This document shows, one piece after another, positions 1-52,937 of a DNA stretch of 52,937 nt. A program made the position numbers and the translations under genes. This DNA is from a virus (taxonomy: Duplodnaviria; Caudoviricetes). The notes beneath the pieces were generated by a model that saw only the letters and a list, made by a program, of their open reading frames with translations, did no database searches and had not been told where the DNA came from. The stretch lies in the IMG/VR virus record IMGVR_UViG_3300025652_000098, positions 1 to 52,937 of that record; one strand, written 5' to 3'. Each line of letters begins with the position of its first letter. Positions within the stretch are counted from its first letter, which is position 1.

Positions 1-166
1 CGTTAACAATAGTTGTTTTGCCGGTACCATTGCGGCTGCCATCTCCGCCAAGGTCAACATTGTTGCCCATAACCAGAGTTAGTCCGCTATCGGAGAATCT
101 TACGGCTTGGGTGATATTGCCACAACTCATAAAGTTCTTTATTGTTAGGTCTTTAATAATAATCAT
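1..166 (-). CDS. 46: Recombination endonuclease ATPase subunit (T4 gp46/SbcC/Rad50-like), N-terminal part only, runs off the window
   Basis: Manual translation from ATG at 166: MIIIKDLTIKNFMSCGNITQAVRFSDSGLTLVMGNNVDLGGDGSRNGTGKTTIVN, with the KNFxS motif and Walker A NGTGKTT. Lies downstream of gp47; ATGA overlap with the HNH stop. Confidence 0.92.
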   Translation of the reverse strand, partial: MIIIKDLTIKNFMSCGNITQAVRFSDSGLTLVMGNNVDLGGDGSRNGTGKTTIVN

Positions 167-990
167 TTGTCAAAGTTTCTCATAAGGTTTTCTTTCCAAG
201 GTAACATTCTTAGATTTTCTATTGATGATGCTTCGGCAATACTGATTCCCTTGCTGAAGCATTCGGTGACTGGCTTAATATGATCTAGTTGCCATCCATT
301 TTCTACTCCCATACGAGTTCTGGTGTGGTTGTCTGGATTGATGACATCTATATTATTATTATACACTATATTACTCATCTTGTAAACCATTTTCTTATAG
401 TCTTTATATTCATCTAGGTCATAATCGGAGGGATATCTTTCGCGGTATAGAACTGGACCTTGATCTTCGCCATATTTTTCTATATAGTATTCTACAGTAT
501 TTGTATACCGCTGTCTCTCGGCCATCTTAGTATACTTTTCTAGTCCAACCTCGTCTCCGAACCGTTCACAATAACCTACTAATGTGTTTCGGTCGGATCT
601 TTTCTGTTTTCCAGCATCCCAGATCCTCTTGCCTTCCACTTCGCCATGGCGCAATATATAGGTTTCTTCGTTCTGAATCGATAGTTTGTTTCTTTTTTCC
701 CATGCTGTATTGGCATTATCGCCATACAGTAGAATATAATGCTCTAATGAGTTTCTCACAACACTGCCAATGGCTGATAGGTTGTTGACATAATCATGGA
801 CACCATTCCGAATCATAAGCGGAATGGTGTCATTTATTGTTCTTATAGATAATGGTGATTTTGTTCTGTTGAATACATAGTCTCCGTGGTATTCAACTAG
901 TTGACGTAATCCTTCGTATTGATCCGGACTGACCGAATCAATCTTTTGTCGGATTGATTTTCTATTTAAGTATTCATCTATAATCTTCAT
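163..990 (-). CDS. Putative free-standing HNH homing endonuclease with (R/K)(H/F/Y)G repeats
   Basis: C-terminal WQLDHIKP...ENLRMLPWKENLMR fits the HNH fold. Internal repeats RHGEVEG/RFGDEVG/KYGEDQG. Separates the gp47 and gp46 subunit genes. Confidence 0.75.
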   Translation of the reverse strand: MKIIDEYLNRKSIRQKIDSVSPDQYEGLRQLVEYHGDYVFNRTKSPLSIRTINDTIPLMIRNGVHDYVNNLSAIGSVVRNSLEHYILLYGDNANTAWEKRNKLSIQNEETYILRHGEVEGKRIWDAGKQKRSDRNTLVGYCERFGDEVGLEKYTKMAERQRYTNTVEYYIEKYGEDQGPVLYRERYPSDYDLDEYKDYKKMVYKMSNIVYNNNIDVINPDNHTRTRMGVENGWQLDHIKPVTECFSKGISIAEASSIENLRMLPWKENLMRNFDK

Positions 991-1028
991 AAGTCACTTT
1001 CCCCAACAACACTGTCAGTCGGTAATGT

Positions 1029-1036
1029 TATTTATG
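1029..1036 (-). promoter_or_regulatory. T4-type late promoter (CATAAATA) for the HNH gene
   Basis: Reverse complement of tatttatg in the short intergenic gap, about 40 nt upstream of the HNH start. Confidence 0.5.
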
Positions 1037-1045
1037 CGTTAATAA

Positions 1046-2053
1046 TCATAATGTGTTATAAATGTCCACTAGTAGTTTCTTGTCAATCATTTCACTTTCA
1101 ACAGCATTCAGGCTATTGTATACAATCTGGTCTACATTCTCGACTTCAAAGTCATCCATGCTAACACCTTCTTGTGCGAGTTCGTCTTTTTTACTGGGCA
1201 TAAGTGTGATTTCACGCAGACTGTATTGCTCAGCAAATGTTTCTTTAATAAAGCTTGCCTCTTCGTATGTGATATTCACATCTAAAATAGCTCTACAATA
1301 TGTTTTATGATCCAAGATATTATCCGAATCGTCTATCAGTTGGCTTAAAGGAACAGTGCGATATCGTGGACCGTCATACGTAATATGCTGTGGTTCACCG
1401 CCCCATTCTAGTGTCATCATGCCGCGATCATCGTCCCAAGCATCCGCATAGTTGTGCGGAAAAGGCGATCCAAGATAATGGATGTTACCCTTGGTTTGGC
1501 GCTTGTGGAAGTGACCACTAAAAACATATTCAGGAGATGATAGGTGACTGGTGTTTAGTCCACCATGGTCTGGCATTTCGACCATGGCATTCATTTTAAA
1601 GTACGGGAGTTCAAAGTGGCCAAACATATACTGACATTTGATGTCCTGTAAAGCCTTCCATTCGTCGCCAACTAACCAAGGCACAAGAGCAACACCATCT
1701 TGTACGATAATATCCTCAATGAGTGTGACATTATCAAAAACATCAGCATATGGGAGACTGTTTAGTTCACGCTTTTCACGATAATATAGATCATGGTTGC
1801 CCATAATCATATAAACCTTTTCAAAGTTTTCACTTAGTTTCTTTACTGCCTTTACACTATGATTAAGAGTGCTGACATTGATGCCTGATCTATGGTGATG
1901 AAAATCACCTAGAAAAATACAGGTCTCACAGTCTTTGCTGTTTTCGATAAACCAATCAATAAAATCATTACAATCTTCATTGTATTGCTTGCTGTTGTTT
2001 TTCTGACCATAGTGTATGTCAGAAAAACACGCTGCTTTTTTAAAAAAACTCAT
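1046..2053 (-). CDS. 47: Recombination endonuclease nuclease subunit (T4 gp47/SbcD/Mre11-like metallophosphoesterase)
   Basis: Motifs SDIHYG, LGDFHH, GNHD, GHFE, SGHFHKR, YLGSP. Order gp55-gp47-gp46 as in T4-like phages. Confidence 0.93.
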   Translation of the reverse strand: MSFFKKAACFSDIHYGQKNNSKQYNEDCNDFIDWFIENSKDCETCIFLGDFHHHRSGINVSTLNHSVKAVKKLSENFEKVYMIMGNHDLYYREKRELNSLPYADVFDNVTLIEDIIVQDGVALVPWLVGDEWKALQDIKCQYMFGHFELPYFKMNAMVEMPDHGGLNTSHLSSPEYVFSGHFHKRQTKGNIHYLGSPFPHNYADAWDDDRGMMTLEWGGEPQHITYDGPRYRTVPLSQLIDDSDNILDHKTYCRAILDVNITYEEASFIKETFAEQYSLREITLMPSKKDELAQEGVSMDDFEVENVDQIVYNSLNAVESEMIDKKLLVDIYNTL

Positions 2054-2103
2054 TGTTATCCATTTTCGTTAGAGGAGTCGCACCACGTTATGGTACTATA
2101 TTC

Positions 2104-2132
2104 AATATACTACAAAAATATTAGGTTGTCAA
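2104..2132 (-). promoter_or_regulatory. sigma70-type (early) promoter for gp47
   Basis: TTGACA (2132-2127) - 17 nt - TATATT (2109-2104) in the intergenic region. Confidence 0.75.
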
Positions 2133-3011
2133 CTAGAAATTTGTTCCAGATTGCTCTTTACGCTCTTTTTCTATATTTTCGTCGTATTTTGCTTTTTCGC
2201 CAGGAGCCTGGTCAAACTGTCTGTTCCAACTTGGCGCTTGTCCTGATTCTTGTAAAAGGTCATCTCGAATATTCTGATTACGCTTTTCTAAGTTCAGTAC
2301 TCGTGTAAACGAATTTGTAACTGCCGCAGTGTAATACGCAAATGGATTCTGACTTTTAAGTTCGTTGAACTGTAATCCAATTTGGCTTAGTTGGAGAAGT
2401 GCTTGATTGCGCATCTCGTCTACATATGTATATCCACGCCAGTTAGAGCGCATACTATATCTTTCACAAAGTTTAATGTACATAGTAGCTAACTTGCTTG
2501 AAGTCTGGCCATGGTCGCAACTAAAGCCGCCATTATCAATTCCACCTTCCCAATGACTACGCACAACTTCCTTCATTTCACCACGTACTGTTGCGTACTG
2601 CTTGAATGGAGGAAAGTTACATTTAGCATGTAAATCAGCCGTAGTTTTTGGCTTGTTTTTTCTACCTGGTGCTTCTGGCACATGGTCAAAGGTCATTACA
2701 CGAAATATCAAGCTGTCAGGAGTAATATCTTCTGCTGTTACTCTTGTTTCTGCCTGTTTGGGCTTATCTTTAGCTTTTCTAGATCCAACATACCAAGCAT
2801 TATACGCTGCTTCATAGGCATCCGCACTTAACTGATATGCTCTGTTGACTCTTGCCTGTTCGATAATTTCAGGATCAAAAATATCTTCGTACACTTCTAC
2901 GATGATATCATAACGCTCGTGTTCTGAATCAAGTAAATAGCAATAGGACATTTTACTTTTGTGTATTTCTTCAAGCATGTCTTTATTATTGAGATAATTC
3001 TGTCTTTTCAT
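2133..3011 (-). CDS. 55: Late-transcription sigma factor (T4 gp55-like) with a large internal insertion
   Basis: NYLNNKDMLEEI N-terminus, SNWRGYTYVDEM and KSQNPFAYYTAAVTNSFTRVLNLEK are gp55 signatures. Directly upstream of gp47. Confidence 0.9.
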   Translation of the reverse strand: MKRQNYLNNKDMLEEIHKSKMSYCYLLDSEHERYDIIVEVYEDIFDPEIIEQARVNRAYQLSADAYEAAYNAWYVGSRKAKDKPKQAETRVTAEDITPDSLIFRVMTFDHVPEAPGRKNKPKTTADLHAKCNFPPFKQYATVRGEMKEVVRSHWEGGIDNGGFSCDHGQTSSKLATMYIKLCERYSMRSNWRGYTYVDEMRNQALLQLSQIGLQFNELKSQNPFAYYTAAVTNSFTRVLNLEKRNQNIRDDLLQESGQAPSWNRQFDQAPGEKAKYDENIEKERKEQSGTNF

Positions 3012-3035
3012 GATAATTCCTTATATGTTAACTAT

Positions 3036-3064
3036 ATTATAGCATACTCCTAGATTGCTGTCAA
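3036..3064 (-). promoter_or_regulatory. Perfect-consensus sigma70 promoter with extended -10 for gp55
   Basis: TTGACA (3064-3059) - 17 nt ending TGC - TATAAT (3041-3036). Confidence 0.85.
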
Positions 3065-3068
3065 GCAT

Positions 3069-3097
3069 TAAAACAGTGTTTAATATTGTAATAAATA
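3069..3097 (+). promoter_or_regulatory. Late promoter (ATAAATA) with upstream TAAAACAGTGTTTAA element, heading the baseplate operon
   Basis: ATAAATA at 3091-3097, followed by AAGGAG and a start at 3110/3116. Same layout at 8832-8860 and 23081-23109. Confidence 0.7.
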
Positions 3098-3109
3098 TAT
3101 ACAAGGAGA

Positions 3110-3697
3110 ATGCGAATGAGATATACACAGTTGACAGAGGCAGTGGCAGACGATATTATGGTTGCATATGGCGGGCGTTTTCAGCCTATGCACAGTGGTC
3201 ATCATCAAGTATATATGGATCTTGTTGACAAGTTTGGTAGTGATAACGTATTTATCGTCACCACAGTTAGCAAAACTGCCAGCCCTGAGAAGGATCCATT
3301 TGACTTCGCCGAGAAGAAAAAGATTATGACTGATATGTTTGGCATACCGGCTGATAAGATTTTGAACACTCAGCCATATAAACCAGATGTCAGAATGACA
3401 GGCAAGAATCCAGACAACACCGCGATACTATTGGTATTCAGCGAAAAAGATGCTGGACGATTGAAAACTGGTGGCTATCTAAAAATGTATCAGGAGAATG
3501 AGCCATTAATCACTAGTGATGACGCTGGTTACATTTATCCTGTACCTGTTAAGGACGACGGCCGCAGCGCTACTACATTTAGAAATGCGATGCGTATGGA
3601 TATTGATGACGCCAAAAAGCGTGAAGTATTTACAGATTTCTTTGGCAACTTTAATGAAGAAGTCTATAAATTTGTATTGGATAAAATAAATGGTTAA
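3110..3697 (+). CDS. HxGH-family nucleotidyltransferase (cytidylyltransferase/NMNAT-like fold)
   Basis: GGRFQPMHSGH signature, KDPFDFAEK and C-terminal SATTFR (SxTxxR). Confidence 0.8.
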   Translation: MRMRYTQLTEAVADDIMVAYGGRFQPMHSGHHQVYMDLVDKFGSDNVFIVTTVSKTASPEKDPFDFAEKKKIMTDMFGIPADKILNTQPYKPDVRMTGKNPDNTAILLVFSEKDAGRLKTGGYLKMYQENEPLITSDDAGYIYPVPVKDDGRSATTFRNAMRMDIDDAKKREVFTDFFGNFNEEVYKFVLDKING

Positions 3698-4262
3698 TGT
3701 ACCTAGCACTGATAACAGAGCACGCCTTGTTGCTCCTCGCAGTTATATTCCGGATTCACTCCGTCCAACAAACGGCTTGATATTTCCGTATACTCCGATG
3801 ATTTCATACAGCCAATCGGTAAGCTATAGTGGCTATGACATGGTTCACACCAATTATACGACACACGCTTACAGTAATACTCCGAGTCCTAGTATTAGTG
3901 TATCGGGACAGTTTACTACAACAACACAGGCAGAGCATGAATATACATTAGCGGCTATACAGTTTTTTCGTAATGTCACCAAGATGCGCTACGGAGAAAG
4001 TTCTGCGCCCGGAACACCACCGCCGGTATGTAGATTCTCTGGCATGGGAGATAAAATATTTAATAACGTTCCTGTACTAGTAGCAGACTTCGGCACGACA
4101 TTTGAGAACAGCGTTGATCTTATTACTCATGAGGGCCAAAGTCTGCCTGCCATGCTAACGCTCACTGTTACTCTGATGGTACATATTAATCCTGCTAAGC
4201 AAAAACAGTTTGATATTGATAAATTCGCAAGTGGCGAGTTATACAGCAAAGGCTTCATCTAA
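3690..4262 (+). CDS. Tail-tube-like baseplate protein (gp48/gp54-type tube initiator/cap)
   Basis: FPYTP...PPPVCRFSG..FNNVPV pattern typical of contractile-tail tube proteins. Sits directly before the LysM wedge and hub genes. Confidence 0.6.
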   Translation: MVNVPSTDNRARLVAPRSYIPDSLRPTNGLIFPYTPMISYSQSVSYSGYDMVHTNYTTHAYSNTPSPSISVSGQFTTTTQAEHEYTLAAIQFFRNVTKMRYGESSAPGTPPPVCRFSGMGDKIFNNVPVLVADFGTTFENSVDLITHEGQSLPAMLTLTVTLMVHINPAKQKQFDIDKFASGELYSKGFI

Positions 4263-4549
4263 TGACAACATACAGCAGTAATAGCAATTATTTTAATACT
4301 AAATTAAATTCTAAATATTTAGAGTTGTACAGTCCTGTATTATCAATCGACAATCTTAGCGCAAACACCAGAGAAGTTGAAATATCGGACAAATATGACA
4401 GGCGCCCCGATCTACTATCGCATGACTTGTATGGCACATCTGCAAAATGGTGGGTGCTGGTTCATTACAATAGAGATTTGCTAAAAGATCCTATCAACGA
4501 CTTTAGATCCGGAATGACTATAGTTGTTCCTAAAACACTCAGTATATAA
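4262..4549 (+). CDS. LysM-like baseplate wedge protein (gp53/P2 gpX-like)
   Basis: RPDLLSHDLYGTSAKWWVLVHYN...DP..DFRSGMTIVVP LysM-type motif. Confidence 0.8.
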   Translation: MTTYSSNSNYFNTKLNSKYLELYSPVLSIDNLSANTREVEISDKYDRRPDLLSHDLYGTSAKWWVLVHYNRDLLKDPINDFRSGMTIVVPKTLSI

Positions 4550-4563
4550 AGGTACATATCACA

Positions 4564-6591
4564 TTGTCGTATGAAGAAAATCTGCTTAACAAGTATAATA
4601 ATTATACATACAAATGGAAAATAATGATAGTTGATCCGCTGAATGACGGCGGCGGAACAAAATATGTATTGGCAGAATCTGGCGTAGATAATGAAGTAGG
4701 AATAAACTCGGTACAGCACGACTTCCATCTGGCATTCAATGCGGAAAATAGAAGCAATGCTGGATCTTATTTCCAAGTACAATTGATTGAGCCTAATGGG
4801 CTATCACTGTTTAGTAGAATTGCCTATATCGCATCACAATTGAGTATTGCTAATCACATTCACGCATTGTATATTCTTGAACTAAAACTTATAGGATGGT
4901 CAGACGATGATGATCCTAAACCAACTGAGATACATACACAGGAGTGGCTAACAAAGTGTTATGGTATTCAGCATAGTTTTGCTGATAACACTAGTCAGTA
5001 CACCATGACCATGATAGAAACAAAAGAGGGTGTATATGACCGAGTAGATTTTAACTTTCCTGTGGAGACATCGGTAGAGGCAAGCAATCTCGGAGAATTT
5101 GCCACGAAACTACAAACAGAAATCAACAAAGCAGCAAAGGTCAGAGCAGACCTTGACCCATCCTCCATCCTGCCGACGTTATTTAAATTTTCAGTACCAA
5201 CCGCGTGGAAAGATTGGCAGTTTTCTACTGTAATTAATGACGCCGATGGCAGTGGAAGACAAGTAAGTATCACTGGCTCTGGTAGTCTGAAATTTGTTTT
5301 TCCTGCCGGTACCGCTATCACAAACATGTTGGCAGAAGCATCATATGCGACAGAACAATTCAGAAAGATTCCGACTACGGTGGGTAAATTTGCGGGCAAG
5401 TCCATTGTGGTAGATGCTAAGGAGTTGGCTAATATAATAAATTGGATAAGTTTCGATGTTAATGTTAAATTTGTCAAATTCGACAGTCTGGCAAATCGTT
5501 ATCAGAGAGAATTAACCTTCAACATGATACCATATGCGACAACTCAGGCAATTATTGATAAGAATAGTCACAAGGAGTTAATCGATAGTAAAGATTTACA
5601 GAAAAAACGACTAGCACAAGCTCTTACCCTGGGATTATTAAAGAAGCGTTTTGACTATTATCTAACAGGACAAAACACAGAAGTTCTTGATTTGAGTATA
5701 CAGTTCAACAATGCCTATTATGTGCTTCAGCCCCTTCATAGTGGGATTACACAAGACCCGGCGAGTACATTAACAGAGAGTGGTGGGCCCGGAGATAACA
5801 TTCTGGAAAATCTGGCTCAACAAGTATCCACTCTGACTCAGAATATACAGGACCTAAGATTAAAAATTCCAGACAGTGCTGATCAGGCTATAAACCTAGG
5901 CAATCAGATACGCACATTAGTGTCAAACAAAACAGCACTAGAAACCCGAGTAAACAGTATAAATGACCTTGCTCAGGGTAATTCATCAAATTTAAATGGT
6001 GTTGGTCCACGTGATTCTGCGAGTGGCGAGCCAAAATACATAACACAACAGGATGTTATAGGCCTAGGACTAGATCCTACTAGTCATGTAACTTTTAACA
6101 ATTATTCGTTAAACAGCAATGGCCCAGAGAACAGTGGCTCTAACCAGGCGAGTCAATTTCAGGCGAGACTGGGTGCTCTTAAATTAAATCTAAACGGTAG
6201 CGGCGATATGCTATCTATAAATATATCTGTTAGGGGTGATCCTTACTGGCTAGCTAAAGCGGGAACATTCGATAACGGAGGTCCGTTATTCTTTCTTAAT
6301 GTGAATTTCCCTAGCTATTCCGCAGATGGCGATTATACAGCAACTACGAGCGAAGATTTGAATCTGGCTGGGTTATATAACGTCATCAAAGTAACATCTC
6401 AATATCAGAATGGACAATTTATAATGACATTACATGCTAATCGAAATTTACCAACAAACAGTGGGTTAATTTATGAACAGTTAGCCTTGGGACAGATTAC
6501 CGATTCACAGGCTGCTAACCAAGTAGAAGCACTAGACCTTAGACAAATCAGTCTAGCTTCTATAGCTTCGGACGCGAGTGGACCACGATGA
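4564..6591 (+). CDS. Baseplate hub protein (gp27-like), TTG start
   Basis: Position between the LysM wedge and gp5 genes. C-terminal ISVRGDPYWL and GLYNVIKVTSQYQNGQFIMTL fit hub proteins. Coiled-coil segment around aa 415-470. Confidence 0.6.
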   Translation: MSYEENLLNKYNNYTYKWKIMIVDPLNDGGGTKYVLAESGVDNEVGINSVQHDFHLAFNAENRSNAGSYFQVQLIEPNGLSLFSRIAYIASQLSIANHIHALYILELKLIGWSDDDDPKPTEIHTQEWLTKCYGIQHSFADNTSQYTMTMIETKEGVYDRVDFNFPVETSVEASNLGEFATKLQTEINKAAKVRADLDPSSILPTLFKFSVPTAWKDWQFSTVINDADGSGRQVSITGSGSLKFVFPAGTAITNMLAEASYATEQFRKIPTTVGKFAGKSIVVDAKELANIINWISFDVNVKFVKFDSLANRYQRELTFNMIPYATTQAIIDKNSHKELIDSKDLQKKRLAQALTLGLLKKRFDYYLTGQNTEVLDLSIQFNNAYYVLQPLHSGITQDPASTLTESGGPGDNILENLAQQVSTLTQNIQDLRLKIPDSADQAINLGNQIRTLVSNKTALETRVNSINDLAQGNSSNLNGVGPRDSASGEPKYITQQDVIGLGLDPTSHVTFNNYSLNSNGPENSGSNQASQFQARLGALKLNLNGSGDMLSINISVRGDPYWLAKAGTFDNGGPLFFLNVNFPSYSADGDYTATTSEDLNLAGLYNVIKVTSQYQNGQFIMTLHANRNLPTNSGLIYEQLALGQITDSQAANQVEALDLRQISLASIASDASGPR

Positions 6592-7877
6592 GCAATAGAG
6601 ATTCAGATAGACAGCACCGAGGACTTAATACTCCATCTGTGGGCATTCCCTCGGCGGAGTCTCCTGGCACTAATAATATGCAAGGCGTACATCTTGCGAG
6701 AGTGGTTGACATCGCTGATCCAGATTACAACAATAATATATGGGTTGAAATCATTGGTCAGCATCGCTTAGATAGCCAAGACACACAGGAAGATCGGCAC
6801 CGTTATAATAAAATAAGAACAATAAATCCATTAGGCGGCACTATAAATGGGTCAAACTATAGTTCTCCTTATGGAGCAAGTTTTCCTCCTCCTGCTCCTG
6901 GTACAGAAGTTTTGGTCGCCTTTGCTGCTAACCAACAGGAAGGCTTCCTAATAGGAGCATTAACTCCTGCTGGCAGAAATTCTAGTATCCCTGGTCTATC
7001 CGCAAATCCGGTCAAGGGCGAAGAAAACATCATTGCTCCTACGTTAGATAGTAGCGGATCAGAGGCACAGAAAAACAATGCCAAAGTCAGACATCCTAGT
7101 GCTGACGCAATCGCTCAGCAAGGTATCCCATTAGATCCAATCCGCGGCGTAGGCAGTAGTGGTGCTAGAAGAGAATCGCCAAGTAATGTATCTGGCTTCA
7201 ACTCACCCGCTGGTCATAGTTTTATTATGGATGACGGCACAGTAGAATACGCTGAGGATATCAATCACGTACCGGACCAATCCAGAGAAGCAGGCAAGAA
7301 TAATCTGGTCAGGCTGCGCAGCGCCGGCGGAGCTCAACTATTATTAAATGACAGTGCTGGAATCGTTTATATCATTAGTCAGAGCGGCAAAAGCTGGATG
7401 CAAATGGACGCGGAAGGCAACGTGGATGTATTTGCTGAAGGCAGTATAAGCTATCGAGCCGAAGATAGTATTAATTTTTATGCGGATGACAGCTTTAATA
7501 TCGAGGCAAGCACCGTCAATATCAAAGCAACAGGCGCAGATGGTGTCAAGGTTGAATCAAGTGCTGGTGGAATAGATTTGTTCAGTCAAAAAGAATTAAA
7601 ATTACACACTGAGGTAGACGGACATATAAGCGCACGAGGAAACTTGAACGTGACTACATCTGGAAACATAGAACTGAACAGTCCTGGATCTCGTGCCGCT
7701 GTGGCAGACAAGCCAACATCTGAGCCGATGCCTGTTAATAGAGTCGTCAAAGAAAGTATTAACGGAAGAGTTCCTGAGCATGAGCCATATGGCGGACATA
7801 TTACCAATGATTCAACTATTGCCGCTCAAGCACCAAGTACACTGACACCTACCCAAGATGATTATGATGTGTCGTAA
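6588..7877 (+). CDS. Baseplate central spike (gp5/VgrG-like OB fold plus beta-helix)
   Basis: ARVVDIADP, PPPAPGTEVLVAF OB-fold motif, GHSFIMDD, RLRSAGGAQLLLND, beta-helix repeats and the RVPEHEPYGGH tip motif. Confidence 0.8.
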   Translation: MSNRDSDRQHRGLNTPSVGIPSAESPGTNNMQGVHLARVVDIADPDYNNNIWVEIIGQHRLDSQDTQEDRHRYNKIRTINPLGGTINGSNYSSPYGASFPPPAPGTEVLVAFAANQQEGFLIGALTPAGRNSSIPGLSANPVKGEENIIAPTLDSSGSEAQKNNAKVRHPSADAIAQQGIPLDPIRGVGSSGARRESPSNVSGFNSPAGHSFIMDDGTVEYAEDINHVPDQSREAGKNNLVRLRSAGGAQLLLNDSAGIVYIISQSGKSWMQMDAEGNVDVFAEGSISYRAEDSINFYADDSFNIEASTVNIKATGADGVKVESSAGGIDLFSQKELKLHTEVDGHISARGNLNVTTSGNIELNSPGSRAAVADKPTSEPMPVNRVVKESINGRVPEHEPYGGHITNDSTIAAQAPSTLTPTQDDYDVS

Positions 7878-7888
7878 AGGTAATAAAA

Positions 7889-8833
7889 ATGGCAAAACTT
7901 AAAAAACAATTAACAACAGTAGCACAGCGATACAACACCGTGTGGGAAGACTTTACTGTGGCAGATGCGACCAAAACTGTACCAACAGATTTGAGTATTA
8001 TGTGGACATCAAGTGAGGTCGCTGATATCGCATTGAATTTTAAAAGATACACAGGATATAATAAAACTGCGTATGGAGTACCCACAGATACCGATAGAGG
8101 GATGACTGAACAAGAGTCATTTGATGTATGGATAGTTAAATTCAACACAACACAGGCAAAATTCAAGAAATTGATATCTTCACTAGGAATAAATTCAATA
8201 ACACAGTTGCCGCAATGCGTTTATGATGGATTGTATTTGTATTATTGGTTTACCGGTTCTCTTACCGAGAGTGTTGCGATTGAGGGAGTTTACGATTTCA
8301 AATCAGCAATACACGACAGCGACTGGGATACTGTTGCTAGTATGATTATTCGTAACTACGAATTCAAAGAACAAGCGATTGAGTGCGCCAAAATACTAAG
8401 ACTTGCGGTCTATACCAAAACAAAATCCAGAAGCTGGTTGCGCCAAATGGGCATATTCAAGTTACGTGATAAAAACGAACTGTTCAAGTTCGGAACATTC
8501 ACAACTGAGGAATTACAGCGTGCTAGATTTTCATACTATGCCGAAACACAGAAATTCTTGCCATATACACCAGAAGGCATTAAGAGAGATATTATTAATC
8601 GATATGCTGAGACACTAACAAATGAGTTAGTCACATTTGACGGAACAACAACTGTGTATACACTTCAAAAGGAACCAAGTATGTATCCGGTCGAGAAACT
8701 AGAGGTGTATGTAAATGGAACCAGAATTCAGCATTTATTCGACTTTACAGTTAGTGGCAACACACTAACATTGCTACATCCTGAGAAAATTACACTAGCG
8801 AACTCTGAATTGAAGTTTGTTATTAGAATATAA
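7889..8833 (+). CDS. Degenerate GH24 lysozyme-like protein with C-terminal virion beta-sandwich domain
   Basis: TAYG...GMTEQES...LPQCVYDGL resembles GH24 TIGYG..IT..EA..L.Q.QFDAL. C-terminal FDGTTTVYTL...VYVNG..Q..DFTVSGNTLT. Lies between gp5 and gp25. Confidence 0.5.
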   Translation: MAKLKKQLTTVAQRYNTVWEDFTVADATKTVPTDLSIMWTSSEVADIALNFKRYTGYNKTAYGVPTDTDRGMTEQESFDVWIVKFNTTQAKFKKLISSLGINSITQLPQCVYDGLYLYYWFTGSLTESVAIEGVYDFKSAIHDSDWDTVASMIIRNYEFKEQAIECAKILRLAVYTKTKSRSWLRQMGIFKLRDKNELFKFGTFTTEELQRARFSYYAETQKFLPYTPEGIKRDIINRYAETLTNELVTFDGTTTVYTLQKEPSMYPVEKLEVYVNGTRIQHLFDFTVSGNTLTLLHPEKITLANSELKFVIRI

Positions 8834-8860
8834 ACATAGTAGTTAAAACTTCTATAAATA
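8832..8860 (+). promoter_or_regulatory. Late promoter TATAAATA with upstream element
   Basis: Exact T4 late consensus at 8853-8860, preceded by AAACATAGTAGTTAA. Confidence 0.75.
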
Positions 8861-8865
8861 GTTAT

Positions 8866-9231
8866 ATGGCAAAGTATTATGGTTTTAGTAGTGTAAATAA
8901 AAGATCAGGCAGCACGGTTCTAGTTGATTCAGAACTTGCTAAACGTGACCTGTTGAATCATTTTTATACAAAGAAAGGTGAGCGTGTGATGAATCCAGCT
9001 TTTGGAAGCATCATATGGGATCTGTTATTTGACCCAATGGACGACTATACTCGTTCACTGGCGAAGGATGACGTTGAGCGCATCATCGGATTAGATCCAC
9101 GCTGGAGTATTAACGAAGTTTTTATTATCAGCGAGCGTGAACATTCTATAGAGGTAAGAGCTAATATAGTTTATGTATCGACTGGATCAGTGGAACAATT
9201 ATACTTAAATTTTGAGAGTGAGACAATCTAA
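8866..9231 (+). CDS. 25: Baseplate wedge subunit gp25
   Basis: DLLNHFYTKKGERVMNPAFGSIIWDLLFDP...DPR is the GPW/gp25 signature. Confidence 0.92.
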   Translation: MAKYYGFSSVNKRSGSTVLVDSELAKRDLLNHFYTKKGERVMNPAFGSIIWDLLFDPMDDYTRSLAKDDVERIIGLDPRWSINEVFIISEREHSIEVRANIVYVSTGSVEQLYLNFESETI

Positions 9232-12200
9232 TGGCACAAGGTGCAAGACAGAGCAGTTTATTTGCTGCCGAAGACTTCAGCGTAGTATACGAGAGTTTTA
9301 GCCAAGCTAATTTTCAGGCGTATGACTTTGATACAATCAGGTCTGCCATGGTGGATTATGTAAGAGCTAACTACCCGGAAGATTTTAACGACTGGATCAG
9401 CAGTAGTGAATTTGTAAGTTTAATTGAACTTATGGCATTCTTAGGTCACAACTTGGCTTTCCGAGCTGACCTTGCTAGCCGTGAAAACTATCTGAGTACT
9501 GCCGAGCGCCGTGAAAGCGCATTGCGTATTGCTGAATTCTTGGGATATGAACCAACAAGAAACGTTGTCGCTGATGGCTATTTGAAAATCAATAGTATCA
9601 AGACAAGTGAAAGATTATATGATGCCGAAGGATCAAGTCTTGCCAACAAAGATATTTTCTTTGAAGATGTGACTAACCCTGACACGTATCAAGACTTCTT
9701 GACTATTATGAATAGTATTTTCACTACTAGTAACCAATTCGGCACACCTTTTGCTAAGTTTAATCAATCTGGTGTTGTGAACGAAGTATACAAGACTAGT
9801 ACAGCAAATAACTCGGTAGTAGAGTCATTTAACTCAACTATCAGTGGACAAAGTCTGGGATTTGAACTATACAGTGTATATTACAATCAAAATGTAAATG
9901 TGATAGAAGAGCGCACGCCTGAACCAAATAAAAGTATTGACATTCTGTACAAGAATGATAATAGTGGTTTCACAAGTCCAAATACTGGATTCTTTATGGG
10001 CTTTAAGCAGGGCACGTTAAACTTTCAAGATTTTAATGTTGACACTGGCTTAGCCAACTTGGTACTAGACGTTACCGGTACTAATATTGCTAATGGTAAT
10101 ATCTGGGTACAAACAATCGGATTAGACGGCACCATCTCTACAAACTGGACACTTGTTGACAGACAATACGGAACCAACGCAATCTATAATAGTGTTTCAA
10201 ACAACCAACGAGATATCTTTACTGTGAGCAGTAGAGAAGATGACCAGATTAGTATTGTATTTGGTGACGGAAGTTTCGCAAACATTCCTCGTGGTATAAT
10301 TCGTGTTTGGTACAGAACAGGCGCCAATCTTAACTATGTTATTAATCCAAATAATATGTCAAGCATTACAAAGAACTTTAGATACACAGGAATTGATGGC
10401 AATGAATATACAGCTACAATTAATCTAGGTCTAAAAGAAACTGTAAGCAATGCGAGTATTAGAGAATCACTAAAGAGCATCAAGGATAACGCTGGTAGAT
10501 TCTATAGCGCACAGGACCGCATGGTTACTGCTGATGATTATAGCTTATTCCCACTAACAGTTAGTGAAAATGTTAGCAAGATTAAAAGTATTAACCGAGT
10601 ACATAGTGGGCACAGTCGCTTTAGAGATTTTTATGATCCTACTGCTACTTACAGTGACGCAAGTATGTATATGGATGATGGCTATCTTTATAAAGATGAC
10701 GCAACAGTAAGAAGTTTAATCGGATTACCTTCGTCATTAACATCTGAGCAAATATTTAATCGACATGTTGCTCCATTATTGAATGATCCTGAACTTACCA
10801 ACTTTTACTTTCATCGCCAGTTTTACGGAACAAATATCAGTTTGGACGGCGCAGTACCAGGTTTATATGACGCATATCAGCATTACAGTAACACAACTGG
10901 ATTGATTAATTTTTATAATGTAAATGGCAGTATCGACGATGTGTATCGTTGGAACCAAATCACTTCTGGTAATAGTAGCTCGACAGGGTATATCACTCTG
11001 AATGGCGTAGTTCAGAATTTCGGCACAGCCGCCGCTGCTCCATTAGACAAACTATCCGAGAATGGATTAGTTGAATTCATTACATCACCATTTGTTGAAG
11101 GTTATATTTCTCGTATTGAGCTTGTCAATCAGGGAAGCGGATACACAAGTGCTCCTACGATATCTATTGATGGCATCGGCACAGGAGCAACAGCAGAGGC
11201 AACTCTTACTGGTGATTCAATATCAAGTATATCTGTCACAGCAGCAGGCTCGGAATACAACTCAGCAACAAACATTACTATCACGGGCGGCGGCGGAAGC
11301 GGCGGCGTTGCTAAAGTATATGTAACCAGTGCTGACACAAAATGGGTAAAAATAGTCAGTCTTGGCAACAATGGACTTGGTGAAGATAGTGCTTCTGGAA
11401 TCCCAACAGGCATTACACTTGACAGTCGAGGTTCAGTCGCACTAGGCGGCGTTGTTCCAACTGGCGCAAGAATTAAACGAATTGTCCCAACATACAGCAT
11501 GGACACTACAACAGCAGTTAAAGCTGAAATAAAAAATGCGATTGATAATCGAAATAGCTTTGGTTTACGTTACGATATTCCTACTAGAGGATGGGCATTG
11601 GTGGCATCAGGCGATCTTCCTGGCAATAGTATTGCGTCTACAGACGTTAGTAGTTGGAGCAGACAATTCGAAGGTGATATTACAGCTGGATCATTGGATC
11701 AGAGTTGGATAATCAGATTTGATTATAGTTCTACCGATTGGGAAATACTTGTTAGAAAAACGAGGTTTGTTTTTGGTAGTGACACAACAGTTAGATTTAA
11801 CAATCTCAACTTCGAAGAAACATTTAGTAGTGCGACATCCAAGCCTAGAAGAGATAATCTAGAAGTACTTGATATTAATAATGTCTCCTCTAGTGATTAT
11901 ACACCATTGGGCAAGAAATACAAGTTTAATGTTAGCGGATACTACAAATATAGTGACGGCTATACTGATAATCATAAAGTAAAAGTTACGTTGGCTGATC
12001 CAGATAACGATAACTATCCAGATACGCCAGATGCGTTTCAGCAGGTTGTCAGAGACCAGACGATTAATCTTGGCACGATCACGGAAAATGGATATGATTA
12101 CACTGTAAGAGCCGCCACCGGCACTAATACTGGCGGACGCGAAGCAATACACACAAGATATAATAGAATTGCTGACTTAAATCAGGTAATTGATCCATCC

Positions 12201-12776
12201 AGAACTAACATCATTGATACATATGTTCTTCTTAGAAGTTACGACACTGAGTTCAGAACATGGGCAGCATATGATGGTAGATCATTTACTCAGCCAGCTG
12301 CTCCGACAGTTAATGGACTTAGTAAATTGTTTACTAGTCTGTCCACCAAGAAAACAATAAGTGACCAGATAATTTATAGACCTGTCAAGTATAAAATACT
12401 ATTTGGAGATTTGGCGTCATCTGAGTTACAGGCAAACTTCAAGATTACAAAAACAGTAAATAGTACATTGAGTGATACAGAAATCAAACAAACAGTAGTA
12501 CAACTAATAAATGAATATTTTAGTATTGACAACTGGGACTTTGGCGAGACATTTTATTTTACTGAACTTGCGTCATACGTTCATAACAACTTGATAGGGC
12601 AAATAAGTCAGATTAATATTGTTCCAATTGACAACAGATTTGGTTCAACGCTTTATGAGATTAATTCACAAAGTGACGAACTATTCCTGCCAGTTCTAAC
12701 ATCTGCTAATGTCATTGTGGAATCAAGTAACAACGCTAATCTAACTACTATAACATCAAACTCCGGAGTTAATTAA
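9231..12776 (+). CDS. 6: Baseplate wedge subunit gp6 (baseplate J-like), extended
   Basis: DFDTIR..M..Y, LIELMAFLG..L.FRADL...ENYL.TAERRES, IVFGDG.F..IP, AQDRMVTADDY. Follows gp25. Confidence 0.9.
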   Translation: MAQGARQSSLFAAEDFSVVYESFSQANFQAYDFDTIRSAMVDYVRANYPEDFNDWISSSEFVSLIELMAFLGHNLAFRADLASRENYLSTAERRESALRIAEFLGYEPTRNVVADGYLKINSIKTSERLYDAEGSSLANKDIFFEDVTNPDTYQDFLTIMNSIFTTSNQFGTPFAKFNQSGVVNEVYKTSTANNSVVESFNSTISGQSLGFELYSVYYNQNVNVIEERTPEPNKSIDILYKNDNSGFTSPNTGFFMGFKQGTLNFQDFNVDTGLANLVLDVTGTNIANGNIWVQTIGLDGTISTNWTLVDRQYGTNAIYNSVSNNQRDIFTVSSREDDQISIVFGDGSFANIPRGIIRVWYRTGANLNYVINPNNMSSITKNFRYTGIDGNEYTATINLGLKETVSNASIRESLKSIKDNAGRFYSAQDRMVTADDYSLFPLTVSENVSKIKSINRVHSGHSRFRDFYDPTATYSDASMYMDDGYLYKDDATVRSLIGLPSSLTSEQIFNRHVAPLLNDPELTNFYFHRQFYGTNISLDGAVPGLYDAYQHYSNTTGLINFYNVNGSIDDVYRWNQITSGNSSSTGYITLNGVVQNFGTAAAAPLDKLSENGLVEFITSPFVEGYISRIELVNQGSGYTSAPTISIDGIGTGATAEATLTGDSISSISVTAAGSEYNSATNITITGGGGSGGVAKVYVTSADTKWVKIVSLGNNGLGEDSASGIPTGITLDSRGSVALGGVVPTGARIKRIVPTYSMDTTTAVKAEIKNAIDNRNSFGLRYDIPTRGWALVASGDLPGNSIASTDVSSWSRQFEGDITAGSLDQSWIIRFDYSSTDWEILVRKTRFVFGSDTTVRFNNLNFEETFSSATSKPRRDNLEVLDINNVSSSDYTPLGKKYKFNVSGYYKYSDGYTDNHKVKVTLADPDNDNYPDTPDAFQQVVRDQTINLGTITENGYDYTVRAATGTNTGGREAIHTRYNRIADLNQVIDPSRTNIIDTYVLLRSYDTEFRTWAAYDGRSFTQPAAPTVNGLSKLFTSLSTKKTISDQIIYRPVKYKILFGDLASSELQANFKITKTVNSTLSDTEIKQTVVQLINEYFSIDNWDFGETFYFTELASYVHNNLIGQISQINIVPIDNRFGSTLYEINSQSDELFLPVLTSANVIVESSNNANLTTITSNSGVN

Positions 12777-15700
12777 TGAGCCAGAACTATCAAGCGAATC
12801 CTACTGATGCCCCACTAATCACACGACCAGGCGAAAGTAAGGAAAGATTGGGTACGACAAATGTTACGGGACTATTGCCTGACATTTTCAGAACTCATAT
12901 AAACAAAAAGTTTCTGAACAGTACGCTAGAACAATTACTATCCAGCGGCAGTTTACAGGCAATAAATTCGCTTGTTGGTTCAAACAACGGCTATAGAAAA
13001 GCGTCGGACATATACGACAGTAGCAATAGATTTGCGGACAACTATCAGTTTACTCCTTCGTTGGTTAATAAAAATGACAACAACGAGATTACGGATGTGC
13101 TTTCTTATGATGATTTTATATCAGCATTGGAATTCAACGGCGTTGATGTAAACAACCACAACAATATCTTAAATGAAAATGGTTATACTCTTAGACTGCC
13201 GATCAACTACGATATGTTTATCAACTATCACAAATACTTTTGGGCACTCAATACTGTGCCTGTATGCGAACTTGATTATGGATCAGGACCTCTAGCAGAG
13301 GCGCTCCTGATTGATGATATTGATGGACTTCTGCTTGGCTCAACATACACTACTCCTACTTTAGCTAACGGCAAGACACTAACATTAGAAAATGGTATGC
13401 GTGTTAAGTTCATTGGTGATAATGTATCTGGCGTAAACTATGCCAAAGATATAACCTACATTGTAGACAACGTTGGTCAACCAAGTGGCATCAAGCTCAC
13501 GGAACAATATGATGCCACTGGCACAAAAACATGGATCAATAAAACAATCTACAACTACAGCGATCCTATCAGAGATTATGTAGTAGAGCCTAGATTTGCT
13601 CCCGAGCAGAGCGCATGGTCGAGAACTAATCTATGGGTAAAAGACAGCGTAGTTATATCTGCCTGTGATTATAATGATTTAGATTCCAGCGACTACGCAA
13701 TTGAAACAGCACGAGCGGTCAGACCTATTATTGAATTCTTTGCTGATTGTGAGAAGTTTGACTTCGGTACAGAACACTTAATGAATGTGTCACACGCATT
13801 TGAGAACATCGTTGCTCCTGGTACGGATATTATAGGCGCTACCAATTTCAATCTTGCTTCGCATCTAGCAACAACTATATGGTCATTGACTGGGTTCGAC
13901 AAGGGTGATAAAGTATACGTTGATTCAGACGGTGAACTTACATACTGGGAATGTGCGCAAACCCACAACGATGCCAAGAACCCTACTTTCTACATGAATA
14001 GTGAATATTGGAAACAGATCGTTGCTAAAACAGTGGTAGACGGCGACACTATATTGTTCATATCTAGCACCGATGTAGCATATAATAATACTATTCGTAC
14101 AGCAGTCGTTGATGGCACTGGACTGATTACGGCATTAACGCCGTTACACGACAGCGGAACATTAACCCCTGGTGACAAGATTGTTGTGACAGTTGGTTAC
14201 AACGAAGTGTTCGGTGATGAATATCCAAATGATATATGGAGTGGCAGTGAATGGTACTGGGATAACACTACATGGGTATACGGACAACAAAAAGACTATC
14301 GCAGTGAAGGAATGTTATTTCAGGCATACGATATAGATTTGAATAAATTAGATGACGCCGCTGTTTATCCAAACAGCAGTTTTGCCGGTGATCCAATCTT
14401 TGATTACAGCAAGAGTACATCGTCAATCTATGATTTTGCGCTTGGCTTTAAGCCAAAGTATGCCGAGTATGGCAACAACCCAGGTTTTGAATTTACATTG
14501 GGCAGTGGCAGTATAAGATACGCATACAACAAAGTCAATACAAATGTTAACTTATCAAACTCAAGTGTATCAAATGAATTTGAAATTGCCGGCTTCTATT
14601 ACTTCAAGAACATCAATACTGGCAAATTTACAAATAACTGGACTGAAGTACGTGGCGGACAGCCGGTAAGAAGACACTACCAGAATATCTTCGGTACCCC
14701 TAGTGACTCAATGATTGTCGATCTTGGCACGAACGATGTCCATAATTACGACAGCTTTCGTGTGTTGAGTAAAGGTAGCGAACTAGAATTCCATACACAC
14801 AGTAATCAAAATTCTGTCACTACATTCAACAGAGTGAACGGAACTAATCCGGTGTTGTTTATGGCAAGAAACAAGACTTATACATTCAAGACTGTATTTG
14901 ATAGTGATGACCTACAATTTAAGGATGTCTCTGGCAATAATATTCCTGGACTTACTCGCAGCCCAGCTATTGATAATGAGTTCACGATATCTCTTGATGG
15001 AACTGTTACCGATGCTCTTATAAAATATACTCTTCCCGGAGTAGATACAGGATGGATCAGTCTGTCCGATATTAAAGAATACAATGTTGATGTGACTATT
15101 AGAAATGACAGTGGCGACACTGTTCTGCCAGAGACTGCTTATGTTATCTCGGACAATCACTTAACCATCACGCATGATTTTGCTGCTGATGATGTGGTTG
15201 ATGTTACCTGGCACACTGATGGCAAATTAACTAGCTCCGCACAGGGTTCTTTTTTACCTGCTGATACTCATATTCTTAATCCACAGAACGAGCTTGTGAC
15301 AACAGTAGAATATAGTGACCTACAGCACCATATCAAAAGTCAGATGACTTCTATTCCTGGCTTTAGTGACAGCTTTTTTGGTACAAACAACTATACAGCA
15401 TTACCGATGTTGAACCAATTTGGCGGCACGATTAGGCAGCAGGCGTTTAGTACAGAGTTACTAACCCAAACACTCAGCAACACTGATTCTAATCCATTCA
15501 GTAGTCTACGGTTTGTGTCACAGCGATATAATAGATTTAAGTCACAATTTACTCAAAAAGTAAAACAGCTACACAACACAACAGATACTAGTATTCCAGT
15601 ATATGAGTTGGTTGATCGTGCTCTAAGAGAAATGAATCTAGGCAAGAATCGCAACAGTGATTTTTCTCAAAGTGACATGGCATTTTATAATGGCTATGAA

Positions 15701-18700
15701 AGTGTAGATGTAAACTGGTATGATGGCGACAGTAATGTATTCTCATTGCCACAAACAATCAACACATTCGATGACACAGTTAACCATGTTCAGTTATGGC
15801 TAAAAGATGTTGATGGCAATGGCGTTGCTCGTTGGAGAGCATTGATCAAGGACATCGATTACACACTAACAAACTATAATGTGACAATTAATACATCAGT
15901 GACCTTTGATGGTGATAGTAGAGCATACGCCCACATTCGTTGGTATCCACAAAATAGCAGCAGCTTTATCCCACCAAGCGCAGCGAAGATGGGTCTGGTA
16001 CGACCTACTAAACTAAGCCAGTTATCTAATTTTTATATTGATGCTGGATATATCACTGGTCAGGATGACTTTGTTGCTCCTACTGTTGGCACATACACAG
16101 ATGCGCTTCAGTTACATGACGGCAGTATTCATGTTAGAATGGGCACAGAACTATATAACAGAAATAGTTCAGAATTTAATATCGTTGACGCCGCTATCTG
16201 GGAACTTGATACCAGAATAGAAAACAATCTATCAGATGCCCTTAACACGGTAGTTGATTATAAAACAATAATGCCTACAGCACATCGCAGCACCAGTTAT
16301 TCTTGGGATGACATGTCCAACGCTATGCGTGATGACTTCAATAGATGGAAAACTAGAAATAGTGTTACCGTACTAAACTCCGCGTCTTATTACGATGCCG
16401 GCGATAAGTTTACTTGGAACTACAGTAGTGTAGGACCAGGCATTGGCGGCTGGAAAGGCGTGTACACATACTACTTTAATACTGATAGACCACACACTCA
16501 TCCATGGGAGATGTTTGGCTACAACACACAACCAACATGGTGGATAGTATATTATGACTGGACAGATGTCAATAAGAAAGCAGCACTGATCACAGCATTG
16601 AAAACTGGACACTATAACAATCCAGCAGATACACCGAAATATAGTATAGATTACGCATACACAAACTATGATTGGGATACTAACACACTAGTTGATATCA
16701 CTAATGTATTGCTTGATCCTGTTGCGGCAGCCGTTGTTACTGCTCCTGTAAGTGTTGAAGCATCAAAAGACTTTGTATTTGGAGATTTAGGTCCAATCGA
16801 ATCATCATGGAGAAATAGTAGCGAGTATAAAATTAACTTGTTTAGTACACTAATGAAATTACAGCCATTGTGGACTATCAATACATATTTCAGAAGTCTT
16901 ACCAGAAGCATAATTTCGAATCCTGATATAGATACTGTACAGCATTACTTCAAAGACACAAAGAACTTAGGAAATAATAAGAACGCAAACTTCACATATT
17001 TGCCGTTCGCTGACAACATTCTTAGTACTATTACTGTAACAAATGGCGGCACTTATGCGACCGCGCCAGTATTGACAGTATTCAGTAACTTTGGTGATGA
17101 CGCAACTGTTACCGCCCATGTTAATAACGGCACAATGGCAGCAGTATCAATCGACAATCCAGGTGGCAACTTCACGGGAAGACCGACTATCGTAACAAGC
17201 GAAGGCAATGCGACATTCAATGTTACTACGATTGCTGGAGCAACAAGATACTTCGGCGGCATGGGTAATGCTATAGTTGAATTTGCCAAATATAATAACA
17301 CACCGGTTGACACATTGGTTGAAAGATTTAATAATATGGGATATTCTCCTATTGTTAAGGCTTCTGGCTTTGTCAACAACGATCAAAACTTTATATTGGA
17401 AAGTAGCCACGATAAGGGTCGTGTTTATTATCCAGCAGACAGTCATACAACAATTCTTTACACAAGTCAACCAAAAGATGAAAAATTCTTTAGTTCGGTA
17501 AAAATTACGAAATTAGCACAGGGCTTTTCTGTATCAGGAATGGACAATGTAGGACAGACATTTAGTTATTATGCTCCTATAACTACTTCTAGCAAGATTG
17601 CGGTTGACATTAATAATAAACTGTATTACAATTACAGTAAATACGACACCACGGCTACTCAATTGGCTTATAGTAGTGTGTTAGACGACACACAGGCAGT
17701 TTATAATTTCATTCTAGGCTACGAGAAATATCTATTGGCACAGGGTTGGAAAACAGCCGCGTGGGCAGCAGAGGCACAGAAATTTGTTGAATGGAATGCT
17801 ACAGCAGCAGCGGGCGATTATGTATTCGCTAAGCCAGATACCTCTAGACTAGAGATAACTGAGCCTACGTTGGGATATTATGACAGCCTATCAACAAAAT
17901 ATGATGGCGCATACAATCTGGTAGATGCTGATGGAAAATTAATCTCCAATGATAAGGTGCTAATCAGTAGAAATATTGAAACCAGCACTGGTATTAACAC
18001 GGTAATGGAAAGAAAAGACAACGACACAATCATCCATGGTATAAGATTCTACACAGTAGAATTAGAGCACGTTATCGTATTCGACAACGAAAGTTTGTTT
18101 AATGATGTAGTTTATCAGCCAGCGATGGGTAACCTGCGAGATCGTATTACTTGGAGAGGCACTAGAACAAAAGACTGGAACGGCAAACTATATGCTCCTG
18201 GCTTCGTAGTTACTGGCGACAGAATTGTTAATAACTTCGACACGGTAGCAAGAGAACTAGACCAGTATTATGGACCTGGCAATACATTGTCAAATCAACA
18301 AATGCTTGACGTAGCCCGCTTTAATGTGGGATACAATCGTCCAGCATGGGCAGATAGTCTGACATTAGATGACGACACAGTGTGGAATTTTGTTAAAGGT
18401 ACATACAAGTATAGTGGCACAGAGAATGCTCTTAACGCATTACTGCGCACAACTGCGTTATATGATACCGTTGCTGATGTCACCCTACACGAAGATTGGG
18501 CAATTAGAACTGCTGATTATGGCGATACACGTTCGAATGAAACATTGGAATTTGTATTAACCCGTGACTTAGTTAAAACAAACCCTCAGCCGATTAGATT
18601 TACAGATGGAATTCGCAATGACGTTCTGACTGACTTTGTGGTTGATGTGGATTCAAACAGTAATCTATTGGTCACCGGTACGGCAGGAAATAATTTCCAA

Positions 18701-21700
18701 ACACGAGCACCGAAACAATACAATAATACTACGTCAACAACCTTTGCTGATTTGACTCTTGTAGAGAATGACTTTAGTGACGCAGGCTTGCCACTACTTA
18801 CTGAGGCAGACTATCGTGTACTAAACAGAGATGATTTTGTTCAATTCCCGACAGAAGTAAAAGATGCGTATGACTTCTCTGGCGAATGGCAGTCTATAGG
18901 ACAATGGGATAACAAAACATCCTATAAGTTCGGCGACAAAGTGATTTATCAAGGCAGCGTATTCCAGATGGTTGACTCTTCTGGAGCAACAGGAATAACA
19001 AGACCAAATAATCCTATTGACGTTGTTGGTACCGCGGTATTGCCGATCATCAGTAAAGCCGGCGGCACATTCATTATAGGCGAATCTTCGGGAACAGCCA
19101 CGACAATCAATATCGTGAATACAACAACGACTACAAATTATAATCCTATAGCCATATCTGGAACCGAAGTTAATCCCGTGCTTGCTCAGAACACTACGTT
19201 GGTCATCGCTTCTGATGACAATGAGTTGGTAACCGTGACTTTCGCTAATATTTCTGATGTTATCGTGTATGATTCGCCTACCTCAACAGGTGACGATGTA
19301 GTTAATCCCGTTGTATCAACGCCAGGCGGCACACTCATCGTAGACGGAACAACGATAACGTTTAATGACATAGATAATAACAATATCAATGCCGAATCAG
19401 CATTGCTGGATGTTATCAATGGTTCATTAACAGTAGCACGCATAAACGCAATCGAGGCACTAAGATTGGTATATCCTTCTGGTACATGGGGCGCATTCCT
19501 TGCTTCTTACTTTGCTACTAGTGTTGCTGGATTGGATATTACTTTCTTGTTGACTGAGCGTGGAACACCAGCCTATGAGGCAGAAATCGACGCATTGATT
19601 ACCAATGATGTTAATATTATTAATAGCTTACAAGGAACTGTATATAGTCCTACACTTGTGATTGCTGGAACAGAAACAGTTGCTCCGCAAGATAGTACAG
19701 CGGCACAAACAGATATGGAAGCTGGGACATATATAGATGATGTATCGATTTGGCTTGCTGCTAATCTTACGACTGTCTTTAGTTCTAGCACAGTAGTCGC
19801 ATCACAATCAACTAACAGAGTGTATAATCTTGCTGCTATCATTCAGAAAATTACAGCAGCGGCTATTCCTAATATTGTTGCGAGTAACAGCAGCAATCAA
19901 TTGAAAATAACTAAAACAAATGTGGACACTTCTACTGCCGCGACACTAATCATAGGCGAGGGTACATTGAATACCACACTTGGCTTTCCTATTGTTGGCG
20001 AAACAGTTGTGAGTACAGGTATCGCTGTGCCGACTGCGGGTATTATCGACTTAACAAGTATAGTTTCTCAAATAAACACCGCGGTAATACCGGGCATTAG
20101 TGCGCAGGCATCTTTGAACAATACCCTAACAATATCAAGTAATTCTACACAGGTCGTAATCGATGCTTCGAGCACTGCGTTGACCGCGTTGGGAATTGTT
20201 TCAGGAACAATTCTAGCAACATCTAACGTATCGTCAACTAGTTCAACCAACGACATTGATGACATTGTTAGTCTAATCAACGCAGAAGGATTAAGTGGCA
20301 TTTTAGCAGCCAATTCCAATAACAGATTAAAAATTACTAGCACTGCTAGTACATTATATATTGGTCCAGGCACGATTAACAGTGTGGTTGGTTTACAATC
20401 CAATACATACACAGCGTCTCAGACCGTTGTTAGCAATACATTCCAGGCTATTCGTTCTGAGAATGGCGACGAGATTCAAGTATTCTTAGAGTTGGAAAAT
20501 GATCCAGCCGTGTTTAGTATCTGGGTAGCAGACGATAGTAGTCTTGATGGGCTAGGCAACTTTGGCTATGATGTTCATCAGTCGATGGACTTCGGCATGT
20601 ATGTTTCACGAGCATGTGCTGGTATTACAGAGGCAGACAACGCCGAGATTACTGTGTCTCTTGCCTCTGATGTAACTAATAACAAAGGAAACAGTCTTCA
20701 CAACCTCACAGTCGGAGACTATGTTCTAATTACAGGAAGTAATACTACTCCGAAAATTGACGGTATACACAAGGTAGTCGAGATCGATGCGAACAATAAA
20801 AGAAGATTCTTCATTGATGAGTTTATCGAAAAAGAAGGCAACGTGGGCAATATTTATCCACTGAGAAGTGTCCGTTTCGACACGATTGATAGCCTGTTGT
20901 CTGAGTATAACTCATTCACAACAGTAGACGGACTAAGCATTCCGAAATATAACTTCGCAGGATTCAGACAGAATAATAGTCTTCGTCCAATCTACGCATT
21001 CGTTAACTCTGATGACCTTGGCAGACCAGCAGTATATCGCTGGACTGGCAGATTTGGAATGACTGATGGCAATACTTACGGCGATTGGGTAAAAGTACGA
21101 GTAACATACGACCAGGCAAGAAATGACCTGATTGAAAATGTTAAGATATTCGACGCAGAGAACCAAACGTATATCAATAACATTGAAATCTTTGACCCAT
21201 TCAAAGGAATCATTCCAGGATTTGCTGAGAGAGAAATAGATTATAAATCTACCAATGACATTGCTATCTATAACTTCAATAATGCTAGCGGCAGTATTGT
21301 AACGGATAACGCATGGAAAGATTCCCATGTTGATGAGCGCTGGTGGGATCTTAGATCCGCTGTTTATCTGAACTATGAGCAGGGAAATATTGACTATAAG
21401 AGATCACATTGGGGTAGATTGTTTGATGGCGCAAGTATAGACATTTATGAATGGACACGTAGTCCTTCATTGCCAGAAGAATGGGAAACTCTTGTAACAA
21501 ATGGCGCTGTTGTGGATGGTAAAACAGCATCTGGGGAAGCGTACAGTTATGAACTAAATAATGAGACCATATATCAGTGGACTGAGTCTGTATATTACAA
21601 TCCAGACAAGAACCGCACTGAAACAACATATTACTTCTGGGTTAAAAATAAAACAACAACTGCTAATAATCGTAACTACAACGTATCACAGTTGAGAGAA

Positions 21701-23074
21701 TTGTTGACAAATCCGTCTTCGTTCGATATTTCTTGGGCAGCAGCAGCAGGAGCGGATGAGTTAATTCTTTCGAATGTGTATAACTTTACTAGTGACAATT
21801 CCGTTGTTCAAGTAAATCAGAAATATGAAAGCGAGACGCTGACTAATAGTGAGTATGTGTTACTTTCAGAAAAAGAGAATAAAAAACTAATACCGGAATA
21901 TCTACATATCAAAATGCGTGATAGTCTTGTTGGCTATAATCGTTATAGTGAAAGATACACATATACTTCGTATGATGTGGTAACAACATACAGTGTTTCT
22001 GATGTGGTACTAAGTGGCAATGATTATTATATAAGTCTACGTGATGTGAATACTGGCAACACACCTAATGCTACTGAGGAATTCTGGAGAAGAATATACG
22101 ATTATGAATTACCAGCAGAAACTCAAGCAACTGACATTGATGTATTGTCTCCTATTCTGTTGCCTAACATTAGGCTTCATCCTTATAACAGATTTGGTCA
22201 CTTGACCAGACCTGCTCAGAGTCTTATCAGAAATAAATCAGAAGCAAGACAGAACTTCATTGAAGCATTTAATTCTATAACTGCTGATATTGTTATGGTA
22301 TCAGAATATCCTAATCTAGAAGATTATATTGGACAAACTTTCGTCGAGGGTGAAGTCACATATAACCCGAGAGATTTCTGGAATTATGTTGACTATACAA
22401 AACGCACATACAACACATCCGGCGATATGGATTATATGTTTAATACTGACACTGTTGTCAACTATCGTGTGGACTCGTTGACAGATATTAGAGAAGAAAA
22501 TATATCTGGAACATACCAGAATGGTGATTTGGTTTACGTGAGTAGCATTATTCATAGTGACGGATTGACCAGACCTGCTATATATCGCAGACTTGATAAC
22601 GACTGGGTATTAGAATGGAAGAAGAACGGAACAATCGAATTTAGTGAAGAACTATGGAACGTAAATAAGTATGGACATGGGTTTGATGTAACTGGGTTTG
22701 ACTCTGTTGGGTTTGATTCCGATCCAAGTAACATATTATATCATTTGATTGAGCAAGTTAGAAACAAAATGTTCTTGACAAAACCAGAATTATATAATAA
22801 ACTATGGTTTAGTTGGTTACATCAAGCGGTGACAGAAAACACCACTAGTGACTTTGCGTTCAAGACAACATATACTTCCATGGATATTTCGTATCCGTTG
22901 AATACTACCGCGAAACTTTATCAGCCACAGAACACAGATGTGTTGGAAGGGTTCTTTAACGATATCAAACCATTCCATACTAAGCTGAGAAAGATTAACG
23001 AAAACCCAACACACGACGAAACATCTAAATTAGAGATTAGCGAGACATATTCGATAGGAATAGTTACTCCTTGA
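12776..23074 (+). CDS. Giant (3432 aa) gp7-like baseplate wedge/structural protein with inserted CBM5/12-like and nested repeat domains
   Basis: Coupled to gp6 by TAATG. N-terminal LLPDIF, internal GTENALNALL and C-terminal IKPFHTK resemble gp7/P2 gpI motifs. GFD repeats near the C-terminus. Confidence 0.65.
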   Translation: MSQNYQANPTDAPLITRPGESKERLGTTNVTGLLPDIFRTHINKKFLNSTLEQLLSSGSLQAINSLVGSNNGYRKASDIYDSSNRFADNYQFTPSLVNKNDNNEITDVLSYDDFISALEFNGVDVNNHNNILNENGYTLRLPINYDMFINYHKYFWALNTVPVCELDYGSGPLAEALLIDDIDGLLLGSTYTTPTLANGKTLTLENGMRVKFIGDNVSGVNYAKDITYIVDNVGQPSGIKLTEQYDATGTKTWINKTIYNYSDPIRDYVVEPRFAPEQSAWSRTNLWVKDSVVISACDYNDLDSSDYAIETARAVRPIIEFFADCEKFDFGTEHLMNVSHAFENIVAPGTDIIGATNFNLASHLATTIWSLTGFDKGDKVYVDSDGELTYWECAQTHNDAKNPTFYMNSEYWKQIVAKTVVDGDTILFISSTDVAYNNTIRTAVVDGTGLITALTPLHDSGTLTPGDKIVVTVGYNEVFGDEYPNDIWSGSEWYWDNTTWVYGQQKDYRSEGMLFQAYDIDLNKLDDAAVYPNSSFAGDPIFDYSKSTSSIYDFALGFKPKYAEYGNNPGFEFTLGSGSIRYAYNKVNTNVNLSNSSVSNEFEIAGFYYFKNINTGKFTNNWTEVRGGQPVRRHYQNIFGTPSDSMIVDLGTNDVHNYDSFRVLSKGSELEFHTHSNQNSVTTFNRVNGTNPVLFMARNKTYTFKTVFDSDDLQFKDVSGNNIPGLTRSPAIDNEFTISLDGTVTDALIKYTLPGVDTGWISLSDIKEYNVDVTIRNDSGDTVLPETAYVISDNHLTITHDFAADDVVDVTWHTDGKLTSSAQGSFLPADTHILNPQNELVTTVEYSDLQHHIKSQMTSIPGFSDSFFGTNNYTALPMLNQFGGTIRQQAFSTELLTQTLSNTDSNPFSSLRFVSQRYNRFKSQFTQKVKQLHNTTDTSIPVYELVDRALREMNLGKNRNSDFSQSDMAFYNGYESVDVNWYDGDSNVFSLPQTINTFDDTVNHVQLWLKDVDGNGVARWRALIKDIDYTLTNYNVTINTSVTFDGDSRAYAHIRWYPQNSSSFIPPSAAKMGLVRPTKLSQLSNFYIDAGYITGQDDFVAPTVGTYTDALQLHDGSIHVRMGTELYNRNSSEFNIVDAAIWELDTRIENNLSDALNTVVDYKTIMPTAHRSTSYSWDDMSNAMRDDFNRWKTRNSVTVLNSASYYDAGDKFTWNYSSVGPGIGGWKGVYTYYFNTDRPHTHPWEMFGYNTQPTWWIVYYDWTDVNKKAALITALKTGHYNNPADTPKYSIDYAYTNYDWDTNTLVDITNVLLDPVAAAVVTAPVSVEASKDFVFGDLGPIESSWRNSSEYKINLFSTLMKLQPLWTINTYFRSLTRSIISNPDIDTVQHYFKDTKNLGNNKNANFTYLPFADNILSTITVTNGGTYATAPVLTVFSNFGDDATVTAHVNNGTMAAVSIDNPGGNFTGRPTIVTSEGNATFNVTTIAGATRYFGGMGNAIVEFAKYNNTPVDTLVERFNNMGYSPIVKASGFVNNDQNFILESSHDKGRVYYPADSHTTILYTSQPKDEKFFSSVKITKLAQGFSVSGMDNVGQTFSYYAPITTSSKIAVDINNKLYYNYSKYDTTATQLAYSSVLDDTQAVYNFILGYEKYLLAQGWKTAAWAAEAQKFVEWNATAAAGDYVFAKPDTSRLEITEPTLGYYDSLSTKYDGAYNLVDADGKLISNDKVLISRNIETSTGINTVMERKDNDTIIHGIRFYTVELEHVIVFDNESLFNDVVYQPAMGNLRDRITWRGTRTKDWNGKLYAPGFVVTGDRIVNNFDTVARELDQYYGPGNTLSNQQMLDVARFNVGYNRPAWADSLTLDDDTVWNFVKGTYKYSGTENALNALLRTTALYDTVADVTLHEDWAIRTADYGDTRSNETLEFVLTRDLVKTNPQPIRFTDGIRNDVLTDFVVDVDSNSNLLVTGTAGNNFQTRAPKQYNNTTSTTFADLTLVENDFSDAGLPLLTEADYRVLNRDDFVQFPTEVKDAYDFSGEWQSIGQWDNKTSYKFGDKVIYQGSVFQMVDSSGATGITRPNNPIDVVGTAVLPIISKAGGTFIIGESSGTATTINIVNTTTTTNYNPIAISGTEVNPVLAQNTTLVIASDDNELVTVTFANISDVIVYDSPTSTGDDVVNPVVSTPGGTLIVDGTTITFNDIDNNNINAESALLDVINGSLTVARINAIEALRLVYPSGTWGAFLASYFATSVAGLDITFLLTERGTPAYEAEIDALITNDVNIINSLQGTVYSPTLVIAGTETVAPQDSTAAQTDMEAGTYIDDVSIWLAANLTTVFSSSTVVASQSTNRVYNLAAIIQKITAAAIPNIVASNSSNQLKITKTNVDTSTAATLIIGEGTLNTTLGFPIVGETVVSTGIAVPTAGIIDLTSIVSQINTAVIPGISAQASLNNTLTISSNSTQVVIDASSTALTALGIVSGTILATSNVSSTSSTNDIDDIVSLINAEGLSGILAANSNNRLKITSTASTLYIGPGTINSVVGLQSNTYTASQTVVSNTFQAIRSENGDEIQVFLELENDPAVFSIWVADDSSLDGLGNFGYDVHQSMDFGMYVSRACAGITEADNAEITVSLASDVTNNKGNSLHNLTVGDYVLITGSNTTPKIDGIHKVVEIDANNKRRFFIDEFIEKEGNVGNIYPLRSVRFDTIDSLLSEYNSFTTVDGLSIPKYNFAGFRQNNSLRPIYAFVNSDDLGRPAVYRWTGRFGMTDGNTYGDWVKVRVTYDQARNDLIENVKIFDAENQTYINNIEIFDPFKGIIPGFAEREIDYKSTNDIAIYNFNNASGSIVTDNAWKDSHVDERWWDLRSAVYLNYEQGNIDYKRSHWGRLFDGASIDIYEWTRSPSLPEEWETLVTNGAVVDGKTASGEAYSYELNNETIYQWTESVYYNPDKNRTETTYYFWVKNKTTTANNRNYNVSQLRELLTNPSSFDISWAAAAGADELILSNVYNFTSDNSVVQVNQKYESETLTNSEYVLLSEKENKKLIPEYLHIKMRDSLVGYNRYSERYTYTSYDVVTTYSVSDVVLSGNDYYISLRDVNTGNTPNATEEFWRRIYDYELPAETQATDIDVLSPILLPNIRLHPYNRFGHLTRPAQSLIRNKSEARQNFIEAFNSITADIVMVSEYPNLEDYIGQTFVEGEVTYNPRDFWNYVDYTKRTYNTSGDMDYMFNTDTVVNYRVDSLTDIREENISGTYQNGDLVYVSSIIHSDGLTRPAIYRRLDNDWVLEWKKNGTIEFSEELWNVNKYGHGFDVTGFDSVGFDSDPSNILYHLIEQVRNKMFLTKPELYNKLWFSWLHQAVTENTTSDFAFKTTYTSMDISYPLNTTAKLYQPQNTDVLEGFFNDIKPFHTKLRKINENPTHDETSKLEISETYSIGIVTP

Positions 23075-23080
23075 TGGGAA

Positions 23081-23109
23081 TAAAGTAGAGTTTAATTTTT
23101 TAATAAATA
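23081..23109 (+). promoter_or_regulatory. Late promoter ATAAATA with upstream TAAAGTAGAGTTTAA element
   Basis: Intergenic, with the same 7-nt spacing as the two other late promoters. Confidence 0.7.
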
Positions 23110-23125
23110 TATAAAATGGAATGAA

Positions 23126-23722
23126 ATGAAAATGGATCTGACAAACAACGAAAATTCTAGATTAAGTATCGAAGGTCATATTAAGATTATTGACCCGGAT
23201 ACTGGCGAGGTCATTCTTTCTAAGAGAAATGCTATTAACTTTGAAAACATGAGTGTTACTATTGCTAATCTATTGGCAAACAATGCTGGAACTTCTGGAT
23301 CTTATGTAATCTCGAATATCAGATTCGGTAATGGCGGCACACTCATAGATAGTGATGGCAACATTACGTATAAAACAACAAACACGGACATTACCAGTGG
23401 CGCACTGTATAATCAAACATATAAACAAACAGTAGATGATACAGTCACCCAGTCAAGCGATAACCAGGTAGTGGTATCACATACATCTAATACAGATTAT
23501 AGTGATGTGACTATTACTTGCCTTGTTGCGACAGGTTATCCTACTGGCGAAGACACTACTGATGTGGGGAATAGTGCGGACTATATCTTCGACGAAGTCG
23601 CAGTGTACAACGCAAATGGCGAGATGCTAACTCATGTTATCTTTGTGCCTAGAACAAAAGAATCTGCTCAACAGATTCAAATAACATATACGATAAGAAT
23701 AAAGACAACACTCGGAACATAA
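23126..23722 (+). CDS. Virion structural protein, tail-collar/fibre-attachment-like
   Basis: GHIKIIDPDTGEV..KRNAI, FGNGG, FDEVAVY...LTHVIFVPRTK...ITYTIRI pattern. Tail-module context. Confidence 0.55.
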   Translation: MKMDLTNNENSRLSIEGHIKIIDPDTGEVILSKRNAINFENMSVTIANLLANNAGTSGSYVISNIRFGNGGTLIDSDGNITYKTTNTDITSGALYNQTYKQTVDDTVTQSSDNQVVVSHTSNTDYSDVTITCLVATGYPTGEDTTDVGNSADYIFDEVAVYNANGEMLTHVIFVPRTKESAQQIQITYTIRIKTTLGT

Positions 23723-23735
23723 CGAAGGAAACAAT

Positions 23736-24650
23736 ATGCCATATAACATAAACTATTCAGATGCGAGTAAGCCTAATATCATCATCGCAGACGGCACACT
23801 AGATACAAGCACAAGTCTTGTGTTGCTTGGTAAAAATTCTTCAAACATCGGAGAATATTCTAACGAAAATCTTCTACATCTTTTGGAGAATTTCTCTTCT
23901 GGAGTTGAGCCCGTTAATCCAGTAGACGGTCAGCAATGGTACGACAGCTCTACGAATCAGGTAAAAATTCACGATACTGGAAAATGGTATGTGATTGGGT
24001 TTACAGGAAACACAAGAATCGAAGTAAGAAATCGTTTAGACACACAGGACATTCTTCATAAAACAATCGAAAATATTGTTGATGATGTGATTGTAACAAT
24101 CACGGTTGATGACACTACCTCATGGACGCCTGCTGCTAGTGAATTTCTAGAGGATGGTGTAACTCGGCTTGATACACAGTTCCCCACAATCCAGGCTGGT
24201 ATCAATATGAATACCACTAATAACTATAAGTTCAGAGGCACCGCTACTAGTGCTGAGTACGCCGATCTCGCGGAACGTTATGCCGCTGATAAGGTATTAG
24301 AACCAGGAACAGTTGTAAAGATTGGTGGTTCAGCAGAAATAACACAAACACTACAACAAAACGATACTGATGTATTTGGTGTAATCTCTACCGCGCCAGC
24401 ATTTGAAATGAATAGCTCAGCTGGTACAGATGACAGTCATCCATATGTTGCGCTTGCTGGACGTGTTCCTTGTAAGGTAGTCGGCAGAATACTCAAGGGA
24501 GAAAGACTAGTTACTAGTAATGTTCCTGGTCATGCTAAGTCAGCCTATATGACAGATGTGCTAGATTACAGAGCCATAATCGGTAGAGCACTAGAGGATC
24601 ATCTAGTCGAGAGCACCGGAACAATAGAGATAGTCGTAGGGACAAAGTAA
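23736..24650 (+). CDS. Short tail-fibre-like protein with C-terminal intramolecular chaperone (Peptidase G2-like) domain
   Basis: N-terminal LLGKN...NENLLHLLENF...P.NPVDGQQWYD. C-terminal YADLAERY...PGTVV.IGG...GVISTAPAF.MN...VALAGRVPCKVVG...LVTS..PGHA. Confidence 0.7.
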   Translation: MPYNINYSDASKPNIIIADGTLDTSTSLVLLGKNSSNIGEYSNENLLHLLENFSSGVEPVNPVDGQQWYDSSTNQVKIHDTGKWYVIGFTGNTRIEVRNRLDTQDILHKTIENIVDDVIVTITVDDTTSWTPAASEFLEDGVTRLDTQFPTIQAGINMNTTNNYKFRGTATSAEYADLAERYAADKVLEPGTVVKIGGSAEITQTLQQNDTDVFGVISTAPAFEMNSSAGTDDSHPYVALAGRVPCKVVGRILKGERLVTSNVPGHAKSAYMTDVLDYRAIIGRALEDHLVESTGTIEIVVGTK

Positions 24651-24652
24651 AA

Positions 24653-26863
24653 ATGGCTGTCAACCAAGGTAATACAGTAAACGCTAGTGAGTACAATACT
24701 ATCGCAACACTTGTGAATAAAGTGTTTGGCGACAACTATTCTGCTGCTACGGTTCAGGATGGCGCAGCTATCCATGTTATCGCTGACGGAACAACTGGTA
24801 TATTGGATGTCAATTTAGTCGTGGATGACACCACTGGACTAGTACCTGGACAACAAGCCACTGGTGCTGGGTACAGAAGTGCTCAGTCAATTGTGAGTGT
24901 AGATAGCTCTACACAAATCACGATGTCCGCAATTGCCGACGCTGTTGTCGAGCGTAGTTATGTATCTGGCGGGTCTAGCGGGTTCAGCCTACCAACTTTG
25001 ACAGTGAACGACACTACAGATTTACGTCAAGGCATGGTTGTTACAGGCACTGGATATTCTAGTGGTCAAACCATTCTTCACATAATTAACGGAACAACTC
25101 TTACTATGTCGGATTTGACTGATGTGGCTATTTCAGCTACCTATGTCTCTGGCGGTCTTCAAACCACTACATTAATCGTTGATGATACTACTGGAATTAT
25201 TCCAGGAATGGGCGTCACGGGTGATGGATACACCGACGGACAAACAGTCAGTGCGGTGATTGATGGAACGACACTTACGATATCCGCGTTGCCGGACGCT
25301 GTGCGCTTGGTTTCATATGTTGGTGGCGGGTTTATTAATACCACTCTGACAGTGGGCGAGACTGCGGGAATGACAGTGGGAATGATGGTATCCGGAACTG
25401 GATACACTAGCGGACAGACTATTGTTGGTGTAATCAATGAAACAACTCTTATAATGTCTGCGGTAGCAGATGTGCTGCCAGATGGGGTATTGTCATTCCG
25501 CGCCGCACCCACTGGCGTATTAGACTTTCATAGTCTGATCTCTGGTACATTGAGCTTTGGACCAGCGCCAGAAAATAGACTTTATTTTCTTCCTGCTGTA
25601 GCATTCAGTAGAAAAGATGTTCACAAATTTGGTTGGGGCGCTACTAATATAGACGCTGCTGTTAAGCCGACCATAACAATAACTGGCGCAGTTGGCAACG
25701 GCAGCACGATAACATATACTACTGATGTGGACCACGAATTTGCCAACAACACACATGTTGATATAACTGGCATTGTTTCAGATGGATCAGATCCATCAAG
25801 TCTTAATGCGACGAAAGATATTATTATTGCCATACCTACGCCAACTACATTTACTGTTGAAAGCATTGTAACAGACACGTATATCTCTGGCGGCGCAGTA
25901 TCCGCACATATAGTAATAACCGCTGATAGATTGGTTAAGTTACTTGACCGTACAAACGTAATGATAGATCATTGTGATATTGACGACACTATATTGATAT
26001 TTGCCGAGCCTGAAAATAGAACAACCATTTTGACTAGAACACTTGTTCGAGCAGAAGATTTGAATGTAATCGAATCTAAAATAAACAATTCCATTATTGC
26101 TAATAATACACATGCGTCGGTAGATGTAGAAAACGTAACTACTCTGCCTGAAATTACTGAGATTATTGAACGTACTACTCCGTGGGAAGACAAGCTAGAA
26201 TGTGAATGGACATGGACCTTCTCGGATTATAATGCCGCTCGTTATTTCTTTAATAGTGGTGGACAGTTACGTCTCAGTATGGATATAGCAGGCGGGTCAA
26301 CGATAGGATATTATAACTGGGCTGACGCGATATTCGACCTAGGAACGTTAAATTTTAACTGGGATACAGTATCTCAGGCAACAAATAGAGATCCGGGAAC
26401 ATCATATGGACGAGGATTCTATAATCTGACAGAAAACTATGGCGACGGATCAGATACCAACAGCGGCGAAGGGTTACTATTCGTAGGAGCAGCGTCCAAC
26501 GTAGGCGGATATGGCTATGGATATACTGGCAGTAGTATTAGTAATTACAGCGGCGGATATAGTGGCGGATATAGTGGCGGCTACAGCGGCGGATATAGTG
26601 GCGGCTACGGGTATGGATACAGTAACTACAGTACTCGTCGCATTAAATTATACGGAAAATATTCTGGTTCAGGTGAAGTGATTCACTTTAAGATAGTTCT
26701 GGACGATAGTGTGTATGATTCGCCTGTGGATGGCATAATCTCTACGAACTTTGAACTGTATATGCCTACTATAATCACATCCCCTAATGATTCTACTGTT
26801 ATCTTTGATGTGTCACCAGCTCCGACATTTATAATAACGAATGATTTCTCAGACGATATATAA
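24653..26863 (+). CDS. Tail-associated structural protein with four nested beta-domain repeats and a Gly/Tyr/Ser loop
   Basis: Four ~58-aa repeats (TLxVDDTTGxxxGMxVTGxGYxxGQT), FSDYNAARYFFNSGGQLR and (YSGG)5. Confidence 0.6.
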   Translation: MAVNQGNTVNASEYNTIATLVNKVFGDNYSAATVQDGAAIHVIADGTTGILDVNLVVDDTTGLVPGQQATGAGYRSAQSIVSVDSSTQITMSAIADAVVERSYVSGGSSGFSLPTLTVNDTTDLRQGMVVTGTGYSSGQTILHIINGTTLTMSDLTDVAISATYVSGGLQTTTLIVDDTTGIIPGMGVTGDGYTDGQTVSAVIDGTTLTISALPDAVRLVSYVGGGFINTTLTVGETAGMTVGMMVSGTGYTSGQTIVGVINETTLIMSAVADVLPDGVLSFRAAPTGVLDFHSLISGTLSFGPAPENRLYFLPAVAFSRKDVHKFGWGATNIDAAVKPTITITGAVGNGSTITYTTDVDHEFANNTHVDITGIVSDGSDPSSLNATKDIIIAIPTPTTFTVESIVTDTYISGGAVSAHIVITADRLVKLLDRTNVMIDHCDIDDTILIFAEPENRTTILTRTLVRAEDLNVIESKINNSIIANNTHASVDVENVTTLPEITEIIERTTPWEDKLECEWTWTFSDYNAARYFFNSGGQLRLSMDIAGGSTIGYYNWADAIFDLGTLNFNWDTVSQATNRDPGTSYGRGFYNLTENYGDGSDTNSGEGLLFVGAASNVGGYGYGYTGSSISNYSGGYSGGYSGGYSGGYSGGYGYGYSNYSTRRIKLYGKYSGSGEVIHFKIVLDDSVYDSPVDGIISTNFELYMPTIITSPNDSTVIFDVSPAPTFIITNDFSDDI
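26546..26605 (+). repeat. Five 12-bp tandem coding repeats, TAYAGYGGCGGM = (YSGG)5
   Basis: tacagcggcgga tatagtggcgga tatagtggcggc tacagcggcgga tatagtggcggc. Confidence 0.95.
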
Positions 26864-26871
26864 AAAAACAC

Positions 26872-26900
26872 TTGACAACCCATACTAAATAAGTTATAGT
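26872..26900 (+). promoter_or_regulatory. sigma70 promoter heading the modification cluster, with a late-type CTAAATA in its spacer
   Basis: TTGACA (26872-77) - 17 nt - TATAGT (26895-900). CTAAATA at 26885-91. AGGAG RBS before ATG 26929. Confidence 0.78.
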
Positions 26901-26928
26901 AGTAGTTAACTATAATAGGAGAAATCGT

Positions 26929-27276
26929 ATGGATGAGAGACTTGAAAAGGCTCTTGAGTTTGGTAACTATCGTCAAACACTCGCTAATCAAAAAAGAAAT
27001 ATTAAGGCTAGAATGGAGGTACTACAACTAGTACCTTATGAGGGCGGAACATTTTCTGCCACTCCGTTGCTAATCAGCTTTGTCGGAACACTGATGACCG
27101 CTAAAAAAACAACAGCTATTGTACTAGACATCAAAGAGAAACCTGTCAAGATTGCGGATCTCTCTGATTTTCTAGAGGTGCTAATCAGTTCTTATACGGA
27201 AGCATCAAACGAATTCAGCACACACATGGAAAAAATTAATAAAGCACGAAACATTAAGAAAATCATGGATTGGTAA
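26929..27276 (+). CDS. Hypothetical protein (115 aa, helical; possibly tail-fibre accessory)
   Basis: Strong RBS, overlaps the next gene, no catalytic motif recognised. Confidence 0.6.
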   Translation: MDERLEKALEFGNYRQTLANQKRNIKARMEVLQLVPYEGGTFSATPLLISFVGTLMTAKKTTAIVLDIKEKPVKIADLSDFLEVLISSYTEASNEFSTHMEKINKARNIKKIMDW

Positions 27277-28178
27277 TGGACGAAGTAAAAAAAGAAGGCA
27301 CAGGTGTTTGTTTCTTTGCTTATAATAACGAAAAAATTGACTATATTAGATTAGCTCATATTGCCGCGGCATATGTTAAAAAAAGCATGAAGAACAACCG
27401 CACATGCCTTATCACCGATGAGGGAAGTCTTGGTTGGATCAAAGAGTCCATTGACGCAACATGGCATGATGAAGTTTTCGATCATGTTATTGTTACGCCT
27501 AGGCCAACAAATCATAACCCACGCAGACATCACGATAGCCCATGGACTGAGTTCAGCGCACCATTCTTCAATGATAACAAGAATGGAGTCGTTGACTACA
27601 CACCGTTCGAAAAGACATTGCTTGTAGATATCGATTACTTTATTCAGAATGATTTTTATGATTATATTTTTGATACCGATGTTCCTGTATCTATGCACAG
27701 GACTGCACGGTATCTAGAACACCAGGGACCTTATGCCAATGAGCGTGAACTAAATGAAGCAGGCATTCACCACTGGTGGAGCACTGTGGTTTATTTTGAT
27801 CAGAGCGAAGAAAGCAGAATATTCTTTGGCATATGGGAACATGTTAAGGAAAACTGGGACTATTATGCGTTACTTTATCAGTTTCCCCATGCTCTCTTTA
27901 GAACAGATTTTTGTGTTAGTGTCGCTGCCCACATGATGAATGGATTTAATAACGATACATTCGTGGATGACTTTATGGGTGTTGACTTAATCAATATGGA
28001 TCAAAAAGATGATCTGATTGAGGTAAAAGACATTGATGACCTGATACTGTTGGTACACAACAGAAGAGAACCATGGAAGAATATTCTGACTAGAATACAG
28101 AATACAAATATTCATCTGATGAATAAAATGTCGATTCAACGACAATCTGATGAATTAATCAAGCATTTGAGAACATAA
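27270..28178 (+). CDS. GT-A fold glycosyltransferase (GT8-like)
   Basis: YTPFEKTLLVDIDY (DxD), WWSTVVYF, FRTDFCVSVA, H.MNK. Confidence 0.75.
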   Translation: MVMDEVKKEGTGVCFFAYNNEKIDYIRLAHIAAAYVKKSMKNNRTCLITDEGSLGWIKESIDATWHDEVFDHVIVTPRPTNHNPRRHHDSPWTEFSAPFFNDNKNGVVDYTPFEKTLLVDIDYFIQNDFYDYIFDTDVPVSMHRTARYLEHQGPYANERELNEAGIHHWWSTVVYFDQSEESRIFFGIWEHVKENWDYYALLYQFPHALFRTDFCVSVAAHMMNGFNNDTFVDDFMGVDLINMDQKDDLIEVKDIDDLILLVHNRREPWKNILTRIQNTNIHLMNKMSIQRQSDELIKHLRT

Positions 28179-28179
28179 C

Positions 28180-29106
28180 ATGACACATGATATTGATAAG
28201 AATTTTGTAAAAGATTCAGAAGATTCCACTAGAGGATTTGTAACGATTGGCATTGATACCGATACTGACCAGATCAAGTATAATTATTTACTAGCAACTA
28301 GTATAAAATTGTCTGATCCCAATGCTTCAGTATGCTTAATCGTAGACAAAAATAAGTCTGATCTTGTACCGAAAAAATATCTTCACATATTTGATTATAT
28401 TGCTGAACTGCCGTTTGGTAATACCGGTCATAGAGATGGGTTTCATGGTAGTAATTTATGGCAAATTATTCATTGTACTCCGTATGACGAAACGATTTAT
28501 GTGGACAACGATACATTATTTTTGAATGTTGATATAGACCTATTATGGGACAAATGTTCTTCTTATGATTTAGCAATGCCAAGCACTGCGTTGACATTTA
28601 GAAATCATAGATTTGATAAGAGACATATGTTCAATGTGGAAGAGACCTATGATCTTCCGACCTTGTTTAGCAACTTTATATATTTCAAAGGAGCAGCTCC
28701 TCTAGCATTAGAATGGTTCAAAATGGCGGATCCAGTATATCAGAACTGGAGAGATGCCTACAAGAATATATTTAAAGATATTAAGCCCTTATCATTTGAT
28801 AAGACAGTTATTGCTAATATAGTTACTTCCTTGTTGGATGTAGAAAAGGAAGTCTCTGTTGACCTATCTTTCTTTTATGATTTACAGAATACGGGCCAGA
28901 GACTCTGGTCAAATGATATACCAAGCAAATGGACTGATATGCTTAATCATTGGATTGTTGGCACTAAGGAAGTTATTATAGAGACTAGCGCCATCACTGG
29001 TGGAATAATTCATTATAGAGATGATTCATTTGCTACGAAAGGACTTATAGATGAATTCGTTAAACAATTTGATACGGAAGACAAGCGTAGAAAAATCGCC
29101 GACTAA
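28180..29106 (+). CDS. GT-A fold glycosyltransferase (GT8-like), paralog of upstream gene
   Basis: RGFVTIG, TPYDETIYVDNDTLF (DxD), SNFIYFK, IIHY. Confidence 0.75.
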   Translation: MTHDIDKNFVKDSEDSTRGFVTIGIDTDTDQIKYNYLLATSIKLSDPNASVCLIVDKNKSDLVPKKYLHIFDYIAELPFGNTGHRDGFHGSNLWQIIHCTPYDETIYVDNDTLFLNVDIDLLWDKCSSYDLAMPSTALTFRNHRFDKRHMFNVEETYDLPTLFSNFIYFKGAAPLALEWFKMADPVYQNWRDAYKNIFKDIKPLSFDKTVIANIVTSLLDVEKEVSVDLSFFYDLQNTGQRLWSNDIPSKWTDMLNHWIVGTKEVIIETSAITGGIIHYRDDSFATKGLIDEFVKQFDTEDKRRKIAD

Positions 29107-30064
29107 GTTCTTTGTTCATTATGACGAATGGACCGGCAATATCTTAAATATTTCGACTAAGTTAGCCGAGACCAACCACTCCATGATACGCACGGAATCA
29201 TCGATTGCGCGTGATATTCTTAAAGGAAAAATTAGTAAGAAGTCATTCGTTGTCGCGGAGTTTTCTGGTGTAAAACAGATAGTCTCCAGAAATGAAGTAT
29301 TGGCAATCAAAAAACAAGAAAATATACTGACAAAAATACCACAACGGGGCATGTCGTTCTCTGCTGATATTAATCTTGTACTATACAAACAAGATTGGAT
29401 GCTGGAAATAAACTTGAATCAGGACACTATGCAGTCATTGACTGGCGGTAAACATCATTCGGCAAATATTGACAAGAGTATGATAAATGGACATGATAAT
29501 GTTGTGTTATATTGTATTGAACACAACCGTCCATTTAATCTGTTTGAAAAAATAGAAATTGATCCTGTCGATCTTGTGAATAACGGATACATGTTGGTTG
29601 ACTTGAATCATCTACGAAACAAGGTAGCTATTGCTGACTTAGAATTCTTAACAAAGCGAATTTTTAAAAATTATAACTTGAAAATTAAAGATAAGTATGT
29701 TAGTATTGATTATCACTCACGCACAAGCCAACGTAGAGGTTATACCACGATAACATCAGACGAAAAACAATCAACCAATTTCATCATTAGTCCTAGTACT
29801 AATGGATGGATTATTAAAAGTAATTTCGATGATCCTCTAGAACACAAAATATATAGAGATATTAAAATATTTTTAGTAGATGGTGGACCGTTTGGATTAG
29901 TTGATAAAATAGTGTTGCCGCACAATAAAATAGGCCAACATAGAGAAATATTAGTAAGCACCAAAGTTGATCCTAGAGACTGTTTTATGCTTATGCCCGC
30001 AGAAAATAAGAATATTACATTTAGATATGAGGAAATAAAATATGCCAAACCTGGTAAGTATTAA
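29051..30064 (+). CDS. Hypothetical protein
   Basis: 337-aa ORF filling the operon gap. N-terminal FFVHYDEWTGNI. No catalytic motif recognised. Confidence 0.6.
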   Translation: MNSLNNLIRKTSVEKSPTKFFVHYDEWTGNILNISTKLAETNHSMIRTESSIARDILKGKISKKSFVVAEFSGVKQIVSRNEVLAIKKQENILTKIPQRGMSFSADINLVLYKQDWMLEINLNQDTMQSLTGGKHHSANIDKSMINGHDNVVLYCIEHNRPFNLFEKIEIDPVDLVNNGYMLVDLNHLRNKVAIADLEFLTKRIFKNYNLKIKDKYVSIDYHSRTSQRRGYTTITSDEKQSTNFIISPSTNGWIIKSNFDDPLEHKIYRDIKIFLVDGGPFGLVDKIVLPHNKIGQHREILVSTKVDPRDCFMLMPAENKNITFRYEEIKYAKPGKY

Positions 30065-31025
30065 CGAATTCGATATTATTTACATTAGCTATGATGAGCC
30101 GAACGCAGAAGAAAACTGGGCTGATCTACAAGATAAATGTCCATGGGCTAAGCGCAGCCATGGAGTATGGGGCAGTGATGCCGCACACAAAGCAGCAGCC
30201 GCTATTAGTGAAACAGAGCGATTTGTCACGATTGACGCAGACAATATTGTCAATGAAGATTTTTTTAATATCGAACTAGATATGGATAGAATCGCAGGAG
30301 ATGATGTTATTAGCTTTGCTGCTAAGAATAAAATAAACGGTCTAGTGTATGGCAATGGCGGCATCAAAATGTGGCCAGTTGACGTTGTTAATCGTATGCG
30401 CACTCATGAAGCAGCAGCAGAAAATGATAAACGAGCACAGGTAGACTTTTGCTGGAATATCAACTATGTACAAATGAATAACTGGTACAGCTGGGTTCAC
30501 AATCACGGTAGTCCACTCCAAGCATGGCGCGCTGGCTTTCGTGAAGGCGTTAAGATGGGATTAGAGAACGGCGATGTCGTTGATCCTGCGAAGATCAAGC
30601 AGATTCATAACGAGAACTATCGTAGGCTTATGGTGTGGATGACAGTTGGCGAAGATGTGACCAATGGACTATGGGCAATATATGGTGCTCGTCTTGGTTG
30701 TTATATGACAAATGTACAGCGCACAGACTGGGACTGGAAAAATGTTCGGGACTTTGATTGGTTGACAAACTACTTTAACACCGAACTGGCTCCTCAGTTT
30801 GAAGATGGCAACGAACTATGCCCGCGAACTGGTTATAGCTGGAACATTGATAAACTTAAAGCAAGTACTGTTGATTTGGGTGACAAACTCCGTGGCACAT
30901 TGGACTTAGAAATCGCAGACATCGGTGCTAGTGGCAGTAGATTCTTTAAAACAGTCTATCGCAACCCTAGCAGGCTTGGACCACAAGTAACAGAAGATCG
31001 TGTAATCAATAGTATTGAAGGATAA
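30042..31025 (+). CDS. GT-A fold glycosyltransferase (GT2-like)
   Basis: DIIYISYDEPNA, AHKAAA, VTIDADNIV (DxD), LVYGNGGIK, AWRAGFREGVK. Confidence 0.72.
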   Translation: MPNLVSINEFDIIYISYDEPNAEENWADLQDKCPWAKRSHGVWGSDAAHKAAAAISETERFVTIDADNIVNEDFFNIELDMDRIAGDDVISFAAKNKINGLVYGNGGIKMWPVDVVNRMRTHEAAAENDKRAQVDFCWNINYVQMNNWYSWVHNHGSPLQAWRAGFREGVKMGLENGDVVDPAKIKQIHNENYRRLMVWMTVGEDVTNGLWAIYGARLGCYMTNVQRTDWDWKNVRDFDWLTNYFNTELAPQFEDGNELCPRTGYSWNIDKLKASTVDLGDKLRGTLDLEIADIGASGSRFFKTVYRNPSRLGPQVTEDRVINSIEG

Positions 31026-31028
31026 ATC

Positions 31029-32597
31029 ATGTCGAACTACGATGATGACGCACGAGATACTCGTGACAAACTGAACTCCTTGTCATCATCCATGTGTATG
31101 GCAAAGTGGTTACAGGTTAGTTTGCATTTGCCACAAGGCAGAACACATAGTTGTTATCATCCGCCAACTCATCCTATTCCACTGGATGAACTCAAGGCAA
31201 ACCCGAACGCTCTTCATAACACCAAGTTCAAGCTAAACGAGCGTAAGCAAATGAAGAACGGCGAACGACCAAGTGGGTGTCAGTACTGCTGGAACGTAGA
31301 AGACGCCAAGGATGCTCCAAAAGAAGGTAGACTTAGTGATAGACACTATCGTTCAAGTGAGTGGTGGGTTAAAGACGCATGGGAAGAGGTAGTTAAACAG
31401 CCCTGGGATCATGATATTAAACCGCGTTACGTTGAGGTAAATTTCAATCAAGCATGTAACCTAAAGTGTAGTTATTGTAGTCCCCACTTGAGCACTGCTT
31501 GGGAAGACGACATTAATGAACACGGCGGCTTCCGATTTGCGGATGGCGGTGGACATAACGATATTGATTACTTGCGTGATACCGGCATGATGCCACTTGA
31601 GGTAGCACGAAAGGATAATCCATATATCGACGCATTCTGGAAATGGTTCCCTGATACATACAAAGACTTGAAAGTATTTCGTATGACCGGTGGTGAGCCG
31701 TTGATGGACAAGAATACATTTAAGGTTCTTGATTACGTCAATGAGAATCCTAACTCATCTATCGATCTGAGTATTACTTCTAATATGTCACCACCAACTC
31801 CTGCTTTAATGGATCGTTTCATCGAAAAGTTAAAAAAGATTGAAGAGGTAAGAGTATGGGAAGATACAACACGTATCAATCCTCACACTGGCAACAACTG
31901 GTATGTATCCCCAGCATGTAAACATTTTTCATTATTTGTGAGTGTTGACGGCGTAGGCAAGCAGGCGGAATATATGCGAGACGGATTAGACTTTGATACA
32001 ATGTACGAGAATTGTCGCAGAGTTCTTAGAGAAACAAACGGTACTGAGATATCATTCATCAATACGTTCAATTTGTTGAGTATTCCAAACCTGCGTGGAT
32101 TCTTAGACATGATACTAGCACTGCGTGAAGAATTTGGATATGAAAATCAGGAAGATATTATTATCACTCCGCCTGATCATAATGGGTTCAAGCATCCGGA
32201 GTTTGTTCGCAAGAAGCGTCAGCGCATATGGTTTGATATTCCTTATCTTCATTTTCCAGACTGGATGACTATTCAGTTGGCTTCACCCGAGATGTTGGAG
32301 ATAATCGAAGATAATATCGAGTATATGAAAGCAAATATTCTACCAGATGATCTATACGGTCGCAAGTATACGGGCTTCAAAAACTACGAGGTACTGAAAC
32401 TGGAACGAGATTTAGCATGGGCTAAAGAAGGACTAAATATAAGTGAGACAGAATTAAGTAACAAGTTAATTCGGTTCTACGAATATTTCACACAATATGA
32501 TAAACGCAGAAATTTAAATTTTCTAGAAACATTTCCAGAGATGGCAGATTTCTGGAATAAAGCCAAAGAAGAGAAAGAGGCAAAATATGGGTCGTAA
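31029..32597 (+). CDS. Radical SAM protein with N-terminal twitch domain (rSAM1)
   Basis: CNLKCSYC, TGGEP. N-terminal CMAKW...SCYHP...CQYC. Confidence 0.9.
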   Translation: MSNYDDDARDTRDKLNSLSSSMCMAKWLQVSLHLPQGRTHSCYHPPTHPIPLDELKANPNALHNTKFKLNERKQMKNGERPSGCQYCWNVEDAKDAPKEGRLSDRHYRSSEWWVKDAWEEVVKQPWDHDIKPRYVEVNFNQACNLKCSYCSPHLSTAWEDDINEHGGFRFADGGGHNDIDYLRDTGMMPLEVARKDNPYIDAFWKWFPDTYKDLKVFRMTGGEPLMDKNTFKVLDYVNENPNSSIDLSITSNMSPPTPALMDRFIEKLKKIEEVRVWEDTTRINPHTGNNWYVSPACKHFSLFVSVDGVGKQAEYMRDGLDFDTMYENCRRVLRETNGTEISFINTFNLLSIPNLRGFLDMILALREEFGYENQEDIIITPPDHNGFKHPEFVRKKRQRIWFDIPYLHFPDWMTIQLASPEMLEIIEDNIEYMKANILPDDLYGRKYTGFKNYEVLKLERDLAWAKEGLNISETELSNKLIRFYEYFTQYDKRRNLNFLETFPEMADFWNKAKEEKEAKYGS

Positions 32598-34137
32598 GCA
32601 CTCTGAAGGCGAAACCCTTCACAAATACAAAGAACGCATGATTGACAGTGTTAGTAAAAGTTACTGTGCCGCTAAATGGTATAACGCAACGATTTGGTTG
32701 GGACATGGACAAACGACTAGTTGCCATCACCCACCCGGACATTGGATTCCTTTGGATGAACTTAAAGACAACTACACTGCTATCCATAATACATCACACA
32801 AGAAAAAAATGCGAAAAATGATGCAAGAAGGCGAGAGACCTGCTGAGTGTGAATACTGTTGGAAAATAGAAGACCTTGGCAAAGATCACATCAGTGACCG
32901 TGTCTTTAAGACTGAAATTTTCAAAGACGAGGACGTAGCAGCTAGCGCAACTGCCGACTGGCAAGAAGATACCATGTTGCGTACACTTGAAATTTCGTTT
33001 GATCGTGCTTGTAACTTAAAATGCAGTTACTGTAACCCCGCATTCTCTACAGCATGGGTCAAGGATATTAATGACTACGGCGCTTATCAAAATATTCAAA
33101 GTGACGGTCGTGGACACTTTATGGACACTGCTCCATGGGCAGAATCGGCAACAAAGAAGGCCGAGGATAATCCTTATATACAAGCGTTTCACAAATGGTG
33201 GGAAAATGGACTTGCTGACAATTTAGAAGAGATCCGTATTACTGGTGGTGAACCTATTATGCACTCCGGAACATGGAAACTATTTGACTGGTTTAAGCAG
33301 AATCCAACTCGCGGCAGACAGATGCGTTTCGCTATCAACTCTAATCTATCGCCAGAAACCCCCAAGGTACTAGACAAGTTGATTGAGAAGTCGTGGCATG
33401 TTCCTAACTTTGAAATTTATACTAGTATGGAAGCAACAAAGGACCAAGCAGAATACATTCGTGATGGTCTTGATTATGGTAAATGGATGGATAGTATTCA
33501 TCGTGTTCTTCGTGAATCTAACGTAGCTAAGTTACACATGATGATGACAATCAATTCGTTGTGCTTAACAACTATCACTGATTTCATGGACGAAATGCTA
33601 GACTTGCGTGAAGAGTATAAGAATAGAGCGCCAACAATGACACTAAACATTCTACGTTTCCCGTCATTTCAAAGTGCTGCTATTTTGCCTGAACATATCA
33701 AGACATTTTATAAAGATAAACTAGAAGCATGGTTTAATAGTGAACGTCCACAAAAAATGTTAACAGAGGGCGAAATCGCAAGTATTCAACGATTGATTGA
33801 TTATATTGATATTGTTAAAACTCCACACAAGAACACAGCGAATCAAGACAAGCTGTACAATGACTTCAAAGCATTCTTTGTACAATATGATATTCGTCGT
33901 AGTAAAAACTTTTCGGCTACTTTTCCTGGTCTATTGTCAGAATGGTTTGATAGTATCGAAGCAGAAACTCCGTCGGTAGAGCAGATTCTTGGTAAAGAAC
34001 TTGTATTCACCAATTCAGATCGTACCGGAGACCCTGCTACTATTGAATCATATGATGGTGGCGACGACGAACATGAAGCTGTTGGCGGCTGGGATACCGA
34101 GACTGATGCCCTTGGTGGCGTAGTGGTAGAGGATTAA
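32587..34137 (+). CDS. Radical SAM protein with N-terminal twitch domain (rSAM2)
   Basis: CNLKCSYC, TGGEP. N-terminal CAAKW...SCHHP...CEYC. Confidence 0.9.
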   Translation: MGRKHSEGETLHKYKERMIDSVSKSYCAAKWYNATIWLGHGQTTSCHHPPGHWIPLDELKDNYTAIHNTSHKKKMRKMMQEGERPAECEYCWKIEDLGKDHISDRVFKTEIFKDEDVAASATADWQEDTMLRTLEISFDRACNLKCSYCNPAFSTAWVKDINDYGAYQNIQSDGRGHFMDTAPWAESATKKAEDNPYIQAFHKWWENGLADNLEEIRITGGEPIMHSGTWKLFDWFKQNPTRGRQMRFAINSNLSPETPKVLDKLIEKSWHVPNFEIYTSMEATKDQAEYIRDGLDYGKWMDSIHRVLRESNVAKLHMMMTINSLCLTTITDFMDEMLDLREEYKNRAPTMTLNILRFPSFQSAAILPEHIKTFYKDKLEAWFNSERPQKMLTEGEIASIQRLIDYIDIVKTPHKNTANQDKLYNDFKAFFVQYDIRRSKNFSATFPGLLSEWFDSIEAETPSVEQILGKELVFTNSDRTGDPATIESYDGGDDEHEAVGGWDTETDALGGVVVED

Positions 34138-34916
34138 TGTATGATACTCTGTGGATAGGCTGTAGTCACAGTTCTGGGTTATACGATTATAAGAATCGTA
34201 TAATCGACTCACGATGTGGTATCGCATCTCGTATCGCGGATCATTATAAGCAATCGTGGAAAATATTATCATTTCCCGGCGATGGCAATCACACCTTTAT
34301 GGAAATTGTAAAGACACTAGATGATCTGGACGAGCTTAAAAAATTTAAGAACATAATAGTGCAGCAAACATATGAGCCTAGGCTTAACTTTTATGAACAG
34401 GCAGCCCACCAGGACCGCATGACAGCAGTAATAGATTTCATACAATCTGATAACCATGAGAAGAACGATGTATTGAATGCCGCCATCCGCGGGCATGATA
34501 AGAAAGTTTTTTCTTTAATTGCCCGTGAATTATTTACCCAACATGGCTGGAAGTTTACTAAGGAAAATATTAACTTTATTGATGTAATACGACACATCGT
34601 AGACAATATAGACCCACGCAATAGTTCATTGCCACATGGTTCTATTTGGACTAAAGCAGCGATAGATTATATTGAACTCGTTTCTGAAAAGAATGGATGT
34701 AATTTTTATACATTTAAATGGGTGGGTAGCTACTGTACACAGTCTGATCCTGGTGTCACTGGATTATTCAAAGGCAATCAAGATTTACTCCAATTAATTA
34801 AAGAAGCAAATCTACAATCTGAGCTTAGTAAATTGGGGTGTCACCCCACAGAAAAAATAATTCAGTTCGCATTAGATATTTTAGTAAGGGAGTTAGACGA
34901 AATTGGGTACAAATAA
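34137..34916 (+). CDS. SGNH/GDSL-like hydrolase or acyltransferase
   Basis: Block I-like IGCSHS, G.GN, IIVQQT...R and C-terminal HP. Confidence 0.55.
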   Translation: MYDTLWIGCSHSSGLYDYKNRIIDSRCGIASRIADHYKQSWKILSFPGDGNHTFMEIVKTLDDLDELKKFKNIIVQQTYEPRLNFYEQAAHQDRMTAVIDFIQSDNHEKNDVLNAAIRGHDKKVFSLIARELFTQHGWKFTKENINFIDVIRHIVDNIDPRNSSLPHGSIWTKAAIDYIELVSEKNGCNFYTFKWVGSYCTQSDPGVTGLFKGNQDLLQLIKEANLQSELSKLGCHPTEKIIQFALDILVRELDEIGYK

Positions 34917-36090
34917 TAAAGCATTCTGTATTGCACCGTGGATGCATATGCACGTTGAGCCAGACGGTGATGTGCAGCTATGTTGTGCTTCTAACTGGAA
35001 GCATGAGCATCAGCGCAGCTTGGGCAATCTTAACGAACAGTCACCTGAAGAGATTTGGAATAGCAGTCAATATAAAATGATTCGCAAGAATATGTTGGCA
35101 GGCAAAGAAATGCCACAATATTGCTCACCGTGTTATACCAGAGAAGACGGCGGAATAAATCAGACTGAGCGCCAACGACTCAATGAAGAATTCAAAGATA
35201 CATTTTCTCTTGTAGACACTACACTAGAGGATGGTACGTTAGAAACACTCAAGTTGAAATATCTTGATATACGATTTAACAATTTGTGTAACTTAAAGTG
35301 TAGGACGTGTGGACCGGACTGGAGCACTAGTTGGGCTAACGAGCTGGGCATTAAAAAGCCATTATTGTACAATAATACATGGCGCAAATTATTGCCCTAC
35401 TTAGATCAACTAGAAAAGGTATACTTTGCTGGCGGCGAGCCGTTGATGACAATGGAACACTATGACTTCATAGAACAGTTAGTTGAAGTTAATCCAGATA
35501 TTGAATTACTATATACTAGCAATTTCAGCAGACTATCACTTAAAAATCGGCACGTACTGGACTATTGGCCTAAATTTAGAAAAGTAAATGCAATTGCGAG
35601 TATTGATCATTATGGTGAATATTCATCATATGTTAGGACCAATAGTGATTATCAAGTTATACTGGATAACTTACAATATATCAGAGACGCTGGTCATAGT
35701 AATATCCATCCTGCCGTAACTAGCGTATATTCAATATATAACGCAACTAAGTTGGGAGACTTTATTATTCGGCTGTTCGAAGATGGAGCAATCGAGAATA
35801 TGAATCAGATTGTATTCAATATTCTCGTGAATCCTGATTATCAAATGGCAACTATTATGCCAGATCGGGCACTAGAAACTGCAATTGAGAATACGCAAAA
35901 AGGGATTGATTATCTATTGGCGCGTGGCGAAGATCCGCAGAAGTTACAGAGTGCTATCGGGTGGTTGACAAACAATCATAAATATGACGAGACTAAGTTT
36001 GATAAATTTGTTAAGTATAACATGGCATTAGACAAAATACGAAATTCAGACTTCGGCCATATGTACCCAGAATATACAGGAGTGGCATAA
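34903..36090 (+). CDS. Radical SAM protein with N-terminal twitch domain (rSAM3), TTG start
   Basis: FCIAPWMH...LCC...CSPC, CNLKCRTC, AGGEP. Confidence 0.9.
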   Translation: MGTNNKAFCIAPWMHMHVEPDGDVQLCCASNWKHEHQRSLGNLNEQSPEEIWNSSQYKMIRKNMLAGKEMPQYCSPCYTREDGGINQTERQRLNEEFKDTFSLVDTTLEDGTLETLKLKYLDIRFNNLCNLKCRTCGPDWSTSWANELGIKKPLLYNNTWRKLLPYLDQLEKVYFAGGEPLMTMEHYDFIEQLVEVNPDIELLYTSNFSRLSLKNRHVLDYWPKFRKVNAIASIDHYGEYSSYVRTNSDYQVILDNLQYIRDAGHSNIHPAVTSVYSIYNATKLGDFIIRLFEDGAIENMNQIVFNILVNPDYQMATIMPDRALETAIENTQKGIDYLLARGEDPQKLQSAIGWLTNNHKYDETKFDKFVKYNMALDKIRNSDFGHMYPEYTGVA

Positions 36091-36095
36091 ACAAG

Positions 36096-37262
36096 ATGAA
36101 AAATTATTGCCCTCACGCATTTAATGCTCTAGAAATAAACACAAGTGGCGTATTTAAGCCGTGCTGTATTAGTTCTAAAACTTTTACCGACGCAGACGGC
36201 AATAAATGCAACGCGGCATCTCATCGTATATCAGAAGTGTACGCAAGCGATAGCAGAAGAGAATGGATTGAAAACTTTGACGATACATTCGCTACGGATT
36301 GTAATCAGTGTTATCAGATTGAAAAAAGCGGCGGTGAAAGTAAACGCCTAAGAGAAATAAAGTGTTGGGAAGGATACTACGGAGGAAAGAGTAAAGTTCC
36401 GATTTTGTCGTCCGATAGTGCGCTAGAGGTGTTGGATTTAAAATTAGGAAACACCTGTAATTTGGCATGTGCAACGTGCCATTCTGATAGTAGCTCAAAG
36501 TGGAATAGCCTATACAAGCAGCATACTGGTGAATTCAATTGGCCCAAACAAGACTGGCAAGACACTGATGAGTTTTGGGAAGACCTGATTACGCAGGTTC
36601 AACGTATCAAAAAGATTGAAATTGCTGGTGGCGAACCTTTTATGAATAAGAAACAGCGAAAGCTGATAAATTATCTTGTTGATAATGATCTAGCAAAAGA
36701 TATTGATATATGCTGGATTACTAACAGTACGTTTTACAATGAAGATATAATCTCTAAATTTAAACATTTTAAATTAGTGCGAGTTATGATAAGTTTAGAC
36801 AACACACATGAGCAATTTGAGTTCATGCGTTACCCGGCTATTTGGAGTGACAGTTATAAAATATTTTCAAAGTTTAATAAACTTGCGAAGGAAGGCAAAA
36901 TTGAAATTGGTATTAGTCATAGTATCAGCGCATTAAATGTTTATCATTTACCAGAGATGTGGGAGTTCGGAAGAGAACACCGCGTGCCAGTGTATAATAA
37001 TATAGTTATGGCTCCATTCTGTATGCAAGACTTGCCTGCTGAGTTTAAGCAAACAGTTAAAGAAAAATTAGAATGTGTAACCGATCCGTCATATCAAACA
37101 AATCCGGCAGCAGGTCCAGATAATTGGATTGTTGAATTTATGATGCGAGAAAAGGGCAATACGAAAAACCCATTGTCTCATTTAGAGTTTGTCAGAAATA
37201 CACGTCCTGGCTTATTCGAAAAGGCATTTCCAGAATTAATCTCAGCATATAATCTCAGATAA
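36096..37262 (+). CDS. Radical SAM protein with N-terminal twitch domain (rSAM4)
   Basis: YCPHAF...PCC...CNQC, CNLACATC, AGGEP. Confidence 0.9.
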   Translation: MKNYCPHAFNALEINTSGVFKPCCISSKTFTDADGNKCNAASHRISEVYASDSRREWIENFDDTFATDCNQCYQIEKSGGESKRLREIKCWEGYYGGKSKVPILSSDSALEVLDLKLGNTCNLACATCHSDSSSKWNSLYKQHTGEFNWPKQDWQDTDEFWEDLITQVQRIKKIEIAGGEPFMNKKQRKLINYLVDNDLAKDIDICWITNSTFYNEDIISKFKHFKLVRVMISLDNTHEQFEFMRYPAIWSDSYKIFSKFNKLAKEGKIEIGISHSISALNVYHLPEMWEFGREHRVPVYNNIVMAPFCMQDLPAEFKQTVKEKLECVTDPSYQTNPAAGPDNWIVEFMMREKGNTKNPLSHLEFVRNTRPGLFEKAFPELISAYNLR

Positions 37263-37313
37263 TATCCAGATACCAGATTGATTAACCGATAAAAAGAGAA
37301 AAGAGAAATAAAA

Positions 37314-38537
37314 ATGAGTGATTCCACTGAGTTAAATAATAATACATTTTGTATGCTGCCGTGGATCCATATGCATATATGGCCAACTGGTAGTACCTAT
37401 CCGTGTTGTTTAGCAGAGAATAATTTTGTAATTGGTAACACTAATAAATCCTCTTTCATGGAACTGTGGAACAGTGAGCGTATGCGTGAACTAAGACGGA
37501 ATATGTTAGATAATAAACCAACAAGTGGATGTTCCCGCTGTTATGAACATGAAGATAATGGCGCTCCTTCGATGCGTAAGGATATGAACAGAGGATATGC
37601 ACACCATTATAATAGAACAGAACTTACTCATCCGGACGGCTCATTGGATGAAATATATATGGCATATATGGATATTCGTTTTTCTAATATCTGTAATATG
37701 AAGTGTCGTACATGTGGTCCCGAGTTATCCTCTCTTTGGGTAGATGACGCGGTTAAAATGGGCAGGTATTCCAAAGAAGCACCGCGTATTTTAAAAATCA
37801 AACCAACATTAGAATCGTTTTGGAGTGATGTTGAGCCTTGGATTGACACCGTTGAGTGTATTTACTTTGCTGGTGGCGAGCCACTTATCATGGACGAACA
37901 CTATAAAATTTTAGAGCACCTAATCGACATAGGCAAAACAGATATTCATATCACGTACAACACTAACTTCAGTAAGTTAAAGTATAAGCAAAAAGATGTG
38001 ATTGAACTGTGGAAAAACTTTAAGCACGTTCGTGTTGGAGCCTCCCTTGACGCAATGGGTCCACGAGCAGAGCTTATGCGGGCAGGCACCAAGTGGGATG
38101 AAATTATGCGGAATAGAGAGCGATTGCTAGAAGAAGCACCACATGTACAATTTCAAATTAGTTCTACTGTTAGTGCTTATAATGCGTGGCATGCCGCGGA
38201 TTTTTATTCCGATTGGATCAATAGAGGATGGGTGACACCTGATCAGGTTGATATTAATATTCTGTTATTCCCCGAGTGGCAACGTCCTGAGATTTTGCCG
38301 AAAGCATTTAGAAAAGAAATTCAAGAAAAATTAAAATCTTATTCAGCGCAGTACGATGTTAAGAATGTCGATAAGAATGGGAGAAGTTATTCCGCATTGA
38401 GCGCACTTATAGAATGTCTAAATAAAGACAAGAGTGATCTTATACCAGAGTTTCTTTCCCAGAATGATCTCATGGATCAGGTTAGAACGGAAAAAATGAT
38501 GGATGTATTCCCAGAATTGAGAGTTTTAAATGTCTAA
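37314..38537 (+). CDS. Radical SAM protein with N-terminal twitch domain (rSAM5)
   Basis: FCMLPWIH...PCC...CSRC, CNMKCRTC, AGGEP. Confidence 0.9.
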   Translation: MSDSTELNNNTFCMLPWIHMHIWPTGSTYPCCLAENNFVIGNTNKSSFMELWNSERMRELRRNMLDNKPTSGCSRCYEHEDNGAPSMRKDMNRGYAHHYNRTELTHPDGSLDEIYMAYMDIRFSNICNMKCRTCGPELSSLWVDDAVKMGRYSKEAPRILKIKPTLESFWSDVEPWIDTVECIYFAGGEPLIMDEHYKILEHLIDIGKTDIHITYNTNFSKLKYKQKDVIELWKNFKHVRVGASLDAMGPRAELMRAGTKWDEIMRNRERLLEEAPHVQFQISSTVSAYNAWHAADFYSDWINRGWVTPDQVDINILLFPEWQRPEILPKAFRKEIQEKLKSYSAQYDVKNVDKNGRSYSALSALIECLNKDKSDLIPEFLSQNDLMDQVRTEKMMDVFPELRVLNV

Positions 38538-39789
38538 CACAAATTGTGTACTTGCCTGGACCCACACGAGTTCCGAGCCAGTCGGCACATGTCGTAGTTG
38601 CTGTATCGCACGAGAACATATCACACATGAAGATGGTACTATATACTCTATTGCCGATTCCACATTTAATGAAATCTTAAACAGTACGTATATGCAGGAA
38701 TTGCGTGCCGATATGCGCGAAGGAAATAAGCCTAAGAATTGCACAACGTGCTGGGAAGATGAGTCTCAAGGTAAAGAAAGTAAGCGTGAGTTTTATAATA
38801 ATCTCATTATCAATAGCTACGGAATAGATGTAGATTTCAATGAAGAACCAGAACAGCCGAAAGATTTACAGATTGCTATTAGCAACGTGTGTAATTTAAA
38901 ATGTAGAACGTGTGCCGCGCCATATTCTTCTAAATGGGTAAAAGAATCAAATGATAGAAAAATCAAAGTCTGGACCGCGCCGACCAAATCTGATGTTCAT
39001 AATTTCGAAACAAGTAAGTTTTGGAGTGATATAGATAATTGGTCTAAGAGTGTTAGGCGATTAGAGATTATGGGCGGCGAGCCATTCTACACAAAAGAGT
39101 TTAAGAAGCTAATAGATCATCTAATCGCCAATGGCACTAGCAAAAACATTAATCTTAATCTGAGTACAAATGGTACAATATTCGATGAAGAGTTAATAGA
39201 TAAGATCATAACTAATTTCAATGGTCTTGGGTTTAATATCAGCATTGACGGAATCGGAGATCATTTTGATCTTATTCGGCATGGCAATAATTGGAATAAT
39301 GTTAAATCTAATTTAGATAAGTTCTATGACCTGTATATGAAACAAGAGTGTACGGAGGCGGAAGTTTGGAAATTGTCAAAATTGTCAATTGGTATTACAA
39401 TAACGATTAGTAATATGAATTTTCATTACTTGCGTGATATCCACGCATTCTTTGAAGATAACTGCCCTAAATTTAAGATATGGAATAATTCAGTATACTT
39501 TCCGGAACATTATTCAAGTAATAATATACCAGATCACCTGAAGGCAAAGTATATAGATAGAGTTATTAATCCTGAAAACTACGGGCTGCCCAAGTGGGAT
39601 GATGCCAAATTTAAAGACTGTATACAGCCACTAGTCAATCACGCTACGAAAGAATACAACAAGAACAGCTGGAGTGCATTTGTGAAAGAATCTACCGCCG
39701 CTGTCGCCTATAGACAAGAGAAATTCGAAAATACATTTCCAGAATTATTCGATATAGTTAAGCCGGCATGGACCACCCGCTTGGCTTGA
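38530..39789 (+). CDS. Radical SAM protein with N-terminal twitch domain (rSAM6)
   Basis: CVLAWTH...SCC...CTTC, CNLKCRTC, MGGEP. Confidence 0.9.
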   Translation: MSNTNCVLAWTHTSSEPVGTCRSCCIAREHITHEDGTIYSIADSTFNEILNSTYMQELRADMREGNKPKNCTTCWEDESQGKESKREFYNNLIINSYGIDVDFNEEPEQPKDLQIAISNVCNLKCRTCAAPYSSKWVKESNDRKIKVWTAPTKSDVHNFETSKFWSDIDNWSKSVRRLEIMGGEPFYTKEFKKLIDHLIANGTSKNINLNLSTNGTIFDEELIDKIITNFNGLGFNISIDGIGDHFDLIRHGNNWNNVKSNLDKFYDLYMKQECTEAEVWKLSKLSIGITITISNMNFHYLRDIHAFFEDNCPKFKIWNNSVYFPEHYSSNNIPDHLKAKYIDRVINPENYGLPKWDDAKFKDCIQPLVNHATKEYNKNSWSAFVKESTAAVAYRQEKFENTFPELFDIVKPAWTTRLA

Positions 39790-39825
39790 TACCTAAAACA
39801 TTAATGCTTGGCTATTGGACAATGA

Positions 39826-39948
39826 CAGTCTATTAAATGGTTGACAATCAATAATAAGTATGATAGGCTTAAATTTGATAAATTCATTGATTATAATGAA
39901 ATATTCAGAGTACGATCACGGTGAATCACATATATCAGGAGTATACAG
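39826..39948 (+). pseudogene. Decayed C-terminal fragment of an rSAM3-like gene
   Basis: Translates QSIKWLTINNKYDRLKFDKFIDYN, versus rSAM3 QSAIGWLTNNHKYDETKFDKFVKYN. Bounded by in-frame TGA at 39823 and 39922. IYQEYT in another frame matches rSAM3 MYPEYT. Confidence 0.75.
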
Positions 39949-40557
39949 ATGTTGTATGACAATATAAAAAATTCCGCAATGATAGTGGAAAATTATGAAA
40001 CAACTAAAATGGAATGGTTGTTCATTGAACCAATGATCAGTGAAGAAATGTACACTGAATTGTTGAGCATATCTGGACCTGACAGGGCAGCACGATTAGT
40101 AGATATATTTAATGATGAAGAAATCATACAATTACTATATCAAAAATTTGCTAATACTGAGGTGAGAAGTGATACGATTAAAAGTATATACGCATTCCAT
40201 CAAGTTCATGGCGCTGGGTATACACTTAAACCACACGTAGATAGTTATCCTAGAGTCTTTACTGTGGTCATGTATTTCGCAAAAGACAATGATACTCCAG
40301 AGGCTGGCACCGTTGTGTACAATATTATAGATATTGAGAAAAAAGAATACGAAACCTCCGGCATTGCGCCATTCCGAAGAAATTCTGGCATGATTATAAG
40401 TCCAACAGACTCATCTTGGCATGGAGTGGATATGCTCACAAAGGAATTGGAGCGTGAAAGTGTAGTATTAGTCTTTAGTGCTGAACCGTGGAATGATTCA
40501 CAAATGCATTATGCTGATTGGAAACCAGGAGTTACAGTTGACTATAAAAAAATATAA
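39949..40557 (+). CDS. 2OG-Fe(II) oxygenase
   Basis: HxD (PHVD), distal His (SWHGV) and RxS (ERES). AGGAG RBS. Confidence 0.8.
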   Translation: MLYDNIKNSAMIVENYETTKMEWLFIEPMISEEMYTELLSISGPDRAARLVDIFNDEEIIQLLYQKFANTEVRSDTIKSIYAFHQVHGAGYTLKPHVDSYPRVFTVVMYFAKDNDTPEAGTVVYNIIDIEKKEYETSGIAPFRRNSGMIISPTDSSWHGVDMLTKELERESVVLVFSAEPWNDSQMHYADWKPGVTVDYKKI

Positions 40558-41098
40558 AAATTCTTTGGCATATCTTGTTGAATTTAACAATCTAGTTGAT
40601 GGCAATTATGAGTACACAGTAGGTAACGAAGTCGTAAGTTTATATACTATATTCAGTGACCGCAGCGGTTGGATAGAAGTTGCTAATGTAAGTAGCTCTG
40701 CTGATACTCATTTATGTGCTGATGCAGTTGATGGCGTCAAGTTGTCTGATGAGATGATTAATATTCTACGCACAGACAGATATAAATATAACGTAAGAGC
40801 ATCTGCTGAGACATTTACTCCAAGAAATAATGAATGGTTGACATATCCGCACACCATGTATGTTCATAATAGCATGAGTACATTTTCAAGTGTTCTGCGA
40901 ACATGCGATAATCCAAATTCTAATCTAGTGTCATTATCTACGGACACCGATCCAGTGCGAGTACGCCAAGGAATGAGTAGCGTAGGGTTTGGAGAATCAG
41001 ATTGCGGAGATACATTCTTTAGTTATGGTTCCGAGAACCATAATGGATTCTATCAGAGTTTCAGCGGTAATGCTAGTGGAAAGGTTTATATAAGGTAA
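40538..41098 (+). CDS. Hypothetical protein, weakly fibrinogen-C/lectin-like (probable TTG start at 40538)
   Basis: AGGAG 6 nt before the TTG. DGNYEY...SLYTIFSDRSGWIEVA and a ...VYIR terminus loosely fit the fibrinogen-like pattern. Confidence 0.45.
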   Translation: MTIKKYKNSLAYLVEFNNLVDGNYEYTVGNEVVSLYTIFSDRSGWIEVANVSSSADTHLCADAVDGVKLSDEMINILRTDRYKYNVRASAETFTPRNNEWLTYPHTMYVHNSMSTFSSVLRTCDNPNSNLVSLSTDTDPVRVRQGMSSVGFGESDCGDTFFSYGSENHNGFYQSFSGNASGKVYIR

Positions 41099-41108
41099 AT
41101 GAATAGAA

Positions 41109-42515
41109 ATGTTACTTGGGAAAACAATGACTAGAAAAATACCAATTTGGAATGATGACGGAAGTTGTGCAGAAGAGAGTGAGAACAAAACTTTCTGTAT
41201 GGCGCCGTGGTCCCATACTTATATTAGTCCACAGGGCGAGAGAAGAATGTGTTGTGCTAGTAGAGAAGAGCATAGTTTTCAAAAACAATATATAGACGCT
41301 ACTAATGATGAAAAGTATGGAGAGATACGTGAAAGCGAAACTGATGCTGACAAGTTTAATCCAGTATCATTAGAAGAACATTGGAACAGTGAGTATATGC
41401 GAGACATACGCAAAAAGCTTATGGCAGGTGAACGCATCAGTCAGTGTGATGTATGCAACGATGATATTCTGAGCGTTAGTAGCTATCGTAAATGGTTTAC
41501 CGGATGTCTGTTCAAGGATAAAATAGAAGAAGCATTTGAATCGACGGACGACGACGGGTATACATCTATGCCTGTTATTTCGTTCGATTATCGTTATAGT
41601 AATTTGTGTAACTTTAAGTGCCGTATGTGTGGCGAACAATTAAGTAGCGCATGGGAAGCCGAAAAGAAAAAGAATGATATGTGGAGCCCCGAGCAACAGC
41701 CATTTATGATTCCTGAAGTTAAAAAGAAAATGAATGACTTTCAAAAGCAGGTAGCTGAGCCTGAATTCAAACGTGCTATCAGTGATGGCATTGTGGAAGA
41801 GATTTACTGGGTAGGCGGTGAACCATTGATGTACGATATGCACTGGTGGGCATTAGAAGAAATGACACAAAACGGAAGCGCTGAGAAATGTTACTTGCGT
41901 TATAATAGTAATCTTTCTAGGATTGACTTCAGGGGAAAAAACTTGTACGATTACTTGCCGAAGTTCAAGGATTGGCTGATGTGTGCTAGCATCGACGGCA
42001 CGGGCGATATTGTTGAATTTATTCGCAAAGGCATAGTATGGGAAGAATGGCTAACGAACTTTAAGCTAGGGTTAGAGTTACCAGGCGGCAAGGAAAAAAT
42101 GCGATTTGACCTAACTATCACTGGACCAGGTATGTTTAGTTTGAAAGACTTGTTTGACCTAAGTTTAGAACTGGATGTAAGTATGGAAACTAAAATAATG
42201 TTTGCGTTTCATGCTGATATCATAATGAGTCCGTTTGCTTGGCCACGTCACATATTAGATAGGACCATAGACGAGCTTCTTGAATATATGGAACCACGTG
42301 CTACTTTTAGACAACAAACGCTAGTTAATACATTACGTGAGATGAAAAATAGACCTACATTTGAAGAACAATTTCCTGACACACATGACCAGCAATTCAA
42401 GAATGGCAAAGGATATCAGGATAGACTAGACCAGATACGTCAGGAGCCACTTCGGTTAGAAGACATCTACAAGGCAGATTCGGAATTGTACGATTGGTGG
42501 ACTAGACATGGGTAA
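41109..42515 (+). CDS. Radical SAM protein with N-terminal twitch domain (rSAM7)
   Basis: FCMAPWSH...MCC...CDVC, CNFKCRMC, VGGEP. Confidence 0.9.
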   Translation: MLLGKTMTRKIPIWNDDGSCAEESENKTFCMAPWSHTYISPQGERRMCCASREEHSFQKQYIDATNDEKYGEIRESETDADKFNPVSLEEHWNSEYMRDIRKKLMAGERISQCDVCNDDILSVSSYRKWFTGCLFKDKIEEAFESTDDDGYTSMPVISFDYRYSNLCNFKCRMCGEQLSSAWEAEKKKNDMWSPEQQPFMIPEVKKKMNDFQKQVAEPEFKRAISDGIVEEIYWVGGEPLMYDMHWWALEEMTQNGSAEKCYLRYNSNLSRIDFRGKNLYDYLPKFKDWLMCASIDGTGDIVEFIRKGIVWEEWLTNFKLGLELPGGKEKMRFDLTITGPGMFSLKDLFDLSLELDVSMETKIMFAFHADIIMSPFAWPRHILDRTIDELLEYMEPRATFRQQTLVNTLREMKNRPTFEEQFPDTHDQQFKNGKGYQDRLDQIRQEPLRLEDIYKADSELYDWWTRHG

Positions 42516-44802
42516 TACTGAGGATTATCATCTAGACAGTCCGATGTTATCTGTATACCATTTAATTGTGCGATTTATTACAGATGAGATAGAATCAAAG
42601 AGTGGACTGGGCATCAGTAAGATTGTAGAGACTACCATTAGTGACCTAGCAGCAGAAATATATGCCGATGTGTTAAGGCTTCTTCCCGAATCAGAAAGAG
42701 TGAGACTGGAAATAGAAACACCGCGGTCTCATCGCATCAATGGTGATTATTGTTTTTATAAAGCAAATAACTATAATCTATTGTTATTGGGACAGTTTAC
42801 GAAGATCAAAATATTTCTGGGGCTAAACGCAATAGTTGCTAAAGAAAATTATACGGTAGCAAAGAGTGTATATCCGAATTACACATATTTACATGAACAC
42901 TTTAGCGCATGTGATAAGCCTGGTTATAGAATAGAATTAAACAAGGTAATACCGGGTATTACACCAGAATGCGTGGTGTCTCGTTTCCATTTAGGATCCA
43001 CCGCGAATCATGGCAATGATGCTATAATAAACTATTTAATAAATGAAACTCAAAACCCAATTACAGTAGTCACTGATTTGTTTTTGGCGCATATTATTGA
43101 TCTCTATTATTCAGAAAAAGATATAGTGGTGTATCCAAATGATAATAACATATGCAACTTTATAATCACGAATAAGATAAAAAACTACATTGATGATCCC
43201 GACAATGTTCCTTTACACACCGTGTTTGTTCAGATAGATTGGGACCATGTAAATTTTTCAACTAGCGATGCTATGGTCCATAATGTGGCATGGCAATTTT
43301 TTGGTCGTATATATGATGAGCATCTCTATAGTGATGATGAGGCGACTGCTCACGCAATACAATGGAGAAAAGAACGCACATTACATGATCGAATAAAAGA
43401 TTTTAAGGAAGACTTTTATAGAAGAACCAACCAACCGGATCGTATCGGATGTACCGACGAAAATAAAGTTGATCTCGGATTCTTAAATAATTCGTCGTAC
43501 CTGGCAGAACTAGTAAATAATAGTGAAGCAATTGAGCCAACACATAAAGGTGGAAATAAAAAAATGAGTTATGAATATTTAAAATTAGATGGCGCCAATC
43601 CTATGTTTGAAAAAATGGCAGATGTTATTAAAGAAAAAGAGTGTACTAGTATACTTGATCTCGGTTGCGGATACAGCAGAATAAATGAATTCTTGGATGA
43701 TTATGAATATACACTACTAGGAGTTGATAATGATTTAGATGTTATCGCGGAGTGTAATGCTAACTATGATGATATTGACAGTATCAGTTTTACTACGGCA
43801 GGCATTTTAGATTTTGTAGAGAATGATACACGTACAGAATTCGATTGTGTTGTCTTGTCGGGTCTCCTGTATTATTTTAAGCAAGACACTTATGCCTGGT
43901 CAGCGCATGAACTTATTTCTAATATAGTTAAAAAATATAATCCTAAAACTATAATAATATCTGAACCACGACCTAGTGTAGTATACAAGACAAGTGACCT
44001 TAGTGAGATATTTTCAACATGGGCATACGAGTCGTGGTTCTTTGAGCTTGACATACGCATGGGAGATCGTGTAGTATATGCGTTAGAAACTGATCGTCCA
44101 CGTTCAATATTCAATAGAAAAATCAAAGCAGAGTTTAATAGTACTAGCGAACATAGTCACCAAAAAGAAACAGTTTGGAAAGATGATTTACTTTCTCAAG
44201 GAGTTTACTTAACAAATACAGAAACATTGGATGACGTTGTGTCGGGTAATGCTGACCACTATATTAGTGTGAGTGCGGGATTTAAAAGTTTGTATCAAGC
44301 ATGTATGGACTGGTATCCTGAAAAGGATCAGCAATTTACATATATTGACGTTGTTCCTACGGCGATTGATTATCGTATGTATTTTGACCAAATGTATCCT
44401 AAATTACATAGTGCCACTGAGGTATTCGAATATTATCAACGTGAAATTAATCCAGCAATCATGCCTATAGTAGGCGACAATAGGTCACCAGACGAATTGG
44501 ACACAATTGTCGATGAACAATTGTCATACTTGAACATTAGCCGAGATAAATGGAATGACTTTATTGAAGCATATAGTATTGCGCCCAAGACATACATAAG
44601 AGTAGATGCTGTCAATGACATCAAGATACTCAATAAACTTATTAGTAAGTATGCCACAGTGAAGTATTTTAACTATAGTAATATACATGATTGGCATCAG
44701 TTTAGGTTTACCGAAGAGACGTTTTATGCGTGGCATAAATATCTGGCTGACAGAAACAATATAACATTTGTCGGTAAAATCCCGCCATTCACAAGCATGT
44801 AA
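42508..44802 (+). CDS. Multidomain protein with central class I SAM-dependent methyltransferase
   Basis: SILDLGCG, LLGVD, FDCVVLSGLLYY. N- and C-terminal thirds unrecognised. Confidence 0.7.
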   Translation: MGNTEDYHLDSPMLSVYHLIVRFITDEIESKSGLGISKIVETTISDLAAEIYADVLRLLPESERVRLEIETPRSHRINGDYCFYKANNYNLLLLGQFTKIKIFLGLNAIVAKENYTVAKSVYPNYTYLHEHFSACDKPGYRIELNKVIPGITPECVVSRFHLGSTANHGNDAIINYLINETQNPITVVTDLFLAHIIDLYYSEKDIVVYPNDNNICNFIITNKIKNYIDDPDNVPLHTVFVQIDWDHVNFSTSDAMVHNVAWQFFGRIYDEHLYSDDEATAHAIQWRKERTLHDRIKDFKEDFYRRTNQPDRIGCTDENKVDLGFLNNSSYLAELVNNSEAIEPTHKGGNKKMSYEYLKLDGANPMFEKMADVIKEKECTSILDLGCGYSRINEFLDDYEYTLLGVDNDLDVIAECNANYDDIDSISFTTAGILDFVENDTRTEFDCVVLSGLLYYFKQDTYAWSAHELISNIVKKYNPKTIIISEPRPSVVYKTSDLSEIFSTWAYESWFFELDIRMGDRVVYALETDRPRSIFNRKIKAEFNSTSEHSHQKETVWKDDLLSQGVYLTNTETLDDVVSGNADHYISVSAGFKSLYQACMDWYPEKDQQFTYIDVVPTAIDYRMYFDQMYPKLHSATEVFEYYQREINPAIMPIVGDNRSPDELDTIVDEQLSYLNISRDKWNDFIEAYSIAPKTYIRVDAVNDIKILNKLISKYATVKYFNYSNIHDWHQFRFTEETFYAWHKYLADRNNITFVGKIPPFTSM

Positions 44803-44814
44803 CGAGTTAAACAT

Positions 44815-46014
44815 ATGAGCACATTTTGTCCACTACTATTTCAACACCTAGCAACGCACCCACACGGCGGCGTTACCCATTGTTGCATTGCTGACCATCG
44901 CAAAGCAATCAGCAGTAGCCGAGATAACACAGAGACAGGTCATCGTTATTATAATTTAAACAATGATACTGTACATGATACTATGAACAGTGAAAGTTAT
45001 CGTACGGCTAGATTGGAAGTGCTTGACGATAAGAAACCAAGAGCATGTATGCGGTGCTATAGTGAAGAAGCTAAAGGTATGCAAAGTAAGCGACTTGAGG
45101 AAATAAAAAACTATCCAGAATACACTCACGATGTGGCACAATCGGTGACTGATGCACAGGGTTACATACATGACGTTCAACTAGAATTTGTAGAACTCCG
45201 ATTAGGTAATACCTGTAATGTTGCATGTCGTACTTGTAATCCAGCAAGTAGTAGTAAATGGCGAAATGATTATGATAAGTTACAAGCAGACTTGAAATTT
45301 GATTTAACAAGCTATGACACAATGCAGGGATTTCGTTGGCCAGAACGTGAGAGCTTCTGGGAGGATTTACTCAAGCATTGTGACAGTGTAAAGACATTTT
45401 ACATCAATGGCGGTGAGCCTACTATGATCAAGCAACACTTTAAGTTTTTAGAACGTTTAGTTGACATGGGAAAAACAGATGTTAAACTATGGTATAACAT
45501 CAATATGACTCGTATGAGTGAAGAGATGATAGAACTATGGCGCAAGTTTGATCATGTAAAGGTATCGTGTAGCATTGATGATTTGGCTGAACGTAATGAG
45601 TACATAAGGCATCCTACCAAGTGGGATGATGTGATGAAAAACTTCCTACGTCTTAAAGATGAAGACTTCGAAGTAGATGTGACTCAAACTGTGAGCTTTA
45701 TGAATTATAGTACACTAGGAGACTTTTATGATTTCTTCCATAATCAACACGGCGTGTGGGTACATCATAACTACGTGTATGATCCTTCCATTCTCAGCCC
45801 AGCAGTAATACCAAAGCAGATGCGTGATAATATACATGCCAGATTGGATAATATATTACCAGCTGAGAAAGTTAATGAGTTGCGGAATATGTTTGGCGGA
45901 CCAGATAATCCAGAACAATGGCGTAAAGCAATGCTTTACACAAAAAGTTTAGATAGAATAAGAAAACAGTCCATTGGAGACTGGTTGCCAGAATTTAAAC
46001 TCGGACAAAACTGA
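44815..46014 (+). CDS. Radical SAM protein with N-terminal twitch domain (rSAM8)
   Basis: FCPLLFQH...HCC...CMRC, CNVACRTC, NGGEP. Confidence 0.9.
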   Translation: MSTFCPLLFQHLATHPHGGVTHCCIADHRKAISSSRDNTETGHRYYNLNNDTVHDTMNSESYRTARLEVLDDKKPRACMRCYSEEAKGMQSKRLEEIKNYPEYTHDVAQSVTDAQGYIHDVQLEFVELRLGNTCNVACRTCNPASSSKWRNDYDKLQADLKFDLTSYDTMQGFRWPERESFWEDLLKHCDSVKTFYINGGEPTMIKQHFKFLERLVDMGKTDVKLWYNINMTRMSEEMIELWRKFDHVKVSCSIDDLAERNEYIRHPTKWDDVMKNFLRLKDEDFEVDVTQTVSFMNYSTLGDFYDFFHNQHGVWVHHNYVYDPSILSPAVIPKQMRDNIHARLDNILPAEKVNELRNMFGGPDNPEQWRKAMLYTKSLDRIRKQSIGDWLPEFKLGQN

Positions 46015-46021
46015 AGAATTT

Positions 46022-47407
46022 ATGATTAGAAACTTATTAATACCATGTAGTGGACCTGGCACCCGCAGTGCTGGTTACACTAAATTTCATAAAACTCTTA
46101 ATCGCATAGGAAACTGTGCGGTAATAGATCACATCATCGCCAGCTATACTGACATTGACACAATATACGTAACTCTGGGCTATCAAGGAGACCTGGTGCG
46201 TGAATACTTAACACATGCTGGTTATACAAACATAGAGTATATTGAAATTGACAACTGGAGCGAAGGTCAGATTGCCAGCTTCAAGCAGATACCAGAGTAT
46301 GTATTTGATAATCCACTGTATTATAACGCATGTGATAATTGGAGTACTAGTGTACCTGTAGTAGATGATAATACATTTTTTACTTGTGCTCCTGAAAACA
46401 GCACACACTATGACACTGACGACGATTTAGTTTACAGTGGTATTAGTTTTATGCGAGACAGCACTGACTATTATCAGGCAATACGCAGTGCTACACACAA
46501 TCGCAATGACTTGTTGTTAATGAAAGAACTCAGCAGTTTACAGCATCTTGCTCTAGAAGATTGGTATGATGTAGGTAACAGAGAAAGTAATTCAAACACC
46601 AAATTAAATTTCAAGGAAGACTTTTCAGTACTTGACAAAACACATCAAGAAGTATATAAAGTAAACAATCGCATTGTTAAACTGTTTGACCTGGCAACTG
46701 ATATTAATGTACACAACAATACATTCCCGCACCCACAGCCTGTACTAAAGACCAGCAATGCGCTAAGTTATCCATATGCCAATGGAACAGTTAATCCATA
46801 CGGAGATGACTTTTTAAAGTTGTTGGATAATCTCAGACGACTTTGGAAGTATAGTTTAACTAACAATGCTCCAGTGTTTACCAGAGAACTATGGCAAGAC
46901 AAGACATGGCAACGATTTGAGATGATGTGTCAGTTAGATGAAAAGTATGCTGATGTAATAACTATTGACGGCGTAGATGTTGATTGTACTAAAGTAGTTG
47001 AATCAATCGATTGGGATATTCTTAACACTGGAACACTAGGACCATGTCATGGTGACTTGACTGTTGATAATATCGTTGTGTCTGACACTAATATATATTA
47101 TATAGACCATCGACAAGGTAAAGTCAATGATGTATTTTATGATGTTTGTAAGTTTTATCAGAGCTTGCATGTACACAGTAATAATCTAGCTAACTTAGTA
47201 GCAGGCAAAGATTTCATTACCCGTGACGATGCTGCTAGACTAGAACTTTTTAGAGACAGTGATGTATATAAAAACAACAAACATAAGATAGAATTAGGAG
47301 TTGGATGTCTGTGGCTGTGTATGGCACCTCTTAATGTTGACTCACAACTCAATCATCAATTGTTTACGTGGGCCATGAAACATTTATATTATCATTCTGC
47401 CAATTAA
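46022..47407 (+). CDS. NTP-transferase (LicC/RmlA-like) fused to an APH/choline-kinase-like phosphotransferase
   Basis: LLIPCSGPGTRS......K, DNW and WYDVG in the N-terminal domain. HGDLTVDNI and YYID in the C-terminal domain. Probable start ATG 46022. Confidence 0.8.
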   Translation: MIRNLLIPCSGPGTRSAGYTKFHKTLNRIGNCAVIDHIIASYTDIDTIYVTLGYQGDLVREYLTHAGYTNIEYIEIDNWSEGQIASFKQIPEYVFDNPLYYNACDNWSTSVPVVDDNTFFTCAPENSTHYDTDDDLVYSGISFMRDSTDYYQAIRSATHNRNDLLLMKELSSLQHLALEDWYDVGNRESNSNTKLNFKEDFSVLDKTHQEVYKVNNRIVKLFDLATDINVHNNTFPHPQPVLKTSNALSYPYANGTVNPYGDDFLKLLDNLRRLWKYSLTNNAPVFTRELWQDKTWQRFEMMCQLDEKYADVITIDGVDVDCTKVVESIDWDILNTGTLGPCHGDLTVDNIVVSDTNIYYIDHRQGKVNDVFYDVCKFYQSLHVHSNNLANLVAGKDFITRDDAARLELFRDSDVYKNNKHKIELGVGCLWLCMAPLNVDSQLNHQLFTWAMKHLYYHSAN

Positions 47408-47446
47408 CTACAGCTATAATAAATAAAGATAGATAGGAATACCGTA

Positions 47447-48964
47447 ATGATAATTTGGGGATGGTCTGGAATGGCACATGATGCTAGTTTAGCAGTATTT
47501 AAAAAAACAAAAAAAGGCTTGGGCATGATGTGCACAACCGAGTTGTTATTTGCCGCACACAGCGAGCGATACAGTCGTATCAAAAATGACAAGAATTTAC
47601 ATCTTGGGCTTATTAACGATGCTCTACAATTCGGCAAGCCTAACAAGATATATTATTACGAAAAGCCATTACTTAAAAAAACACGCCAGGTATGGGCTGG
47701 GCAATATAACCTACTTGGCAAAGAATCACCTACTAGGTATATGCGTAACTTCTATCCAGAAGCACCTAAAAGCTCTACATGTAGTCATCATTTAAGCCAT
47801 GCAGCAGCGGGATATTACACTAGTCCATACAAATCAGCCGCAGTTTTAGTCATTGACAGTATTGGCGAATGGGATACAATGAGTATATGGAATGGTAACC
47901 GCACAGAATTAAAGAAAAAGTGGAGCCAGTATTATCCTCATAGTATCGGAATTTGGTACAGTGCGATGACGCAGCGCATTGGCTTAAAGCCACAAGAACA
48001 CGAATACATCCTCATGGGAATGGCTGCTATAGGTGATGCTAGTAAGTATTATGATCTGATAAAAAGAGACTTCATTAAAAAATTGCCGTCACTTAAAGAT
48101 CCGCGTACATTATTTAAACTGAACTGTCACAGAGGATGTTTAGATTGGCGTCCAGATTTGAACAGTGTACAGGACGTAGCTGACATCGCCGCAGCCACCC
48201 AACTTATATATGAAGAAATATTTGAAGAGTATCTAAAGATTGTTCGTGACATGACGGGACAAGACAGTATTGTGTTGATGGGCGGCTGCGCTCTTAACTG
48301 TGTTGCGAATACTCTTGCTGCTCAATACTTTAAGAATGTATGGATTATGCCAAATCCAGGAGACGCGGGCAGCGCAATTGGATGTGTGTTAGCAAAAGAA
48401 AAAACATTTATTAAATTTGACCACGCATATCTAGGACATGACATCGTTGGTGATTATCCTATAGAGAACGTTATCGGGCAGTTACTTGAAAAGAAAATCA
48501 CAGCAGTCGCATGTGGAAGAGCCGAGTTTGGTCCAAGATCCTTGGGAAATCGCAGTATACTTGCTGACCCTAGAGGACCAGATGTCAAAGACAGAGTTAA
48601 TCAGATTAAACACCGAGAAGCGTTTCGTCCATTTGCTCCTATGATACTCGAAGAACACGCAGATACTTATTTTGATATGCCATCAAATGTATCCAATTCG
48701 CCGTTTATGCAGTTTGTGGTAGAGTGTAAGTATCCGGATAAGTTTCCTGCTATTGTGCATTTTGATAACACCAGTCGAGTACAAACAGTTGGCAAGGACG
48801 ATGGACCTGTTAGAGAATTATTAGAACAATGGTACAAGCGCACAGGTTGCCCGATACTATTGAACACCAGTCTGAATATAAGAAATGAACCGTTGGTGAA
48901 TACACGAGCGGATGCTCATCGATGGAGCGCACAATATGGAGTAGAAATATGTTTACCAGAGTAA
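47447..48964 (+). CDS. O-carbamoyltransferase (NodU/CmcH/TobZ family)
   Basis: HDAS, ERYSRIKND, HHLSHAA, D.IGE, MGMA, GGCALNCVAN, PGDAG, EFGPRSLGNRSILADPR, FRPFAP, LLNTSLN. Confidence 0.95.
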   Translation: MIIWGWSGMAHDASLAVFKKTKKGLGMMCTTELLFAAHSERYSRIKNDKNLHLGLINDALQFGKPNKIYYYEKPLLKKTRQVWAGQYNLLGKESPTRYMRNFYPEAPKSSTCSHHLSHAAAGYYTSPYKSAAVLVIDSIGEWDTMSIWNGNRTELKKKWSQYYPHSIGIWYSAMTQRIGLKPQEHEYILMGMAAIGDASKYYDLIKRDFIKKLPSLKDPRTLFKLNCHRGCLDWRPDLNSVQDVADIAAATQLIYEEIFEEYLKIVRDMTGQDSIVLMGGCALNCVANTLAAQYFKNVWIMPNPGDAGSAIGCVLAKEKTFIKFDHAYLGHDIVGDYPIENVIGQLLEKKITAVACGRAEFGPRSLGNRSILADPRGPDVKDRVNQIKHREAFRPFAPMILEEHADTYFDMPSNVSNSPFMQFVVECKYPDKFPAIVHFDNTSRVQTVGKDDGPVRELLEQWYKRTGCPILLNTSLNIRNEPLVNTRADAHRWSAQYGVEICLPE

Positions 48965-48975
48965 AGAATTTTATT

Positions 48976-49065
48976 ATGTGGCCTTGGACACGATACCAAG
49001 AAAAGAAAAGATTTAAGAAGCGTATGGAAGAACTCCGTAAGCGTGACCCATTCATTTATGATTGA
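48976..49065 (+). CDS. 29-aa small protein MWPWTRYQEKKRFKKRMEELRKRDPFIYD (not in ORF track)
   Basis: Manual translation. Fills the gap directly after the carbamoyltransferase; C-terminal PFIY motif. Confidence 0.6.
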   Translation: MWPWTRYQEKKRFKKRMEELRKRDPFIYD

Positions 49066-49101
49066 CAAGCATAGATGAATGTGTTACAATGATTATAAAT
49101 A
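49062..49101 (+). promoter_or_regulatory. Tandem sigma70 promoter and T4 late promoter
   Basis: TTGACA (49062-67) - 17 nt - TACAAT (49085-90) with extended TG, then TATAAATA (49094-101) and GGAG RBS. Confidence 0.8.
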
Positions 49102-49113
49102 TGGAGAATCTAA

Positions 49114-49830
49114 ATGTTAGATGTGGTACAAATCAGCTACAATGAAGAACAAGCTGATGAAAATTTTGAAATCTTGAAAATGTTTGCGCCCGATGCTAAG
49201 CGTGTCGTAGGCGTAAAAGGTATTCTTAATGCTCACCGAGCAGCCGCGGAGATTGCTGAAACAAAACATTTTTATGTAATTGATGCCGACGCCATCATTG
49301 ACGAATCATTTAACTTTACATTTCGGCCTAATCCCAATAAAAAAGAATACGACCATATTCCGCAAACAGAATGTATATATGTTTGGCGCAGTAGAAATCC
49401 AGTAAATGACTTAGTGTATGGTTATGGCGGTGCAAAGTTATTCCCGCGCAAAGAAATGCTCCAAGCTAAAACATGGAATGTTGATATGACTACATCTATT
49501 GGTTGTGTGTTTGTGCCTAAATTCCAAGTCAGCAATATTACTGGGTTCAATACCAATCCATTCGAAACATGGAAAAGCGCATTTAGAGAATGTACTAAAT
49601 TGTCTAGTAGTGTTATTCCAAATGGAGATAATATGGACAACGAATACAGGTTGGATGTATGGTGTAGCAGAGGCGCTTCTCGTCCTTTTGGCGAGTATTG
49701 TATTATGGGCGCTAATCAAGGAAAAGACTTCGGAAATTATTATAGAAATTCTCCAAAGACACTTGCGAGAATCAATGACTTTGACTGGCTAAAAGAGCAA
49801 TATGATTTGGCTATGTGTGAGGAAGTATGA
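49114..49830 (+). CDS. GT-A fold glycosyltransferase (GT2-like), paralog of 30042-31025
   Basis: DVVQISYNE, AHRAAA, VIDADAII, NPVNDLVYGYGGAK, TWKSAFRECTK. Confidence 0.72.
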   Translation: MLDVVQISYNEEQADENFEILKMFAPDAKRVVGVKGILNAHRAAAEIAETKHFYVIDADAIIDESFNFTFRPNPNKKEYDHIPQTECIYVWRSRNPVNDLVYGYGGAKLFPRKEMLQAKTWNVDMTTSIGCVFVPKFQVSNITGFNTNPFETWKSAFRECTKLSSSVIPNGDNMDNEYRLDVWCSRGASRPFGEYCIMGANQGKDFGNYYRNSPKTLARINDFDWLKEQYDLAMCEEV

Positions 49831-50771
49831 TCGAAGACAATCCATCTTTGCCAATCGCTCTACATGAATTGCTAGACCGATACGAAATATTGTATCCGCA
49901 AATAGATGAGCTTGCTGATCTACGCCGGGCATACATCGACAAAGACCTTAGTAGTGTGTTTAGATTATTATCTGGTGATGTAACTGGCGACATTGAAGAA
50001 TTACGCAAGGCAGTTCTAGAACAAAACCTACATAGTATTTTTAGACTGGTTATAGACGAAGATTTGCGTAAATTATTACTAGAGGACAATACCTGGAAAC
50101 TGTGGCCAGTTTTGGACAGATATATTGATACGCAATTTACCGCAGCATTCAAAAGTTTTTATGTCAACAAAAAAGTTATTGACACCGATTGCTTTAGTCG
50201 AGGACAATTAGAAAGCAAGCAGTGGCTGGTTGACGAACTTAGCCAGTATCACTCACTTGATTTAGGCACAGTATTTCTTTGTGCTGGATGGTATGCTACA
50301 TTAGCTACTATGCTGTTTGAAAGCGACATTAAGGTAGACAAAATCCGCAGCTTTGATTTAGATCCTACTTGTGTAGACATTGCTGAAACATTTAACAAGC
50401 CATGGTTTATGAAACAATGGCGCTTCAAAAGTATCACACAAGATATCATGGACGTTGATTACGATGAACACACATGGGAATACTGGAGCAATGCCAATAA
50501 CAGAATGAGTCGACCTATAACAGATACGCCAGATACAATCATTAATACAAGCTGTGAACATATCCCTGACTTTGCTGAATGGTATGCTAAGATTCCAGCT
50601 GGCAAGTTAGTAGTGCTACAAAGCAACAACTTCTTTGAAGTAGAGGAGCATGTTAACTGCGTAAATGATATAGAAGAATTTAAAGCACAAGCACCTATGA
50701 CCAGGGTGTTGTATGATGGCAAACTAGAATTGCCCAAGTATACGAGGTTTATGTTAATTGGAAGAAAGTAG
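49827..50771 (+). CDS. Putative SAM-dependent methyltransferase with N-terminal helical repeats
   Basis: VFLCAGWYA (motif I-like), IRSFDLD, QDI and IINTSCEH. Confidence 0.6.
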   Translation: MIEDNPSLPIALHELLDRYEILYPQIDELADLRRAYIDKDLSSVFRLLSGDVTGDIEELRKAVLEQNLHSIFRLVIDEDLRKLLLEDNTWKLWPVLDRYIDTQFTAAFKSFYVNKKVIDTDCFSRGQLESKQWLVDELSQYHSLDLGTVFLCAGWYATLATMLFESDIKVDKIRSFDLDPTCVDIAETFNKPWFMKQWRFKSITQDIMDVDYDEHTWEYWSNANNRMSRPITDTPDTIINTSCEHIPDFAEWYAKIPAGKLVVLQSNNFFEVEEHVNCVNDIEEFKAQAPMTRVLYDGKLELPKYTRFMLIGRK

Positions 50772-50991
50772 TATAAATGATTTAACATTGCGACAGTTAC
50801 AGACTGAAAGCGCAAGAGCATTAAGTACGATGGAAGCTACAAATAATAATATTTGGAAGTTTAATAAATTAGCACATCACGACAGTCAGAAATGGTATCG
50901 TGCTGTTATTGAATGGTACGTTGATGAATACGGTGGCTTGCCCAGTAAATATGGACCAGGCAAAGATGTAAAGTTGGTACTAGATGAGTAA
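50758..50991 (+). CDS. Hypothetical protein (77 aa)
   Basis: Fills the operon gap with overlaps at both ends. Confidence 0.55.
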   Translation: MEESSINDLTLRQLQTESARALSTMEATNNNIWKFNKLAHHDSQKWYRAVIEWYVDEYGGLPSKYGPGKDVKLVLDE

Positions 50992-51679
50992 AACAATATT
51001 CGTAATAGGCTGTAGCTATAGTCATCACGATTCGAATTTAGAGCCGGAACAGTCTTGGCCAGCTATATTGGCAGAAACTACCGGATATAAAATTATTAAC
51101 GGGAGTCTTCCTGGCAGCAGCAATGACAGTTATTTTCGTAGACTATTAGAGATGGAATCTCTATTTGGAAAACCTGATCAGGTTATTATTCAGATTACGA
51201 GTCCTAACCGAATAATGAGTTTACGAGGTTTAGGACCAATGTATGAGATTGAGAAAATCAACAAAAACTACTACGCTGACCTTATTCAGTATATTAAACC
51301 GTCTGTGTTCTATATGACAGCAGGCGGAATAACAGACTCTCGCAGACTTGATAATATATGTAGAGATTATGACTTGCCAAAGCGACAGATAGAAAATTGG
51401 TATAGTATCGAGTCAGATGATCAACACGGAAAAATGAAAATGATTAAAGAAATAAAATTGCTAGAATTGTATTGTAATAATGTTGTTACGTTCCAATGGA
51501 ATCGTGATGATTCGGAAATTCTATTGGAACCAATAAATCATTTAGGATCTATACAACATACTATATTGAAGCATTCGTTTCATGATTATGTTGTTTCTAA
51601 ATATGATGATCATTACGATGATCATTTTACATTACTCGGTCACAAGAAGGTTGCAGAAATAATGGAAAACCATGTATAA
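50984..51679 (+). CDS. SGNH/GDSL-like protein
   Basis: IGCSYS, SWPAILA, GSSN, VIIQITSPNR, DDHF...GH. Confidence 0.65.
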   Translation: MSKTIFVIGCSYSHHDSNLEPEQSWPAILAETTGYKIINGSLPGSSNDSYFRRLLEMESLFGKPDQVIIQITSPNRIMSLRGLGPMYEIEKINKNYYADLIQYIKPSVFYMTAGGITDSRRLDNICRDYDLPKRQIENWYSIESDDQHGKMKMIKEIKLLELYCNNVVTFQWNRDDSEILLEPINHLGSIQHTILKHSFHDYVVSKYDDHYDDHFTLLGHKKVAEIMENHV

Positions 51680-52754
51680 CTATACTGATATACGAGAAGT
51701 GCACCTAGAAGTAACGCAAAGGTGCCAAGCAGCGTGTCCTATGTGTGACCGCAATGAGAATGGCGGCGCAGACAACAGGCATATTAATAACAGTGAGCTT
51801 AGTTTGGCTGACTGTAAACGTATCTTTCCGCCTGAGTTTATTAAACAGTTAAAGACAATGTACATGTGTGGCAACCTAGGTGATCCTATTGTTGCTAAAG
51901 ATACACTAGATATATTTCGTTACTTTAGACTACACAACCCTACGATGTGGCTAAGTATGAATACTAATGCGGGAGCAAAAGATGAACAATGGTGGAGAAA
52001 GTTGGCTGAAGTTTTTGGACGGATGGGCACTGTTATATTTTCGGTGGACGGTTTGCGTGATACTAATCATCTTTATAGGCAAAATGTCGTGTGGGACAAC
52101 GTGGAGCGAAACATGCGGGCCTTTATTGACGCGGGCGGTAGAGCACGTTGGGATTACATTATATTCGGGCACAACGAACACCAAGTAGCGGAAGCTGAAG
52201 CACTTGCCGCTGAATGGGGATGTGAAAAGTTTCAGAAGAAGAAAAGCGGTAGATTCTTCACTGCCAAGAATACAGGCAAAGACAAGCACCAAGCCCAAAA
52301 CCGTAAAGGTAATGACACGCAACTGATAGAAAAGCCAGCGGCAATAGACAATCAAAACTTAGCACTACTAAAACAAAAAGAGATCGAAAAGTCTTATGGC
52401 AGTATGCGTGAGTATTATGATACATGCGATATTAAATGTAAGGTAATTGAGAATAAAAGTATTTTCATTACGGCAGAGGGCTTATTAATGCCGTGCTGCT
52501 GGACTGCGGGACGCATGTATAAATGGTGGCACAAAGATTATCGTGTAGAACAAATATGGGATTTCATTGATGACGCCGGCGGCAAAGCGGGCATTAGCGT
52601 AATAGATAACACTATCGAATCAGTTATGAATGGAAGAATGCTTGACAAGATGGAACAAAGCTGGTACAAAGACAGCATCAGTAATGGCAAACTAGGCGTA
52701 TGTGCGCAGAAATGCGGAAGCGAGTTTGATCCATTTGGCGAACAGTTTAAGTAA
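51672..52754 (+). CDS. Radical SAM protein with C-terminal twitch/SPASM-type cysteines (rSAM9)
   Basis: CQAACPMC, CGNLGDP, SVDG. C-terminal IKC...PCC...CAQKC. Confidence 0.9.
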   Translation: MYNYTDIREVHLEVTQRCQAACPMCDRNENGGADNRHINNSELSLADCKRIFPPEFIKQLKTMYMCGNLGDPIVAKDTLDIFRYFRLHNPTMWLSMNTNAGAKDEQWWRKLAEVFGRMGTVIFSVDGLRDTNHLYRQNVVWDNVERNMRAFIDAGGRARWDYIIFGHNEHQVAEAEALAAEWGCEKFQKKKSGRFFTAKNTGKDKHQAQNRKGNDTQLIEKPAAIDNQNLALLKQKEIEKSYGSMREYYDTCDIKCKVIENKSIFITAEGLLMPCCWTAGRMYKWWHKDYRVEQIWDFIDDAGGKAGISVIDNTIESVMNGRMLDKMEQSWYKDSISNGKLGVCAQKCGSEFDPFGEQFK

Positions 52755-52937
52755 TGTATACCAACGAGACTGTTAACATATTAGAAGTAGAACTAACTAC
52801 CTACTGTAACGCTCACTGTGGCGCATGTGATAGAAATATCCAGGGAGGAGCCTTTAATCCTAAACTACCATTGCGACACATGACATACGACACTTGGCGC
52901 AAATTAATCACCTCTGAAAATTTATCGCATGTGAGTA
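52754..52937 (+). CDS. Radical SAM protein (rSAM10), N-terminal part, runs off the window
   Basis: TAATG overlap. MYTNETVNILEVELTTYCNAHCGACDRN resembles the rSAM9 N-terminus. Confidence 0.85.
   Translation, partial: MYTNETVNILEVELTTYCNAHCGACDRNIQGGAFNPKLPLRHMTYDTWRKLITSENLSHVS

Follow-up and report, generated by a model that had tools for sequence, protein, structure and literature searches.

A predicted self-nested array of FliD D3-like domains in a giant baseplate protein from an uncultured jumbo phage

The hallmarks of the FliD family are the N- and C-terminal coiled-coil regions D0/D1, which are represented in Pfam by FliD_N and FliD_C. The head of the flagellar cap protein is itself built by insertion: according to passages of a FliD study (PMC8533109), D3 is a loop insertion of D2, and D2 together with D3 is dispensable for filament formation. 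For phages, the authors of the XM1 work state in their article (PMC10457771) that the sheath insertion domain of this phage resembles FliD D3. A limited literature search returned no description of a nested array of this kind in a phage baseplate protein. We have analysed positions 1 to 52,937 of the IMG/VR virus record IMGVR_UViG_3300025652_000098 (Duplodnaviria; Caudoviricetes), a stretch of 52,937 nucleotides referred to as the window. It is likely, on the basis of predicted models and of related proteins, that a block within one of its giant proteins consists of three copies of one small domain nested in each other, with a helical module at the far end.

The block is carried by an ORF of 3432 aa, which was matched by phrog_10938 ('virion structural protein') in four stretches with E 2e-229 and 765.7 bits in the PHROG HMM search and belongs to PHROG 10938. 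The gene occupies the position of T4 gp7, directly 3' of a gp6-like wedge gene. On its 5' side PHROG matches identified hub/lysozyme-like (6588-7877), gp25-like (8866-9231) and gp6-like (9231-12776) genes, and this location after the gp25-like and gp6-like wedge genes is that of a gp7-type gene. The annotations of GAP32 and Vibrio phage 2.275.O show a gene order identical to that of the window (hub, gp25-like, gp6-like, giant gene), and the body of the protein is homologous to GAP32 gp230 and to NVP2275O_424 of Vibrio phage 2.275.O (25-31% identity over two blocks). As regards sequence similarity to gp7, phmmer gave 0 matches at E <= 1 when the whole 3432-aa protein was compared with PDB sequences. 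When this protein was scanned with Pfam at E <= 0.01, CBM_5_12 was the sole family listed, FliD_N and FliD_C being absent. Judged from homology and gene order, the protein hosting the block is a giant baseplate protein of an uncultured jumbo phage and corresponds in position to T4 gp7.

Positions 18902-20524 are in frame with this ORF and encode 541 residues free of stops (aa 2043-2583). The original prediction had described here a start resembling CBM5/12, followed by three repeats of an N-half, ~140 aa of helical segment, three repeats of a C-half and a closing DPAVFSIW, and all of these elements were located within the 541 residues (Table 1), the N-halves starting at aa 2085, 2129 and 2173, and the C-halves at aa 2348, 2423 and 2493.

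Table 1. The giant gene and the elements of the nested block, in window coordinates; domain assignments are predicted
Feature	Position	Strand	Basis
Giant virion/baseplate protein, 3432 aa, carries the block	12776..23074	+	ORF list; phrog_10938
CBM5/12-like motif, N-terminal part, aa 2043-2080	18902..19015	+	Pfam CBM_5_12
N1, outer (proximal) domain, N-terminal strands, partner C3	19028..19159	+	N-half HMM E 2e-10; pLDDT 90-93 (model 2); docking interface
N2, middle domain, N-terminal strands, partner C2	19160..19291	+	N-half HMM E 2e-9
N3, inner (distal) domain, N-terminal strands, partner C1	19292..19399	+	N-half HMM E 7e-13
Tip, helical bundle between N3 and C1, aa 2209-2347 (139 aa; bundle ~130 aa)	19400..19816	+	Eight predicted helices
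C1, inner domain, helix and strands, aa 2348-2422	19817..20041	+	C-half HMM E 1e-20; C1-C3 z 12.8
C2, middle domain, helix and strands, aa 2423-2492	20042..20251	+	C-half HMM E 9e-16; lowest-error contacts with N2
C3, outer domain, helix and strands, aa 2493-2560	20252..20455	+	C-half HMM E 4e-26; pLDDT 89-95
Closure, aa 2561-2583, with DPAVFSIW at aa 2576-2583	20456..20524	+	Probably the final strand of a CBM5/12-like motif that is split

The significance of the repeats was estimated from pairwise segment scores against 500 shuffles. All C-half pairs stood out (C1-C3 z 12.8 and C2-C3 z 6.0, each with 0/500 shuffles as good; C1-C2 z 3.8, 1/500), as did the N-half pair N1-N3 (z 5.0, 0/500), followed by N1-N2 (z 2.5, 18/500); the N2-N3 repeat alone was not significant (z 0.9, 90/500 shuffles as good). 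HMMs built from homologues recovered all six halves in the window protein (N 2e-9 to 7e-13, C 9e-16 to 4e-26), a search that is partly circular, since the models include the window's own halves.

The start of the block (aa 2043-2080) was aligned to Pfam CBM_5_12 over profile positions 1-40 of 44 with E 1.7e-4 and 22 bits, which does not reach the curated 26.2 bits of CBM5/12 (PF02839). Seven of the eight aligned relatives have a CBM_5_12 match at E <= 0.01 (best 2.9e-6), and the match of P0067 scores 26.7 bits. The motif of the window is CBM5/12-like at a sub-threshold level, and carbohydrate binding is putative. The array starts just ahead of the expected last strand of this motif. At the closure the pattern N-x-F-x(3)-[DE]-W-x-x-I is read in distant homologues, while the window clade has V-F-L-E-L in its place; the window protein has intact CBM-like motifs at two other sites (aa 374 and aa 3072), and by a pattern of our own both of these end like the closure of the distant homologues. 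In the model the closure is of low confidence (pLDDT 40-58). A split CBM5/12-like motif probably encloses the array, with the closure as its putative last strand, and this would make a fourth level of nesting. Such a level had been overlooked before.

Model 2 was computed by AlphaFold2 from an alignment of 40 rows (A3), which omits L005 and L009, the near-duplicates P0006, P0009 and P0011, the tip-less P0034, P0044 and P0045, and also the partial or divergent P0040, P0047, P0051, P0057, P0063, P0064 and P0084. An earlier shallow model was based on 8 rows (A1: the window and seven of eight loci, L005 being left out because its statistics duplicate L004). The structure prediction which had been proposed as a check of the block gave, in model 2, a mean pLDDT of 87.6 (85-88 over the five models, and mostly 89 or higher for residues 51-520) and three discontinuous domains, N1+C3, N2+C2 and N3+C1, with the helical segment between them modelled as eight helices at pLDDT about 90-98. 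With a pTM of only 0.50, model 2 does not establish how the domains are oriented to each other or, as a consequence, how stiff the array is. In a structural search against 48,161 chains ~81-104 aligned residues stretched over 360-460 model residues, which means that the matched domains are discontinuous. The matches of N1+C3 covered model residues 51..514/516, the FliD D3 match of N2+C2 covered 96..456 with only 94 residues aligned, and the sheath insertion-domain matches of N3+C1 covered 136..390; these three spans were reproduced by the 8-row model. The topology was deduced from the aligned ranges and from the listed contacts of the predicted models.

According to this topology, the chain would exit the protein body via the CBM5/12-like hairpin and head outward, contributing the N-terminal beta-strands to three successive alpha/beta domains (~110 residues each), at the far end it would fold as the bundle of eight predicted helices, and it would return through the helix-plus-strands parts in reverse order, completing N3+C1 (distal), N2+C2 (middle) and N1+C3 (proximal), to close beside its starting point. 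The loop linking the final strand of the N-half to the helix of the C-half would serve as a socket, which takes either the next copy or a cargo. Since two chain segments would pass across every domain boundary, the array should be a fairly stiff stalk, with a length in the order of 10 nm by our own estimate. T4 gp7 is present in one copy per baseplate wedge, and with gp7-like stoichiometry there would be six stalks per baseplate.

The pairing of the halves was addressed by docking the N-side (aa 2085-2208) and the C-side (aa 2348-2560) as separate chains, with 3 controls. The ipSAE values were 0.67, 0.69 and 0.69 versus 0.00 for the best control, at least 92% of the contacts agreed between the runs, and the pLDDT of the partners was at least 83; 58 of 80 solved complexes reach the docking mark, as do 2 of 110 mismatched pairs, counts that hold only roughly here, where a custom alignment was used. 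The lowest-error pairs joined model residues 98-129 with 397-441 (N2-C2), and 366 (C1) with 161 (N3), which is the nested register. The docking result may partly reflect a memory of the solved FliD and sheath folds. Docking of separate chains does not distinguish halves that pair inside one chain from halves that pair across two, and baseplate proteins are oligomeric, therefore the N- and C-halves could also pair between subunits by domain swapping and the block would be an oligomerisation device. This seems improbable to us, since the single-chain model closes all three domains within the chain with high confidence, the order N1N2N3...C1C2C3 is exactly the one that closure within the chain needs, and FliD, flagellin and the sheath proteins use the fold as a nested insertion within one chain.

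Other proteins offer natural versions of the closed unit. In other phage proteins the N-half stands directly before the C-half, the two making up a single unit of ~88 aa. In P0068 (851 aa, Mtd_N) the C-half occurs seven times in tandem, ~88 aa apart, with an N-half detected directly before three of the seven; P0016 contains one additional N+C unit in a different loop; and in P0034, P0044 and P0045 the inner N is joined straight to the inner C, without the tip. In P0077 tandem C-halves follow each other ~58 aa apart with an N-half before the first only, which suggests that the C-half may be able to fold alone. This protein, along with the N2-N3 repeat that is not significant on the single sequence, would agree with an arrangement without any nesting, where the N-halves form one beta-domain array, the C-halves are three independent IN-like modules and the helical segment is a mere separator. 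We give this arrangement hardly any credence: discontinuous N+C domains are present in both models, docking gave 0.69 versus 0.00 for the controls, contiguous N+C units exist in other proteins, and the numbers of N- and C-halves co-vary among the relatives, the order NNN/CCC being found in 22 of 40 giant homologues and NN/CC in P0044 with a relaxed N-half search. The two structure models, the controlled docking and the natural contiguous units thus support the original prediction of nested domains displaying a helical tip, and the docking speaks against an absence of long-range pairing between N- and C-halves.

As regards the kinship of the nested domains, nine of the eleven top rows of the structural search with the predicted model were FliD or sheath proteins, and the first model gave a similar result. 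These models support assigning to each domain the fold that is known from the D3 head domain of FliD and from contractile sheath insertion domains. The best viral structural match was a 1117-aa tail sheath protein (E 7.6e-6). Foldseek searches of the PDB were not significant (top match both times H. pylori FliD, E 3.4e-3 and 0.16), consequently the fold assignment rests on the all-against-representatives aligner. At the sequence level, the block gave a chance match only against the PDB (E 1), and a C-half profile search of PDB sequences found no FliD. Four weak alignments with FliD were obtained: by hhalign, every P value applying to a single comparison, a set of 16 natural units with contiguous halves versus a 60-sequence enterobacterial FliD D3 profile (P 0.0011, probability 20%), the same 16 units versus full FliD (P 0.0081), the C-halves of the window clade versus full FliD (P 0.002), and A2 versus FliD of E. 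coli as a single sequence (E 0.12). All four fall on one stretch carrying the IN motif, E. coli FliD residues about 134-212. Pfam Flagellin_IN (PF07196; curated 22.7 bits) had no match at E <= 10 in the block, in its pieces or in the six-frame translated window, and among the relatives it appeared at a sub-threshold level only, in one of 29 A2 members (E 0.0011) and in P0091 (E 0.0021, 18.6 bits). The likeness of the C-halves to the flagellin/hook IN motif that had been noticed earlier can be maintained at the level of the fold only, with weak alignments on the FliD stretch (P 0.001-0.008) and no Pfam Flagellin_IN match.

Comparison with relatives indicated how the block is distributed. The spacing between shared significant HSPs is 822 aa in the window protein, 258 aa in Vibrio phage 2.275.O and 166 aa in GAP32, and in these cultured relatives GAP32 gp230 and NVP2275O_424, which belong to the giant virion proteins of Rak2-like, GAP32-like and PA5oct-like jumbo phages, are both without the block. 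A tblastn search of the block against 50,697 phage records gave no match, whereas 13 metagenomic giants covered 100% of the block query at 34-81% identity, 79 cluster representatives matched it at E <= 1e-3, and it is kept in at least 40 metagenomic giants. We therefore predict, with the backing of these relatives, that the block is a lineage-specific insertion of ~545 aa conserved in a clade of uncultured jumbo phages. As to where exactly the block is inserted in comparison with GAP32 and the Vibrio phage, MAFFT mis-anchored the junction and blastp of the junction pieces returned nothing below E 0.38. Short motifs shared with these two phages at the junction were seen by eye, without statistical support.

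The stalk would keep an exchangeable distal module clear of the baseplate, the most likely purpose being contact with the surface of the host. The tip HMM matches 24 of 40 giants, the N-to-C gap is reduced to 0-37 aa (tip absent) in 3 of 40, and P0029 and P0040 have beta-rich domains in the tip slot; such varying cargo fits a receptor-binding role. The tip belongs to no Pfam family, its best Atlas feature search value (0.78) is at chance level, and no recognisable binding fold was found in it by Pfam, by the Atlas feature search or by the structural search of the block model. Hypervariability of the tip was considered as a sign of receptor binding and was not seen: the tip is 84% identical to that of P0004, versus 69-76% for N2, N3 and C2. 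Alignment with homologues had been suggested for recognizing a variable insertion, and it revealed an insertion with a varying tip slot but a tip that is not hypervariable. We regard the putative contact of the distal module with the host surface as plausible rather than probable.

The same nested stalk might instead be purely structural, a decoration or a brace to wedges, fibres or sheath that stabilises a very large baseplate, which we consider possible but rather unlikely. Such a role would be in line with the tip being as conserved as the stalk, with the three relatives wholly lacking it, with a tail sheath protein as the best viral structural match and with the use of the same fold as non-essential outer decoration in sheath proteins and FliD heads (passages of PMC8533109). 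On the other hand, unrelated cargos (helical bundle, beta-rich domains) in one socket would be expected rather of modules that face the host, the block evolves faster than much of the protein (identity to P0004 of 74-89% versus 84-96% for most of the remaining protein), and a carbohydrate-binding-like motif stands at its start. Returning to host contact, its most far-reaching form, in which the FliD-D3-like self-nesting display scaffold of the clade, set in a split CBM5/12 motif, presents interchangeable host-recognition tips and the eight-helix bundle is a new receptor-binding fold, is speculative and appears doubtful at present.

The block had also been described as very Ser/Thr-rich and as a candidate target of glycosylation. 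Ser and Thr together make up 24.4% of the block versus 17.2% of the remainder of the protein, so that the region is enriched, but 'very' was an overstatement. It has very little probability that the block is mainly an O-glycosylation target that masks or tunes the baseplate surface, even if a cytidylyltransferase-like ORF at 3110-3697 could be added in its favour: a mild enrichment such as this is common in the beta-rich domains of phage tails, the Ser and Thr residues lie in predicted strands of well-folded domains and not in disordered linkers, and Pfam detected no glycosyltransferase family at E <= 1e-4 in 20 downstream ORFs (upstream ORFs were compared with PHROGs only, and the last two ORFs of the window lay outside the Pfam scan). 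The suggestion of a glycosylation target thus found no support.

The proposed nested arrangement would mean that a baseplate appendage can be lengthened and re-equipped without new genes, by inserting a small fold with adjacent termini repeatedly into its own loop, while the innermost loop takes the cargo. It would tie together flagellar cap head domains, sheath decorations and the giant proteins of jumbo-phage baseplates. Should the tip be a module that binds the host, the block would mark a host-specificity locus in a large group of uncultured phages; if the block is decoration only, it is still a clean and testable case of four- to five-level domain nesting. The scaffold could also be considered as a ready-made natural design for the display of domains on a rigid arm.

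Among the known systems, FliD D2/D3 (5H5T, 5H5V, 6KTY, 5FHY, 6IWY) shares with the predicted domains the order of a strand, a helix with the I-N motif and further strands, as well as the principle of nesting. The block differs in lacking the D0/D1 coiled-coil legs, in having the fold nested three deep with a cargo, and in its location in a phage baseplate protein. The outer domains D2/D3 of flagellin (4NX9, 8ERM, 9YGU) can be distinguished similarly, the block being without the D0/D1 filament core and the sequences being unrelated by HMM. The insertion domains of sheath proteins (XM1 gp6 InD 7KH1, A-1(L) 8KEE, E217 8ENV, Mu 9KHY, PhiTE 9CB9) are likewise plug-in domains on the outside of a phage tail protein, and the viral proteins that match the block best in structure are extra-long sheath proteins. 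In contrast to them, the block is carried by a protein in the gp7 position and would consist of three self-nested copies with a helical tip inside a CBM5/12-like motif.

The block of the giant protein, which comprises a CBM5/12-like start, three N-halves (N1 to N3), a helical tip, three C-halves (C1 to C3) and the closing DPAVFSIW, is predicted, with backing from the comparison with relatives, to be a lineage-specific insert, an array in which one domain is nested in itself three deep and leaves a socket for cargo. The fragment carrying it (52.9 kb, GC 39%) has an estimated completeness of about 15% in the virus record, which implies a jumbo phage. The giant ORF matches the 'virion structural protein' family phrog_10938 (E 2e-229), and the gene order around it is also annotated in Cronobacter phage GAP32 (gp234/233, gp232, gp231, then the 3341-aa gp230) and, in like form, in Vibrio phage 2.275.O, where a 3771-aa protein occupies the slot; on this synteny the product is assigned as a baseplate protein in the position of T4 gp7. 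A sequence search for a solved relative of the giant protein found none.

Coordinates of the features in the window
Feature	Position	Strand	Remark
Hub/lysozyme-like gene	6588-7877		upstream of giant ORF
gp25-like gene	8866-9231		upstream of giant ORF
gp6-like wedge gene	9231-12776	+	directly ahead of giant ORF
Giant ORF	12776-23074	+	3432 aa; carries the block
First CBM5/12-like motif	13895-14020	+	aa 374-415
First divergent region	14576-15175		aa 601-800
Second divergent region	17576-17875		aa 1601-1700
Block	18902-20524		aa 2043-2583; in frame with giant ORF
Counterpart of P0016 loop	about 20831-20851
Second CBM5/12-like motif	21989-22096	+	aa 3072-3107
304-aa ORF	23736-24650	+	just past giant gene
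Radical SAM run	31029-46011	+	at least eight ORFs
Radical SAM ORF starts	31029, 32587, 34903, 36096, 37314, 38530, 41109, 44815	+
Further coordinates listed with the run	39949-40557, 42508-44802, 47447-48964

Several features of the neighbouring genes were also recorded. Base 12776 belongs both to the gp6-like stop codon and to the giant ORF's ATG, which fits translational coupling, and residues 588-714 of the gp6-like protein are matched by several unrelated PHROGs (virion structural, head closure, hub/lysozyme; E 1e-6 to 1e-11), which suggests another shared plug-in module. The 304-aa ORF gave a sub-threshold match to the Peptidase_G2 IMC autoproteolytic domain (E 2.8e-4) and PHROG matches that include tail fibre protein; it may encode a fibre or spike whose chaperone domain is self-cleaving. 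In the radical SAM run five ORFs have a SPASM domain N-terminal of the core, and a 2OG-Fe(II) oxygenase-like ORF, a 764-aa methyltransferase and a carbamoyltransferase are interspersed; such an array of paralogues immediately 3' of a jumbo-phage tail module is unusual.

The block is stop-free, and its repeats were evaluated against 500 shuffles: z was 12.8, 6.0 and 3.8 for the C-halves, which are clear repeats, and, in the single sequence, 5.0, 2.5 and 0.9 for the short N-halves, which are weaker and align well among homologues. HMMs of the two halves recovered all six in the window protein, a partly circular result as its own halves are in the models. Eight helices were predicted in the 139 residues between the N- and C-halves. 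The parts named in the original prediction were all found. Serine and threonine make up 24.4% of the block vs 17.2% of the remainder, and charged and aromatic residues are scarce; the proposal that the block is a glycosylation target was left unsupported.

It was recognized from the relatives that an N-half and a C-half are one domain of about 90-110 residues, since the two occur as contiguous units. When both HMMs were mapped across all 93 stored proteins, the protein P0068 (851 aa, Mtd_N start) displayed seven C-halves about 88 aa apart, with an N-half detected immediately ahead of three of them and visible by eye before the others, while P0034, P0044 and P0045 have the innermost N-half fused straight to the innermost C-half, the tip being absent. 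The distant homologue P0016 has a single extra contiguous unit elsewhere in its chain, in another loop (its aa 2627-2722, after a conserved I-D-E-F-I-x-x-x-G), and this shows the unit to be mobile as a plug-in module. The order N-N-N ... C-C-C, found in 22 of the 40 giant homologues ('giants'), is thus what nesting needs. The C-half may be able to stand alone, because in P0077 C-halves follow each other at about 58 aa with an N-half ahead of the first only.

AlphaFold2 gave pLDDT 60.9 with 8 aligned sequences and 87.6 with 40 rows (five models 85-88, pTM 0.50), residues 51-520 of the latter being mostly at 89 or above and the ends uncertain (CBM-like start 54-75, closure 40-58). Topology was read from the aligned ranges of a structural search against 48,161 PDB representatives: about 81 aligned residues spread over model positions 51..514 (N1+C3), about 94 over 96..456 (N2+C2) and about 104 over 136..390 (N3+C1), and the 8-sequence model gave the identical three spans. 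When aa 2085-2208 (N-side) and aa 2348-2560 (C-side) were folded as two chains, they docked with ipSAE 0.67, 0.69 and 0.69, the best of three controls reaching 0.00, with at least 92% contact agreement and partner pLDDT of at least 83; among solved complexes 58 of 80 attain the mark applied, and among mismatched pairs 2 of 110, counts that are approximate here as our own alignment was used. The lowest-error contacts (C2-N2, and C1 residue 366 with N3 residue 161) are in the nested register. The pass may be partly owed to solved FliD and sheath folds that the predictor has memorised, and two-chain docking reads intra-chain and inter-chain pairing alike. The predicted long-range pairing, with three nested domains displaying a helical tip, is supported by discontinuous domains in both models, by docking and by the contiguous units.

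The block is an insertion conserved within an uncultured clade. In tblastn of aa 1400-3432, 93 phage records (Rak2/GAP32-like, PA5oct-like and Vibrio jumbo phages) all align as two segments with the block left out between them, none reaching 80% query coverage; the flanking significant HSPs are 822 aa apart in the window protein, 258 in the Vibrio phage and 166 in GAP32. The block alone matched nothing among 50,697 phage records, and attempts to align the exact junction gave nothing significant. It is found whole, at 34-81% identity, in 13 metagenomic proteins (2847-3750 aa) and also in eight IMG/VR loci, and when 1.84 billion representatives were searched with a profile, 79 proteins matched at E <= 1e-3, mostly giants matching at the equivalent relative position. 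Identity to the homologue P0004 is 74-89% in the block vs 84-96% over most of the remaining protein, which points to somewhat faster evolution. Hypervariability of the tip was not seen.

Two other regions, aa 601-800 and 1601-1700, show divergence among homologues that equals or exceeds that of the block (identity to distant relatives 24-38% and 20-37%), and the half HMMs have no match there; variable inserts may lie here too, and perhaps the 'first' stalk implied by the title of the original prediction.

The start of the block matches Pfam CBM_5_12 at 22 bits (threshold 26.2; E 1.7e-4); seven of eight aligned relatives match it at E <= 0.01 (best 2.9e-6). The array probably lies inside the last loop of this motif, in a poorly modelled region, which would add a nesting level, since 40 of the 44 profile positions (1-40) are already matched where the array begins, N-x-F-x(3)-[DE]-W-x-x-I follows the array in distant homologues, and two uninterrupted motifs of the giant protein end alike. 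The latter (table) were located with our own pattern and are unreported by Pfam at E <= 0.01.

The tip matched no family or fold, and its HMM was found in 24 of the 40 giants; the slot is empty in three, holds beta-rich domains in P0029 and P0040, and a longer, diverged helical domain in P0032 and P0036. With two chain segments crossing every domain boundary the stalk is expected to be stiff, and would keep the distal module about 10 nm off the protein body by our estimate; a stoichiometry like that of T4 gp7 would give each baseplate six of them. A putative role in host-surface contact is suggested tentatively, because the cargo changes, the frame is CBM-like and evolution is faster; its main rival, that the stalk is purely structural decoration, appears only somewhat less likely.

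The top structural matches were the FliD head domains, followed by insertion domains of contractile sheath proteins, and the best BFVD match was a 1117-aa tail sheath protein (E 7.6e-6). Foldseek against the PDB gave nothing significant. Profile-profile signals were weak but consistent: 16 contiguous units gave P 0.0011 against 60 enterobacterial FliD D3 regions and 0.0081 against full FliD, and the window-clade C-halves 0.002 against full FliD, whereas the shallower comparison of a 29-member alignment (A2) with a single FliD sequence gave E 0.12. All three profile alignments fall on about residues 134-212 of E. coli FliD, the I-N motif stretch, within the structurally aligned range; the likeness of the C-halves to the flagellin/hook IN motif, as originally noticed, is supported at the level of fold, though Pfam Flagellin_IN has no match whatsoever in the window. 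From the structural matches and these signals, in spite of the Flagellin_IN and Foldseek results, the nested domains are filed under the FliD-D3/sheath-insertion fold class, and distant homology to it is probable. A FliD study describes D3 as inserted into a loop of D2 and likens it to FliC D2 (PMC8533109). No nested array of this sort in a baseplate protein was found described in the literature searched. The nesting of FliD, flagellin and sheath domains is already known.

Follow-up and report, generated by a model that had tools for sequence, protein, structure and literature searches.

Strand order in a four-barrel loop insert of a phage virion-module protein: a candidate case of nested beta-barrels

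When a protein chain runs through four copies of a long repeat and then through four copies of a short one, to which of the long units do the short ones belong? This question is raised by an open reading frame of 736 aa at 24653..26863 in the stretch of viral DNA analysed here (the window, 52,937 nucleotides); the frame and all features described below lie on the plus strand. An earlier note on this DNA proposed that the repeats, in a span at 24760-25600 (aa 36-316), form domains set one inside the other. Judging from the order of the sequence units, we consider it probable (roughly 0.6) that the insert consists of nested barrels, in which four successive pairs of an opening strand (b0) and a core are followed by closing strands (F) that would complete the barrels in reverse order.

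A parent protein and its inserts

The 736-aa gene is the last of a block encoding a baseplate hub, a wedge, a giant virion protein, a 198-aa protein and a 304-aa fibre-like protein, and neighbouring genes are retained in 58-70 of 71 IMG/VR loci. The N-terminal part of the parent protein (aa 1-33, 24653..24751) aligns with seven relatives (P0063-P0069) and carries a YN..VNK.FGD motif that is common to 34 IMG/VR relatives. We modelled the protein twice with AlphaFold2, once over aa 1-345 with a 40-row alignment (model 1) and once at full length with an alignment, A5, of eight parents and 37 whole unit proteins (model 2); a helix at aa 11-24 is present in both models at low pLDDT. The C-terminal part (aa 318-736, 25604..26863), which carries the motifs HKFGWG, RAEDLN and FFNSGGQLR and is covered by alignment A2, has 13 relatives at E <= 1e-3 and 75 loci in IMG/VR, and aa 500-736 reach pLDDT 67-90 in model 2, a Gly/Tyr stretch excepted. 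Over these two parts taken together, overall identity to P0063-P0069 (404-427 aa) is 44-51%. The parent protein has no family match in Pfam or PHROG, tblastn against 50,697 phage records gave no match to the 736-aa protein, and a PDB sequence search with the whole protein returned nothing at E <= 10. Full-length similarity and a shared gene order make the parent a conserved protein of the virion module in uncultured phages, ~380 aa long and outside any named family.

Between the two parts lies the main insert of ~283 aa (aa 34-317, 24752..25603), which holds the repeats and is missing in all seven relatives in alignment A2. Relatives of 365-429 aa bridge aa 33 to HKFGWG directly, with ~8-35 residues between the two points in every N-terminus examined, and this bears out the earlier proposal that the region is inserted in a loop of the parent. 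In the 71 syntenic IMG/VR loci (L004-L074) no frame exceeds 429 aa (range 253-429, four of them cut by a contig end), and none of the loci has a barrel at the parent loop after aa 33. Because relatives align on both flanks without aa 34-317, the two ends of the insert must adjoin. The insert was found only in P0001, P0002 and P0003, and its layout of four long and four short units is unchanged in P0002 (97% identical) and P0003 (80%). In the present lineage the insert has entered a short surface loop after parent aa 33.

A second insert, likewise absent from P0063-P0069, occupies aa 338-418 (25664..25906) and would be one contiguous barrel resembling the FCCH domain of E1 enzymes, ending in TYISGG. 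Its aa 350-417 match Pfam PF16190 (E1_FCCH) weakly, at 15.6 bits against a cut-off of 29.5, and its YISGGAVSA scores 9.4 with our b0 profile, third in the protein. The YxSGG motif may echo the E1 sequence.

Order of the strands in the main insert

The long units span aa 54-114, 115-172, 173-230 and 231-288. All six pairwise local alignments between them give 19-30 identities over 44-58 columns, with z of 12.9-22.2 against 500 shuffles per pair, so that the four repeats of ~58 aa described earlier are well founded. At the DNA level just pieces of 14-26 nt at 74-81% identity can be traced and Tandem Repeats Finder reported no array of long or short units; the repeats are old at this level. Each long unit begins with a core of 42 aa: core 1 (aa 54-95, 24812..24937; unit HMM match over 54-114, E 4e-33; strands 79-85 and 88-91), core 2 (aa 115-156, 24995..25120; match over 115-172, E 1e-30; strands 115-118, 129-131, 139-145 and 149-152), core 3 (aa 173-214, 25169..25294; E 2e-30, pLDDT 82-95) and core 4 (aa 231-272, 25343..25468; E 6e-26, pLDDT 91-97).

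The domain make-up first proposed, a long unit in want of its last strand, proved incomplete, as the cores are also preceded by a strand of their own of YVSGG type, clear in three cases and doubtful in one. The b0 of core 2 (SYVSGG, aa 102-107, 24956..24973) gives the best b0 profile score in the protein, 13.4 at aa 103-111, above the 10.5 that marks the 95th percentile of shuffle maxima. The b0 of core 3 (TYVSGG, aa 163-168, 25139..25156) scores 9.7 at aa 164-172 and is a strand in both models (164-167 in the first, 164-166 in the second). That of core 4 (SYVGGG, aa 221-226, 25313..25330) scores 5.4, fourth in the protein, and overlaps a strand at 218-225 with pLDDT 82-96 in model 2. Matches to solved structures begin at residue 159/160 for barrel 3 and at 213-218 for barrel 4. 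Before core 1, a segment which we call L0 (IHVIADG, aa 40-46, 24770..24790) may be the corresponding strand; its likeness to YVSGG was seen by eye only and it is outside the ten best matches to the b0 profile.

The short units follow one another at an exact period of 10 aa over aa 274-313. We scored them with an F profile (consensus sTPSGtItFt) derived from the strand after the core in 59 homologs; its 95th percentile in 300 shuffles was 9.9 for the best score and 3.4 for the fourth best. F4 (VLPDGVLSFR, aa 274-283, 25472..25501), the closing strand of barrel 4, scores 13.7, the best in the protein, and both models place a strand in it (281-283 in the first, 279-283 in the second). F3 (AAPTGVLDFH, aa 284-293, 25502..25531; score 9.1, rank 2) and F2 (SLISGTLSFG, aa 294-303, 25532..25561; score 8.0, rank 3) are the proposed closing strands of barrels 3 and 2; the former is a strand in neither model (pLDDT 40-72), the latter is one at 299-301 in model 2 with pLDDT ~40. 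F1 (PAPENRLYFL, aa 304-313, 25562..25591), a weak candidate for the closing strand of barrel 1, has a score of -1.8 (rank 10), its only likeness to the profile being P...LxF, yet it stands in register with the 10-aa period. With these scores, three of the four short units claimed in the earlier note are clear, being the three best F matches in the protein, and the fourth is weak. Since F1 and L0 are not recovered as F or b0, only three nesting levels are well marked.

Were the array an ordinary tandem, every strand would lie beside its own core. The best F scores within 22 aa after cores 1 to 4 are 0.7, 5.8, -1.3 and 12.7, respectively, and cores 1-3 are without an F-type strand in that range, although AlphaFold2 still builds five-strand units. 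The loop between core and F appears to have been split at one place, as read from the sequence, with its first half (xxxD[VA]) after four of four cores and its second half ([LA]Px[GN]) in four of four F units. Other proteins supplied 50 control cores, each with its own F and enough room for another, and in none of them does an extra F-like unit lie within 8-16 aa.

Homologs show related strand orders. A single core in the order b0-core-F occurs in 14 of 59 other proteins with the core, at the thresholds used, and several such copies are placed between host repeats of AIAIG type. A giant virion protein (P0074, aa 1308-1445) and a protein translated from locus L089 (P0075) have the order b0-core-b0-core-F-F, the last two being, for example, DAELLTF and then PTNGSTLTF; P0009 opens in the same way, but the end of its sequence is cut. 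These proteins represent a second, unrelated family with matching counts of two cores and two F. A search of IMG/VR with the P0074 stretch found no locus; alignment A4 found 10 loci with units and the single insert sequence 2, all of them single units; a metagenome search with alignment A7 gave 1 locus. In 16 of 59 aligned homolog units there is one strand before the core, with its F residue aligned on the Y of b0, and because such single-strand homologs are tandem arrays, fewer strands than b0-core-F can suffice to string a barrel, which tells against nesting.

Nested barrels and the alternatives

We propose that one small beta-barrel with six strands, of the E1-FCCH or phage I-domain type, is present four times in the insert. 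A complete barrel would combine b0, the 42-aa four-stranded core and a closing strand F of PxGxLxF type. The outward chain would run through b0 and core four times, with only barrel 4 closed at once, by F4; on its return path along the stack the chain would close barrel 3 with F3, barrel 2 with F2 and barrel 1 with F1. Each of barrels 4, 3 and 2 would then sit in the core-to-F loop of the barrel numbered one lower, and of the four, barrel 4 alone would be contiguous in sequence. The product would be an out-and-back stalk whose ends meet at the parent loop and whose tip is barrel 4, perhaps ~10 nm long if judged from four barrels, with a likely role as an appendage for reach or adhesion on the tail or baseplate. 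Nesting is supported by the order of four b0-core pairs and four F units, by the two cores and two F of the second family, and by the control cores, none of which has an extra F. The earlier claim that the final strand of each domain is supplied on the return path gains from the lack of an adjacent F at cores 1-3 and from the F count after core 4, but the predicted models do not dock F3, F2 and F1.

In model 2, barrel 4 is composed of strand 218-225, the core and strand 279-283 (pLDDT 82-97). Past this point model 1 has no strand in aa 287-313 (pLDDT 42-72), and model 2 falls below pLDDT 50 over aa 287-340, the three-residue strand in F2 being the only one there. The anti-diagonal contacts expected earlier do not show in either model, as aa 287-313 are undocked in both, and the three-dimensional topology of the stalk is thus no more than a proposal. 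Because the alignment in this region is three rows deep, the failure of AlphaFold2 to dock these strands is weak evidence. It should be added that homolog F strands are not aligned to F4 in A5, where leftover parts of the unit proteins act as noise, and that MAFFT joint alignments of parent relatives and unit homologs misplaced one group in most mixes. ESMFold2 gave ipSAE values of 0.27 and 0.22 between aa 36-275 and aa 276-318, against a mark of 0.32, which counts neither way.

Another arrangement, which we regard as rather unlikely, is a string of four ordinary tandem barrels, each of five strands or with the YVSGG linker strand common to neighbours, and with the 10-aa repeat as a separate small sheet or as a linker leading back to the parent loop. 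In the AlphaFold2 models barrel 3 is a confident unit (pLDDT 82-95) of five strands without F, and aa 287-313 are left free. The linker strand after cores 1-3 is at the same distance as F4 after core 4, its Y being the 11th residue past the last S of the core, as is L280, and in homologs of tandem type the single inter-core strand aligns on b0. The ends of each barrel type are adjacent, so a tandem bouquet would also fit the loop. Moreover, the earlier note held that tandem duplication cannot yield the observed order of units, and this was not established, as b0-core and F, each expanded in tandem on its own, give the same order with no special insertion needed. However, a tandem string leaves unexplained why the extra units bear the signature of a closing strand, with a buried LxF in four of four, why extra F units are confined to places in which cores are without their own F (0 of 50 controls), and why the second family has two and two; nor does AlphaFold2 predict hairpins or a sheet for aa 284-313.

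Alternatively, the three extra F strands could close barrels of neighbouring chains in an oligomer. Baseplate and fibre genes surround the module, and many proteins of these two types are oligomeric; the F units match a closing strand, and a monomer prediction would fail to dock them, as observed. Yet matching counts are equally explained within one chain, and the connectors of ~5 aa between F units suit a path along one stack, so that we consider such an exchange improbable. Least probable of all is that the short units are leftovers, now with no structural role, of three additional barrels that lost their cores: F1 is degenerate and the repeats are old at the DNA level, but three precise core deletions would be required, the exact 10-aa period and LxF are retained in P0003 at 80% overall identity, and a like pattern occurs in P0074 and P0075.

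Relation to known insertions

A build of the kind that we propose for nested barrels is known already, the closest case being Si3 of the beta' subunit (RpoC2) of cyanobacterial RNA polymerase, an array of sandwich-barrel hybrid motifs (SBHM) with a crystal structure (PMC10895346). In the passages that describe it, the domain copies in the trigger loop are not a simple tandem, some being continuous and others made from distant parts of the chain (PMC10895346, PMC13114784), and a six-level recursive insertion is described (PMC13114784). The present insert resembles Si3 in that a single loop of a host protein, which also occurs without the array, houses several copies of one small beta-rich domain, and in that early domain parts are followed by an equal number of late parts (four cores, with three clear b0 and one doubtful; four ten-residue units, with three clear F and one weak); the elongated appendage with both ends back at the host loop would be a further likeness. 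Its barrel would be of another fold family (FCCH- or I-domain-like rather than SBHM), its host differs (a virion protein rather than a cellular enzyme), and while Si3 is branched and solved, the phage insert would be a simple series four deep, deduced from sequence grammar. We therefore suggest that the insert works like Si3, without filing it as a member.

Barrels that may be of the same kind are found singly elsewhere. For barrel 4 (aa 217..~288) the best fold matches were 8eci_2 (Z 8.0), 9n71_B (7.6), the lambda tail tip 8iyk_J 491-567 (7.2) and the FCCH of E1, 4p22_B (6.7), the top six ranging from 8.0 to 6.7; values of Z <= 8 can reflect a common arrangement. The 4p22_B match aligned 66 residues (VIA Z 6.7, rmsd 2.3; model 217..284 to chain 216..296), and Z was 5.1 for FCCH of 2v31 against model 216..297 and 5.2 and 4.6 for FCCH against barrel 3, again values (Z < 8) that can reflect a common arrangement. 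Foldseek found no match in the PDB at E <= 0.001 for either model, and the best hit of a PDB search with the core profile had E 0.083. E1 FCCH (Pfam PF16190; 4p22, 2v31) is a small beta-barrel inserted in another domain, as the present barrels would be, but it is a single insert and not a self-nested series, and the four repeats are below the PF16190 gathering score, with no match at E <= 1. The P22 coat I-domain (2m5s), the lambda tail tip, the Mystique tail-tube insert (9n71_B) and Bridgette 8eci_2 appear to share the barrel kind (Z 5.6-8.0 over 69-74 residues, model 214..293) and are likewise inserted in or appended to virion proteins; going by the entry titles and the passages on them, they are single and contiguous, with none described as self-nested. 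Tandem-type relatives (e.g., P0014, P0017 and P0020, some with Hint domains) match the unit HMM with the 42-aa core (E 1e-7 to 1e-14) and share the F strand, but unlike the insert they run core-F-core-F, with the first b0 only.

In the literature searched on phage tails, baseplates, FCCH and domain insertion, nested phage-tail barrels were not found, and those passages that treat the FCCH insertion domain in bacteriophages present a single domain only. It is conceivable, at slightly less than even odds, that the surface appendages of phage virion proteins grow longer as one small barrel is plugged into the loop between core and closing strand of a second copy, level upon level, with return strands always equal to cores (one to one in single inserts, two to two in the P0074 family and four to four here). 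Tail and baseplate antennae could then be built and tuned by a general route that is as yet unpublished for phages. For more distant families the rule of one F per core stays unsupported, because an F-like 7-mer scoring >= 6 follows 59 of 139 homolog cores, as against 8.4% of random windows. If such plugging is general, it would offer a natural series of nesting depths for studying the inside-out folding of nested domains.

If the nesting proposed here is real, the insert would be a compact natural case, four deep, of a domain that has entered its own copies, and recursive insertion, solved so far for Si3 of RNA polymerase, would also build phage surface appendages. Domain halves would then lie far apart and defeat profile searches in annotation, structure prediction would gain a case that AlphaFold2 left unsettled, and protein design would gain rigid out-and-back stalks. 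The abundance of insert-free relatives makes host and insert directly comparable.

MreC was considered as a known nested pair of barrels: wide chain ranges in the fold matches (e.g., 117..277 with 66 residues aligned) are suggestive of a barrel that is not continuous in sequence. It was dropped, since the passages on it describe two barrel domains or 'two tandem' barrels, with no nesting.

Long and short repeats and their strand order

Four long repeats followed by four short ones had been described in the earlier note at what are aa 36-316 of P0001, the 736-aa product of ORF 24653..26863 (plus strand), and this arrangement is real. The long units (aa 54-114, 115-172, 173-230 and 231-288) are clearly related to one another (z = 12.9-22.2 against 500 shuffles in all six pairwise alignments, with 19-30 identities over 44-58 columns), and the short units start at aa 274, 284, 294 and 304, an exact 10-aa period. 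Against a profile of the closing strand (F), taken, in 59 homologs, from the strand behind the core, no part of the protein scores higher than the first three short units (13.7, 9.1 and 8.0; the shuffle maximum has a 95th percentile of 9.9), while the fourth, PAPENRLYFL, is weak (-1.8) and retains only P...LxF. The layout is identical in the two relatives sharing the insert, P0002 (97%) and P0003 (80%), and the repeats are old at the DNA level. Elsewhere in the protein, a Gly/Tyr/Ser low-complexity stretch (GGYSGGYS..., aa ~617-657, 26546-26622; pLDDT <50), encoded by a 12/36-nt tandem repeat, varies in length and sequence among relatives.

The repeats are covered by no Pfam or PHROG family and had no match in a PDB sequence search. 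Among 1.84 billion representative proteins, 60 homologs were recovered at E <= 1e-3, in which a 42-aa, four-strand core is present 1 to 14 times per protein. Single cores are flanked by one strand before (b0, x[YH][VTN]SGGxxxT) and one after (F, PSGxLxF), an order seen in 14 of 59 other proteins at thresholds chosen here; several of these copies lie between host repeats of AIAIG type and are therefore inserts. Tandem-type relatives are ordered core-F-core-F with b0 at the first core only, and in 16 of 59 aligned units the preceding strand places its F residue on the Y of b0. P0001 resembles neither. The linkers that follow its cores 1-3 belong to the b0 type (13.4, 9.7 and 5.4 against the b0 profile, on which the stretch preceding core 1 does not score), no F-like strand lies within 22 aa behind these cores (0.7, 5.8 and -1.3, versus 12.7 behind core 4), and the F-like units are all collected behind core 4, so that the order is (b0-core) x4 followed by F x4. 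The core-to-F loop is split, with its first half (xxxD[VA]) on every core and its second half ([LA]Px[GN]) on every F unit.

Nested barrels or a string of beads

The earlier note had proposed that each long unit borrows its last strand from the return path. We put the probability that the four domains of P0001 are indeed nested, forming an out-and-back stalk, at roughly 60%. Complete barrels elsewhere have one F each, and P0001 has as many F-type units as cores, placed last. Surplus F units are uncommon: of 50 cores from other proteins that possess an F of their own with space after it, none is followed by another F-like unit within 8-16 aa. Two giant virion proteins, P0074 and P0075 (the latter translated from IMG/VR locus L089), have the order b0-core-b0-core-F-F, and a third, P0009, starts in the same way before its end is cut; they provide an independent case. 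Strand complementation predicts such equal counts (4:4 and 2:2) in nested order, and LxF, taken as buried, is retained in all four F units and in P0003. Strand grammar and matching counts in two families thus support nesting.

In both AlphaFold2 models barrels 3 and 4 were built confidently and aa 287-313 (pLDDT 40-72), which lie in the last three short units, were left undocked; since the alignment there is only three rows deep, this is weak counter-evidence. The undocked segment would also fit ordinary beads followed by a separate short repeat, a tentative alternative that we consider well behind nesting in probability. It draws further on barrel 3, which both models build confidently with five strands, and on the tandem-type relatives, which string barrels with a single strand between cores. 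Also counting against nesting, the last unit (F1) and the strand ahead of core 1 are both degenerate in sequence, and an F-like 7-mer scoring >=6 lies behind only 59 of 139 homolog cores, versus 8.4% of random windows. Exchange of strands between chains is improbable, and that the short units are decayed remnants is slightly more improbable still.

By analogy, the closest known system to a nested P0001 insert comes from cyanobacterial RNA polymerase, in its Si3 insertion. PMC10895346 describes eight sandwich-barrel hybrid motif domains within the trigger loop whose order departs from a simple tandem, some continuous and others assembled from distant chain parts, and PMC13114784 describes a six-level recursive insertion. 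The P0001 insert would work in the same way, although it has a different fold and belongs to a virion protein; it is in these respects that it differs from a build already known. The literature searched yielded no account of phage-tail barrels nested within themselves.

In P0074 (and P0075), a third core-like barrel (NVLNLNSVTGIKAGS..., aa 1446-1560 of P0074) stands directly behind the putative 2:2 nested pair. Another, unlike small domain (TKYTIQSVGTTDFTLVGA...) apparently interrupts it before PAGTQLTF closes it, which, if true, would mean that unlike domains are nested in the same giant virion protein.

The parent protein and its genomic setting

That the block sits in a loop of a parent protein is confirmed. 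Seven insert-free relatives (P0063-P0069; 404-427 aa, 44-51% identical) align to aa 1-33 and 318-736 of P0001, with just 8-35 residues opposite aa 34-317. In IMG/VR, 71 loci (L004-L074) encode relatives without the block, their frames spanning 253-429 aa (contig ends truncate four), and in the 34 non-redundant N-termini read ...FGD.Y..A.V passes directly to ..HKFGWG. The neighbours (giant protein, p198, p304, p115 and p302) are kept, being detected in 58-70 of the 71 loci, so the parent protein is conserved in this group of uncultured phages. As the 283-aa block is inserted in one parent loop, its two ends must meet. Within the collections searched, the parent family is confined to uncultured phages: 75 IMG/VR loci have it, whereas tblastn against 50,697 deposited phage records gave no match.

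A second insert (aa 338-418, 25664-25906), also missing from P0063-P0069, follows ~20 residues after the first. It is a single contiguous barrel ending TYISGG, FCCH-like by sequence (weak PF16190 match, 15.6 bits); two neighbouring parent loops have thus each acquired barrels.

The window is a 52.9-kb IMG/VR viral contig of ~15% estimated completeness and contains a baseplate block. This comprises a hub-like gene, a gp6-like wedge gene (phrog_10646, E 9e-272; best named tblastn relatives in jumbo phages such as SCTP-2, CBB and Atu_ph07, 37-42% identity), a 3432-aa virion protein (12776-23074; phrog_10938, E 2e-229), a 198-aa protein, a 304-aa fibre-like protein (23736-24650) upstream of P0001, and P0001 itself. 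Relatives of the 3432-aa protein in other phages, P0009 and P0074, bear the putative nested pair. The 304-aa protein, kept in 70 of the 71 related loci with identity up to 69%, weakly matches tail-fibre PHROGs and, below the cut-off, the Peptidase_G2 IMC autoproteolytic domain (E 2.8e-4). Such a protein may carry an intramolecular chaperone on a fibre or spike. Downstream of P0001 lie genes lacking structural matches and then radical-SAM genes. Two adjoining genes of 522 and 516 aa (31029-34137), downstream of the structural block, have radical-SAM PHROG matches.

Fold, origin and possible role

Barrels 3 and 4 reach pLDDT 82-97 in both AlphaFold2 models, one of aa 1-345 (mean pLDDT 66) and one of the full-length protein (mean pLDDT 61). 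In the latter, barrel 4 combines four core strands with the flanking strands 218-225 and 279-283, and solved chains superpose on model residues 217 to ~288: 8eci_2 (Z 8.0, rmsd 4.5, 73 aligned), 9n71_B (Z 7.6), the lambda tail tip (8iyk_J residues 491-567, Z 7.2), E1 FCCH (4p22_B, Z 6.7, rmsd 2.3, 66 aligned) and the P22 I-domain (2m5s, Z 5.6). Because Z <8 may reflect merely a common arrangement, we call the modelled unit an FCCH/I-domain-like small barrel and do not assign it to PF16190.

Repeated insertion at the same loop, which the earlier note held to be the only route to this order, is not established as such; tandem expansion of b0-core together with tandem expansion of F, their numbers kept equal by selection, would also suffice, and the repeat DNA is too diverged to tell the routes apart. 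The insert would form a projecting four-barrel appendage on a baseplate or fibre-module protein, with the sole contiguous barrel at its tip, and would probably serve for reach or for weak host-surface adhesion. Elsewhere, this module occurs in the tailspike-like P0010 (pectate-lyase fold), the YadA-head-like P0008 and giant baseplate proteins. In P0004, P0014 and P0017, 2-5 tandem barrel copies are followed by Hint/intein-like domains (Pfam PF01079, PF05203) and Gly-rich tails.
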